DNA of 64,000 nucleotides from Rhizophagus irregularis. Its lineage: Eukaryota. The stretch is from NCBI RefSeq assembly GCF_026210795.1, contig NC_089430.1, forward strand, positions 5,828,001-5,892,000, in the 5' to 3' direction. How positions within the stretch are numbered: the first letter of the stretch is position 1; the number at the start of each line of letters is the position of its first letter. Position numbers and translations under genes: made by a program. This document shows positions 1 to 64,000 of this stretch, in pieces. The notes below the pieces were generated by a model. It was not told where the DNA came from. It made no database searches and was given only the letters and a program-made list of their open reading frames with translations.

Positions 1-30
1 ATAATTATAGATTTTTAGATAATAATAACT

Positions 31-1361
31 TCATAATTGCACCATCATGTCATCTAATTCATCCGAAATGCCTTTTGAAAGACCAAATAAGGCACCTGTT
101 ATACCTGTTATTGAAGCTAATACTTTATTGTCTGGTTCAAGAGCGCGTCCGGCTTTTGCTCCAAAAATAGCTTTTTCTTCAATACTAAGTTTTCTAAATC
201 CTCTTGAATTTAAATCTTTATTAGTATGGTAAAGATTTCTCTTTCGCTCATACTCTAGTTCTTCTAGAAGTTTTGAATCTTTATAAAGATTTCTCTTTCG
301 CTCATACTCTAGTTCTTCTAGAAGTTCTTGATGCTTCGCTAGAAGTTCTTCATGCTTCGTTAGAAGTTCTTCTTGTTTCGTTAGAAGTTCTTCTTGCCTC
401 GCTAGAGGTTTATCTTGTTCCGCTTGTTGCTCCGCTTTGTAGACTCTTATTGCATCTTCTCTTATTTTATTCTCATCATCTTCCTTTTTTCTTCTTTCTG
501 CTTTTTCCGCTTCTTCTTTTAGACGTTTCTTTTCTTTCTGGTTCTCTTCAAATCGTGTAGTGGTATATAGAACTTGTATATGGCTAATACATTCCTTGAT
601 TTCCATTAATCGTTTTTCGTTGGCTTTTCTTTCATCTTCATTATAATATCGACGCATTGGAGAAACATGCCAACGGTACCCAATTTGTGTAATAAAAGAA
701 CGAAGAATTTCAATTTCATTCCAATCTATTTGTTTATCCATAACTCGTTCTGGGTCTGCTTTGGAAAATACAACGATGAAATTATTTGTCGCATCTTTTC
801 CAAGAAAATTTCTTATGGTATTCAAAACATTCTTTTCCTCATCAGTAATCCTTCCCGCTTCTACAAAGACCATTAAAGTCAAATACAAATAAAATGTACA
901 ATCAAATAAACAACAGTTATTTACATACCTAAAACCAAAAGAATTGCCCTGACCCACCGTCGCATTGATTAACGAATTCGGTTATTTCTTTAAGTGGATC
1001 TACATTTCCACGACTGTCAAATAATCCGGGTGTGTCAACAAGGTCATAATTTTTGTTGTTAATTTTCAATGTTGCTACTTCACATTTACTCGTTTTCGAT
1101 TTCTATATTTTCATTACTTTCTTCATGAATACAATAAAATAAAATGAATCAAAAATATGAAACATAGATATTACAAAACTGCTTGAAGCTGTAAAAGGCT
1201 TATTATCACGATTCCCAAGAAGCTGGTTACCAAGTGTACTTTTCCCGGCACCTACAGTAAATAATTTTGCCTTTAGTTAATATTTACAGTAACGAACGAT
1301 AAGAAATAAATGCCTTGCCGGTTTTTCCTAGCAAGAGGACAACTTCGTTTTGAACATTCAT
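31..1361 (-). CDS. AIG1/GIMAP-family GTPase with coiled-coil C-terminus (4 exons; apparent 1-nt frameshift at 953-955, so possibly a pseudogene)
   Basis: Spliced translation gives MNVQNEVVLLLGKTG|AGKSTLGN (G1), VDTPGLFD (G3), FIVVFSKAD (G4-like), then an E/K/R-rich coil with QEELLTK heptads. Intron positions match the paralogs at 57-61 kb. The G-VRAILLVL segment is one base out of frame. Confidence 0.8.
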
Positions 1362-1669
1362 TTTAGAACAAGTTAACAAAAATTGTTTTAAATGAAACCT
1401 CTTTTATATGCCGTTCTAATCGTGTGAAATGATGTACATATAATAATTGGTTTTAGTCTATTTGAGTTAGACCGGTGTATATAAATAGATGAGTTGTGTT
1501 TATAATGACGTAATATTATCACACTTGAAATAAACAAATGTTTTAACTTGTTACAGATTAGGTTAAACATTTGGCTGATTTGTAGTAATGTTCCACAAAC
1601 TGTATTCGTCTTTTGTTGTACAACGTACACAATATTTTATTTTACTTTATTTTAAACATTTAGACAGAA

Positions 1670-2340
1670 GCAGAGGTATTACAAGTATGGAGCGGAGCTA
1701 CAAGAGGCTCGAACTACACCTATCTAGGTAACCACCCAACCCTCGAAAGAATCGTCCTGCCTTATATTAAAAAATAACCTAGGCATAATCAGTTTCATAT
1801 AAGAAGGAAAAGAAATAAAATAAAAATCTGATAATCTATAAAATGAAGAGAAGAAAGAAAAGAAATCTAAAAATTGTTCATCATCATTATAAAAATCTAT
1901 ACTATAATTAAAATTGTTCAAAAAAGAGCTCCAAGTCTCCAACCACTCGAATATAAATAATTTGACGTTATAAGGACCATCCACTACGGGATCAGAGACG
2001 GTCCTTACCACGTTGAGACGTTAACAAAATGTTCTTTTATTTAAATTTATATATGAGAATTCAAAAGAATTCTAAATCTTCTACATCGAATTTGTCTCCT
2101 ATTTATAATAAATCATGAAATGAATATATACATCTTCTAAATATATTACTTGAGTTTTCTCCTAATTTAGATTTTCCATTTTCGGATTTTCATCTCATCT
2201 CTAAAGAAATTATTCTATCAAGATTCTCTATTCCTAATTTAGGTTTTCCTTATTTGTAATATTATCATCATCTTCTATTTGGAAAGATCTTATACTTTCG
2301 TTTATTATTTGACGATCATTTATTCACGATGTCCACGTGT
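1670..2340 (-). mobile_element. Possible decayed retroelement fragment
   Basis: Stop-riddled ORF-like text on the minus strand (ORF 1724-2011 is part of it) and a locally GC-richer tail. No diagnostic motif. Confidence 0.2.
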
Positions 2341-2426
2341 GATCACTTCTAAAAATAACAAATTTATACACCTATACTAGATATAAAACTACGCCTCGTG
2401 ACTATTAAAGTTACTAGATGATTCCG

Positions 2427-2612
2427 CACCCCAGCCAAATGATCGACATAGTTTATAAGCTGGATGTTCGTGCGCTAACTTATAGCTTATAAACTGCCCA
2501 TGGGCATATGTAGCCCACGGGATCTGATTGGTTCAGAATGAGGACAATAATGTCCCCGTAATTATGGACTATGTTGCGCCTTCAGTTTAAAAATGAGGAC
2601 AATAATGTCCTC
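2427..2612 (+). repeat. Left terminal inverted repeat (perfect part about 186 bp)
   Basis: Base-by-base match to the reverse complement of 20658-20843; first mismatch at about 2613. Contains internal palindromes AGTTTATAAGCT..AGCTTATAAACT and TGCCCATGGGCA. Confidence 0.95.
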
Positions 2613-4130
2613 ATAATTATGGACTATGATGCGCCTTATTCAGCTTAAAAATGAGGACAATAATGTCCTCATAATTATGGACTATGATAGTTCTTTAGTT
2701 TAAAAATGAGGACAATAATGTCCTCGTAATTATGGACTATGAAGTGCCTTCAATTTAAGAATGAGGACAATAATGTCCTCGTAATTATGGACTATGATAG
2801 TCCTTTAGTTTAAAAATGAGGACAATAATGTCCTCGTAATTATGGACCATGATAGATCTTCAGTTTAAAAATGAGGACAATAATGTCCTAATAATTATGG
2901 ACAATGATGTGCCTTCAGTTTAAAAATGAGGACAATAATGTCCTCATAATTATAGACTATGATAGTCCTTTAGTTTAAAAATGAGGACAATAATGTCCTC
3001 GTAATTATGGACTATGAAGTGCCTTCAATTTAAAAATGAGGACAATAATGTCCTCGTAATTATAGACTATGATAGTCCTTTAGTTTAAAAATGAGGACAA
3101 TAATGTCCTCGTAATTATGGACTATGAAGTGCCTTCAATTTAAAAATGAGGACAATAATGTCCTCGTAATTATAGACTATGATAGTCCTTTAGTTTAAAA
3201 ATGAGGACAATAATGTCCTTGTAATTATGGACTATGAAGTGCCTTCAATTTAAGAATGAGGACAATAATGTCCTCGTAATTATGGACCATGATAGATCTT
3301 CAGTTTAAAAATGAGGACAATAATGTCCTCGTAATTATGGACTATGACAAGCCTTTAGTTTAAAAATGAGGACAATAATGTCCTCGTAATTATGGACTAT
3401 GATAGACCTTCAACTTAAAAATGAGGACAATAATGTCCTCGTAATTATGGACTAGTATGAAGTGTCTTCAGTTTAAAAATGAGGACAATAATGTCCCTGT
3501 GATTATGGACTATGATAGATCTTCAGTTTAAAAATAAGGACAATAATGTCCTAATAATTATGGACTATGAAGTGCCTTCAATTTAAGAATGAGGACAATA
3601 ATGTCCTCGTAATTATGGACCATGATAGTCCTTTAGTTTAAAAATGAGGACAATAATGTCCTCGTAATTATGGACTATGATAGACCTTCAACTTAAAAAT
3701 GAGGACAATAATGTCCTTGTAATTATGGACTAGTATGAAGTGTCTTCAGTTTAAAAATGAGGACAATAATGTCCCTGTGATTATGGACTATGATAGATCT
3801 TCAGTTTAAATATAAGGACAATAATGTCCTAATAATTATGGACAATGATGTGCCTTCAGTTTAAAAATGAGGACAATAATGTCCTCGTAATTGTGAACTA
3901 TGATAGTCCTTTAGTTTAAAAATGAGGACAATAATGTCCTCGTAATTATGGACTATGATAGACCTTCAACTTAAAAATGAGGACAATAATGTCCTCGTAT
4001 TTATGGACTATGATGTGCCTTCAGTTTAAAAATGAGGACAATAATGTCCTCGTAATTATAGATTATGATAGTCCTTTAGTTTAAAAATAGCTCTCATAAT
4101 TACAGACTATATTGGACCTCTCATTTAAAT
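2538..4130 (+). repeat. Left subterminal tandem array, 28 x 55-bp units plus a degenerate tail
   Basis: Unit ATGAGGACAATAATGTCCTCGTAATTATGGACTATGA(N6)TTYARTTTAAAA starting at 2538, 2593, 2651, 2706, 2761 ... 4032. Confidence 0.95.
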
Positions 4131-4336
4131 TATATTCAGCTTCTGTATTCATATATAGATTATAGGAACCTCCTAATTAGTAAATGGACAATCATAGTGT
4201 CTTTATAATTATAGATCTCATTTAAAATAATAACAGTAGTATACTCATATAACTTACTATTAACAGGTTATATTATAAATAGCATGTTCTTTTTGTTTAA
4301 AATGTATTTTCATATTTGATTGTCTATTTAAACCAC

Positions 4337-4472
4337 TTATGGACTGTTCCCTGACAGGACATTTTTCCAATAACCTAACGCTGGCCGTTTGATCACGTGT
4401 TCATGCATAACCTGCATAACACTGGCCAAATCTTTCAGGCAAATGTAATCCCGTCAGGAAATTGTGCCATAA
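4337..4472. mobile_element. Small degenerate MITE-like element
   Basis: Imperfect IR TTATGGACTGTTCCCTGACAGGA ... TCCCGTCAGGAAATTGTGCCATAA around a GC-richer core. Confidence 0.3.
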
Positions 4473-4728
4473 CCATTTAAACTAAAAGGTAATAATGTGG
4501 CAGAAAATTTAGAGAAATAAAAATATATTTTAATTGCAATATTTTTTTACCGCTTTAAACTCCTAATCAAATTGTTAGAAAAGTTATTTTTAAAGTAAAA
4601 TAGGTTTCTTCTATTTATTTCAAAGTTGTTATAATAAATATTATATCATATATGACTAATTTTTTTAAGTATCAAAATATTTGTCAGATTTATTAGATAT
4701 TCAATTCATATTGCTCCTTTTGGATCGA

Positions 4729-7700
4729 TTATACTATTTTATAATCCATACTTTCACCTTCTGTTATTATTTCTTCTTCACAATCTTTACTTTTATCTAC
4801 TATTTCCCCTTCATATTCTATACATTCTTCATTATCACAAATTTCTAATTCAGTTAAATTTTCTGCTAAATCTCCTTTTAAAAGATTATCTTCCTCAATC
4901 TCATTAATTAAATCATAAATTGGAACATCTACTACTTGTACAGTATTATTCACTTTGTAATTTTCAATTTTGTTTAAAGCTATCTGACAATTTTCTAAAT
5001 TTTTACTTACATTTTTATAATATTTCATCAAAATACAAATCATTCCATACTACAAACAAATTTTTTATTTAGATTATTAATAGCTTGTTCAAAATAATTA
5101 CAAGATAAAAATGAATAATACTTACATTTTTTGTAGTTTTTTCATTAAATTGTTGTAATTGTTGTAATTTATTTTCAATTTTAATTTTATAATTCATCCA
5201 GAAATCATATAATCTTTTTAATTCTTGCACAATTAATGATATTTCTTCTTTAGACCGTTGTAAATTATTAAAATTTTTAATTGAATTGAATATAACTATT
5301 CGAGGTATATTATCCATTTTATCATTAATTGATATATCTAATATTTGCCAAAAATCTGACGTATGATTAACTATTTCATTAAATATTGCTTTTGGATAAT
5401 CTTTACAAAATGAATTTTCTTGTGCAAGTAATCTGAAATATTCATAATATGAAATGTTTATTTCAATTTGTTTTGAAATATCTTTAATACTTGATTTAAT
5501 TTTTAATGTTAACTTATGACCTAATAAAAATAAATATGGTTAAATAATATTTTAATAAATAAGTTAAGATTACAAATATATATAATTACCTATATGGTCT
5601 TGATTATATAATTGTGAATTTTTAAATATATATTCATTACGAAATTTTCTAAGCTTATCAGAAATTAAATCCAAATTACGTTCACAATAATCATGAAAAT
5701 ATTTGGAATATATAGGATTAAATGGATTCCATCTTTTTGATTCAGGTATATCTAAATCTGATTCACATTTTTCAACTTTTTTTATATATAATGAGCGAGA
5801 TCTTTTTAATGATTCCAACTGTCTTTCAGAGTTAGCTTTTGATATTTCAATCCTAAAAAAATAATATTAGTATTTAGTAATATTAAAATAATTATTACTT
5901 GAATAAAATTAGTACATACTCATATCGATGTAATTCCATTAGGTTTAAGAAATACAACTCTTTTCCAATTAAATGTTGCCTAAAAACTAAAAATCTCATA
6001 TATTAAAACTAATTTTTAAAAAATTAGCATAATAAAATACATAATATTTACCAAAATTGGATTCATACTGGCACTGAATATAATAAAGTATTTTACTTTC
6101 ATCAATTCCATGCATTTGTTCCATTTCTTTTAATATTTTTACTGATACATTCATTATTTTATAAGCATTTTTAAACCTTTTAACTAAGTTACATGCTGAT
6201 ATAAAATAAAAATATAAATTAAAATATAAATATTTTAAATTATCATAAATTTAATTGAACATTACCTAAATTACTAATCATTTTTCTACTTATATGCTGA
6301 ATTCCTTTTTCTAAAATATCCAATCTATGATGTGGTCTCATATATCTTGTTGTAGAAGAAAAGCGTCCTAAATATGACCACAGTCTTTCTAAACTTTCCC
6401 CATCAGTTAATCCTATGGAATTACAAGCCCTTGGGTGGTAATTTAATTGGCATTTCATTGAATGTGCATAGGCATGAAATATTGAAACACACCAATTAAA
6501 TCGAGATTTGAATGGAAAAAGTCTACTTTCACTTTTTTCTACATGTGAATGAAGATTGCATGCAATATCATATAAGACAATAAATGTAGAAGAATCTTCA
6601 TAAAACATATTATGTAAATCTGATAAAATATATTCTGCTAAAGAAAATCTATAAAAATGTAATTATATAATATGAATAACTAATGTTAATATCAAATGTT
6701 AATATTACAATAATATATAAATTACCTTTCACCAATTCCTTTTAAATTAATAAATTTTAAAGGAATGCCGTGCCTACATGTACTTCCAAATATTCCTGTA
6801 TCGTCCAAATAATTGGATTTAAGGTTTGCTTTTGTTTGATTAGCCGCTTTAAAATGGCTGTCACATACATTTATTTGCTTAATGAAATAATAAATAATTA
6901 ATAATTAACAAATTAAAATAATAAATGAAGTTAAATAAACAACAAATATATATATAGAATACTTACCGCATTATTATTATTTATATTTAATGTATTTAAT
7001 GAACTTAAATTAATCGAATTTTGTACCCATTCATCATATTTATTTTGGTTTAAAATAAATGATTCTTCAATTATTCTTTCACCAATATTAGAACCAGCAC
7101 TTTTCATTCGTTTAAGTTGAAAATTAGCATCCAATGCAATTATAATTTTAGAGTTTTTCTCTTCTGGCTATAATTAAATTTGTTTATTAATTCAAAATAT
7201 AATGTAAAAAAGTTTTTAAAAATATAAATGGGAAGTAAATCAAGCAAAAAATAAAGTTACCTGTGGACAAGCTGGACAATTAAATTGTGATTTACTACTA
7301 AATAACTTATTAATAGTATTTTCAATCATAGTTTTTAATCCTAAATATTGATGAAAAGCAGATTTAAAAAGATAATATATGTTCTAATAATAATAAAAAC
7401 ATATTAGTAAACTATATAACATTAATATAATGAAATTTTTTAAAAACTTAACTCTAGTTATATCTTGATCAGAGAATAATGATTCTAATACTCGACAAAA
7501 TGAAAGATATGATACATGTGCTTCGAGTAATAATTCTTGATAAATATCAAATAATTCAAATGAGAAAGCAACTTGTGGATTTATAGGGGTGGAAGGAAAT
7601 AATTTATGCCTGATTAATGTTTCGACCAAACCTTCACAAGTTGGAAATTTTGCTTTAAATATTCCTATTTAATGCAATATTTATTTAATTGAAAATTTTA

Positions 7701-8373
7701 TTAAAGTATAACAAATAAGATTTATACTTTACCTTTTAAATTAATGATTGATATTTCCTTAATTTCATGCTCACAAAATCCTGTACATAATTGTGGTAGT
7801 TTTATTTCTTCTTTATCAAAAATATTACTTATAAAAACTTTTCTATGAAATAAATTTATATCCTTATGATATAAAGTATTACACTCTAAACACAAATAAG
7901 TATTAAGACCACAATCTAAACAATAACAAATGGCAGGTGAATTACATTTGAAGCATTTGGAGTCCTTATTAATTGCATTATTTTCTATCATAATGTCAAA
8001 TAATTTTGGTGAGATTTTTCTCCAATTTTCGGACAAATTTTTTTGAGCATTTTTATATGTATTTTTAGCAGAACTATAGTTTTCATCTTCTTTTATAATA
8101 TCAATATCTATCCATTCATCATTGTTTCTATCTTCATCCACTATTTCAGTAGATTTATATATATTTTCAGATAAATTTTTGGCTCGATATTTGTTACTTC
8201 CTTTTGCATATCGATTAATAACTACTTTTTTTGCATTTTTTTTATTTGAAGAAACTAAATAAGGCCTGTAACTAATTTTACCTAAAAATAAAAGATATTA
8301 AGTAACAATTTAAATATATTTCTTTAATAACAATAATATAAATACCTTTTTTATTCAAATTTCCTTTATTCAT
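4729..8373 (-). CDS. KDZ-family DDE transposase with N-terminal Cys clusters (multi-exon; no lesion found in the exons checked)
   Basis: Spliced reading: ATG at 8373; CFKC..CYCLDC..CLEC..H zinc cluster; LIRHKLFPSTP..AFSFEL (CxC-like); CPACP; IIALDANFQLKR (D1); CDSHFKAA..DDTGIFGSTCRHG..GER; VLYDIAC (D2); FHAYAH..CQ..GLTDGESLERLWS (E). These match the Pfam KDZ motif order. Confidence 0.9.
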
Positions 8374-8910
8374 ATTAAATATGTAAAAAGAATAAATTTA
8401 CAAAAAAAAAATTTTTCGGGATTGATCAAACTAAATTAGCCAATTAGACTACTTGCTGCAGATCAAATCTATTTATAAAATAAAAGCAGATTAGCAGATA
8501 TTACCATAAGTACCTTATAACACTGCCTAATACCTTAGGTATAAATCAATTTACCAGGTTTAAAACATTTAATTAGATCGGGTGTATACATACATCCTGC
8601 TGTATTAAACAAATTTAATGTACGAAAGATTTCATTCAACTTATAGTAATGGTTTAATGGTTTAATATTCTTAATTTAAGAAAATAAAAAAAATCTATAT
8701 ATTATGATATTTTGGGTCGGTATTAAATATAGAAGCTAAAATGGGCCTTTTAAGCAATGCACGGTAACTTTAATTTATACTGAACTATTACTTTAAGAAT
8801 CTTTTATTTCAATAATTTTAATAATATTTAGTAAAGATTTTATAATAATTCCCTACTTCAAAAAAAAAACAATACAAATTTAACTAAAAATTAATAAATG
8901 CTAAAACTCA

Positions 8911-10900
8911 TTAATCTAGTTCCATTATTTCATATGCTGACAATTTATCAAATAAAATTTTTGTATTTAATGGTCGTACTCCTTCATTTAAATTTTCTAT
9001 TGAATTGATATCAAGTGCTTCCATAAATATTTCATAAAAATGGTTGGTGGATTCAAAATCAGATACGTGCATTCCTACTTTAATTATCTGATTAAAGGAT
9101 ATTCCTGCACTAACGATATGTTGTAACCTCATTGCACTTGTTTTAAAACGTCGTTCTGAACATTCTGAAATGCCTTCTTGAATACAAATAATCTCTTTTA
9201 CAAATGTCCTTTGTTTACCCTTCTGATTTGGAAAATTTGATTCTGCCACAACATTAATTTCATTATAAATATCAATCAAGGACATCCTATGATAAAACTT
9301 GAATACATTGAACGCTATTCCAATTTTTTCTATTTGGTTCTTTTGGAGGGCCCACTGCTTGACTCTTTGTATACCACTTGTTTTATCTATAATCTTAATT
9401 GGTTCAGCAGTTAAAAGATTAAGGGAGTGCGTTAAATTATTATTTTGTAAATCCGATTCATTAACCATATCTTTATCTGCCAATTTTTGAACTGGTGAAT
9501 CATGAGTATTTGATTGAAGATCATCCATAACTAGTTTTCGGAGTTTTTCACCAAATTTTTTGAATTTCTTCTCTTTTAATTCTTTAGCTTCAAGGTTTTT
9601 TTTTGCTTTATCTATTGATTTAAGAAATATAATAGATTATATAAATATAAATTAATAATAATTATATTTATTAGTTCAATAAAAAACAGAAATACCTTCA
9701 GTTTCTTCATTTTGTATATCGTCATTTTCTACATCAATCTCCATAATTTCTACATCTTCGTCCACTTCATTTTTATTATCTACATTAATTTTTACAACTT
9801 CTATGCTTTCATTTACATTATCTCTTACTTTCTTTCCTTTAATTAAAGAGACAAATGATAATGGAACTGATGTTGAAGATGGTGATGGTTGAATTAATGT
9901 TGAGAACGAAGATGAAGATGAAATTAAAGTTGGGGACGACGATAACATATCATTTTTCTGCATATATTCGTTGATTTTAGCGATCCATTTTTCTATTAAA
10001 CATTTAAAATCTTTTAGTTTTTTCCATTCTGCATAAATAGGTAGAATATCAGCCCCCCATTTTATATCCTCTCTTGTAGGTTGTTTGATTTCGTTATTAT
10101 ATCCAAATTTTTTGTGGCATCTGGAATTTAATTTCTCCCAAATTTCATCAGAATCATCTTCAATTGATTGATTAACGGTATTTAAATCATCATTTAAAAC
10201 TGTAATATAATCTTCTAATTTAAAAGGTTTAGAAGAAGTTGATATAGACGGGGATGACATTGATGGCAAATTATTAGATGCAGTAGAAGTTGTAGATATG
10301 TTATCAACTAGACTAGTTTCGTTATTATCATTATCTGATGATACGACTGTTGAAAATGATCCATCAAAACGCGCCAGGGTTTCAAACTTCTTCAATTCAG
10401 ACTAAAGTAAATTTTAATATATTAAATAAAATTTTAATAAAATGTAAATTTTAAAATTAAAACACATTTGTATTATATATAACACTATTTACCAGCAAAT
10501 TATTATTTTCAGCTTTAAGTGCTTCGAGTTTTTCCTAATATGCATATAAAAATATAAATATAAATTATAGAGAAAAAAAGAATTTAATTTTAATAATCTT
10601 ACTTCTAAATTTTCATAATAATTATTATCCTTCAAATCGATCATCAATCTATCTTTATGTTTTCCATATATGACGACAGCTGTACGATCGTTGATGACAG
10701 AAATGTTTTTAAGGCGGCCTTGAAGTTTATTACGAATAAAAGATAAAGCTTCTGAAATTTTTATATTGTCATTATCAGATAATGATAATGAAACTTTATT
10801 GTCCTTAAAGTTAAATAAATAAACATATTAAATACATTATAAATAATTTTATTTAACTATAATAACTAAAAGTACAATTTACCTTTATATTATTTGACAT
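8911..10900 (-). CDS. Uncharacterised transposon-borne protein (5 exons, roughly 550 aa; coiled coil, Ser-rich and acidic linkers, helical C-terminal domain)
   Basis: GT-AG introns join MSNNIK|DNKVSL..NLE|EKLEALKAENNNLL|SELKKFET.. (ORF 9676-10395)|DKAKK..MDDLQ (ORF 8911-9528) in frame. Confidence 0.75.
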
Positions 10901-10987
10901 TGTAAAAGTTTAAAATTTCGTAAACGTTAAAAAAAAGAAAAATAGGGATTGTTTATGTTATTTTATTCTAGTACATTTGTAATTAAT

Positions 10988-11292
10988 TATTTTTAGAATT
11001 AAACGCGTAATGGTAAAATGTTTTACTATTTTTAGAATTAAACGCGTAATGGAAAATGTTTGAAATGTTTTCTATACTATTTATAGAATTAAATGACTTA
11101 AACGCGTAATGGGAAAATGTTTTACTATTTTTAGAATTAAACGCGTAATGGAAAAATGTTTAAAATGTTTTCAATACTATTTTTAGAATCAAACGCGTAA
11201 TGGGAAAATGTTTGAAATGTTTTCTATACTATTTTTAGAATTAAACGCGTAATGGGAAAATGTTTGAAATGTTTTCTATACTATTTTTAGAT
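10988..11292. promoter_or_regulatory. Tandem 40-60 bp repeats, each with an ACGCGT (MCB-like) box, upstream of the 10900 gene
   Basis: ACGCGT at 11003, 11042, 11102, 11141, 11193 and 11245, within TTTTAGAATTAAACGCGTAATGGGAAAATGTTT units. Confidence 0.55.
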
Positions 11293-11715
11293 TGTAACTC
11301 AAAATAGAATAATTACTTTAATTACCTGTTAAAAATTATAGAAAACTTATTTATAGTTTGTACTCCGATCAAATGGGGGCTAAAATAATAAAAAAAAATC
11401 TATACATTTTATTTGAATTTTTTTAATTAGTAACTATAATACAATTTAAATTACAAAGGATTATTTAATCATAAACGGTCAATTGAAAATAAAATGTAAT
11501 ATATCATCAATCAAATTTAAATTAATGATTACTAAATAAAAAAAGATAGTTATAGGGTTTTTGTGTAAAAATTATTTTCTTGTGCAAATTTATATATTAA
11601 ATCAATCACAAAAATGATGCAAATTTATTGTGGCATAAAATTCTTCATATTAGGCGAAAAAATTTAACTTCATTTGCGATTATTTTTTCAAGAAATAAAT
11701 ATTACTGATTATCAT

Positions 11716-11977
11716 CATTGCAGCAGATTTATAAAGATTTATGAAATTTGGAAAAAGTCCTGCTGCGCCCTTGGGAATTAAAATTGACTTACAGAAATTT
11801 TTCCTAAAAAAATGTCAAATAATGATGCGCCTTTAACACTGGAAAAAAAATTTTTAAAGCTCATTTTTGACTGTTCACTAATAAATTTGGGACTTAAATA
11901 GAAATTTGGTGATCAAACATATAATTAATTTGACATGACAGACAAATTTTGGGGTATTTCATAAATCTGCCATGATG
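11716..11977 (+). mobile_element. MITE family A copy 1 (TIR consensus about CATYRCGGCGGATTTATGAAA)
   Basis: Homologous along its length to 19128-19453 and, inverted, to 30380-30804; about 20-bp TIRs. Confidence 0.75.
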
Positions 11978-12499
11978 TTAATTTTAATTAAGTTGTTATA
12001 TAAATATTATATATTTATTATGAAACTGAATATTAAACTTTTAATAATTATTTTTATATTTATTATAATCAAATAAAAAAATTCTGATTTTTCGATTTTT
12101 CCAATAACTTTTATTACGTCATATTTTGTATTGATTGTCTGATTTCACATGGTATAAAAGTAAATTTGGTTTCGGCTTTTAATGATTATCCTAATTAACG
12201 CTAATTAAATTGTTAAAATTCCAATTTTATTTTAAGATTTCTTTGCAAATATTTCAGTACTCTACACCTGGCTTCTATCAACTATTTATAATATAATCCA
12301 GTACCATCATTTATTATAGCTAAATTTGAGATAATCAAAATCTTTACTTGTATAATAAAACATGAGACAATAGAGAATACTGTATAAATGAAATATAAAT
12401 TTAAAGTTTTTCAAAGGGTGCCATTAAACAAAGAAGGTAGACACTTATAGGAGATAGAGCTTTTTCTTTAATTTAATTGTTTTAAAGAAATGTTTCTGA

Positions 12500-15300
12500 A
12501 ATTTCTTATTTTTTTTATAGAGATGCCAGCACGCAAAAAATAATAAAGCTCCAGATATTAGTGGGAATGTGGGATTCCATATGACTATTGGAAATATTGT
12601 AAAAATTTAACAAAAGGTTTTTGTTAGGAATAATTAATGAGGGTATGGAGTGTGGAGTAATTTTAGGAGAATGGAAAAAAGGTCTAATTTATCCGACTGG
12701 AATCAAGATTTGAAATTGATACAACCAATTACTTTAATAGAGACAGCGAGAAAATTATTTTTGAAAATTCTGGTAAATGACTAAGTAAAATTCTAACGAA
12801 GGAAAAATTTTGATGGGGACAAATTATGAAAGCTTTAAAAAATGATTTTATATGAGAAAGATTTTATGGGTTAAAAAATATTTACGATCTGCAACTTGAA
12901 AGTTTAAGTAAGAATGTTATTTATTTAGCAAATGGTAATGAAAAATTGAGTACTTTATTTAAAATCAAGATAATGCAAGAATAAATGAGATTGTGGACCG
13001 CAGTGTGCATAGGAGATATAAATGGTAAAGCAATAAAAGGACGCAATTGTTAGATTAACGATGCAATTAACTTGTTGAAATCAGAAACATGAGTTTATGC
13101 AATCATGAGATTTTAGACGAAAATGCAGGGCATAAGATTAAAGGTGGTAATATAGAGATAATAGATCTATTACCTGATTCAGAAATTTAAAGAAGTGCAT
13201 TATCACGAAGAAAGAAAGAAATTCTCTTTTTAGAACAATTATTGGAAGCAAATCAATTTAGAATAATGAAGTGGAAACATGTTTTATAGGAAATGATTTG
13301 AGTTTTAGAGGTAAAATACCTAATTGGTTTAAGATTGTAGAAAACGAAGTGAGAGAAAATAAAGAGATGAGAAATTTAATATAAAAATAAAAATTTTGAT
13401 AGAAATAATATTCATATGAAAATTTTTGATGAAAATGAGAAAGTGTCAAGAAATAATTTAATAACATGGAATGATGAAAAAGGATTTCCTATCTTTGGAG
13501 AAGATAGGAAAAAATCAAGAAATAAAAATTATAAGAGGATAGGGATACATTGGATCATGATAAATGAGAATATAAATATAGATGATTCACCTACTTTAAT
13601 TAAATGTAAGGGTTGTAAAAAGAATATAGGTAAAAAAAAATATGAATAAAGAGAGTAAAATTGAATGTTTAATTTATTTAAAATGAAGAAAGTAGGATTA
13701 TTAGAAAACGGAACGAAGGTTGGAATATCAAACCTTATGAGACATTCCGAAATATTAAAAATAAATGATCTGGTGGAAAAATATTTAAGAGAAGAATAAA
13801 AAGAATAAAGATTTAATACAAGAATTGAGATGATAGATAATTTGGTTAATACAAATAAAAATCTGATAGAATTTTAAAGAATAGTATTTTAGAGAAAGAC
13901 GATTTTAGTTTTAGGAGGAAGGTAAATTTTTTAATGATAGAGGTTATGAAACTAAAAAGTAAAGTTAAGGAAAATGGGAAAAAATCGATTGAATATTTAG
14001 TAATGTGGAAGATAAGACATGAAGAATTCGTTACAAAGAATGAGATTAATTTTAACAGAAAATTTAAAGTATTGTTTGAGAATGAATACAAAATTTTATT
14101 AAGATGTTTGATAATAGGTATCATTTTATTAAATAGTAATAGCGAATTAATTTTAGGTTTAGATGGGAAATTTTGTGAATTATCAAAGAATTATAGAAAA
14201 TTTAAGTACAAGACGAAGGTTAGATAATGAATACAATATGGAGTTATTGGTAATAGAAAAGTTTTGATCGCAAATGAATATAAGAACGATTTCGTGTACG
14301 GAGAAGGAGGCGAACGATATAAAAATATGTAAAGAAGAAATGGATAAATTCTATTGCAAATGAAAGAAAGCAAAAATGAAACATATATGATAGACTTTAA
14401 TGAAGGGGGATTAGTGACCAACGAATTCAATTTATATTGGAAATATAATTTGATTTTAGGAGATTTAAGGGGATGGCGAAAGAAAGTTTCAGAAGTGATA
14501 TGGAAGAACGAAATTTTAAATAGTAAAAAGATTGAAGATTTATTTTCCTATAATTACAGAAATAAATTCGATTGGGTAAAGTCTTTAAAATTTATAAGCA
14601 ATGGAACAAATTTACATTTTGGCAATGTGCGCAAGAGGACACAAAAGAAAGAGCGTATAAAATTAAAAATTGGATAAAAGAATTACTAACATATAGTGTA
14701 CTTTTTAAAAGGAAAATATTTGGATTGATAATGATACCTGCCCAAGATGCAATAAGGAAGAAGAAGATTGGTATAATTAATGGAAATGTGAGTGTAATGA
14801 ATTTTCTGTAAGAGAAATTATAGAGAATTCGATAAAAAGTTGGAGGATGAAAAAAAGATTGATGATTCGACAATATTATGAGATATTAATAGGATTTTGT
14901 TCAAGTATTAGAAAAGCCTACAAGAATTTTATTAGGTTTTAGTAGAGAATGGGAGATGCTTAGAGGATTATATAATAACAATTTCTGAAGAAAAAGAATA
15001 CAATATGATTATAGAAGAATTGTGGTGTTTTTGTTATGAGAATATAAGATTGAAAATATGGGATAAAAGATGTAAAGATGTAGTGGCGATAGAAGAAAAG
15101 AAGGATTTAAAGAAAGGTGAGAAAAAGAAACGTAAAAAAGATCAAAAGAGCAAAAGGAGGAGGTAAAGCGAGAAAAAATACAAAATAGCAGATAATATAG
15201 AAAAAGATAAAGAAAAAATATAGAAAACAATATTAGAAATAATGGAAGGTATATCAATTACGAAATCATGGGGGTATTAAAATAAATTAGTATAAAAAAA
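12500..15300 (+). pseudogene. Decayed non-LTR retrotransposon (LINE) ORF fragments
   Basis: Purine-rich plus strand with many stops and frameshifts. RT-like P-ITLIETARK text near 12725; RIGIHW/IKCKGC; DLRGWRK..FDW; AYKIKN..CPRC..EDW zinc-knuckle region near 14650-14790. Confidence 0.65.
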
Positions 15301-15859
15301 TTTTTTAGTATAAAATGCTTTTAGTTATAGAAGATAATTAAAATTTTTAATTATTTTTTAGTGTTTTAAAAATTTTTTTATGTAATCTTTTTGTAATTGA
15401 TAATAAATGCATTATTAAAATTAAAAAAATAAAAAAAAGGGATAAGTGGATTATAGGTGATGGAAGTTGGAAAAGAGGTGTGATAATTCTGGGCGAGTGG
15501 TCACTAATGAAAGTTTCGTTTGGTTTTAAACACATTTCCGTATAATGGAAGTTACTTGTAATCTTACTTTAGTTAAATTTTAGTTTTCTGTTAGGTCTAG
15601 AGTTTTTATATATGTTATGTGTGAAAGTTTTTTGTTTTTCTTTTTTTATTTTGTATTGTTTCTTTTGGGTTGAGTGACATCGATTATATATTGTTGTTAG
15701 TTCTTTTTGCACGCTCAGGTATATATAATTATATATGCTCTTTGTATTTAAATAGACTGGTTTGCTATAGGGTCATGTGCTTTTTCACATGCCTCTAGGT
15801 ATTTCTGACGTTAATATGTATATCTATGGTATTGTTTAATAAAGAAATGCAGTGCAAAT

Positions 15860-16700
15860 TTTTTTTAAAAAATAAAATATGGAAGGTTGTTATAGAAATG
15901 GGCCAAAGACCTTAGTAGTCTTAACAATAAGAAAGAAATTATGTTATTAAAATAATTAGAACAGCTATTTGTAACTAATATAAGTTAACATCAATTGGCC
16001 AATTTTGTTTATGATAATTCGTAATGAAACAAGTGTATCAAAATCATCAACTAATGCGATGGATACTCAAATTAGAGCTTTTAGGATCAAAAAGTTTCTT
16101 TAAACATTGCCAACATATGAAATATTATATCAAAGGAAAGTTTTTGGAACTTCTTCAGAGAAATGTATAAGATGTAATGAAGAAACAGAAACATGGGATC
16201 ATACTACTATATAGTAGCATTGTAACAAGATTCTTCTATTAATTTATGGATAGATGCAGTCAATGTAATTACAGAAGATAATAAAGAAAGAGAAAAGCTT
16301 TACAACATAGTAATGTTAAATCAAGATTATTTACATTAAGAATTTACTATATGAGATAATGCGTGGACTTTCTAACATCAAGATTTGGCAATATAAACAT
16401 TGTAAAGTAGATGATTCAAAGATGTTGAAGATATGTTGTGACTTATATTTGACGTATATATATGAAAAAATTTGGAAAATGAGATGTCAAGAAGTAGTAA
16501 GTTCTGAGAAGTCTCAAAGCATAGGTAAATTGGATTAAAAGATAAGGGGATTCTTGATTAGAGAAGGATAAAAGAAGTGATAGAGAAACAGAGGAGTTAA
16601 GTATAAATAATAAAAACAAAAAAATTCAGAAAATAGTAAAATTATTAAAAAAATAAAATGAGAAAATATTAGAAATGGTAATGAGTTAAATACCCTAACA
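15860..16700 (+). pseudogene. Second decayed LINE 3' fragment
   Basis: RAFRIKKFL..LPTYEILYQRK..CIRCNEETETWDH and KIWKMRCQEVV motifs, interrupted by stops. Confidence 0.6.
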
Positions 16701-16963
16701 GTGAATAAGCAAGCTTTCTAAAAATTCAGTAAAGAGAAGCAATTTGATAAGTTAGTAATTAAAAGTATGTCACCAAAACTTTGAATCATATTTTTTTCGT
16801 TATTTATTGTACAAATGATTGTTTGTTTGTTTCAGGTGATTATTAGCCAATCATAATTCTTGATCAAAATAGCTGACAGCCAATTAAAATAACATTTTCA
16901 TGCTTTTTTCATCACAATCTTTTCATCTTTTTGATCATTTAATCTCTTTACACCCATCTCATA

Positions 16964-18428
16964 ATGGATATTTCAACGTAAAGTTTTTTTGATATACTGT
17001 TTAAAAATTATTTACCTTGTATTAATATCTCATATCTGATTCTTTTAGTGATCAACTTTTCAAAGAAAAAGGCGATGGTAATTACAATATAATGTTTTAA
17101 ATATTAAAATACTTTATACTTTCAGTTTATATTTAAGTTAATTAATTTAATTTAGGTCTTACACAGGAAAAATATGAAAAGATTATTGCTTTACAACAAA
17201 AACATGATGCAGAAATCCAAATGTTATCTGATGAATGCCAACTTGAGCTAGCATTTATAAAGGTTAAAAATTTTGAATACAATTCAAAGAATAATTTATT
17301 TTGATTTGACCAAATTTTTTATAAATTATAGAGTATCATGAAAGATAATCGAGAACCAGCACCAAAAAAGACTCGCAGTATTAGTTCATGGAATACATTT
17401 CAAACTGAATGGTTCAAAAAAAATAGTATGTTCTATAAATATTATTGGTTTAATTTATCATAAAATATTTACTTATTAAAAGAATTATATATTTACTAGA
17501 AATTAAAGTTACTACTCCAGGAGCTCAAAAACAATGTGCTGAAGAATATGCATTGCTTAATAAAGAACAATTGAATTCTTTTAAAAACAGAGCTGAAGAA
17601 TTATCTGAAAATAGATTCAATAAAGAACCAAAATTAATAGAAAGTATAAGACTTCGCAAAGCTGAATTAAATAAACAAATTTGTGAAATTAGAAAATTGG
17701 TATGTATATATATTATTAGATTATCAGTTAAAATATAAAATTCTATATAATTAATTATTAAATGCTTGATTTCTAGTATCGAACTTTACAAATTACCTGT
17801 GATGTAGAATTTTTGACACTTGTGATTCCTTTAAGCAAAGAATTGAACATCTCTTATTTTGGAACTCCAGTTGGTGAAGAATTTTACAAGTCCTGCTTAA
17901 AACTAGACGAAATTCATAACAGTTTTTATCATTTTTCTTGTTTAAAAAAATCAGGTATAATAATATTATTTTATACAAATGTTATAAAAATTAACTAACT
18001 TTTTATATTATTCTGTATCAGCTAAAAATGAAATTATTAAACAAGTTACATTTCAAAAAGATATAGAGGATATAACTATGATAGAAAGTGCAGATGATCA
18101 ATTATCTATTATTGATAAAGAATGTCCAAATAGTAAGAATGCACGTGATAAAGTTAGAAAATATTTACAAGAGAAATTTAGTAAGTAATAATTATAATTT
18201 TAAATATAATGGAAAGTTAATAATAATTATACTTAATTAATTATAGATTTGATAACAAAAGAAAGAATACCCTATAAAAATTGGTATAACCAAACTAAAT
18301 ATACTATAATAGGATGGCCTGAAGATGTTTTATTCTGTAATTATTCTGATTTAAGTACTGAAGATAAGAAAAAGATATTAAGTAATTTAAATAACATATA
18401 TTTTAAGATAAATAATTTGAGTGAATAG
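16964..18428 (+). CDS. HMG-box-like protein with C-terminal GWP domain (8 exons), transposon-borne
   Basis: Spliced reading: MDIST..PKKTRSISSWNTFQTEWF..CAEEYALLNKEQLNSFKNRAEE (divergent HMG box) ..RDKVRKYLQEKF..IPYKNW..IIGWPEDV..SE*. All introns are GT-AG. Confidence 0.75.
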
Positions 18429-19127
18429 TAGAATAGTTAGCATTATAGTTGGTAATAAAATAATTTCCCCAGTTCTAGAACTGGTTATTATGGTCTTTAA
18501 TCCAAGGTTATAAATTTTTCATCCAATAAAATGATTTAATTTCATTATCATATAATATTAAAATTTCATATTTCAAATTTCATATCAGTTTATTACAAAT
18601 TAGATATAATTAAATAATGACTGTTAAGTTATGACTGATAATTTCATTGTCTTTCTGATTAAGTCAAAGCTACATACATATAGCAAAATAATTTCAGTTT
18701 TATACCAGTCTAAAGAACAATCTTTAAAATGGCTCAAAGGCTGATTTGATCCAGTTCTAGTTAAAAGACTAGTTTTGTTAAAACCAGACTGGATCAGAAC
18801 AGAACAGACCAATTCATTATATACCAGTAAGCTAATTGTACATTTTAAATCATGTATATTATCATTATATAAAAATTGAAATTAAATATATTAAACCATA
18901 TGCAATTAATTAAAGAACTTTACAGTTGAATTTGCAACTTATTTAATACTTAAACTCTGGACTATAATTTTGATTGGATAATTAAAAATACTAGTACTAG
19001 CTAGTAAAAAAAAAATTTAAATAAGCAACTAAAGTTATACAGTCAAAGCTCGTCATAGTGAACTTTCCGTTCCACTATATAATTTTTTCCTTTATTTTTA
19101 AACTGAAGTCCATCATAGTCCATCATT

Positions 19128-19453
19128 TATTGCAGCGGATTTATGAAATTTGGCAAAAATCCTGCTGCGCCCTCAGAAATCAAAATTGACTTACCAAAAC
19201 ATTAAGCTTTTTCCTAAAAAATGTCAAATAATGATGTGCCTTTAATACTGAAATAATTGGTTAGATAATGGGAAAATTGGTTAGATGCAAGATTTAAGGT
19301 ACAAAAAAATTTTTTAGAACTCATTTTTGACTGTTCACTAATAAATTTGGGACTTAAATAGAAATTTGATGACTAAAATAATACCTCATCTAATATTTAT
19401 TTAATTTGACATGACAGACAAATTTTTGGGTATTCTATAAATCCGCCATGATG
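19128..19453 (+). mobile_element. MITE family A copy 2, inserted into the innermost unit of the right array
   Basis: TATTGCAGCGGATTTATGAAA ... TATAAATCCGCCATGATG; the flanks rejoin into one 55-bp unit. Confidence 0.75.
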
Positions 19454-19456
19454 TAT

Positions 19457-20733
19457 AGGGACATTATTGTCCTAATTTTTAAACTAAAGCCCAACATAGT
19501 CCATAATTATGAGAATATTATTGTCCTCATTTTTAAATTGAAGGCGCATCATAGTCCATAATTATGAGGACATTATTGTCCTCATTTTTAAACTGAAGGC
19601 GCATCATAGTCCATAATTATGAGGACATTATTGTCCTCATTTTAAACTGAAGGCGCATCATAGTCCATGATTACGAGGACATTATTGTCCTCATTTTTAA
19701 ACTGAAGGTTTATCATAGTCCATAATTACGTTAGGACATTATTGTCCTCATTTTTAAACTGAAGGTCTATCATAGTCCATAATTATGAGGACATTGTCCT
19801 CATTTTTGAACTGAAGGCGCATCATAGTCCATAATTACGAGGACATTATTGTCCTAATTTTTAAACTGAAGGTTTGTCATAGTCCATAATTACGTTAGGA
19901 CATTATTGTCCTCATTTTTAAACTGAAGGCACATCATAGTCCATAATTATGAGGACATTATTGTCCTCATTTTTAAACTGAAGGCGCATCATAGTCCATA
20001 ATTACGAGGACATTATTGTCCTCATTTTTAAACTGAAGGTTTGTCATAGTCCATAATTACGTTAGGACATTATTGTCCTCAAGGCACATCATAGTCCATA
20101 ATTATGAGGACATTATTGTCCTCATTTTTAAACTGAAGGCATGTCATTGTCCATAATTACGAGGACATTATTGTCCTCATTTTTAAACTGAAGGCATATC
20201 ATAGTCCATAATTACGAGGACATTATTGTCCTCATTTTTAAATTGAAGGCACTTCATAGTCCATAATTACGAGGACATTATTGTCCTCATTTTTAAACTG
20301 AAGGTTTGTCATAGTCCATAATTACGTTAGGACATTATTGTCCTCATTTTTAAACTGAAGGCGCATCATAGTCCATAATTACGAGGACATTACTGTCCTC
20401 ATTTTTAAACTGAAGGCATGTCATTGTCCATAATTACGAGGACATTATTGTCCTCATTTTTAAACTGAAGGCATATCATAGTCCATAATTACGAGGACAT
20501 TATTGTCCTCATTTTTAAATTGAAGGCACTTCATAGTCCATAATTACGAGGACATTATTGTCCTCATTTTTAAACTAAAGGACTATCACAGTCCATAATT
20601 ATGAGGACATTATTGTCCTCATTTTTAAACTGAAGGACTATCATAGTCCATAATTACGAGGACATTATTGTCCTCATTTTTAAACTGAAGGCGCAACATA
20701 GTCCATAATTACGGGGACATTATTGTCCTCATT
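19457..20733 (-). repeat. Right subterminal tandem array, about 23 x 55-bp units, inverted relative to the left array
   Basis: Units GAGGACATTATTGTCCTCATTTTTAAACTGAAGG(N)CATAGTCCATAATTAC are the reverse complement of the left unit. Confidence 0.95.
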
Positions 20734-20843
20734 CTGAACCAATCAGATCCCGTGGGCTACATATGCCCATGGGCAGTTTATAAGCTATAAGTTAGCGCAC
20801 GAACATCCAGCTTATAAACTATGTCGATCATTTGGCTGGGGTG
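20658..20843 (-). repeat. Right terminal inverted repeat
   Basis: Exact reverse complement of 2427-2612, followed by the TSD TGATTCCG. Confidence 0.95.
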
Positions 20844-22799
20844 TGATTCCGGCGTTACGAACTTAAGCCCGTGATAACCCATTTTTTTTCTTTAAACCGA
20901 TTTTTTTCACTAAACCGATTTTTTAATATTTTTTGGGGATATAACTTTTTTTTCTATTTACAATCTTTTTTTTTCGAATTTTTTTTTGTTTTTTTGCCTT
21001 AAATATATTTTATATGATTTTGGAAAATACCTAGTACGCCAAAAACAATAAATAAATTGGGATTAAATGATTTTTTGGCGTACTACATACTGTATGTCCA
21101 TGTGGCGCGGTAAATTTAATAACAACAAAAACTTCATGAACTTTATGTTATTCATTTCAAATATCAATAGAACTCCTCCTTATGACAAATAAATTTAAGA
21201 GAAGCAGAATATTTTATCTTAATCTGGCAATAATAAATTTATGAACTAAAGTTGTAAGAAAGAATCATGCTACCAACGGTTTGGTATATAACCTCACTAA
21301 ATTTTTTTAATAAATAATCTTTTTTAAGAGAATTTTTTTTTCAGATTTATATTTTATTTATTCAATTCAAAAACTCTAACTCATATTCAATACTTTAACT
21401 GCTGCTTATTTAGTTTTATTTCTTTCATGTGTTCGATCATAAACACTAAATTATAATAATTTTATTATCCTAAATGCGTGTCAAAAGAACTACATATACC
21501 GTACATATCAAAAAAAAAACAATATTTTAAGGATAATATACTGTATTATCAAACCTCTACTTTTTATGTAACGTGCCGTGGGTGCTGGTGAAATAAAAGT
21601 ACCGGCTAGTTAGACCGTCATACATTTTATCAGGGGTTTCTTTTTTTGTAATTATTTTATTCTTTTTGCATTTTACGAGAAACTTGTCTTAAAAATCATA
21701 CTTTTTTTAAAGAACTTGACCTTTTAACAAAGATTTAGATATTTTTGTAATATGCAAAAAAAAGATTTTTATATGTCGATAATTTTATTGATGATTATTT
21801 TACAAGTATTCGCTAAATATTTATTTAAGGAAATTTATTACTATATTGGATACAATATATGAAACTATCACACTGTTTCTCCCTGTAATTTCTACAAGTA
21901 TATAAAAATTTTATTAATATTCATTAAAACTAGAGAATTTAATTAAACTCAAGAAAACCTAAGTTGTTTCTTTTGTAAAATTATGCATAACGCTAACAAT
22001 AAAATATGTATTATTACTTAACTGTTAGGCTAGGGGTTTTTATTAAACTTTTATTAGAATAAAATAATTTTTTATTAAATCTATTTTTTTGTATTTTATA
22101 GAAAATCTATCTGAATAATTACACTATAAACTTAGTAAATCTTTTCTCATGCAACATTACATATATTTTTGCTTGTTAATTATATTTTCGTTTATACTCT
22201 TAAAAGGAAACTCAAAAAAAGCTTGTTTTTAAGGGCGAACTTGTATGAGTAAAAAAAAAAATAATAGTTTATTTAAAAATTCTTACGGGGTAGATAATAA
22301 ACTTGCTTAATTAAGATAGGTATAATATATTAGAATTGACAATTAATTATTAAAATGAAGTGATTCAATTATGGTTACACAAATTTTGACAATATGAAAT
22401 GTTACTAGCTAATTGAAAAAATTTTAACATTTCATGCTAAGCCACAATAATATAGATAACATAACAATATAAATAAGTATCGATTGAAATAATTTTTTTT
22501 TGGTCACATTTGAAGCTTTACATTAAAAAAAAGTAATTTCGTTGTTAAACAGTTGCCACTCGATTAATGCATATTAATGCATGGTCCCGCACTGCATATA
22601 CGATTACGTTTGTGAAAATCCATGGTATTTACCCTGTGATTACATAATTTGTTTCGGCCGAGATTATTTACCCGTGATTATTACATAATTTGTTTCGGCC
22701 GAAATAATTTTTTTCTCCCGCAGTATACAATATATATATATACTAGCAACTTTGCGTCTTTTATTATTTTAAATCTGTTTATTAATTTATAAAAGTCTT

Positions 22800-25700
22800 A
22801 TGGACACATTAATTAAGAAACTAAAAATTGATAAGAAATGCAAAAAGTGTAAATTTAAATGTAATGCAATATATTTTCAACAAAATTTCAAAAATTGGAC
22901 AAGTGGGAATAAATATATTGATAAATTTATTCAAGATACTCAGCTATCGGCTCATTATAACACAAAAGAGGCATTGGAATGGATACCTTATGATAGATTT
23001 TATGATATTAAATATATTGAGAAAAAAAAAATGTATAGAGCAAATTGGATTGATGGATATATTTACGAATGGGATGATGAAAATCAAAATGGGAGAAGAA
23101 ATGGTGAAAATATGTCAGTAGGTTTAGTAGACTTGAAAAATTCAAATAATTCAAAAAATATTGAATTAGAATTAACTAATAAGGTAATATAATAAATTTA
23201 TTATTTTTAATTAAGAATTTTTATAACTATCACCGGATGATGATCACCAGTGACTGAAATTATGACGATCGACCAGCATTAAAATAGTGCCGGTAAAAAT
23301 TGATAATTCTGGCCAACGGTGATGATCACCCCGGTGATTTGAAGTAATTAAATTTTGAAAATTTTTATTTTTACTGTGAATTATAATTGTAGGTTAATAG
23401 AATATATGGAATAACTCAAGACCTTCAAACAAAAAATTATAAGATGGTTTTGGGTGATGAATGTGAAATATGTAATTATTTATGCAATGCAGTACACTTT
23501 CAACAAAATTTTGAAAATTGGACTAGTGGTAATGATGATATTGATAAATTTATTCAAGATACTCAGTTATCAGCCCATGCAAGAAAGGCACTAGAATGGA
23601 TTCCTTATGATAGATTTCATGATATTAGATATATTTCAGAAAAAAATGTGTATAGAGCAAATTGGATTGATGGATATATTTATGAATGGGATTATGAAAA
23701 TCAAAATTGGAGAAGAAATGATGAAAATATGTCAGTAGATTTGAAAAGTTTAGATAATCCAAAAAGTATCAAATTAGGATTTACTGATGAGGTATAAGTA
23801 GTTTATTATTTTTAATTAAATTTTGAAATTTTTAACTTTTACTGTGCATTATGTTTGTAGGTTAATAGAATTTATGGAATAACTCAAGATCCACAAACAA
23901 AAAATTATATGATGATTTTGAGTGATAAATGTAAATTATGTAATCTTATATGTAGCTCAATTCACTTTCAACAAAATTTTGGGAGTTGGACTAGTGGTAA
24001 TGATGAAATTGATAAATTTATTCAAGATACTCAGTTATCAGCCCATGATAATGCAGGAAAGGCACTAGAATGGATTCCTTATGATAGATTTCGTAATATT
24101 AAATATATTGAGGGAAAAAAAGTGTGTAGAGCAAATTGGATTGATGGATATATTAATGAATTGGATAATGAAAATCAAAATTGGAAGCGAAATGGTAAAA
24201 ATAAGTTAGTAGATTTAGTAGATTTGAAAAGTACAAACAATCCAAAAAATATCAAATTAGTATTAACTAATAAGGTACTACTATTATAAATTTATTATTT
24301 TAATTAAATTTTTAAAATTTTTAATTTTACTGCGTATTATATTTGTAGGTTAATACAATTTATGGAATAACTCAAGATCCACAAACAAAAGATTATATGA
24401 TGGTATTGAATGATAAATGTAAAAAATGTAATTATGCATGTAATGCAATACACTTTCAACAAAACTTTGAAAGTTGGACTAGTGGTAATGATGATATTGA
24501 TAAATTTATTCAAGATATTCAGCTATCAGTTCATTATAGCATAAAGGAAGCATTAGAATGGATACCTTATGATAGATTTCGTGAAATTAAACATATTGAG
24601 GAAAAAAAAGTGTGTAGAGCAAATTGGATTGACGGATGTATTTCTGAATGGAATAATTATGATCAAAATTGGAAAAGATCTGACAAAAATATGTTAGTAG
24701 CTTTTAAAAGTTTAAATAATCCGACAAAGTTTACATTAGAATTTATAAACAAGGTATTATTAGAATTTTGAAATCTTAATTTTGCTATTTTTACTAACAT
24801 GTTATTTTATAGCTTAAAATAGATTATATAGTTTATGGAATGACTCAAAATCCACAAACAAAAGATTATATGATGGTATTGAATGATAAATGTAAAAAAT
24901 GTAAGCATATATGTTATGCAATACACTTTCAACAAAATTTTGAAAGTTGGACTAGTGGTAATGATAACATTGATAAATTTATTCAAGACACTCAGCTATC
25001 AGCTCATTATAGCATAAAGGAAGCATTAGAATGGATACCTTATGATAGATTTCGTGATATTAAACATATTGAGGAAAAAAAAGTGCGTGTAGCAAATTGG
25101 ATTGATGGATACATTGATGGATGGGATAATGAAAATCAAAATTGGAAAAGATTCAACAAAAGTATGTCAGTAGTTTTGAAAAGTTTACTAAACAATCCAA
25201 AAAATATTAAATTAGAAAGTACTAATGAGGTAAAATAAATTTATTATTTTAATTAAATTTTAAAATTTTGAAATTTTTTAATTTTTACTGTGTATTATAT
25301 TTGTAGGTTAATAGACTTTATGGAATAACTCAAGATCCACAAACAAAAGATTATATGATGGTATTGAATGATAAATGTAAAAAATGTAATTATGTATGTA
25401 ATGCAATACACTTTCAACAAAACTTTGAAAGCTGGACTAGTGTAAATGATTATATTGATAAATTTATTCAAGACACTCAGCTATTAGCTCATTATAGGTC
25501 AGAAGAGGCATTGGAATGGATATCTTATGATAGATTTCGTGATATTAAACATATTGAGGAAAAAAAAGTGTGTAGAGCAAATTGGATTGATGGATACATT
25601 GATGGATGGGATAATGAAAATCAAAATTGGAAAAGATTCAACCAAAATATGTTGGTAGATTTGAAATATTTAAATGGCCCAAAAAATGCTACATTAGAAT

Positions 25701-28700
25701 TTGTAAATAAGGTATTATTGAAATTTTGAAATTTTAATTTTGCTATTTCTATTAACATGTTATATTTATAGCTTAAAATAGATTATATAGTTTATGGAGT
25801 GACTCAAAATCCACAAACAAAAGATTATATGATGGTATTGAATGATAAATGTAAAAAATGTAACCGTGTATGTTATGCAATACACTTTCAACAAAATTTT
25901 GAAAGTTGGACTAGTGGTAATGATTATATTGATAAATTTATTCAAGACACTCAGCTATCAGCTCATTATATCATAAAGGAAGCATTAGAATGGATACCTT
26001 ATAATAGATTTCGTGATATTAAATATATTGAGGAAAAAAAAGTGCGTGGAGCAAATTGGATTGATGGATACATTAATGAATGGAATAATGAAAATCAAAA
26101 TCGGAAAAGATTCCACAAAAATATGTCAGTAGTTTTGAAAAGTTTAAACAATCCAAAAAATATTAAATTAGAAAGTACTAATGAGGTAAAAATAAATTTA
26201 TTATTTTAATTAAATTTTTAAAATTTTGAATTTTTTTAATTTTTACTGTGTATTATATTTGTAGGTTAATAGACTTTATGGAATAACTCAAGATCCACAA
26301 ACAAAAGATTATATGATGGTATTGAATGATAAATGTAAAAAATGTAATTATGTATGTAATGCAATACACTTTCAACAAAACTTTGAAAGTTGGACTAGTG
26401 TAAATGATGATATTGATAAATTTATTCAAGACACTCAGCTATCAGTTCATTATAGGCCAGAAGAGGCATTGGAATGGATATCCTATGATAGATTTCGTGA
26501 TATTAAACATATTGAGGAAAAAAAAGTGTATAGAGCAAATTGGATTGATGGATACATTAATGAATGGAATAATGAAAATCAAAATTGGAAAAGATTCAAC
26601 CAAAATATGTTGGTAGATTTGAAATATTTAAATGACCCAAAAAATGCTACATTAGTATTTGTGAATAAGGTATTATTGAAATTTTGAAATTTTAATTTTA
26701 CTATTTCTATTAACATGTTATATTTATAGTTTAAAATAGATTATATAGTTTATGGAGTGACTCAAAATCCACAAACAAAAGATTATATGATGGTATTGAA
26801 TGATAAATGTAAAAAATGTAACCATGTATGTTATGCAATACATTTTCAACAAAATTTTGAAAGTTGGACTAGTGGTAATAATGATATTGATAAATTTATT
26901 CAAGATACTCAGTTATCAGTTCATGAAGCTAATGAAATATCACATGCATTAGAATGGATACCTTATAATAGATTTTGTGATATTAAACATATTGAAGAAA
27001 AAAAAGTGTATAGAGCAAATTGGATTGATGGATACATTAATGAATGGAATAATGAAAATCAAAATTGGAAAAAATTCAACCAAAATATGTTGGTAGATTT
27101 GAAATATTTAAATGACCCAAAAAATGCTATATTAGAATTTGTGAATAAGGTATTATTGAAATTTTGAAATTTTAATTTTACTATTTCTATTAACATGTTA
27201 TATTTATAGCTTAAAATAGATTATATAGTTTATGGAGTGACTCAAAATCCACAAACAAAAGATTATATGATGGTATTGAATGATAAATGTAAAAAATGTA
27301 ACCGTGTATGTTATGCAATACACTTTCAACAAAATTTTGAAAGTTGGACTAGTGGTAATAATGATATTGATAAATTTATTCAAGATACTCAGTTATCAGT
27401 TCATGAAGCTAATGAAATATCACATGCATTAGAATGGATACCTTATAATAGATTTCGTGATATTAAACATATTGAAGAAAAAAAAGTGTATAGAGCAAAT
27501 TGGATTGATGGATACATTAATGAATGGAATAATGAAAATCAAAATTGGAAAAAACTCAACCAAAATATGTTGGTAGATTTGAAATATTTAAATGACCCAA
27601 AAAATGCTATATTAGAATTTGTGAATAAGGTATTATTGAAATTTTGAAATTTTAATTTTGCTATTTTTATTAACATGTTATATTTATAGCTTAAAATAGA
27701 TTATATAGTTTATGGAGTGACTCAAAATCCACAAACAAAAGATTATATGATGGTATTAAATGATAAATGTAAAAAATGTAACCGTGTATGTTATGCAATA
27801 CACTTTCAACAAAATTTTGAATGTTGGACTAGTGGTAATGATAACATTGATAAATTTATTCAAGACACTCAGCTATTAGCTCATTATAGCACAAAAGGAG
27901 CATTAGAATGGATACCATATAATAAATTTAATGATATTAAGTATATTGAAAAAATTGGAATGTATATAGCAAATTGGATTAATGGATTTGTACATGATTG
28001 GGATTATAAAAGTCAAAGTTGGAGAAGAAAAGATCAAAATATGTATGTGATTCTGAAATATTTTAACACTGTAGAAAATATTGCATCGGTATTTGAGAAT
28101 AGTAAGGTATAATAAATTTATTATTCGTAAAATTTTTATTAATTTTGATTTTCACTAATGCACTATATTTGTAGAAAACTACAATACATAAAATTTATGG
28201 AATAACTCAGAAACCGGGAACAAAAAATTATATGATAGTTTTGAATAATACATGTAAAAAATGTAATTATGAATGTAATGTAACACATTATCAACAGAAT
28301 TTTAAAAATTGGACTAGTGATAATAATGATATTGATAAATTTATTCAGGATACTCAGCTATCAGCCCATAAATATACTACAAGTGCATTAGAATGGATAC
28401 CTTATAATAGATTCCACAATATTGAATATATTGCAAAAGGCGGATTTAGTAAAATATATAAAGCAAACTGGATTGATGGGTATATTCATAAATGGAATAG
28501 ATATAATAATAACTGGGAAAGACAAGATAAAAATATGGTTGTAGCTCTGAAAAGTTTAAATGATTCAAAAAATATTACATTAGAATTTATGAATGAGGTA
28601 TGAATACTTATTACTTAAATTTTTAATAATTTTAATTTTCTAATATCATTTTTTATGCCTTTTATATGTAGTTGATATTTCATCATGAAGTAGAATTTGA

Positions 28701-29815
28701 TCATGGAAGTGTCAAATTCTATGGGATAACTCAAGATCCAGAAACAAATAATTATGTAATGATCTTGGAATATGCAGATGATGGAAGTTTACGAAAATAT
28801 TTGGACGCAAATTTTAATAAATTAAATTGGAAAAGCAAAATTATTTGCTTATTTGAAATTATAACTGAACTTGAATTTATTCATGAAAATAATTTGATTC
28901 ATCGAGACTTGCATATTGGTAATATATTAAAGTTTCAATATAAAACTGCTATAACTGATATGGGATTGTGTAAACCTGCAAATTGTAATACACAAAAAAA
29001 TCACATATATGGTGTTTTGCCTTATATTGCTCCTGAAATTTTACAGGGAAAAACTTATACAAAAGCTGCAGATATTTATAGTTTTGGTATAATTATGTAT
29101 GAAATAATTTCTGGACTACCTCCATATCATGATATGAGACATGATGAATATTTAGCAATAAAAATCTGTAATGGAATTAGACCAAGATTTAATATTAAAA
29201 TACCTCAATTAATTGTGCATTTAATTAAAAGATGCCTAGATGCAAATCCATCAAAGAGATTAAAAGCGGAAGAAATTAGAGATATTTTATACATATGGCA
29301 ATATAAATCAACTAACAAACAAACGATAAAATTACAAGCACAAATTAAAGAAGCAGATTTAGTAAACAATAATTTATCAAATAATAGTATGCTTTCAACT
29401 AGTTTATCATATAAAACACACTCAGAAGCTACTTATACAAGTAGATTACTTGAATTTAATAATCTTCCTGAACCAAAAAATTCTGATGATTATTATGAAC
29501 AAAATGATAACATAATTAGCATTAAAACTTCAGGTAGTGTTTAATAAAAAGTATTTAAATTAATTATGAAGAATACTAATAAACTGTTATTTATTAAACA
29601 GTGTCATTATCTCAACAAATTGATGTTTCTCGATTGGACATTAATGATAATAATCTTTCTGAACCAAAAAATTCTGTCTACGAACAAAATAATGACATAA
29701 CAAGCATGGAATGTTCAGGTATTAATTAAATATTTATGAAATAAATTGAGATTTATAAATACTAATAAATTTATTTTGTTAAGTAGAATCTTTACAAATT
29801 GATATTCTCAATTGA
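22800..29815 (+). CDS. Tyrosine-kinase-like (TKL) protein kinase with 12 tandem exon-encoded Cys-knuckle/N-lobe modules
   Basis: Twelve exons of about 130 aa (YGITQDP..CKKC..C..HFQQNF..WTSGN..IDKFIQ..LEWIPY..ANWIDG..LK). The last has AKGGFSKIYKA and VALK. The C-lobe exon from 28672 has HRDLHIGN, DMG, APE and DIYSFG, followed by short tail exons. Confidence 0.9.
23229..23338. mobile_element. Small TCACC..GGTGA MITE in kinase intron 1
   Basis: IR ATCACCGGATGATGATCACC ... GGTGATGATCACCCCGGTGAT; this intron is longer than its sister introns. Confidence 0.55.
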
Positions 29816-30379
29816 ATATATTGAATATTAACAAAGATGATAAATTGTAAGTTAAATGATAACGGATGCAAAAAAAACAGTCTATGACAATTATAATTTA
29901 ATTTTTTCGCATTATTTATTTTTATTATTATTTCAACGTGAATTAAGCAACGGTTTTTCGCATTATTTAGCTTTTTTTTAATAGTAGTATTATTTTTCGC
30001 ATTATAATTTAAATTCTATTTAATGCTTAGCTTTTTTTAGTACTATAATTTTAGAATTGGATGTACTTTTTTTTTTTGCTTTGCTTTTCAGCATTAGCAA
30101 TTTTTTTTTTCTAGACTAGATTGGGGATAAGAGTAGCGTTAAATAGAACTTTAAATTGTAATGTATTTTTCAATTAAATAAAAATATTTATATTTATATT
30201 ATAAAATGTAACAAAATAAAATGATAGATTCCGTTTTTTGTACTGTATATAAAAATTTAGTGTTAGTATGCTGACATGAAAAATTTCAACGCAAATTTCC
30301 AATTGTAAATATTTTGTATTTAATATTGTTTTACCAGAATTATGAAGCTTATTTCTAATGAAAATACGGTATAAAAAGT

Positions 30380-30804
30380 CATCACGGCGGATTTATGAAA
30401 TACGCAAATTAAATAAATATTTAACAATATTTTAGTCACCAAATTTTTATTTTAAGTCCCCAAATATATTAGTGAAAGCCAAAAATGAGCCCAAAAAATT
30501 TTTTTTGTACCCCAAATCTTGCGTTTAACCACTTTTCCAACTAAATCCATTTTCCCAGTGTTAAAGGCGCGTCATTCTTTGACATTTTTTAGAAAAAGCT
30601 GTAAGTCTATTTTAATTCCCGAGGGCGCAGCAGGGTTTTTGCCTACTCGAAAAAAACTAAGTCCCTCAGATACTTATAGAAAATGGAAACAAGGAAGGGT
30701 GTGACGCATGTGACAAAAAAACAGTCACGTGAATTTTCGTGACATTTTTGAAGGGTACGCAGGGGAAATCGGTTTTTGCCAAATTTCATAAATCCGCCGC
30801 AATG
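30380..30804 (-). mobile_element. MITE family A copy 3, with a 127-bp insert (30644-30770)
   Basis: TIRs CATCACGGCGGATTTATGAAA and TTTCATAAATCCGCCGCAATG. The insert is bounded by GGTTTTTGCC direct repeats and matches 62321-62450. Confidence 0.75.
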
Positions 30805-31757
30805 TATAAGATAAATATCATTGATGTTTAATGACCCATATCAAATATCACATATTTAATCGGTCTAGTTATCACCGTTTATTATGCAGCCAAATAGGAT
30901 CATGTTGTTTTTAACATACTGATATTTTTTGGATAAATTATTATTGCGTAAATATCTTTGATATTTTGACGCATTACGTCATATAAATTAATTATCACAG
31001 TTTTTCATATGGAACATGATCTTGGACGTCTGCATAATAACACAGTTATTAGGTATGGTGGTTAAAATGTCATCCGAACTGCTTTGCAGTTCGGTGATAT
31101 TTCAACCCCCCCTACCCAATAAATATTATATACTGTACATCCGAGGTGGGCACATCGCGTCGTACAGTCGTACTGATCGAAAATTCTGGGCGGACCATCG
31201 ACCACAGACAGATTTGGTACGAATTTAATCCGATCGTGATAATCGCGATAAAATTATCGTAGTTGATAAAAATTTGATTTGTACAGTTTGTTATATGCAA
31301 ATTTGATTTTTTTAAAGAAATTAGTCATTATCGTTATTAGAAAATAAAAATGCAACCACGTCTTACAGGAAAAAAAAAATAATAACAATAAAAAATAAAA
31401 TTCGACATCAAAACAAATGTTATTTTACTTTTTTTATTTAATAATTTGATTTTGACCAAATCAATTGAAAATATTTTGAAAATAATTCAACTATACTATT
31501 TTATATAAAAAAAAAATACAAATTTATTTTTTTACTTTGAGTAAAGAAGGAGGTATTTTTAGTGAAAATGTTTTTTTGATCAAACTATTTGTAAAAAAAA
31601 AAAAATGTTTTTAAAATAATTCACTATTCACTATACTATTTAAAATTTCTAATGTTTTAACTTTTTGAGAAATAGATTCAATCAATAGATGATATTTTAT
31701 TTTAGTTAACGACCCACTCCGTTAATATTTAAATTGAATTACAAATTATCAAGTAAT

Positions 31758-34700
31758 TCAATTCAATGACCTTTTTAATACCTCGATGTCATCATTTATA
31801 TCATCATTTTTAGGTAATACGTTAATAGTATTACTTTTAGATTTTTTTCCCGCCGTTTTTTGTTTATTCTTCACGTTAGGTTTAATATTAATAACATTAT
31901 TTACATTACTTTCACTAGTTTCATTAACAATATCGCACAAAACATCATATGCCACCCAAGGAAAAGAAATCATCCTTTCGGAAGGATTACCTTTTAATTC
32001 TGCGGGATGATATGTTACAAAATACCAAGCAGCAGCTTTAGCTCTCATTCTATTATGAGCTACAGGTGAAATTATATTAGTTCCTTTTCCATAAAATTCT
32101 TCTTCAAATAATTTTCGATAATGTCGTCTAATTGAAATAAAAGCATCCATCACGGATTTATTTATATCTCGTGATTTTTTTCTTTCTAAATTTATGATAG
32201 TATTCACGATATATCCACTAGTCACTTCAAATTCAGTTTTAACACCATATTGATTCATTAATCCTTTTATATCTGCATCATATGTACTTTTGATCTTTCG
32301 TGCCTCCTCCACATAAGTTTTATATCCTTGAACATGTAATCTATCATCAAGAACCATTTGATAACTTGGATTAAACGCTTCTTCATTAATAGAACGATAT
32401 AATATACCTAAAACTTTTTCCGATATATAAGTAGGTTTATCATGTTTTTCCATAAAATCTGGAAAAGTATTAGCTCGAAGTACTGATGATAGTATTGCTG
32501 GTTTTCCTGTTTTTGGAAAATCTACTGCTTCGGAATGTAATTGTGCCAATCTTATACATTGTCCGTGAAATGCCCCAGTTTCAAAATGATCTGCTTTCGC
32601 CAAATGTGAATTTGCTATTATACCAAGTTGATCAGATAAAATATAATTTACAAAAAATGATTGAACATCTTCAATTGTTACATTTTCAATATAGTCAGGT
32701 CTTTGAGCTTCATATGCCATAGGTTCAATACGTTTTTTCTTGGGGATTAGACGTTCATCATATATAATACTAAAAAAAAAAATTTTTTTTTATTAACGAT
32801 AAATTTTTATTAACGATAAATTTAAAAAGAAATAATTCAAAAAAACTTTAATTATTTATACTTACGTAAAATCGTCACCATCTAAATCGCCACCACTACA
32901 TTGACTAGGGATATCTCGATAACCAGTCGCTGGGAATACCACAACATCCATAAGATTACTCAAATTTTTACAATTAACAGCTGTAACTACTCGTATATCA
33001 CCAGGATGAAAGCATGGATTTCGAAACACAATACAGGTTCCAGTGATCACTCTTCTACCATTTCTACCATTTGGATCTGTGACGCAACAATAAATTTCAT
33101 TTTCATTTAAACTTTGAGTTTCATCTAAAACTCCTAATAAAAATGCGCCTTTTTCTACACGGATTTTAGCTTTTTTCTTGAGATCTCTCAACATCACAAG
33201 ACGGAATAAGGAAATTAAATTCGTAACATAAGGATCTTTTATTTGTAAAAATCCGGCTTTTACAAGATCTGCCAATTCCCTTGATATCCCATATTCATCA
33301 GAATTTTTTTGTAAAAGTTTTATAGCCGTTCTTTCATCATTAAATATTTTGTTCAATTCATTAACTTGTAAATCTTTCATTTCAATGAATACATTATCAG
33401 GTATTCCTAATGTAGATAATAATGTTATGGCTTGTCGATTAAGATATGCTGGAATAAAATTCGAACATCTAATAACTTCCAATACATTATGACTAGATTC
33501 AAATTTATATTGACTAGGACGAACTTTTATCTCATCACCTCGTACGAAACGTGATTGGCATAATACACCCTTGTAACCAGCCAGTCTAAATTGAAAAGCA
33601 CTAGGAATATATTTTAATTCTAATTCTTGAGCGATTTTATTTGCTAATGAAAAAGATAATTTTCCGGTACCATCAGAAAATGTGTAACCATTTTTAACGA
33701 TATCAGATATTTCTTCAATATTATTCACAGGTAAATCTTGAATTTCACGGGTACTTGAAAAACATTGCCCCATACGAGCAGCATATTTTGCAACATTTTT
33801 AATACTGGTAAAATCCCCCATCCAATCCCTAATATGATTTGCGGTTAAATCCTCAGTTGATGCGAAAAACCAACAAGAATGATCCCTTAATTGACTTGAA
33901 GAAAAAGCCAAAAATTCGTAATGTCTATTACCAATCTTGATACCACGATTTAAAGTATGATAAATTCTATTGTATAAAGCGTAAATATTATTCCCATTTG
34001 AAGAACCAACTTTTCCACATGCTTCATCTACAAATTGAATACGTAAAAAATTATCCATTTTATCACGAAAACGTCGAATCACTCTATTTGAAGTTTCAAT
34101 AGTAGGATGTAAAAGATACATAGTTGTAGGAGAGATTACAACTTTACGCATCATAACACAATGTGATGGTATATATTTTGGATTAATATCGACATGATTA
34201 GATTTTATGATCTGCAACTCAGATCGTAAATATGTCAAAGGATCGTAAATACGTTTCTTTCTTGAGTAAATCCCCTCCAATATATAAATAGCGACATGAA
34301 TTGGTAATTTTGATAATAAAATAATGAAATCTTCCTTAAGATTATAATTATTAAGATAATTAAAAGAAATATTACTTTCTAACATATAAAGAACACGAAA
34401 ATTTAACTTTGAACGATCAACAACTTTTTGTAAAATACTTCCATCAATGGTACATAATGGGATCGTTTCATCAATATTAATATTTTTTGATACTAAATTA
34501 TATTCTTTGGATAAGTCAATCATTCTCTTAAAACGTTTAACACCTTCAAAAGGTTTGTCACCAACCATATCTAAATTTAAAGTAATCCTAAAAGCGAGAC
34601 ATCTACCCAATTTTTCACTTTTATCAGGCATATTAGGTTGAAGAGGTATTTCCTTTTCTTCTTTAGATTTTGGAGTAACGCGAAGTTCAGTTTTACGCTT

Positions 34701-35515
34701 CCAAGAATCATCATAACACCAATTGAAATTGTCTTTAGATTGTAATCTATTATCCAATACCCAATATTTTGCAGGAAACTTATTAGCAATAGTTATTGAA
34801 CCGATAGGACCTTTTTCCGTATTTTCAAGTACAACATGAAAGTCACCATCTACATCTTTAAAAGCGATTTCCAACTTAAAAAAGTGACATCTTTGATCGA
34901 ACGGAACACCAAATTCGATTATTATACAACGTCTTTGATAATTAATAGTGAATTTCACAGCTTCGATATATTTAAATTCCGGAACAAAAGTATTCGGATC
35001 TAGATAACCTCCCATCTCTAAACTTGCAGCTGGAAAAGTATAAAATTTTAATTTTGTTTTCCCATCTTGATCGACAAAAGTCATTGTACTATGACTATGA
35101 TAAGCTATTCTTAAAAGTTTTCTATTGATACGTATTTGTTTAGCCCAAAATGGGTAATCGGGTACAGGTCTATGGAAAAAAAAAAAATAAATAATTTTTT
35201 TTATGATAAATAAATTGATGACGATTTTAGGTAACAATAACAAACAAAATAAAAATAAGATTATACGAACTTGAAAGTGACATATGCAACGCCTTTACTT
35301 TCATCATCATCTGTCGTTTCAATTTCTACCTTATGAACGGCTCCATGATCGCTAAATAAATTTCTCAAATCTTGTTCCTTAACGTGAGTAGGAATACCGG
35401 TAACTTTAAATTTTAATTCGATAAAATTTCTCCAATCTTTAGGAGTACCATCTTCAAAAGTATTTATAATGTTAATATTGTTATTATTGTAACGTCGATT
35501 GTTGTTGCGGTTCAT
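31758..35515 (-). CDS. RNAi-type (eukaryotic) RNA-dependent RNA polymerase with N-terminal RRM-like domain (3 exons)
   Basis: FLAFSSSQLR, KYAARMGQCFS, FSDGTG, AFQFRLAGYKG, RNPCFHPGD, catalytic CSGGDLDGD and AVDFPKTG. Confidence 0.95.
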
Positions 35516-37844
35516 TTATCTGTTGGTAATATTATAAGAGTGATGAGCGAAAAGAAATAATTTTTTTTTTTTTTTAAGTTTACGTCGAATATAAATAAAT
35601 TTTTATTTTTATTATTTGTTTGAAAAGGCTAAAATTAACTTATTAGGAATAAAGCTAACAAAATCGTGATTTTATCTCCTAAATCAATAAATACATTGTT
35701 GATCGATACCAGGTTTCATACTAACCTACCTTTCTTTTTTTTCTATAAAAAAAATAATGTCGTAGTGTATTAAACAATACAAAAAATATTTTTTTTTTTT
35801 GGAAAAAAAGGAGTAAAACCAAACATTATATAATCTAACTAAATAGTAAATTAATTTATATAAAAATAATTGAATGCACGATCAATATACATAATCTCTG
35901 CAATCAGTACTTAATATCTGCAGGACGATACATGATAACTCGTGAACCTGTTTTAGCGCATAAACAAATAATCCCTTGTGTAGATCCAAAAAACAAGAAA
36001 AAGGGGAAATGGGAAAAATTAAGTGTATGAAAATAACTTTGTATTATGTGAATTAACAAAAAAACTGGAAAATGTAACTATCTGTACCATATAAAAATCA
36101 AATAAGAATACTTGTGGTTCCTGCAACAAGTAACGACACGGATGAACAGGGCCAGTCGATTAAGCCGTTAAAGGTATGCAACTAGTATAAATATATCTAT
36201 GCACATCTTAAATGAATACATATATATTCTAATATCACGTGATGACGAGAAAAAATTCTTTTACATTTAGCTAAATAAAGCTACGGTTAACCATATTAAT
36301 TGTGCCGTCCTTATTATTGTTCTTTATTTTTGAAATTCTTCCCTTTTAAAGTTAATAAATAAATCAAATGACCGTGTACACACAAAACATCGTTTTAGAA
36401 TTGTTCTCATCTTTGAAATTAATTTAACGTGATGCAATGTCGGAAACGATATAATATTTCAGAAAATGTTACGTAATCATAAAAAGTAATTTTTGTGACA
36501 GGTTAACTACGCTTCAGAAATTAGTTTTTCAGGACGACGTTTGGTTGTCTTTCTTGATCTTACTATAAATTGATGCTAAAATATTCTGGAGGACGTATTT
36601 CTAATTTCTTTTATGTATGATAATTAGTTATTGTTTTTAAAAAAATTTAATATAGTCTTCCGTCATTATTGTAATGATCTACATATATCACTTTGAAGAG
36701 TCATATTCAATCTGACATTGATAATCTCCAGCCGAATTTTTTTTTTTTTTTTTGGCAAAACAAGTTTTATGGGATTTTTAAAATTTTGTCATTTTCTTAA
36801 GCGTGCAACAAAAGACACATTTTGGCGTTAAAAATCGTATTTCCTCATTTCAGGTGAGGCTTGTTTATTTGTTTATATCCTTTCCAAGTTATGAATTACC
36901 TTTTTTATAAGTCATGTGAATATAAATTCTATTGAAATTTAAAACTGGTTAGTTTTTGGAAAATTTTCAAATTTTAGAATTTTTTAACGTAAAATTCAAA
37001 TTTTTTTAAAAAATAAAATTTTTAAATTTTTTTTTACGATTGGTAGTAATTATTTATTTATAAGGTACTTCTGAAGAAACTAGGTAACATGATTCTATAT
37101 TTTTTATAGTTCACATATTTTGACGTAACCCTATTGGTTAATAATTCAAATACCGTGATTTCCAAGAATAAAAATATTCTTACGTAAATTATTAATTTAA
37201 TGATAAAAATTTTTACATAAAACTATTTTATTTTTATTTACAGGAAATTGTTTTTCAGGAGGTTTGTTTGATTGAAATTTAATTTGTGATTCATTCCCAT
37301 GATTACGGTAAATATGAAAAGATTAATTTGATCGGGTAAAAAATTTAATCGATAATACGAGACTTGAAATTTGAATAAGTTTTTATTCTCGCTCATTTTT
37401 TTAATTGAATTTAGAACCATCTGTCATTGTGTATTAAGATTTTCTTTATCGTAGAATAAACTAAATAAACTATCGTTGTTAAGCAGAATTTTGAAATATA
37501 ATATCTAAAAATAATTCATTTCAATTTTTTCGGAAAATAAAAATTTTACTTTAGATTCACAATTCACATTTTATAAAAAGGAAAATTATAAATTTATGAT
37601 CTATATAAACAAGAATATGGAAAAAAAAATTCAACTTTATTAAATTATGAAATATTAACATGATAATTTGTAAACCCGATTTATCGCACGTTTCCTATAG
37701 GATCATACTGATTTTGTTTGACCGATATTTTTTCAATCATCATCGTACAATATTGAATATTTACCTTTTTTTTTCATTTATTTGAGATATCAATCAACAA
37801 TGTAAGGCATGATCTCTACAAAAGATTTTACAATGTATAGAAAA

Positions 37845-37952
37845 CCCTATAAAAAAATTCCGGAAAAAACTCCGATAAATGATCATTTTTCTAATTTTTA
37901 TTCCGAAGAAGCTCAGGCACGTGATCATTTTTCTGAAAGATTTTTTATAGGG
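37845..37952 (+). mobile_element. CCCTATA..TATAGGG MITE (108 bp), TSD AAA
   Basis: Near-identical copy at 51985-52094; terminal IR. Confidence 0.75.
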
Positions 37953-37967
37953 AAAAATTTGAAGACA

Positions 37968-38500
37968 AAAAAAAATTGGATTCTCGTGACCCGGCCTTTA
38001 CAAAAATTCATGATTTTTTCAGTAAAATTTTTATCACGTGACTTTATATAATGAAATTATTTCTTTATTATATAAAATTCAAATTTCAACATATTATTTT
38101 CGTGATCTTTTTAATACTTGAAACTTGGTACTCTTACCATTATTTGAAACTGTTGTATAACACTCATCACAACAATAATAAAACTCTTCCTTTACATTGA
38201 CTCTATCAGATTCGTCACAACATCTTTAAAAAATTCTTCTATGTTCATGTCTTTTTCATAAAAAAATATGCTGATAATAATTGTACATGTCGTGTTTAAT
38301 TCTAAAACAGTATTTGGGTGGGAAGGACTTCCCGTTAAATAAAGAGATTTACAGATCGATAAGGTCGATTTAATATATTACAAAGTTACACATAAAATAT
38401 AATAAACATTACATATAAAAATTTTACATATATAAAAAAAAAACCGGACGGCCGGGTCAATTTTAAAATTTTATGTCACGAGAATCTAATTTTTTTTTTT
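37968..38500. mobile_element. MITE-like element of about 530 bp
   Basis: AAAAATTGGATTCTCGTGAC..TGACCCGGCC mirrored by GGCCGGGTCA..GTCACGAGAATCTAATTTTT. Confidence 0.45.
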
Positions 38501-38859
38501 ACCTAAACAAAATATAGTTAAAATAAAAAATATATATTATGATTTAATAATTGTTTATGCAAACTTAGTACTGAAATATGTCCAAATGTAGATTCCAAAA
38601 ATCTTTTACCAGCTACCATATGTGTTTACTGTATATATGTGTATATAAAAAAAATTACAGCCTAAAAAACTATAGAAAAGCAAAAAAAAAAAAAAATGTT
38701 TTTAAAATTTCATACATATTGTTTTTAAGAAAATTATTTTCTAAAATTTCTAAAAATTATTTAATAGAAAAATTGATTATTATTTAGAAAGCTAAATTTT
38801 CTTGTTTATTTAATCTTTTTGACTGACAAACTTCATAATTAATTAGTTTTTTTGTCTAT

Positions 38860-38962
38860 ATATATGGTGTTTTATCTTATATTGCTCCTGAAATATTAGG
38901 AGACAGATTATAGATTGACCGCAGATATTTATAGTTCCATGTATGAAATAATTTTCGGATTA
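38860..38962 (+). pseudogene. Kinase subdomain VIII-IX relic
   Basis: YGVLSYIAPEIL..ADIYS..MYEII-like DNA matching 29007-29115, with frameshifts. Confidence 0.6.
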
Positions 38963-40110
38963 ATATAATGATTAAAGAAATTGTAGAATTTTAGGTATGA
39001 TGATAATGACTTACAAAAACAGATTAAATATCAAAAATACGAGTATTTGTACGGTTATGCCTTACAGTGTCCGGTCTGATGATCTTTCCGAGTCATGTCA
39101 ATTTTTAGTACAATTCATCATCCAATTAAATTGACGCCCAAAATCTAACCATTGCTAAATAAATTTATTGCTCGTTGACAATAAATACAGCATGGTTAGC
39201 AAGATAATATATTATGACGTGATAAAAAATTTTCTCCTATGAAGAGTTGGCGTGCTAAAGCCCTCCCCTGTAAAAAGTAAATCCGTTTTTTAGATTCCAT
39301 CTTTTTTCCATAAAAGGCTCATATTTCCGGAATTAATAACCATATTTTTATTTTATATAATTTGATTACAAACAAGATAGTTACAACAACAGGGAGCTTT
39401 AAACAGATCCACATAAAAATGATAAAATAAAGTATAAGTATATCAAATTATAAATGAACATTCCCTATAATTATAAATAGAGTTGGGTATGATATATTTT
39501 TATCTCATAATTTAATCAAAATAGCCTAATATTTAAAAGAAATAAAAATTTTACTTGATGTTACTTCACAATCTTTCTTTCAATAATAATTTCTCCAATT
39601 TTGATAAAATTATAATTCAATTAAAAAAGTAAAAAAAAAGTCTAGTTTTAAATCTAAATAAGATCTTTCCCTCACCAGTAAAACTAAACGTCAGATAGGA
39701 TTTAGATTGTGACGTAATCAAATAATGCATATAGTAAAAAAGAGAAAATCAAGAACTCTACAAATTGATGATTCTCGATATATTGATGTTTTTAGGTCAA
39801 TTAATTAAATTGGTGAATTTTAAGAACAAAAAATATCTAAAATAAAATAAATCGATTTCATTTAGTATCTAATTCTTGTAAAATTTAGAGATATCAATCT
39901 GTTGAGAATCACCAATTTGCAGTAAAATATCGATTTGTTGAGAATCGTTAATTTTCGGCGAAATATCGATACGTTGAGTTTGTTGAGAATCAACAATATT
40001 ATTTAGCAAAGATTCTATTTAATGAATTTCATTAGTATAATATAATTTAAATATTTATTCTGCATATATAACAAAAATTATTAATTAATATTTAAGGGTA
40101 TTACTAAATA

Positions 40111-40237
40111 TCACCAGTGGTCACTAGCGGTGAATTTATGATGTAATGTCGGCCAGCCAGTATTTTATTTTATTAGATTTTAATTCTGGCTAAAAGTACA
40201 TCATTAATGCTGGTATGGTGACCATCACCACTGGTGA
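40111..40237. mobile_element. Small TCACC..GGTGA MITE in the 3' intron of the second kinase
   Basis: TCACCAGTGGTCAC ... GTGACCATCACCACTGGTGA. Confidence 0.5.
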
Positions 40238-40240
40238 GCT

Positions 40241-42206
40241 TTAGCAATAATTAATACCTAAATATTCCTTGCTTATTATATTATTATTTTGTTTGTAATA
40301 ATCATCAGAATTTCTTGGTTTAGGAAGATTATCAAAATTAAGTAATCTACTTGTATAAATAGCTTCCGAATGCGTTTTATATAATGATCCTAACCTAATT
40401 GAAGTGAATAATTCATTATTACTTCCTTCCACTTCTTTAATTTGCTTTTTTAATTCTGTTTGATCTGAATCAGACGATTTACTAAATTCATGAGCCCATT
40501 CTCTTAAAATTTTGCAAATTTCTATTGCTTTTGGTCGATTCAATGGATTTGCATCTAAACATCTTTTAATTAAATGCACAATTAATTGAGGTACATTAAT
40601 ATTAAACCTTGGTCTAAGTCCCTGGCAAATTTTTATTGCTAAATTTTCATCATGGCCTATATTATAATATGGAGGTAATCCGGAAATTAATTCATACATA
40701 ATTATACCAAAACTATAAATATCTGCGGCTTTGGTATAATTTTGACCTTGTAAAATTTCAGGAGCAATATAAGGTAAAACACCGTATACACTATTTTTTG
40801 TACTTTCTGATTCACTGTAATCTGCAGGTTTACATAATCTCATATCAGTAATACAAACACTACCTCTATGTAATATGTTGCCAACATGTAGATCCCGATG
40901 AATTAATTTATGAAAATGAATATGATTAAGTCCAAATGCAATATCATATAAATAATCAATCTTATTTTTCCAATTTATTATATTATAATTCATGTCTAAA
41001 TATTTTCGTAAACTTCCATTTTCTGCATAATCCAAAATCATTATATAATTTTGTGTTTTTGGATCCTGAGATATTCCATAAAGTTTAATAATACTAGCAT
41101 AATTATTTATTTTATGATGTTGTGTAATCTATAATATACAAAGAAGATGCATCAACAAAAATAAATATATTAAAATTTCATCATCATTAAAATAAATAAA
41201 TTTATACCTCATTCATAAATTCTAATGTAATATTTCTTGAACTATCTAAACTTTTTAAAGCCACAAATTTATTTGGATATTCTCTTTTCCAATTTAATCT
41301 TTCATCATCCCATTTACTTATATGTCCATCAATCCAATTTGCTTTATATATTTTTCCAAACCCTCCTTTTGCAATATATTTAGTATTATTAAGTTTATTA
41401 TAAGGTATCCATTCTAATGCTCTCTTTATATCATTATGAGCTGATAATTGAGTATTTTGAATAAATTTATCAATGTCGTCATTACCACTAGTCCAATTTT
41501 TAAAATTTTGTTGAAAATATATTGCATTACATGGATAATCACATTTTATGCATTATATATATGAGCTGATAGCTGAGTATCTTGTATATATTTATCAATA
41601 TCATCATTACTACTAGTCCAATTTTCAAAATTTTGCTTAAAGAGTATTGCTATTGCATTGCACACATTATTACATTTTTTGCATTTATTAATCAAAACCA
41701 TCATATAATTTTCTGTTAATGGATCTTGAGTAATTCCATAAAATTTATAATTACTTTTAATCTACAAATATAACAAATTAGTAAAAAAATAATAAAAATT
41801 AACCCTAAAAATTCATTAAATATACCTCATTCATAAATTCTAATGTAATATTTTTTGGATTATTTAAACTTTTCAATTCTACCAGCATGTTTTTATTAAA
41901 TCTTATCCAATTTCGATTTTTACTATCCCATTCACTAATATATCCATCAATCCAATTTGCTCTGTATATTCCAATTTTTTCAAAATATTTAATATTATGA
42001 AATCTATCATAAGGTATCCATTCTAATGCTTTTTGTGTATCACCATGAGCCAATAACTGGGTACTTTGAATAAATTTATCAATTTCAACACTACCACTAG
42101 TCCAACTTTCAAAATTTTGTTTAAAATATTTTACATAACAACTTACAGAACTACATTCTTTACACTTATCAATCAAAAATAGCTGAAAAAAATTCGTAAG
42201 ACTCAT
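40241..42206 (-). pseudogene. TKL kinase paralog with a frameshifting module fusion and DMG->DMR change
   Basis: Exon 2 reads ..QLSAHIYNA* (stop at 41546-41548) while the next module (CIKCDYPC..AKGGFG) starts in another frame. The C-lobe has HRDLHVGN and APE but TDMRL. Confidence 0.75.
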
Positions 42207-43309
42207 TTACAATTTAATAAAATTTGGTGAAATGAAGATTAATAGAATAAAATAATTAGGAATATAATTTGTGTGAAATGTATTTTACGGGAGAAACAGA
42301 AAAAAAAAAAGAATTTTAGCGTGAGGCCATTATATAGATAATACGTAATAATCAAGTGACTTAGTGTATTGCATAATTGGATATATCAATTTTGCCGATC
42401 TAACCATCTCCATATACTGTCCGTCATGTGATCTTAGGCCAATGAAATCGGAAATTTAAGTTTTATTTTTTTTGCTCACTTATAACGTTCCATTTTCCAG
42501 TAATATTATTACTTGGATTTTGCTACTTAAATTCCCAAAACTCACAAAAAGCTCTAATACTATTAAGACTAATTAAAACTGGAAAAGTAATACATCATTA
42601 ATATATTGTAAATTAAAGTCGCGTAACTTGACTCAAATTATTATTGACCCCCTAAAAAGCTCTATTGCACTTTGTCTTTGTGTAATAATAAATGGGGTCA
42701 TACTGAAAAAAAATAAGCAAATATTGAAATGACTTAACCCTTTCTTAAGCAAAAATTTTGGTAACACGTGCTTACTTTGTAAGCCTGTGAGTACCAGCTA
42801 TATGTAACCCAAACTATGATTCATTAATTATACAATTTCGCACCCTAACCGCAAGTAGATCACAGCATCACACAAAGCCACATTGTACAACCAAAAATTT
42901 CGTAATTATATAAATATCCGGAATTGTGTGAAACTGATAATAAAAATTTTTCAATATACTTTTATATTTGTATGTTTTGAGTCATTTTTTTGTATATTTA
43001 TTCACATACTTGTATATATTATCTAAGTCAACTAAGAGTTTATTTATTATCTATTTGCTATATTTATCAGTCACAGCACGCCGATAGTCATAGAATCTAT
43101 TTATTGGTCACAGTCACTTCATCATAAAAATGTATAGTCGAAATAGTCGAACAAATGGTTTGGCAAAAAATGACCCGATAAACAGTAATCAGCCAAAAAG
43201 ATGACTAATATTAAAAGTCATATACAGTAATAATGTACAATATGCCATAATGATTCAAATTTACATGACACATATATATATATGATGCATCTGTACCAAT
43301 TTCTCTAAA

Positions 43310-46300
43310 CTCTCTTTCTTCAAATAATGTCTCAAAGGCTCATACTTGACATTTACAGATACATAATGCTAAACTATTTTATTTTGGGTAGATCCATTAA
43401 CATTTGAACAGTCCCTCTCTAAATGGCAGAGAGAACTACTTACAAAAGAATATAATATAAATGCTTAGCAGAAAGATCTTCTTAAAAGAGAACATGAAAT
43501 AAATTGGAGTTACCAGTGCCTCTTACACATGTGATATCAATGATAAAAAAAATAAGGATGTTGTTACTTTTCGCACTTCAAGGATGCAATCAAAGAAAAA
43601 ATTCAAAATGCCAAACTTGATGATTGTTGGAATAAGTTGGGAAGAATCGACAGAACAATGCAGAAAAATTCCATCAATTTTGATAGTAGATGAGGATCAT
43701 CTGATTTACGGGAAGGATAAAGCCTCTCTTTCTTCAAATAATGTCTCAAAGGCTCATACTTGACATTTACAGATACATAATGCTAAACTATTTTATTTTG
43801 GGTAGATCCATTAACATTTGAACAGTCCCTCTCTAAATGGCAGAGAGAACTACTTACAAAAGAACATAATATAAATGCTTAGCAGAAAGATTTTCTTAAA
43901 AGAGAACATGAAATAAGTGAGAGAGAATTGGAGTTACCAGTGCCTCCTACACATGTGATATCAACGATAAAAAAAATAAGGATGTTGTTACTTTTTCACA
44001 CTTCAAGGATGCAATCAAAGAAAAAAATCCAAAATGCCAAACTTGATGATTGTTGGAATAAGTTGGGAAGAATCGACAGAACAATGCAGAAAAATTCCAT
44101 CAATTTTGATAGTAGATGAGGCTCATCTAATTTACGGGAAGGATAAAGAAGCCTCTCTTTCTTCAAATAATGTCTCAAAGGCTCATACTTGACATTTACA
44201 GATACATAATGCTAAACTATTTTATTTTGGGTAGATCCATTAACATTTGAACAGTCCCTCTCTAAATGGCAGAGAGAACTACTTACAAAAGAACATAATA
44301 TAAATGCTTAGCAGAAAGATTTTCTTAAAAGAGAACATCAAAATAGAAATTGAGAAGGTGGAGTTACCAGTGCCTCCTACACATGTGATATCAACGATAA
44401 AAAAAATAAGGATGTTGTTACTTTTTCACACTTCAAGGATGCAATCAAAGAAAAAATCCAAAATGCCAAACTTGATGATTGTTGGAATAAGTTGGGAAGA
44501 ATCGACAGAACAATGCAGAAAAATTCCATCAATTTTGATAGTAGATAAAGGGAGCTCATCTAATTTACGGAGGATCAAGAAACTCTGTTTCTTCAAATAC
44601 ATATAAAGGCTGCTACTTGACATTTACAGATACATAATGCTAAACTATTTTATTTTGGGTAGATCCATTAACATTTGAACAGTCCCTCTCTAAATGGCAA
44701 GAGAACTACTTACAAAAGAACATAATATAAATGCTTAGCAGAAAGATTTTCTTAAAGAGAACACATGAAATAAGTGAGAGAGAATTGGGTGCAAAGTGCC
44801 TCCTACACATGTGAATATCAACGATAAAAAAAATAAGGATGTTGTTACTTTTTCACACTTCAAGGATGCAATCAAAGAAAAAATCCAAAATGCCAAACTT
44901 GATGATTGTTGGAATAAGTTGGGAAGAATCGACAGAACAATGCAGAAAAATTCCATCAATTTTGATAGTAGATGAGGCTCATCTAATTTACGGGAAGGAT
45001 AAAGAAGCCTCTCTTTCTTCAAATAATGTCTCAAAGGCTCATACTTGACATTTACAGATACATAATGCTAAACTATTTTATTTTGGGTAGATCCATTAAC
45101 ATTTGAACAGTCCCTCTCTAAATGGCAGAGAGAACTACTTACAAAAGAACATAATATAAATGCTTAGCAGAAAGATTTTCTTAAAAGAGAACATGAAATA
45201 AGTGAGAGAGAATTGGAGTTACCAGTGCCTCCTACACATGTGATATCAACGATAAAAAAAATAAGGATGTTGTTACTTTTTCACACTTCAAGGATGCAAT
45301 CAAAAGAAAAAATCCAAAATGCCAAACTTGATGATTGTTGGAATAAGTTGGGAAGAATCGACAGAACAATGCAGAAAAATTCCATCAATTTTGATAGTAG
45401 ATGAGGCTCATCTAATTTACGGGAAGGATAAAAAGAAGCCTCTCTTTCTTCAAATAATGTCTCAAAGGCTCATACTTGACATTTACAGATACATAATGCT
45501 AAACTATTTTATTTTGGGTAGATCCATTAACGCTTGGAGGCAGTCCCTCTCCTAAATGGCAGAGAGAACACACAAAGAACATAATATAAATGTAAGCAGA
45601 AGATTTTCTTAAGAGAACATGAAATAAGTGAGAGAGAATTGGAGTTACCAGTGCCTCCTACACATGTGATATCAACGATAAAAAAAATAAGGATGTTGTT
45701 ACTTTTTCACACTTCAAGGATGCAATCAAAGAAAAAATCCAAAATGCCAAACTTGATGATTGTTGGAATAAGTTGGGAAGAATCGACAGAACAATGCAGA
45801 AAAATTCCATCAATTTTGATAGTAGATGAGGCTCATCTAATTTACGGGAAGGATAAAGAAGCCTCTCTTTCTTCAAATAATGTCTCAAAGGCTCATACTT
45901 GACATTTACAGATACATAATGCTAAACTATTTTATTTTGGGTAGATCCATTAACATTTGAACAGTCCCTCTCTAAATGGCAGAGAGAACTACTTACAAAA
46001 GAACATAATATAAATGCTTAGCAGAAAGATTTTCTTAAAAGAGAACATGAAATAAGTGAGAAAGTGGAGTTACCAGTGCCTCCTACACATGTGATATCAA
46101 CGGTAAAAAAAATAAGGATGTTGTTACTTTTTCACACTTCAAGGATGCAATCAAAGAAAAAATCCAAAATGCCAAACTTGATGATTGTTGGAATAAGTTG
46201 GGAAGAATCGACAGAACAATGCAGAAAAATTCCATCAATTTTGATAGTAGATGAGGCTCATCTAATTTACGGGAAGGATAAAGAAGCCTCTCTTTCTTCA

Positions 46301-46716
46301 AATAATGTCTCAAAGGCTCATACTTGACATTTACAGATACATAATGCTAAACTATTTTATTTTGGGTAGATCCATTAACATTTGAACAGTCCCTCTCTAA
46401 ATGGCAGAGAGAACTACTTACAAAAGAACATAATATAAATGCTTAGCAGAAAGATCTTCTTAAAAGAGAAATGAAATAAGTGAGAGAGAATTGGAGTTAC
46501 CAGTGCCTCTTACACATGTGATATCAACGATAAAAAAATAAGAATGTTGTTACTTTTTCGCACTTCAAGGATGCAATCAAAGAAAAAATCCAAAATGCCA
46601 AACTTGATGATTGTTGGAATAAGTTGGGAAGAATCGACAGAACAATAATGCAGAAAAATTCCATCAATTTTGATAGTAGATGAGGCTCATCTGATTTACG
46701 GGAAGGATAAAGAAGC
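43310..46716 (+). repeat. Tandem array of about 8 units of about 425 bp, derived from the 5' part of a Crinkler-like gene
   Basis: CTCTCTTTCTTCAAATAATGTCTCAAAGG recurs at about 43310, 43724, 44153, 44583, 45009, 45440, 45863 and 46288. Confidence 0.92.
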
Positions 46717-47495
46717 TAGTAATAAAGAATCTGCAGATAAAGAATCTGCAGATCAATTCTGGGCAACTGTTAACCTTCAAAAAGTATCATCTATAAATAT
46801 TATAATATTTGTGGCCTATGGATATAGAAGTTCTAACTAGGTTCAAATCTGTCCTTGTGCCCTTTCATATCTTCATCATCTCTCAAAAGTTATATTGCCC
46901 AGTCTAACTTGTCCACATAGAAATCTATCTTTCCTTCACATCCAAAAACTGAACCTACTTCAGGTGACAAAAAATGATTCCTTCTCAATACCTGTGTACC
47001 GATTCTATAAAATTCCTTCTGCCATGTTTGTTCCAGGATTCTTCCTTCAGATCCAAATCCAAGTGTTTCTCTTAAAATGTTCACACTTAGTTTATTACAC
47101 ATTGCTGTGAAAATCTTCACAATAAATTGATACAAATCTGTGGGAATAATATTGCTACTACGGCTAACTCCATAATTTTGCTGAAAAAATGCCCACTTAA
47201 GAAGGGGTGTTGCAAAAGTTAAATAACTATTATCCTCCACAACCATAAGGACTCCAGTTTTAACTAGGTAATTTGACAGGAGTCGCGAGTCCTGCATGGA
47301 GGAAAATTTAAAGAGATTTTTAAATATGCAAAGAGTATAGCTATTATTGATATTCGCGTTGATACTCACAATGAAGCAAAAAAAGTTTAGGAAATGAAGG
47401 CGGATTTCATATACGTGTCATACTCCAAAGATTTTGGTGCATTTAAAATAAAGAGTTTGGGTAAAGAAACTTTATTTATTAGGTCTCAAGATTAA
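43327..47495 (+). pseudogene. Crinkler-like (N-domain + P-loop NTPase + PD-(D/E)XK nuclease) pseudogene, amplified, deleted and internally inverted
   Basis: MSQRLILD..LNYFILG and FKDAIKEK (CRN N-terminus-like); ILIVDEAHLIY (Walker B-like); EQTWQKEFYR..SPEVG..GKIDFYV..WAI*LL (nuclease, on the minus strand); IAIIDIR C-terminus back on the plus strand. Confidence 0.65.
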
Positions 47496-47699
47496 TTTAT
47501 TCTTCAATCAGACAAAGTAATACATGTTGTTTCTTTTTTGAGCAAAATGTAAAATAATAATAAAAATCTTGACGCTTCCTCGTTATAAATTTTACCATCA
47601 TGGGAGAATTTATCTGTTATATTGAATAAAGAAACATGATATTTTTATATTTATACTTTTTTTAAAAAAAAAGAAATAAAAATGGATAAATAAGTAGAT

Positions 47700-48240
47700 A
47701 GTTGAATGACTAAACCTACTAGCTCTACGCAGTATATTCCTCTGTGTAATCCGGCCAAGTATATACACATATACGATAGGGCAACAGGTTTTATTACGGT
47801 CAAGAATATAGCTTCTCTGGAGCACCTTCGGGGTAAGACAAGATAGAGTAATAGCGTGTTTGATTACCCCGAACTTTGTGGGATTTCGATGCTAGAGGTC
47901 CGGAATGTCGATCAACAGCTCAGAGGATTTAGATAGATCAATTAGTTATAGGGCTATCGATAATTTATTATCAGTACCTCAGGTATTTTATAAAAATTAT
48001 GTATCTTCAGATACTAAACAATTGATAAAATGCGCTACTAATTTTTTTTTTTTAAAAAAAAAAGTACATATAGAAGATTGGGTATGGATTTGCGAAGATA
48101 ATGAATATACTACAGAATTGGATATAATAATTAAAACAATGATAGAGTTAGCAGGGAAAAAGAGAAATTTAAATTCTAATGACTATTAATAGTGAGTTCG
48201 AAAGGATTTGCTCAAGAACTGTCTGTAATACTAGTTGAAA
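47700..48240 (+). mobile_element. Possible LINE 5' end (structured leader plus truncated ORF 47905-48189)
   Basis: GC-richer leader with a 10-bp perfect stem, followed by a 94-aa ORF that decays. The family assignment is from memory only. Confidence 0.35.
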
Positions 48241-49304
48241 ACAATAATAAGAAATCATGTGAAATTACGTGGTTTGTTTAATAGAAAATTTGAAAAGGCA
48301 ACGCAACAGGTTACTGGTTACAGCTACTAGTATATTGCTATAATTAATATATTCATAATAATTTATTTCTCATCGAATTTTATTCCAACTTACAAAGAAA
48401 GGCAAATTCTTCCATTTCAGTTATGCTTCTTTAGTCCAATTGACCCACCCCTCTGAATAATGAATATGTAATAGTTCTAAAATTCATGAAATGTGGAACC
48501 AATTGTCTTTTCAACAGTTGTCATACTACTACTGAATCTGAAAATAGTTACATTGCAATTTGTAAATGATCACAAGAACATTATTCAAATATTGAAGATC
48601 TTTAATAATAAGAATGTGTGTACGTAGTTTTAGTTCATTTATAAAATTTCCCAGTGAAATACTAACGCTAATGCTTGGCTGCGAGAAGATAGTAAGGTAG
48701 CATCGTTACGAGGAAATATTTATATTAGTATCGTTACCAAAAAAAATATTATAATCATTGCCTCACATTTTCCCTGTATATTCGGCTGTAAACGGTATCC
48801 ATAGGAAAATATATTTGCTAGTCGCATACCTGGATAGTGACATGGGCTGGTATTGTTTGCATATTATAGTACTTGGTATAGTAGTTTCGTATACAAAAAG
48901 AAATAGCAGGATTCTAGTAGCTTCACTTTAAAGTTCCTTCGGAATAGCTAGTTTCACTGCTGAAACAAGGTATGCCCAAATTCTTTGCGAGACAGGTGTA
49001 CATTCAACGCTTAGTGAATATTAGTGAATATGAGACGGTATTTGAACCAAATATCTGAAGGGTATCCTTCGGAATGTAATTTGTTGCGGAAGTTTGCTAT
49101 TTATGAACGTGAGTAAAAATGATGGTTATGGATTTTTAGCCATTGCTTGTTGTCACATTATAATTTCAACTTCTATCAATAGTAAGTTAAGTACATTATA
49201 ATAATTTTTATAGTATTTACATTTTTTTATTATATGAAATACGAATCATTTATCAATTAGTAATATACAGTACCTACATACTATCATATATATAAGTAGA
49301 TTGC

Positions 49305-49580
49305 GTTGATAATCTTCCCAAACCAAAATATTCTGATGATTATCATGTCATGAACAAGATAATTAATATAATAAGCAAGGAATATTCTGGTATTAATTAA
49401 TAATTAGTTGAATACGCAAAAATATTTGAAATTAGAATCTTTACAAATTAATATTATTGATTATTGATTTTCATATTTCCCATGATTCTCAAGAAATTGA
49501 TGCTTTTAAGTCGATTAATCAAATTGGCTGAATTTGAGAACAGAAAAATTTAAAATAAAATAATTTTTGATTTCGTCGAA
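49305..49580 (+). pseudogene. Kinase C-terminal tail relic
   Basis: NLPKPKYSDDY..IISKEYSG-like text matching the tails at 29460-29535 and 40255-40330. Confidence 0.5.
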
Positions 49581-50507
49581 GATTATCATTAAAAGGAAAG
49601 GTTTTAAAGTGACATTAATTAGAATTTTGAGTCGTAACCGGCTTATGTTGCTATTTATTTACTACATACATTAAATAAGCAAATTTGAAATATTTAAAAA
49701 TTTATAATTGAATTATAGAGATAAAAATAATGATATAATAAGCGAAGAATATTCTGATATTAATTAAATATTCAAAAATGTAATTTACTACTAACAAAGC
49801 TTTAACTGAATTTATTAAATATAATCTTTACAAATTAATATTCTAAAAATTATAGAAATTACCAACTATACCGTACCGAAAAAGAATAATTTAACAAATT
49901 ACTGATAATAATATAGGCCTTACTATAAAATCAATTCTGACACTTGAATTCAATTTTGCCGTGTTTTCATAATAACTCGTTATTGCACTACTAATCACTT
50001 TATGTTTATGAATTTATTTAATAATTTATCTGTGAGAATCATTATTTATTATTATTCCTTTTTTCCTAATGTGCGAGTTCATAGTATTATATAATAAACA
50101 ATGGTTAGATGACAAGAACATTATCACTTGCTGCAGTACTGGAATTCATCTTAGATTCTCTTTGATGATATATTCATGCCTGTAATTTTTCTGATGATAT
50201 TTTTCATGCTCACGTGTTTTTATAGTTTATTTATACCTTTCCCATCACTGGACGTTAGTCTCCATGAGTCCAAAAGATAAAAGAGTTATTTCACGTGTCG
50301 CATAAATATTATGATTTTCACGGCGCAGCCGTGAAAATCATGAAATAACTATTTCTTATTTATTTAAATGATACATACCATAAACAATTACAGTTAAAAT
50401 AAGTATAACCATTCTGTTCGATTCATAATCATCAAAAATTCAAAATATTGATTAAGTTCTTGATTTTAACTCGAACAGTTTAGAATATCAAGGTTGGCAC
50501 TATGAAA

Positions 50508-51065
50508 GGTTAAACCTATAGGTGCCGTCGGAATTGCCAAATTCATCACTTTTACCATTTAAATATTTAACAAACATCGATGCCAGCGTTATAGATTTAC
50601 GGATTACAAATTATCTACGGCATAACCAGAAAAAAAATATTTACTTACTTTGTGTAATTTTTGTATTTTTGACATTAAATAATTACGGCATTGCGGCGAT
50701 TTAATATATTCCCTATAAAAAAAGAAAATTCGGAATTTGTCCTGAAAAGTATGGAAAATGTCCAGAAATTTTCCGTGCGTCCGGAAAACATTCGGAAACG
50801 GTCACGTTTTGGAACACTTTCCGGACGCACAAATTCCAGACATTTTCTTGACACTCCAGAATTTGTCCAGAATTTGTCCAGAATCGAGCGTCCGGAAAGT
50901 GTTCCAAAACGTGACCGTTTCCGAATGTTTTCCGGACGCACGGAAAATTTCCGGACATTTTCCATACTTTTCAGGACAAATTCCGAATTTTCTTTTTTTA
51001 TAGGGATTACGGTACAAGCTTAATATGCCGTACTAATTAATTCCGACGGAAAGTATAGTTAAACC
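50508..51065. mobile_element. Outer MITE-like element hosting the fold-back element
   Basis: GGTTAAACCTATAGGTGCCGTCGGAATT ... AATTCCGACGGAAAGTATAGTTAAACC imperfect IR. Confidence 0.45.
50711..51005. mobile_element. Fold-back MITE (about 118-bp near-perfect arms), CCCTATA termini, TSD ATT
   Basis: 50711-50828 is the reverse complement of 50888-51005 with about one mismatch. ATT at 50708-50710 and 51006-51008. Confidence 0.88.
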
Positions 51066-51984
51066 GCTGGGTCGTTTATCCAGTGATGGGTGGTTGGATG
51101 GTTGTGCGATAGTGTGATCATACTTCACATTGAGATATTGCGCTATCTAATCGGGAATTGAAGGAACATCTTTTCGCCTCCAGTTTTTCTTTTATATCAA
51201 ATCAAACATCAGTAAATATTCTTTAAGGTTTGTCCGAATATGCGGATTTTTAGATGTGCGTGTAAAGCTGCAAAATTTAAAGTTCTCCTTTTCTTTTTTC
51301 AAGATTAACTACAATCTTGAGGTGATTATGTAGCTACCACCTATTGCTCTTTCGTATTTGTAAAATTCTACATATATCATTTCTATGCGTAACAAGTAAC
51401 AACACTCATCCGGATCCATTATTCATAAATGTATCTATGTCCGTATCTCTTTCTCCGGCAGGCTTATCTAGAAAATCGTTTATTGAATGTTCCGAGAGTA
51501 AAACTTGTATTCCTGCTTCGTGATACACATCTGTATATGGTCCTCCATTGATCATCTTTTTTTTTCGGTAAGCAAGAAGGTAACTAATCTCGACTTTTAA
51601 CTGTCTATCTTTTCACCTAAATTCTGTTTGTATTACTTCTCTGATTTTTTTCACGGGATTCTATTACCTGAATCATATATAATCATCTGCATTATTGGCT
51701 TGTTAAATTCATAATATTTGTTACATTTATCCCTGGTTGTTCTACCTTCTACCTTGGGATTTACAAGGACCTACTTTTCCATATATCTTTTGTTCACATT
51801 TTCCCGTTAATATTCTCACGTCTTTATATCTTTTATTATTGATGGTTCATTATAAATGATTAATGGTTCTACGTTTGGAATTAATGTTCTGTTATGTTCT
51901 CTTGGTGAGAGTTCAATATATTCATATTACATAATAATAAAGAAAATTATGGACAGTAATTCTATAATTCTATTTGCGCAGGAA

Positions 51985-52094
51985 CCCTATAAAAATAATT
52001 CCGGAAAAAATTCCGATAAATGATCATTTTTCTAGTTTTTATTCCGAAGAAACTCAGGCACGTGATCATTTTTCCAAAAAATTTTTTTATAGGG
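51985..52094 (+). mobile_element. CCCTATA..TATAGGG MITE (110 bp), TSD GAA
   Basis: Copy of 37845-37952; GAA on both flanks. Confidence 0.75.
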
Positions 52095-53064
52095 GAAACG
52101 ATTATGTTCGGAAAAATAATTTTAGAAATCAAATTGTTTATAAAAGATTAATTAAAATAATTAATTTTATTATTACATTGTTATTACATAATTAGTATAA
52201 TTAGTACAATTTGTATAAAAAGGAAGTTTTCACAAAGAAAAATTTTTCATTGATCAATTCCATCAGGCAAGACCAATGCAAAAAGCCATCTTACCGGTCG
52301 ATGATGAACCGGAAGCAAAAAAAAACCGCACGATCAAGAACAATCATTCTATTAACATTAACTTAGTTTGTAAATAAAATTTTGATAGTTTTCCGTTAAA
52401 AAAATGTTAATGATGCAATAAACGTAACAGGCGTAGCACTGTAACCAGTCTGTAACCTCGAAAATTCAGAAACCCAGATAATCAAGTCTCTTAAAAAATT
52501 AATCCGACTGTAAAACTTTCGTGTGAAAATTCGTTTTTTATACAGCGTATTTCGAATTTTGAATTTGATGGTTATTTATATTCGTGCGAAAACATTGTAA
52601 AATATATTACAACGCGGTTCGATTTTACTCACTCTGGATATCACGTAAAGTATTAAAAAATGCAAAGATGTGCCTTGTCCTTCCTTTTCAGCATGTTTAT
52701 AAGTTATCAATTATTGTGACATAGTGGTGAGGGGATCACTTTTCGAATTCAAAATACTTTGCGTAAGGAACATTTGCAAATGAACTGCTTTGTATAAGAC
52801 TTCCAATAATACTAGTCAAGGTACGAATATATCTTAAGTAATTGTTTCTCCAAGTACGAAAAGTTTCTGACACGCACTCTGCACAAATATAAATAGTACT
52901 AACTAGTGTAACTAGTATGTGTAAAAAGTTCCTCAGTCAAAAAAATTTAATGTGTCACAGGAAATCCGTAATGTTGCGAAATCACTATTAAGAGAAAGAG
53001 TGGTAAGTATGATAAAGCGATAAGTCTATAGTTCATTAGTTCCAACTATCCAAATGTAGTTGTG

Positions 53065-53066
<2 letters not shown>

Positions 53067-53101
<35 letters not shown>
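53067..53101. repeat. (ATT)n microsatellite
   Basis: About 11 ATT units. Confidence 0.9.
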
Positions 53102-54448
53102 GAGAAGAATGCCGAATTTTATTAAATGAAAAATACTTTCAAATAATTTTTATTTCAGTCTAATTTTATTTGTAGGAACTACAATTTATATCTCATTCTA
53201 AAAAATTAGACTGTGAAAAAAATATTAAAATCTCGTTTAAACGCTAGTTAATAATAATATTAATTTTGTTTTCAATATTGCATCAATCAATTATCGAAAT
53301 TTTTTTCCACCTATTTATCAGGTAAGAGTAAAGTTATAACATTGGAAGATTTTATGACGCTTGAAATACATAATGTTTATAAATCTGGCATTCTGACTAC
53401 GACAATTATTAGTTCGTTATATCATATCATACCTTTGGATTTATAAATTTAAGGCGCAGATTAAATACCACTTCCAAAGAGCGTAATTTTTTTTTTTATT
53501 TGCTTAAATAAATCGGATACAATAAAGTATCATGATAGGTAGTATATTCAAATTACTTGTTGAAATTTTTTTTTAAGGACGATGGGTTGACCAAATGAAA
53601 AATTGAGGACTCTGAAAAAAAGTATAACGGAAAACTATTTTTCATTGTAGAAAAATAACTTCCGGAAAATTATGTCCTATTATGCTAACATTATGACAAC
53701 GCAATACCTGCAGATACATTGTTTATTTATTCGTCTGTGATCAATCAAAGTTAAATTCCTTAACATATGTGGTCACGAGCCTGTTCCATCACGGGATCGT
53801 CAGCAAATAAAATTGGTTTATCTTTTTTTTGCTCCAGACTCAACGGATTTCGTTTCCCAGTATAATCATTCATTAAATAAATATAATTATTTATATCTAA
53901 AAAATGTTATCTTTCATTTATTGAGAAATGACAATTTAAGCACATTGAACCTGGAAAGTTTAAAATCTTTTATATGGACTTTATAAGAAGCAGATTTCTT
54001 TATTGATGCATAATCTGCAACTTTTAAGTATTAAAATTATTGTATCTCTTTTTCTCAAATGGAAAATTGACTAATTTTTTTTACATTGAAGATGAATGAT
54101 CTGATAACTTGATGAACAATAGGTTATACTTAACTACTGTTGGTGATTTTTATTTTGAATAGGCTATTATCATGTCGATAGTTAAATTCAACTAAAACTA
54201 AACTAGTAGTGAAACCGCTAGTTAAAATTGTCAGTCATGTGGTGTAAATATTACCGCCGAATATGGAAAACGTTAAAAAACAACTAAACTAAAATCGGAA
54301 AGTCCGTATGGTTAATAAAATAAAGTTCTGACAAATTACTTTTTTTGGAAAATTTGTAACTAACGAAATAGGGGGTTTGTATCGGATCATTGTTATATTA
54401 GGAAATGCAAATATTTTACGATGGACAGCTATATAAATAAATGTTCTC

Positions 54449-54453
<5 letters not shown>

Positions 54454-54496
<43 letters not shown>

Positions 54497-54500
54497 TATA
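54454..54500. repeat. poly(A) plus (TA)n tract upstream of the peptidase
   Basis: About 27 A followed by 10 TA. Confidence 0.9.
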
Positions 54501-54559
54501 CAAATAACTGATAAAAATTAAAAATATATAATAAAATTTATTCATTCGATAATTTTAAT

Positions 54560-56639
54560 ATGATTTCAAATTCCGATTCATCATATTCTAAAGTCGAATC
54601 ATCACCTTATACTCCCGTTGTAATTAACGTTGAAAATGGTGAAGTGGTTCATCAGGTTAGAACAATATATGTTTTTATATAAATTGATTCATCATAAACT
54701 ATTATTGATGAGATAATATTTTTCTATTTATGTAACTTAGCGTATTTTATTAATTTATGGGCGTGCGGGTCCACAAGATATGAACTTTGAATCAAAGATT
54801 ACAGTTGAACATCATGTAAATAATTTTCCATCAACAACTTGGCAAGTTTTTAATTCTCATTTCAAATGTTTAGTACATTTAGATGCAGGTTTAAATAATA
54901 TTAAATTTATTCTTGATACATCACCATTTTCTTCTGATTCAAGACCATTAACAACAATATTTCAAGTAAATTATGTTCCATTATTACAAAATCCTCCATT
55001 AAATTTAGCAATTCTTGTAGCAAAAGATTCAAAAGAAATTATTGATGCTCCTGAAGAAAAAGAAAATTCCGGTGAAAATAAATTGGAAAGTGTTAAAGCA
55101 AAACTTCGTTGTGCAGGATATTTATGGCAAGCATTTACTGCAGAACAAATGAGTCGCAATGGATTTGGAAGAAGAGTTTTTAGATTAGATGAAGAATGGA
55201 CGGAAGATACGATTTCAAATCAAAATCCTGGATTAAGACAAACGGCAAAAATTCATATAATTCGTAGTTCATACACGTTAAAACAAATTTTAGATCCAGA
55301 TATAGCGCAACAAAATCCTAATGGAGTTGATGATAAAAAAAAAGATTTATATTCTATATTCATGGACAGTTTAAAAGAATATGGTGCTCCATTCGATAAA
55401 CAATGTTACGTTGCAGGATTAATTTTGGATTCTCATTATGATACTTCACCTAACATGGGATTCATTAGAGGTCATGCCGCATTAGGAGGTGGTTGGGATA
55501 ACATTCGACTAGGAATTTTTGGTAGTCATTTGACACATGCTTGGCCAAGATACCTTGAAGAAGTTGTTAGTTGTTTTCAAGATAATACCATCACAGATGA
55601 GAACAGATTGTCTAATGATGCAGGAGAAAGTGGAACATGGTGGAGATGTTGTAATATTGGAATTGGTGCATTTTTACATGAAGTCGGTCATTGTTTGACC
55701 GCACCTCATTCTCCAAGTGGAATTATGTCAAGAGGGTTTAATAATTTAAATCGTACATTTACGGTTAAAGAACCAAATAATCCTTTTCCAACGACACCAT
55801 CTGAAGAAGAAGGTGCACATTGGTATAGAAGTAATGTTATAAGATTTAGATATCATCCATGTTTCCGTTTGCCTTTTGAACCACCAGCAAAAATTGATCT
55901 TAAAAATATTGGAGCAGATTTTTGGATTTTAAATAAATTTTTATTAATTAAATGTTCCGCGGGAATTTCATTAATTGAAATTTATGTTAGAAATAATATT
56001 ATTGGTTATTTAGATTATTCTGATGAATATAATCAAACTGAAATTCGATTAAAGGTAGATGAAATTATTAAAAAATATGGTGGGAAATATAATATTATTA
56101 AAATGAATTTCGTAGCAAAGAATCAAACTGAAACTTTTTTACAAAATTTACAAAAATTTTCGGAAGAAAGTAAAATTATATTACCAATATATGGAAAAGT
56201 ATTTAAATCTAATTATTTGGGAAAACTTGATGAAAGTTTAACTGAATTTAAAATTTTATTTAAAAAATTTATTGATACTAAACCTATTACATTAAAAAGA
56301 ATGATTATTAAATATGATGTTTTTATCAATTCGATTACATTTTATTGGTCTGATAATACCAACTTACGTATTGGTATAGATGATGATGAAGGTATTAAAA
56401 AAGAATTTTTATTTGAAGAAGGAGAAAAAATTGTTAAAATTAAAGTTAATTCTGGTTGGTATATTGATGGATTTGAAATCAAAACTAATTTAGGTAGACG
56501 TAGTAAATGGTTTGGTGGTCATGGTGGTAGTAAGCATACATTAGAAGCACCTGATAATGAATATGAAATGATCGGTCTTTATGGTACTGGCAATTATTTT
56601 GTTAATACTTTAGGAATTATTTATAAAAAAATTTCGTAA
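54560..56639 (+). CDS. Putative zinc metallopeptidase (yeast YIL108W/Metallopep-like) with C-terminal jacalin-like domain (2 exons)
   Basis: MISNS..VVHQ|RILLIYGRAG; GHAALGGG, LGIFGSH, FLHEVGHCLTAPH (HExxHxxxxxH), GIMSRG; C-terminal GWYIDGFE..WFGGHGG. Confidence 0.88.
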
Positions 56640-57220
56640 ATTGAATAATTTTATGTATTTAATAATATTCGTCGGGTATTTCACGTTATTAAAAATATCG
56701 GGTATTATGGCCAAATTCAATCTTTTTACGATTTATATTCATTAACCAATGTATAATTTTTATCATATAAATAAAAAACACTTCAGTGTATCAAAAAAAA
56801 ATAAATTACATTTTTTTCCAAAAAAGAGAAAATTCGGTCATCGATAAAGTTATTTAAAAGCCAAAACATACTGGACTGATTTTTTGGAATGCTACGCACC
56901 TGATAGCTGCACCCTCGTTTGCCATAGACCGGTCTAGGCCTTTCCTTTTTGGTATAAAGATATATGTAACTCACTGGATAAATATATGTCCTTTGGTCAT
57001 TCCAAAAATGATTTATGGTTAGCGTGATTGAAAATCGTGTGTACAAGTGTGTCATCCTAATGGCCATATTCGGATACATTTGGTTGCCTTTTTGAAACAA
57101 TACTTGCATCGGAAAAACTCATTCTGCGCCAATAACGATTTCTATTTAATCGCTGCTTCTAAATTTCTGATTAATTACCACTTCTCTTTTGTGAATAATT
57201 TTTTCCACATTCGAATAACC

Positions 57221-58411
57221 ATGGCAGACGCTATGTAAGGAATATGCATAATCTGTTACCGGAAATTCTTATTTCTTAATACTTACCTATTTTCACTCTT
57301 TAGACCTAAACCTCCACCGTTGCAAATCAATGCACCAGTCATACTCTTAGTTGGAAAAACGGGTATGCCTTGATATCGTATCTTTATTTTCGGTCATTTC
57401 TTTTTTTTTCATTGTACATTTGTTTGTAAGGCGCTGGTAAAAGCACTTTGGGAAATTTATTGTTGAAAACCTCTGAAGATGAAAACCCAACTTTCCATGT
57501 TTCCGACAGCTTTGTAAGTAAAAAATATATGTATATAAATAGGGTATTTGTAACTATATTGGTTTTTAACTCTCGAAATTGATTAGTCATCCGTTACTAA
57601 AGAATCTAGTTCTGCGAGTTACGAAATTGGGGACGAAGTTTACAATATTATCGACACGCCAGGGATTTTTGACACTGACGATCCCACCGAAGATATCTTA
57701 GAAGAAATCGCTCGCACCATCCAAAAGTGCGCTTATGGAGTCAGAGCCATATTATTTGTATTTGGTGAGTGAGAATACTGATAATTAAGTTTATGATGAG
57801 ACTAAATTAGAAACATTGTTAAAATGCTGTTTACAGAAGCCAAACGATTCACGAATGAACAAAAGAATACGCTCAATGGAATAACAATGTTTCTTGGAGA
57901 AGAGTCTATCCAATACATGATTTCTGTCTTTTCACATTGTAACAAAAAGCAGACTAAGGATCCAGAATATTTTAAAAATTCTTGCTGGAATGATCCAGTT
58001 AAGGATTTTGTCGATTCCATGAATAATCGGTGGGCTATTTCTCCGAATGCAGATGACTTTCCTCCCGATAATCTTGTGCATAAACAACGCCTCAAAGAAT
58101 TGAAAAAACATATCAACTATAATATAAATGGAGTGTATACAAATAACCTTTTCGAAAAGGCTCGGAAAAAGCAAGAAGAAAATGAAAGAAAAGAGAGAGA
58201 AGCAGAAGAGGAACGAAAAAAAGAATATGAAAAAAATTTAATGAGTAAAGGTGAAGCCCTTGCAAAAAAGTACTACGAGGAACAGAGGAAAAAAGATGAA
58301 GAAAAATTTCTTGAAGAAAAAGAAAAGGAAATTACGAGTATTAAAAACGAATTTCAAGGTGTAATAGATACGCTAAAGGGGGGAACCGGGGGATATTGCC
58401 AAATAGTATAA
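57221..58411 (+). CDS. AIG1/GIMAP-family GTPase with coiled coil and C-terminal CaaX (CQIV)
   Basis: MADAI|PKPP..ILLVGKTG|AGKSTLGN; IDTPGIFD; GVRAILFVF|EAKRFT; ends GGTGGYCQIV*. Confidence 0.87.
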
Positions 58412-58803
58412 CACTACCAGCTTATTTAGAATTTTACATAATAATGATATCTAAGTTTTAGTTTTTATGTGAATTCTAAAAAAAATGAAAGAATTAATCT
58501 TAAAAAACAGTACTTTCAAATTTTACATTATAAAACATTTTAATTTTATATTGTTTGAAAGCTATTTGGAGAATATATATATGTGAATTTTTATGGGTTT
58601 ATCCTTTTTTAGAACATTAGTTATCGAAAAAATAAAATATTGTCCAAAAATTTTTGTCAGAAATTTTAATTACTATGTATAAATTTTAGAAGCATGAAAA
58701 TTCGACTCTATATTATTTAGAATCTATGTTATTGCATAATAAAATTTCAATATTACATTTTGAGTAATTAACAAAGATAAAGTCTGTACTTTTGTCCAGG
58801 TAG

Positions 58804-59133
58804 TTGTCATTGCAAAGGCGAACTACGAAAGGCAGGGGCAGAAGATGAAATAATAGCAAGTGAAAAACGTAATAAGGACCTTGAGAATATTACAATCAAT
58901 CAACGTCTGATCAAAAAATAAAATCTAACTGAAAAATCAAAAACAATAGTTGTTTCTGGCTCGAAATACAAGCTAAGCTAGAATCATTAAAATGTCAGAG
59001 CTTCAAATAGTGTTATAAACATCAGAAATGATATTGCAGAATTCCCAGAAGTGCCTTATCGCTCATATTGGTAAATTAGATCATGAAGCGAAGTTTGCTA
59101 AAGTCAGCTTCACCAGGCCGGATGTTTCTAAAG
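58804..59133 (+). pseudogene. Decayed copy of the coiled-coil/Hint-coding segment
   Basis: Aligns by eye to 60689-61106 (ATTGCAAAGGCGAACTACGA; AGTTGTTTCTGG; CTTATCGCTCATATTGGTAAA; GGATGTTTCTAAAG), with deletions and frameshifts. Confidence 0.8.
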
Positions 59134-59688
59134 TCATTTCATTTTGAATTAACTGTATTAACTGTTGGTTTAACCGTTACCGCAGTATGCACGTGACTTC
59201 GTTTAACCTATAAATTTGCATGAATATATTTCAGTGGATTATCAGATAAATGTTTACGTCTCAGAGAGTCATTTAATATTAAAATTGTCATAATGTAGAA
59301 AAATTCTTTAACCACCTATTTATTATCGTTATAATAATAAAATTTAAGCCATAAAAAAAAAAAAATTGTGACACAAAACGTAGTATGATTTTGTGTGTGA
59401 CTTATTGTCATACAATTTTCAATTTTTTTGCCATTCGTTATAATTTGTGCGACATTTTCAAATACTTTTATGGCTGTTGTACTCTTATTCTATTTTAATG
59501 GATACAATTAATAGCCTTTTAAGAATTACAGTTTAGAACAATATTTACTCTCAAACGAATGTACAATCCTTCGAACATTTTGTGTAACAACGATTTCTTA
59601 TTTAAAAACCTGCTTCTACTTCCGATTAATACTTCTTTTCATCATTGTTGGTGAATCAACGATATATTTTCAGCTCGAAACAATAACC

Positions 59689-61677
59689 ATGATATTAAGT
59701 CCTCCGTTAGTTATCAACGCACCGGTAATACTCTTAGTTGGAAAAACGGGTATGCACTAACATAATGTCTTTCTTTCAGTCATTTCTTTTTTTTTTTTAA
59801 TTGAAAGTAAATTATACATTTATTGTAAGGCGCCGGTAAAAGCACATTAGGAAATTTAATGTTAAGAACGTCTGAAAATGAAAATCCTACCTTTTTTGTT
59901 TCCGATAGCTTTGTAAATATAAAATATATATATTCATGACATTAATATACTGTAATGTTAGTTACTGCATATTCATTTATATTTATTTTCTAACTTCTCA
60001 AATCTTCCGAAATTGAATGACTAGTTATCTGCCACCAAAAACTCTTGTTCCGCGAATTATAAAATTAATGAAGAAACATACAACATTGTCGACACTCCAG
60101 GGGTTTTTGATACTGAAGATCTCGACACAGTTATCTTGGAAGAAATCGCTCGCACTATCCAAAAGTGTGCCTATGGAGTCAAGGCCATATTATTCGTGGT
60201 TGGTCAGTAGAAGTATAGTTGACTATTTTCACGGTAGAACTTAAATTAAATGCATGTATAAAATTATAGAAGCAAAACGGTTCACGAATGAACAAAAGGA
60301 AATGATCAACAGAATATTGTTATTTCTTGGAAAAGAGGCCTCCCGATACATGATTTCTGTTTTCTCGCATTGTAACGCTAAACAGACTAAGGATCTCGAA
60401 TATTTTAAAAGATATTGCTGGAATGATCCAGTTAAGGCTTTCGTCAATTCCGTTGGTAATCGGTGGGCCATTTCTCCTAATCCAGACATTTTCCCGCCCG
60501 ATGATCCAGTGCATGAAGAATGTCTCAAAGAATTGCAAGAACGCATCACCTCTATAGATGGAGTGTATACAAATGACCTTTTCGAGAAGACTCGGAGAGA
60601 GCAAGAAGAAAATGAAAGAAAAGCAAGAGAAGCAGAAGAGAAGCGGCAAAGAGAATACGATGAACTTAGAAGAAGAGAAGGAGAAGCTATTGCAAGAGCG
60701 AACTACGAGAGGCAGAGGGTAGAAGATGAGAGAAGAGCAAATGAAGCTCGGAATAGAGAACTTCAGGATATCAAAAACACACTACGTGAACAAATATCAA
60801 GACTAGACGAAAGAATGACTGAACTTTCCAAAGCCAACGAATATCTTACCAACAGAAATAATCAACTTTCCGACGAAATAAATGAACTCAAAAACAAAAG
60901 TTGTTTCTGGCCTGAAACACAAATTAAGCTCGAATCAGGAAGGATCATTCAAATGTCAGAACTTCAAATAGGGGACCGAGTGTTGTCAAACATAAGGAAT
61001 GGTGTTGCAGAATTCTCAGATGTTTACCTTATCGCTCATATTGGTAAACTCGATCATAAAGCAAAGTTTGCCAAAGTGAACTTTACCAAACCGGATGGAT
61101 CTAAAGGCAATTTTTTTAGTCAATTTTATTACAAATATTAATTATTCATTTACAGTATATTCATTTTAGTGTAATTTTTTTTTTTAGGTCAATTACTGTT
61201 AACGACCACTCACTACGTCTTTGACGAAAATTTATCAATTATATTTGCTAAAAATCTTCGTCCCGGAGAAACAAGAATTTTGGTATCAGATGATGGCAAT
61301 AGGCTAGTTCCAGTATTTGTGGATAATATAACAAATGTGAGTTTGAATCTACATTATAATTTTCATTAAAGATTGTAAAAATTATTTTTCTTGATAGTTA
61401 ACTGATATTTATACAGGAATGGCGTGACAAATATATTAGCTTTTACACACGAGCTGGATCAGTAATTGCCAATGGCGTGCTTAGTTCCTGTTACGATCAT
61501 TGTCCACCGTCTCAAATGCTTATGGATCTAGTTTTTTTACCAGTTCGTTGGTGGACTCGTATAATTCCAAGTACACATCGTGAAGAACGACTTCACCCAT
61601 ATGTTCAGTTCTTAGAAACAGCGTATCTTTCATTTATTAACGCTATGAAAAAGAGTAAACGACTTACTAATAACTAA
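59689..61677 (+). CDS. GIN1: GIN1-like protein: AIG1 GTPase + coiled coil + hedgehog-type Hint/Hog autoprocessing domain (6 exons)
   Basis: GKTG|AGKS and VDTPGVFD; Hint start KS|CFWPETQI..MSELQIGDRV (Cys codon at 60902); LTTTH; YTRAGSVIANGVLSSCY; SRR-like FLPVRW..LHPYVQFL. The architecture matches GmGIN1 of Glomus mosseae; orthology is not tested. Confidence 0.85.
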
Positions 61678-62320
61678 ATTCAGATTTTAGCAGGCGCCAA
61701 AATTGCAATACATATAAATTGATAATTATTTCAGTAAATTAGTAGCGTGTATACACCAATTAAATAAAGATCTAATTGTCAATGGTTTTTTTTTTCATTA
61801 TATTATTATATTAACGTAAAATAATATTTTTATCACTGTTTTCAATTTAATGTAACACCCCATAAAAACAATCAATTTTTAAAAAATTGTGAATAATCAT
61901 CTAGAAAAGGGTTGATTGCCTATGATTACCGGGGAAATTATGGAAATTCCAAATTATTTGAGTAGTTTACTTATAAAAAACGGCTATTGTTACACAAAGT
62001 TAAAAAACTTGCTTATAAGTAAACTACTCGAAAATTGAGATTTTTCTATAATTTCCACTGGTATTCACAGGTTATCTAAATGATTTTTTAGAAAAATCAT
62101 GGGTATTCACAAATTTTTGATAATCATATTTTTATAGGAGCGCTAGCTGTGATCGCACTAAATTAAAAACAGCAATAAAAGTTATTTTAACATACAAATA
62201 GTAAAGAATTTTTTCGAATAATGATATTTTTTAATAAGAATATTAAAATTGTAATCAAAACTAGAAAAACGGAAACAATTATAGTTCCGTCGTAACCGAA
62301 GTGGCGCAGTACACGTTCAA

Positions 62321-62565
62321 TGACTTTCCCAGCGTAACCTGAAAAAAATGTCACGAAAAAATCACGTGACTTTTTTGTCACAACTGTCACACCCCACTGC
62401 GTTTCCATTTTCTATAAGTATCTGAGGGACTTAGTTTTTTTCGAGTAGGTAAAAACTTATTCGTCACACCTTATTCGTCACAAGTGCGCCACACTTAATT
62501 TCAGTCAAGTTGCGTAATGCCGGCCATTTCATGACATTTTTTTCAGGTTACGCTAGGGAAGTCAC
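62321..62565. mobile_element. MITE-like repeat with an inverted repeat of about 38 bp
   Basis: TGACTTTCCCAGCGTAACCTGAAAAAAATGTCACGAAA ... TTTCATGACATTTTTTTCAGGTTACGCTAGGGAAGTCA; part of it is shared with 30644-30770. Confidence 0.6.
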
Positions 62566-63269
62566 GTTCAATCATTCGTTACATACTGTAAGTATATTCA
62601 GGGGATAGTACGATTTTTTGTGAGATCATGGTAGACCGTCTATTCGTGGTTATACAGTATAAACAACTTAAAATTTAATAATAAACTGTTAAATTAGGCA
62701 TGATCTTGAAGTAGCATGCATAATATTTTTTACCCCATATAATAACTATAATTTATTAAAACGACTCTGGAGATAGTCTTCCGCTTCAATTAAAACCATT
62801 TAATATTAAAAATTGTCACGATTCATTAAACCACCTATTTAACTGTAATATAGTAAATTTCACAAGCTACGTAGTAAATTTTGATGCTAAGTACTTGTTG
62901 GGTACTCAGCTACTCGGATTTCCGGAAAACTGAAAAATAAACAATAAGACCAGGGATAACCGTCCATGTTCGTCATCTTTTGTAAGAGAATTATCAGCAA
63001 AAATTATTCCATTTAATAATTTTTGTTGATTGGTTAAGTCGTATTATCAAACGACCCTAGCATTACCATGGTAGCCGGATCTGTTGCCAGGTTACACATG
63101 ATCTGCGAACATGATCTGGACGATTATTTTTGGTAATTATAAAACTTTTATTGATCTTTTACACCACACAGTCACACACCACCTTTCTTTCTTTTACGAA
63201 ATATTTTTCTAAAAAATTGTTAACATATCATATCAACAACAAAATAAGGTTTGTAAAGGGTGTCTTATA

Positions 63270-64000
63270 CAGTCAAACCTCAATGTACCGATACAGTTGT
63301 TTTGGGGGAATTGTATCGGTATATCATATTATCGGTATATTATAAATTTATATATATTATGTGAAATTTATATCGTCGATCAATTTATTATAAAATTAGA
63401 TATAAAATTCGTATTATTATTATTAAAACGATAGATTTAACCAATATTTATTAGTATTTGTATATTAAGAAACAAAAATATCAGCGTAAATATTACACAA
63501 TTTGAATAAAATGATCCAATGTAGTTTGTTTTAGGCTATTAATATGTGATTTTAAAACTTTATGTCTTAGTTTTCGTAATAAACTTGTTTCATTTGGATC
63601 AATAGAAATATCTAATGAATATTCAAAAAATAAAACAAGATTATCCAAATTATCTAGAGCTTCCGTTTTTGAAATTACCTTTGGAGATTCTTCAATTGGA
63701 TCCGTTTTTGGTTCATCATCATTTGATTTTATTATGGATACAATTTCTTCATCAGTCAGCCCTCCATCAACTTGTAAACGATCATCGATATGAAGGAATT
63801 CTTCCGCATCCATAGGATCATCATATGGAAGTTGGTCGATAAGTTCTTGTAATTCTATTTCATTGTAAGCTTCTTGATCAGCTTGATCTTCATTTTCTTC
63901 GCCTTCATCAATTTCATCTTGTGGAAGAATTCCTGTATGCCTCCAACAGTTAACAATTGTTCGTTGACTTACAAAATCCCAAGCTTCTTTACTAAAATTA
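63270..64000 (-). mobile_element. pogo/Tigger (Tc1-mariner superfamily) transposon end, runs off the window
   Basis: TA|CAGTCAAACCTC terminus at 63268-63281, with the transposase 3' end pointing towards it. Confidence 0.75.
63493..64000 (-). CDS. pogo/Tigger/CENP-B-like transposase, C-terminal part (5' truncated by the window)
   Basis: EAWDFVSQRTIVNCWRHTGIL, an acidic tract, LTDEEIV and KQTTLDHF. Confidence 0.82.
   Translation of the reverse strand, partial: NFSKEAWDFVSQRTIVNCWRHTGILPQDEIDEGEENEDQADQEAYNEIELQELIDQLPYDDPMDAEEFLHIDDRLQVDGGLTDEEIVSIIKSNDDEPKTDPIEESPKVISKTEALDNLDNLVLFFEYSLDISIDPNETSLLRKLRHKVLKSHINSLKQTTLDHFIQIV

Follow-up and report, generated by a model that had tools for sequence, protein, structure and literature searches.

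Among the closest described systems, the KDZ1-3 elements of Cryptococcus neoformans (Dileera clade) are full-length units that have been shown to transpose, and KDZ1 measures 10,944 bp with TIRs of 236-241 bp, an 8-bp TSD and three coding genes (10.1101/2024.08.15.608186, 10.1101/2025.05.19.654958). Consensus sequences of fungal KDZ elements range from 9.8 to 24.4 kb (Kojima 2025, PMC12730594), and KDZ/Zisupton elements have already been reported in Rhizophagus (PMC11075540 among the sources). Here, we describe a KDZ-type DNA transposon copy of 18,417 bp at 2427-20843 of a 64,000-nt window, the whole stretch of DNA analysed, from Rhizophagus irregularis (NC_089430.1, 5,828,001-5,892,000; positions below are window positions). 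The ends, the TSD, three open genes, near-identical gene trios at many loci and an element-free homologous site were observed directly, and we consider it very probable that the locus is an intact copy of a multi-copy R. irregularis KDZ family (transposase, HMG-box gene, gene 2 and 186-bp ends) that moved recently by cut-and-paste. The element may also be autonomous and currently active.

Cryptococcus KDZ1-3 are similar units of 9-11 kb with TIRs of 139-241 bp, TSDs of 8 bp (4-8 bp in KDZ2/3) and a KDZ + CxC1 transposase, and in KDZ1 the transposase is likewise accompanied by two coding genes without known function, with no TET/JBP gene described. The Rhizophagus element differs in being longer (18.4 kb), in its 1.3-1.5-kb arrays of a 55-bp unit, its HMG-box gene and its nested remnants, and in a CxC domain that scores slightly higher for CxC2 than for CxC1; movement, demonstrated in Cryptococcus, is here a likely reading of the sequence. 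The words 'subterminal', 'tandem' and 'HMG' are absent from 10.1101/2025.05.19.654958, and 'HMG' is absent from 10.1101/2024.08.15.608186. Rust-fungus Dileera elements (Zisupton-1_PGr, Dileera-1_PTrit, Dileera-2_MLP; PMC12730594) share the 8-bp TSD and span 9.8-20.0 kb, but carry a TET/JBP gene, which was not found in the Pfam-scanned parts of the Rhizophagus element. The giant KDZ elements of Ectocarpus and Chlamydomonas (PMC12477816) also exceed 10 kb (up to 30.3 / 31.7 kb) and contain accessory genes and unrelated nested TEs that are fixed among copies; those of Ectocarpus belong to another host lineage and have a pseudogenised transposase in many families, whereas the Rhizophagus transposase is intact. 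Fungal Kyakuja elements share the KDZ transposase and CA..TG termini, but Kyakuja-1/2_LB have 7-bp TSDs and lack TIRs (Kojima 2025, PMC12730594), and the 8-bp TSD and 186-bp TIRs exclude this subgroup. Finally, Zisupton sensu stricto (fish; Cryptococcus KDZx1) shares the 8-bp TSD and the KDZ domain but has canonical CxC4 + SWIM (10.1101/2024.08.15.608186); neither had a Pfam match at E 0.05 on the transposase (public protein P0006), and the label 'Zisupton-type', in its narrow sense, is not supported.

The architecture is thus known from long multi-gene KDZ elements in Cryptococcus, other fungi and Ectocarpus. The original prediction had presented it as not known to be described for Glomeromycotina; with the architecture in print for other fungi and algae, what stands is that defined ends of a Glomeromycotina KDZ element were not found in the literature (Repbase and Dfam lay outside the comparison). 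New are (i) these defined ends, (ii) kilobase palindromic arrays in a KDZ element, and (iii) an all-helical accessory gene found also beside two distant KDZ transposases.

Ends, target site and internal repeats

The exact 8-bp TSD, the TIRs of about 186 bp (exactly 186 bp, and perfect) and the kilobase subterminal arrays that had been predicted were all recovered (Table 1). The 8-mer TGATTCCG occurs just twice in the window, both strands counted, the match stops at 8 bp with the ninth bp differing, and the base frequencies of the window put the probability that any one site shows an exact 8-bp match by chance at ~6e-6. No further copy of the element terminus is present elsewhere in the window. 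The defined termini with a 7-8-bp TSD that mark the KDZ superfamily are present (8 bp), together with an empty homologous site, as are Dileera-type ends, i.e. an 8-bp TSD and TIRs with CAC.. termini; the terminus CACCCCA is common to the element and Dileera-1_PTrit. CACTA/EnSpm, considered for the CAC termini and subterminal arrays, was discarded: its TSDs are 2-3 bp as against 8 bp here, and KDZ and CxC families were the sole Pfam matches on the transposase, with no EnSpm transposase.

Table 1. Features of the element and its flanks (window positions)
Feature	Position	Strand	Description
Left TSD TGATTCCG	2419..2426	+	Host DNA; empty homologous contigs match the flank to 2426, then diverge
Left TIR	2427..2612	+	186 bp, perfect; starts CACCCCAGCC; 2427-2536 unique, followed by the first 1.4 units of the array; X12 contig starts exactly at 2427
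Left subterminal array	2537..4088	+	28.1 copies of a 55-bp unit with two short palindromes
KDZ transposase gene	4729..8373	-	12 exons, 945 aa (937 aa with other splice choice)
Gene 2	8911..10900	-	5 exons, 555 aa, in no known family
Short internal tandem repeat	10988..11291		Units 39-52 bp, higher order ~100 bp; immediately upstream of gene 2
Nested MITE-like repeat, copy 1	11713..11977		Ends CATCA..TGATG; 69% to copy 2
Decayed coding-like segment	12400..15300 (approximate)	+	Likely LINE ORF2 remnant; strong G skew, many stops and frameshifts
Second decayed segment	15980..16750	+	Likely LINE ORF2 3' end; zf-RVT below cut-off, E 0.005-0.016
Gene 3	16964..18428	+	8 exons, 320 aa, divergent HMG-box protein; box at about residues 65-122
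Nested MITE-like repeat, copy 2	19121..19453		Ends CATCA..TGATG; at inner edge of right array
Right subterminal array	19459..20733	-	23.3 copies of the same 55-bp unit as left array, inverted
Right TIR	20658..20843	-	186 bp, perfect
Right TSD TGATTCCG	20844..20851	+	Exact copy of left TSD

The three genes, correctly anticipated, span just ~7.1 kb of the 18.4 kb, as the element also contains decayed sequence of LINE-like character (~4.5 kb) and a pair of small nested repeats, all of which had been overlooked. The region 12,400-16,750 likely consists of LINE-like remnants: the first decayed segment is weakly similar to the second by tblastx (E 2.5e-4) and has motifs that we take to resemble Rhizophagus LINE ORF2; it has no Pfam match of its own, and neither Pfam nor PDB sequences gave a match above cut-off in support of a LINE, nor did a tblastx comparison with the remaining window sequence and the metagenome loci. 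A related copy of the MITE-like repeat lies outside the element (~30380-30803). The LINE-like remnants and MITE-like repeats would be older passengers of the element.

Genes of the element

All three genes have stop-free models with GT-AG introns, including the two further intact spliced genes of the original prediction, and the transposase with its three catalytic motifs was likewise confirmed. The transposase consists of a Cys/His-rich N-terminal part, a CxC1/CxC2-like domain, the KDZ catalytic domain and a long helical C-terminal part; with the alternative splice 6052/5986 the model equals public protein P0031 letter for letter (945 aa). On P0006, which is 1 residue off the window protein, PF18758 (KDZ transposase) scores 174 bits (E 3.9e-51, cut-off 26.6), CxC2 34.5 bits (cut-off 27) and CxC1 28.7 bits (cut-off 26.9), so that the KDZ and CxC profiles suggested as a check are all above cut-off and an N-terminal CxC zinc-binding domain is present; PF18758 also matches on the transposase exons of the window itself. 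For comparison, Puccinia protein P0022 scores 143 bits for CxC1 vs 15 for CxC2. The acidic triad motifs ALDANF (D317), YDIAC (D449) and DGESLERLW are intact, the catalytic glutamate being, as judged from the motif, either E506 or E509, and the motifs D..F, YDIAC, DGE..ER.W and HAYAH are common to other KDZ proteins compared. In a 16-row tree (midpoint root, long branches, typed Kyakuja, Dileera and Zisupton references left out), Glomeromycotina KDZ proteins group with those of Mytilus (mollusc) and Lineus (ribbon worm) (95/95), apart from Puccinia/Microbotryum.

Gene 2, which differs from public protein P0089 at 1 of 555 residues, has a conserved C-terminal domain of ~170 aa that is predicted to be all-helical. 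It has no Pfam family at cut-off, none of 29 homologues matches Pfam at E 0.001 (a 30th, P0156, of 3,724 aa and with no matched stretch, was left out), its profile has no match among PDB sequences, and Foldseek returned nothing at E<=0.001 in PDB and BFVD. The top Atlas matches (0.92) are a viral coat cluster with 151 shared features, taken as chance, and an unnamed Mucoromycota cluster with 175 shared features. In R. clarus, a gene 2 homologue (RclHR1_11410003/GES96264) adjoins a KDZ gene (RclHR1_11410002/GES96263, KDZ 63% identical), and the homologue CAB4410212 lies close to CAB4410210, a member of a KDZ cluster whose full-length members are ~42% identical. Most likely, gene 2 was inherited within the KDZ lineage as an accessory (a transposition or anti-silencing cofactor) and is not recent host cargo; it opens up a new and tractable family of accessory proteins associated with KDZ elements.

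Gene 3 is identical to public protein P0092. HMG_box_2 matches below cut-off (E 0.11), nearly all top matches of the fold search are HMG boxes, none at E<=0.001, with a predicted model of low quality beyond the box (mean pLDDT 44.5), and Atlas relates the protein to Basidiomycota clusters at 0.95 and 0.94, one of them carrying the name HMG box. Each of these lines is below cut-off, and in combination they point to a putative HMG-box protein. Iyer and colleagues are said to have reported in 2014 that fungal KDZ genes are associated with divergent HMG genes. At the C-terminus of gene 3, a GTF2I-like match below cut-off (E 0.0006-0.008) is a hint. As predicted, no TET/JBP gene is visible: Pfam, past which very divergent PE-type enzymes might slip, gave no match in genes 2 and 3 or in the frames of 10901-16962 and 18430-19457 (spacers 4089-4728 and 8374-8910 lay outside the scan), and the conserved domain of gene 2 is of the helical type described above.

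A proposed model for transposition

We suggest that the transposase would pair both ends and excise the unit with the D317/D449/E506-or-E509 triad, as other DDE transposases do, and that the unit would be inserted at cuts 8 nt apart, repair of which would generate the TSD, as in DDE transposases and in Cryptococcus KDZ1-3, where full-length insertions have 8-bp TSDs (10.1101/2024.08.15.608186, 10.1101/2025.05.19.654958). The element's own HMG protein may bend the end DNA and in that way aid the pairing of ends 18 kb apart. Host HMGB1 bends DNA for RAG and Sleeping Beauty. Similarly, the 55-bp palindromic arrays could form a repeated binding platform, as subterminal repeats do in CACTA elements. 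Co-occurrence is what would tie gene 2, gene 3 and the arrays to transposition. A bolder scenario, which we regard as improbable, is that AMF carry their own still-active KDZ lineage, closer to animal than to rust-fungus transposases, as a three-protein system: a transposase, an HMG protein of the element's own that bends DNA at the kilobase palindromic arrays, and a conserved accessory with a new helical fold that replaces TET/JBP in anti-silencing defence.

Exact ends, a TSD and a gene set are hereby supplied for a young multi-copy KDZ family in a model mycorrhizal fungus in which most repeats are unclassified and annotations present the trio genes as hypothetical genes of the host, in some cases fused (e.g. 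GLOIN_2v1886648). Strain-variable insertions of the 18-kb unit would matter for differences among AMF strains and nuclei and provide junction markers; if active, the element would be a rare endogenous mobile tool for a hard-to-transform fungus.

Copies, the empty site and alternative readings

In the CAB448-449 accession run, six of eight loci have KDZ, gene 2 and gene 3 consecutively in window order (4496100-02, 4493699-701, 4480626-28, 4490606-08, 4488139-42, 4491583-85), and for the remaining two the listed rows include just one or two of the genes. Additional trios are CAB5368134-36, CAB5359134-36, CAB5192225/27/29 and 16994_t-16996_t, and gene 2 has four locus tags in a single annotation (OCT59_002306, _023575, _023905, _029105). 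Copy tallies are lower bounds, taken among the members listed (15/17 and 15/18); the evidence consists of protein accessions, whose runs we have provisionally grouped into assemblies. The trio genes are at least 99% alike across loci, copies differing at 1-3 of 945 residues for KDZ (n=4 full-length), 1-6 of 555 for gene 2 (n=6) and 1-2 of 320 for gene 3 (n=3); several public copies are split or truncated. Other copies had been expected to show the same ends with their own TSDs: near-identical trios exist at many loci, and, with copies read as protein accessions, none beyond the present one came with a TSD pair of its own.

An empty site with a single TSD had also been expected. In X12 and X14 (two of four runs; X4, X12 and X14 are one study), contigs run through the left flank and a single TGATTCCG to 2426 and continue with GCATTAC..AAATTAAGCCCG, close to the right flank of the window, GCGTTACGAACTTAAGCCCG; an X4 contig likewise ceases to match at 2426. 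This site is homologous and element-free, but two substitutions and insertions 22, 5 and 7 nt long set it apart from the window flank, and its consensus (agreement 0.82) draws in part on a second type of contig. The empty contigs may therefore represent a diverged allele or a paralogous repeat rather than the direct pre-insertion allele. X1 has no cover at 2400-2419. In X12 a different flank is joined to the same element terminus, and contigs break at 2425-2427.

That the trio spread by segmental duplication, or that two collapsed arrays produced the ends as an assembly artefact, is very improbable. Long tandem arrays are prone to misassembly, CAB5359134-40, a run of seven accession numbers on one contig, contains two copies, and the filled junction, bridged by none of the 27 of 35 records listed (four runs), is seen in the window alone; against this, the 8-bp duplication is exact and unique in the window, the termini resemble Dileera, the order of units differs between the two mutually inverted arrays, and independent contigs break exactly at 2426/2427. 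We also think it unlikely that the mobile family is a shorter core of ~13 kb, with 18.4 kb particular to the present copy through LINE-like and MITE-like insertions. Of the sequence between genes 2 and 3, ~4.5 kb is foreign and decayed, and the accessions between these genes vary from 0 in most trios to several at CAB4490859-64 and CAB5388983-87, but heavily decayed remnants beside pristine ends and genes fit old passengers, as in the Ectocarpus giants (PMC12477816).

Somewhat more plausible, while still doubtful, is that the family, although genuine and young, has fallen silent (through methylation or small RNAs) or was moved in trans by a related KDZ family with similar ends, the copy being intact merely through recent insertion. 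At least four further KDZ families, at 42-51% identity, occur in R. irregularis, and many related short elements share the first 28-35 bp of the terminus; on the other side, the window transposase sequence is recorded under three accessions, which fits copying of a working gene, and three Zisupton-labelled TEs, not tied to the present family, are upregulated in arbuscules and intraradical mycelium (PMC11075540 Table S4). We favor the recently moved, intact family member over these alternatives.

Scanning metagenomes for the first 25 bp of the TIR yielded five loci, rejected as copies and regarded as related elements: they are perfect over just 28-35 bp of the terminus, three going on at 84-86% to 106 bp, and none of the five carries the three genes (tblastn). 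L004 is a 92-bp element with both ends and just 2 flank bases on one side. In X12, summed depth over the TIR is 139 vs 10-15 for flank contigs, which is not a copy number. Words of 4100-10950 are contained at 0.00-0.04 in X21, X23 and X24 and at 0.23 in X18 and X19, values with no bearing on expression, and spliced joints in X21 lie solely in the left-flank host gene.

The element and its ends

The KDZ transposon is genuine and its limits are clear: a young element present in multiple copies, it spans 2427-20843 (18,417 bp) and is flanked on both sides by the target-site duplication (TSD) TGATTCCG, which occurs nowhere else on either strand of the 64-kb window; the match between the two flanks is limited to these 8 bp. 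Its termini form a perfect terminal inverted repeat (TIR) of 186 bp. The left and right arrays of a 55-bp unit are mutually inverted, the order of units differs between the two sides, and the unit is predicted to fold into two short hairpins in DNA. The original prediction of a complete, recently mobile three-gene transposon had the coordinates and counts right, including the exact TSD, the TIRs and the arrays. The perfect TIRs date this copy only loosely, because gene conversion between the ends could also maintain them.

Features of the element, its nested repeats and related short elements
Feature	Position	Strand	Remarks
TSD TGATTCCG	2419-2426 and 20844-20851		both sides of element
Left array	2537-4088		55-bp unit, 28.1 copies
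Right array	19459-20733		55-bp unit, 23.3 copies
KDZ transposase gene	8373-4729	minus	12 exons
Gene 2	10900-8911	minus	5 exons, 555 aa
Gene 3	16964-18428	plus	8 exons, 320 aa
Small repeats, CATCA..TGATG ends	11713-11977; 19121-19453		related to each other
Related elements, metagenome contigs	L001:9998-10025, L002:471-576, L003:107-212, L004:3-94, L005:1141-1245		28-35 bp of TIR start shared, then divergent

Absent from that prediction were the two small repeats and a stretch of decayed coding-like DNA on the plus strand (~12,400-16,750) with strong G skew and many stops and frameshifts. A zf-RVT match under the cut-off (E 0.005-0.016) and the weak likeness between two decayed segments suggest that these are two LINE ORF2 remnants, and their motifs presumably resemble those of Rhizophagus LINEs. 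The small repeats, around which no TSD was seen, have a third relative outside the element (~30380-30803) and share their termini with PlavakaB as described in the available text of Kojima 2025 (PMC12730594).

Three genes and their copies

The gene models were built by hand, and the public protein models are likewise predictions. With one alternative splice the KDZ protein is identical at every residue to the public protein P0031 (945 aa), gene 2 differs from P0089 by a single residue and the gene 3 protein is identical to P0092. A search with the catalytic exon found 30 proteins, the top six of which are named Rhizophagus irregularis and are 100% identical across the exon. Pfam profiles, measured on the public protein P0006, score 174 bits for PF18758, 34.5 for CxC2 and 28.7 for CxC1. 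Both the transposase with all three catalytic motifs (D317, D449 and E506/E509) and the two further intact spliced genes of the original prediction were recovered, all three genes being free of stops with GT-AG introns of 64-93 nt. The public models P0003, P0005 and P0007 join gene 2 and the transposase as one gene (8373-10900); these fusions are probably annotation errors. R. irregularis has at least four further KDZ families (42-51% identity), two with 25 cluster members each; among the search matches, the nearest relatives of these families outside the fungi belong to Mytilus and Lineus.

Gene 2 has no family match in Pfam, PDB or BFVD. Its C-terminal 179 residues have 58 representatives at E<=0.001 and are confidently predicted to form an all-helical domain (pLDDT 90). 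Among ten proteins looked up, two are distant gene-2 homologues that adjoin distant KDZ genes by accession number: R. clarus RclHR1_11410003/GES96264 lies beside RclHR1_11410002/GES96263, a KDZ protein 63% identical to that of the window, and CAB4410212 lies beside CAB4410210, a member of a KDZ cluster ~42% identical; the look-up also covered homologues without a readable gene neighbourhood (Glomus cerebriforme, RhiirA5_349891 and metagenome proteins). This arrangement makes gene 2 more likely an old companion, an accessory gene shared across the lineage, than host cargo picked up recently.

The divergent HMG box of gene 3 scores under the Pfam cut-off; modelling predicts a confident three-helix segment at approximately residues 65-122, the remainder being poor, and the top Foldseek matches are nearly all HMG boxes, with none at E<=0.001. 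Look-alikes in the Atlas (0.93-0.95) are from Basidiomycota. Iyer in 2014 reportedly linked divergent HMG genes to fungal KDZ genes and may cover these accessory domains.

Protein cluster look-ups listed 15 of 17 KDZ members and 15 of 18 gene-2 members. In the accession run CAB448-449, presumably one assembly, the trio is numbered consecutively and in window order at six of eight loci among the members listed, and further consecutive trios are CAB5368134-36, CAB5359134-36, CAB5192225/27/29 and 16994_t-16996_t; the OCT59_ annotation has four locus tags for gene 2. Full-length copies differ at 1-3 of 945 residues in KDZ (n = 4), 1-6 of 555 in gene 2 (n = 6) and 1-2 of 320 in gene 3 (n = 3), and some other copies are split or truncated. 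Judged by these recurring, consecutive and near-identical protein accessions, the three genes form a unit that is young, dispersed and present in multiple copies.

Classification and proposed mechanism

The element is a member of the KDZ superfamily. In the available text of Kojima 2025 (PMC12730594), Dileera resembles it in end structure, with an 8-bp TSD, a TIR and, in Dileera-1_PTrit, the same terminus CACCCCA, whereas Kyakuja, with a 7-bp TSD and no TIR, does not fit. Zisupton in the narrow sense carries CxC4 and SWIM (Huang 2024 preprint, available part), neither of which was detected here, and the original label "Zisupton-type" is not supported in that sense. In a tree of 16 rows, one per family among the 30 catalytic-exon matches with near-identical and short rows excluded, Glomeromycotina KDZ proteins group with Mytilus and Lineus apart from Puccinia and Microbotryum, on long branches and without typed references.

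The novelty originally proposed holds in part. In the accessible portions of these sources, KDZ is already reported in Rhizophagus (Muszewska 2017, PMC5751038), R. irregularis repeats are labelled DNA Zisupton (Yildirir 2021 preprint), and a KDZ profile was applied by Oliveira 2024 (PMC11075540), where Zisupton TEs are among those upregulated and whose TE library may already hold the family. KDZ terms gave 0 matches in the available text of Oliveira 2025 (PMC11952901); Rhizophagus, Glomer- and HMG are absent from the main text of Kojima 2025 (PMC12730594), and Rhizophagus from its supplement, in the versions at hand. A literature search whose scope left aside Repbase, Dfam and most subscription papers turned up neither a Glomeromycotina KDZ element with defined ends nor arrays of this type in any KDZ element. 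Giant KDZ elements of Ectocarpus likewise carry nested TEs and accessory genes (PMC12477816, available text). For a model symbiont the element is soundly annotated, and the parts that merit following are its accessory protein family, which lacks an explanation, and its unusual arrays.

Most likely, the RNase H-fold DDE transposase would act on the TIRs by cut-and-paste and leave 8-bp TSDs, as insertion trapping showed for Cryptococcus KDZ1-3 (Huang 2024 and 2025 Cryptococcus preprints, available parts). By analogy, the HMG protein may bend end DNA, the 55-bp arrays may serve as a binding platform and gene 2 may be a cofactor or counter-silencing factor. Models for such accessory roles are RAG/HMGB1, Sleeping Beauty and CACTA. 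Vandal elements, mentioned in the available text of Kojima 2025 (PMC12730594), are a further analogy.

Insertion site and surroundings

Six of 24 listed sequencing runs were compared with the window, at the left junction only, and four of these (X1, X4, X12 and X14) for the predicted empty site. Contigs of X12 and X14 match the left flank up to and including position 2426, with a single copy of TGATTCCG, and then read GCATTAC..AAATTAAGCCCG, close to the right flank GCGTTACGAACTTAAGCCCG. The match of an X4 contig likewise ends at 2426, its continuation not being among the matches listed, and X1 has no cover immediately before the site. Relative to the window, the empty contigs have three insertions (22, 5 and 7 nt) and two substitutions; the consensus holds two contig types, and X4, X12 and X14 come from one study. 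The contigs therefore represent a diverged, element-free homologue with a single TGATTCCG, which falls short of establishing the allele as it stood directly before insertion.

Among the 27 records listed out of 35, none bridges the filled junction. One X12 contig begins exactly at 2427, and in another the terminus adjoins a different flank. An end present at several sites would give this pattern, which is blurred by related short elements that have their first 28-35 bp in common with the terminus. These short elements are likely non-autonomous partners of KDZ transposases. L004, a metagenome locus, holds an element of 92 bp in which both ends are present; similar short relatives are abundant in X4 and X12, with loose ends at 2461-2464. 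The insertion site (2180-2426 and 20852-21000) has several homologues in other runs, and a short repeat lies at 20876-20924, just beyond the right-hand TSD; possibly the element inserted into another repeat.

Elsewhere in the window, a 480-bp coding unit is repeated in tandem at 23405-28601 (10.8 copies), with inverted relatives at ~40500-42140, and it looks similar to units repeated in the N-terminal part of kinase-like genes of Rhizophagus; a 429-bp unit is repeated at 43310-46716 (8 copies, 94% identity). Left of the element, a host gene on the minus strand (31-1347), presumably of an AIG1-like family, has a GTPase-like exon and a coiled-coil repeat, and three intron-sized joints in run X21 indicate that it is spliced in that run.
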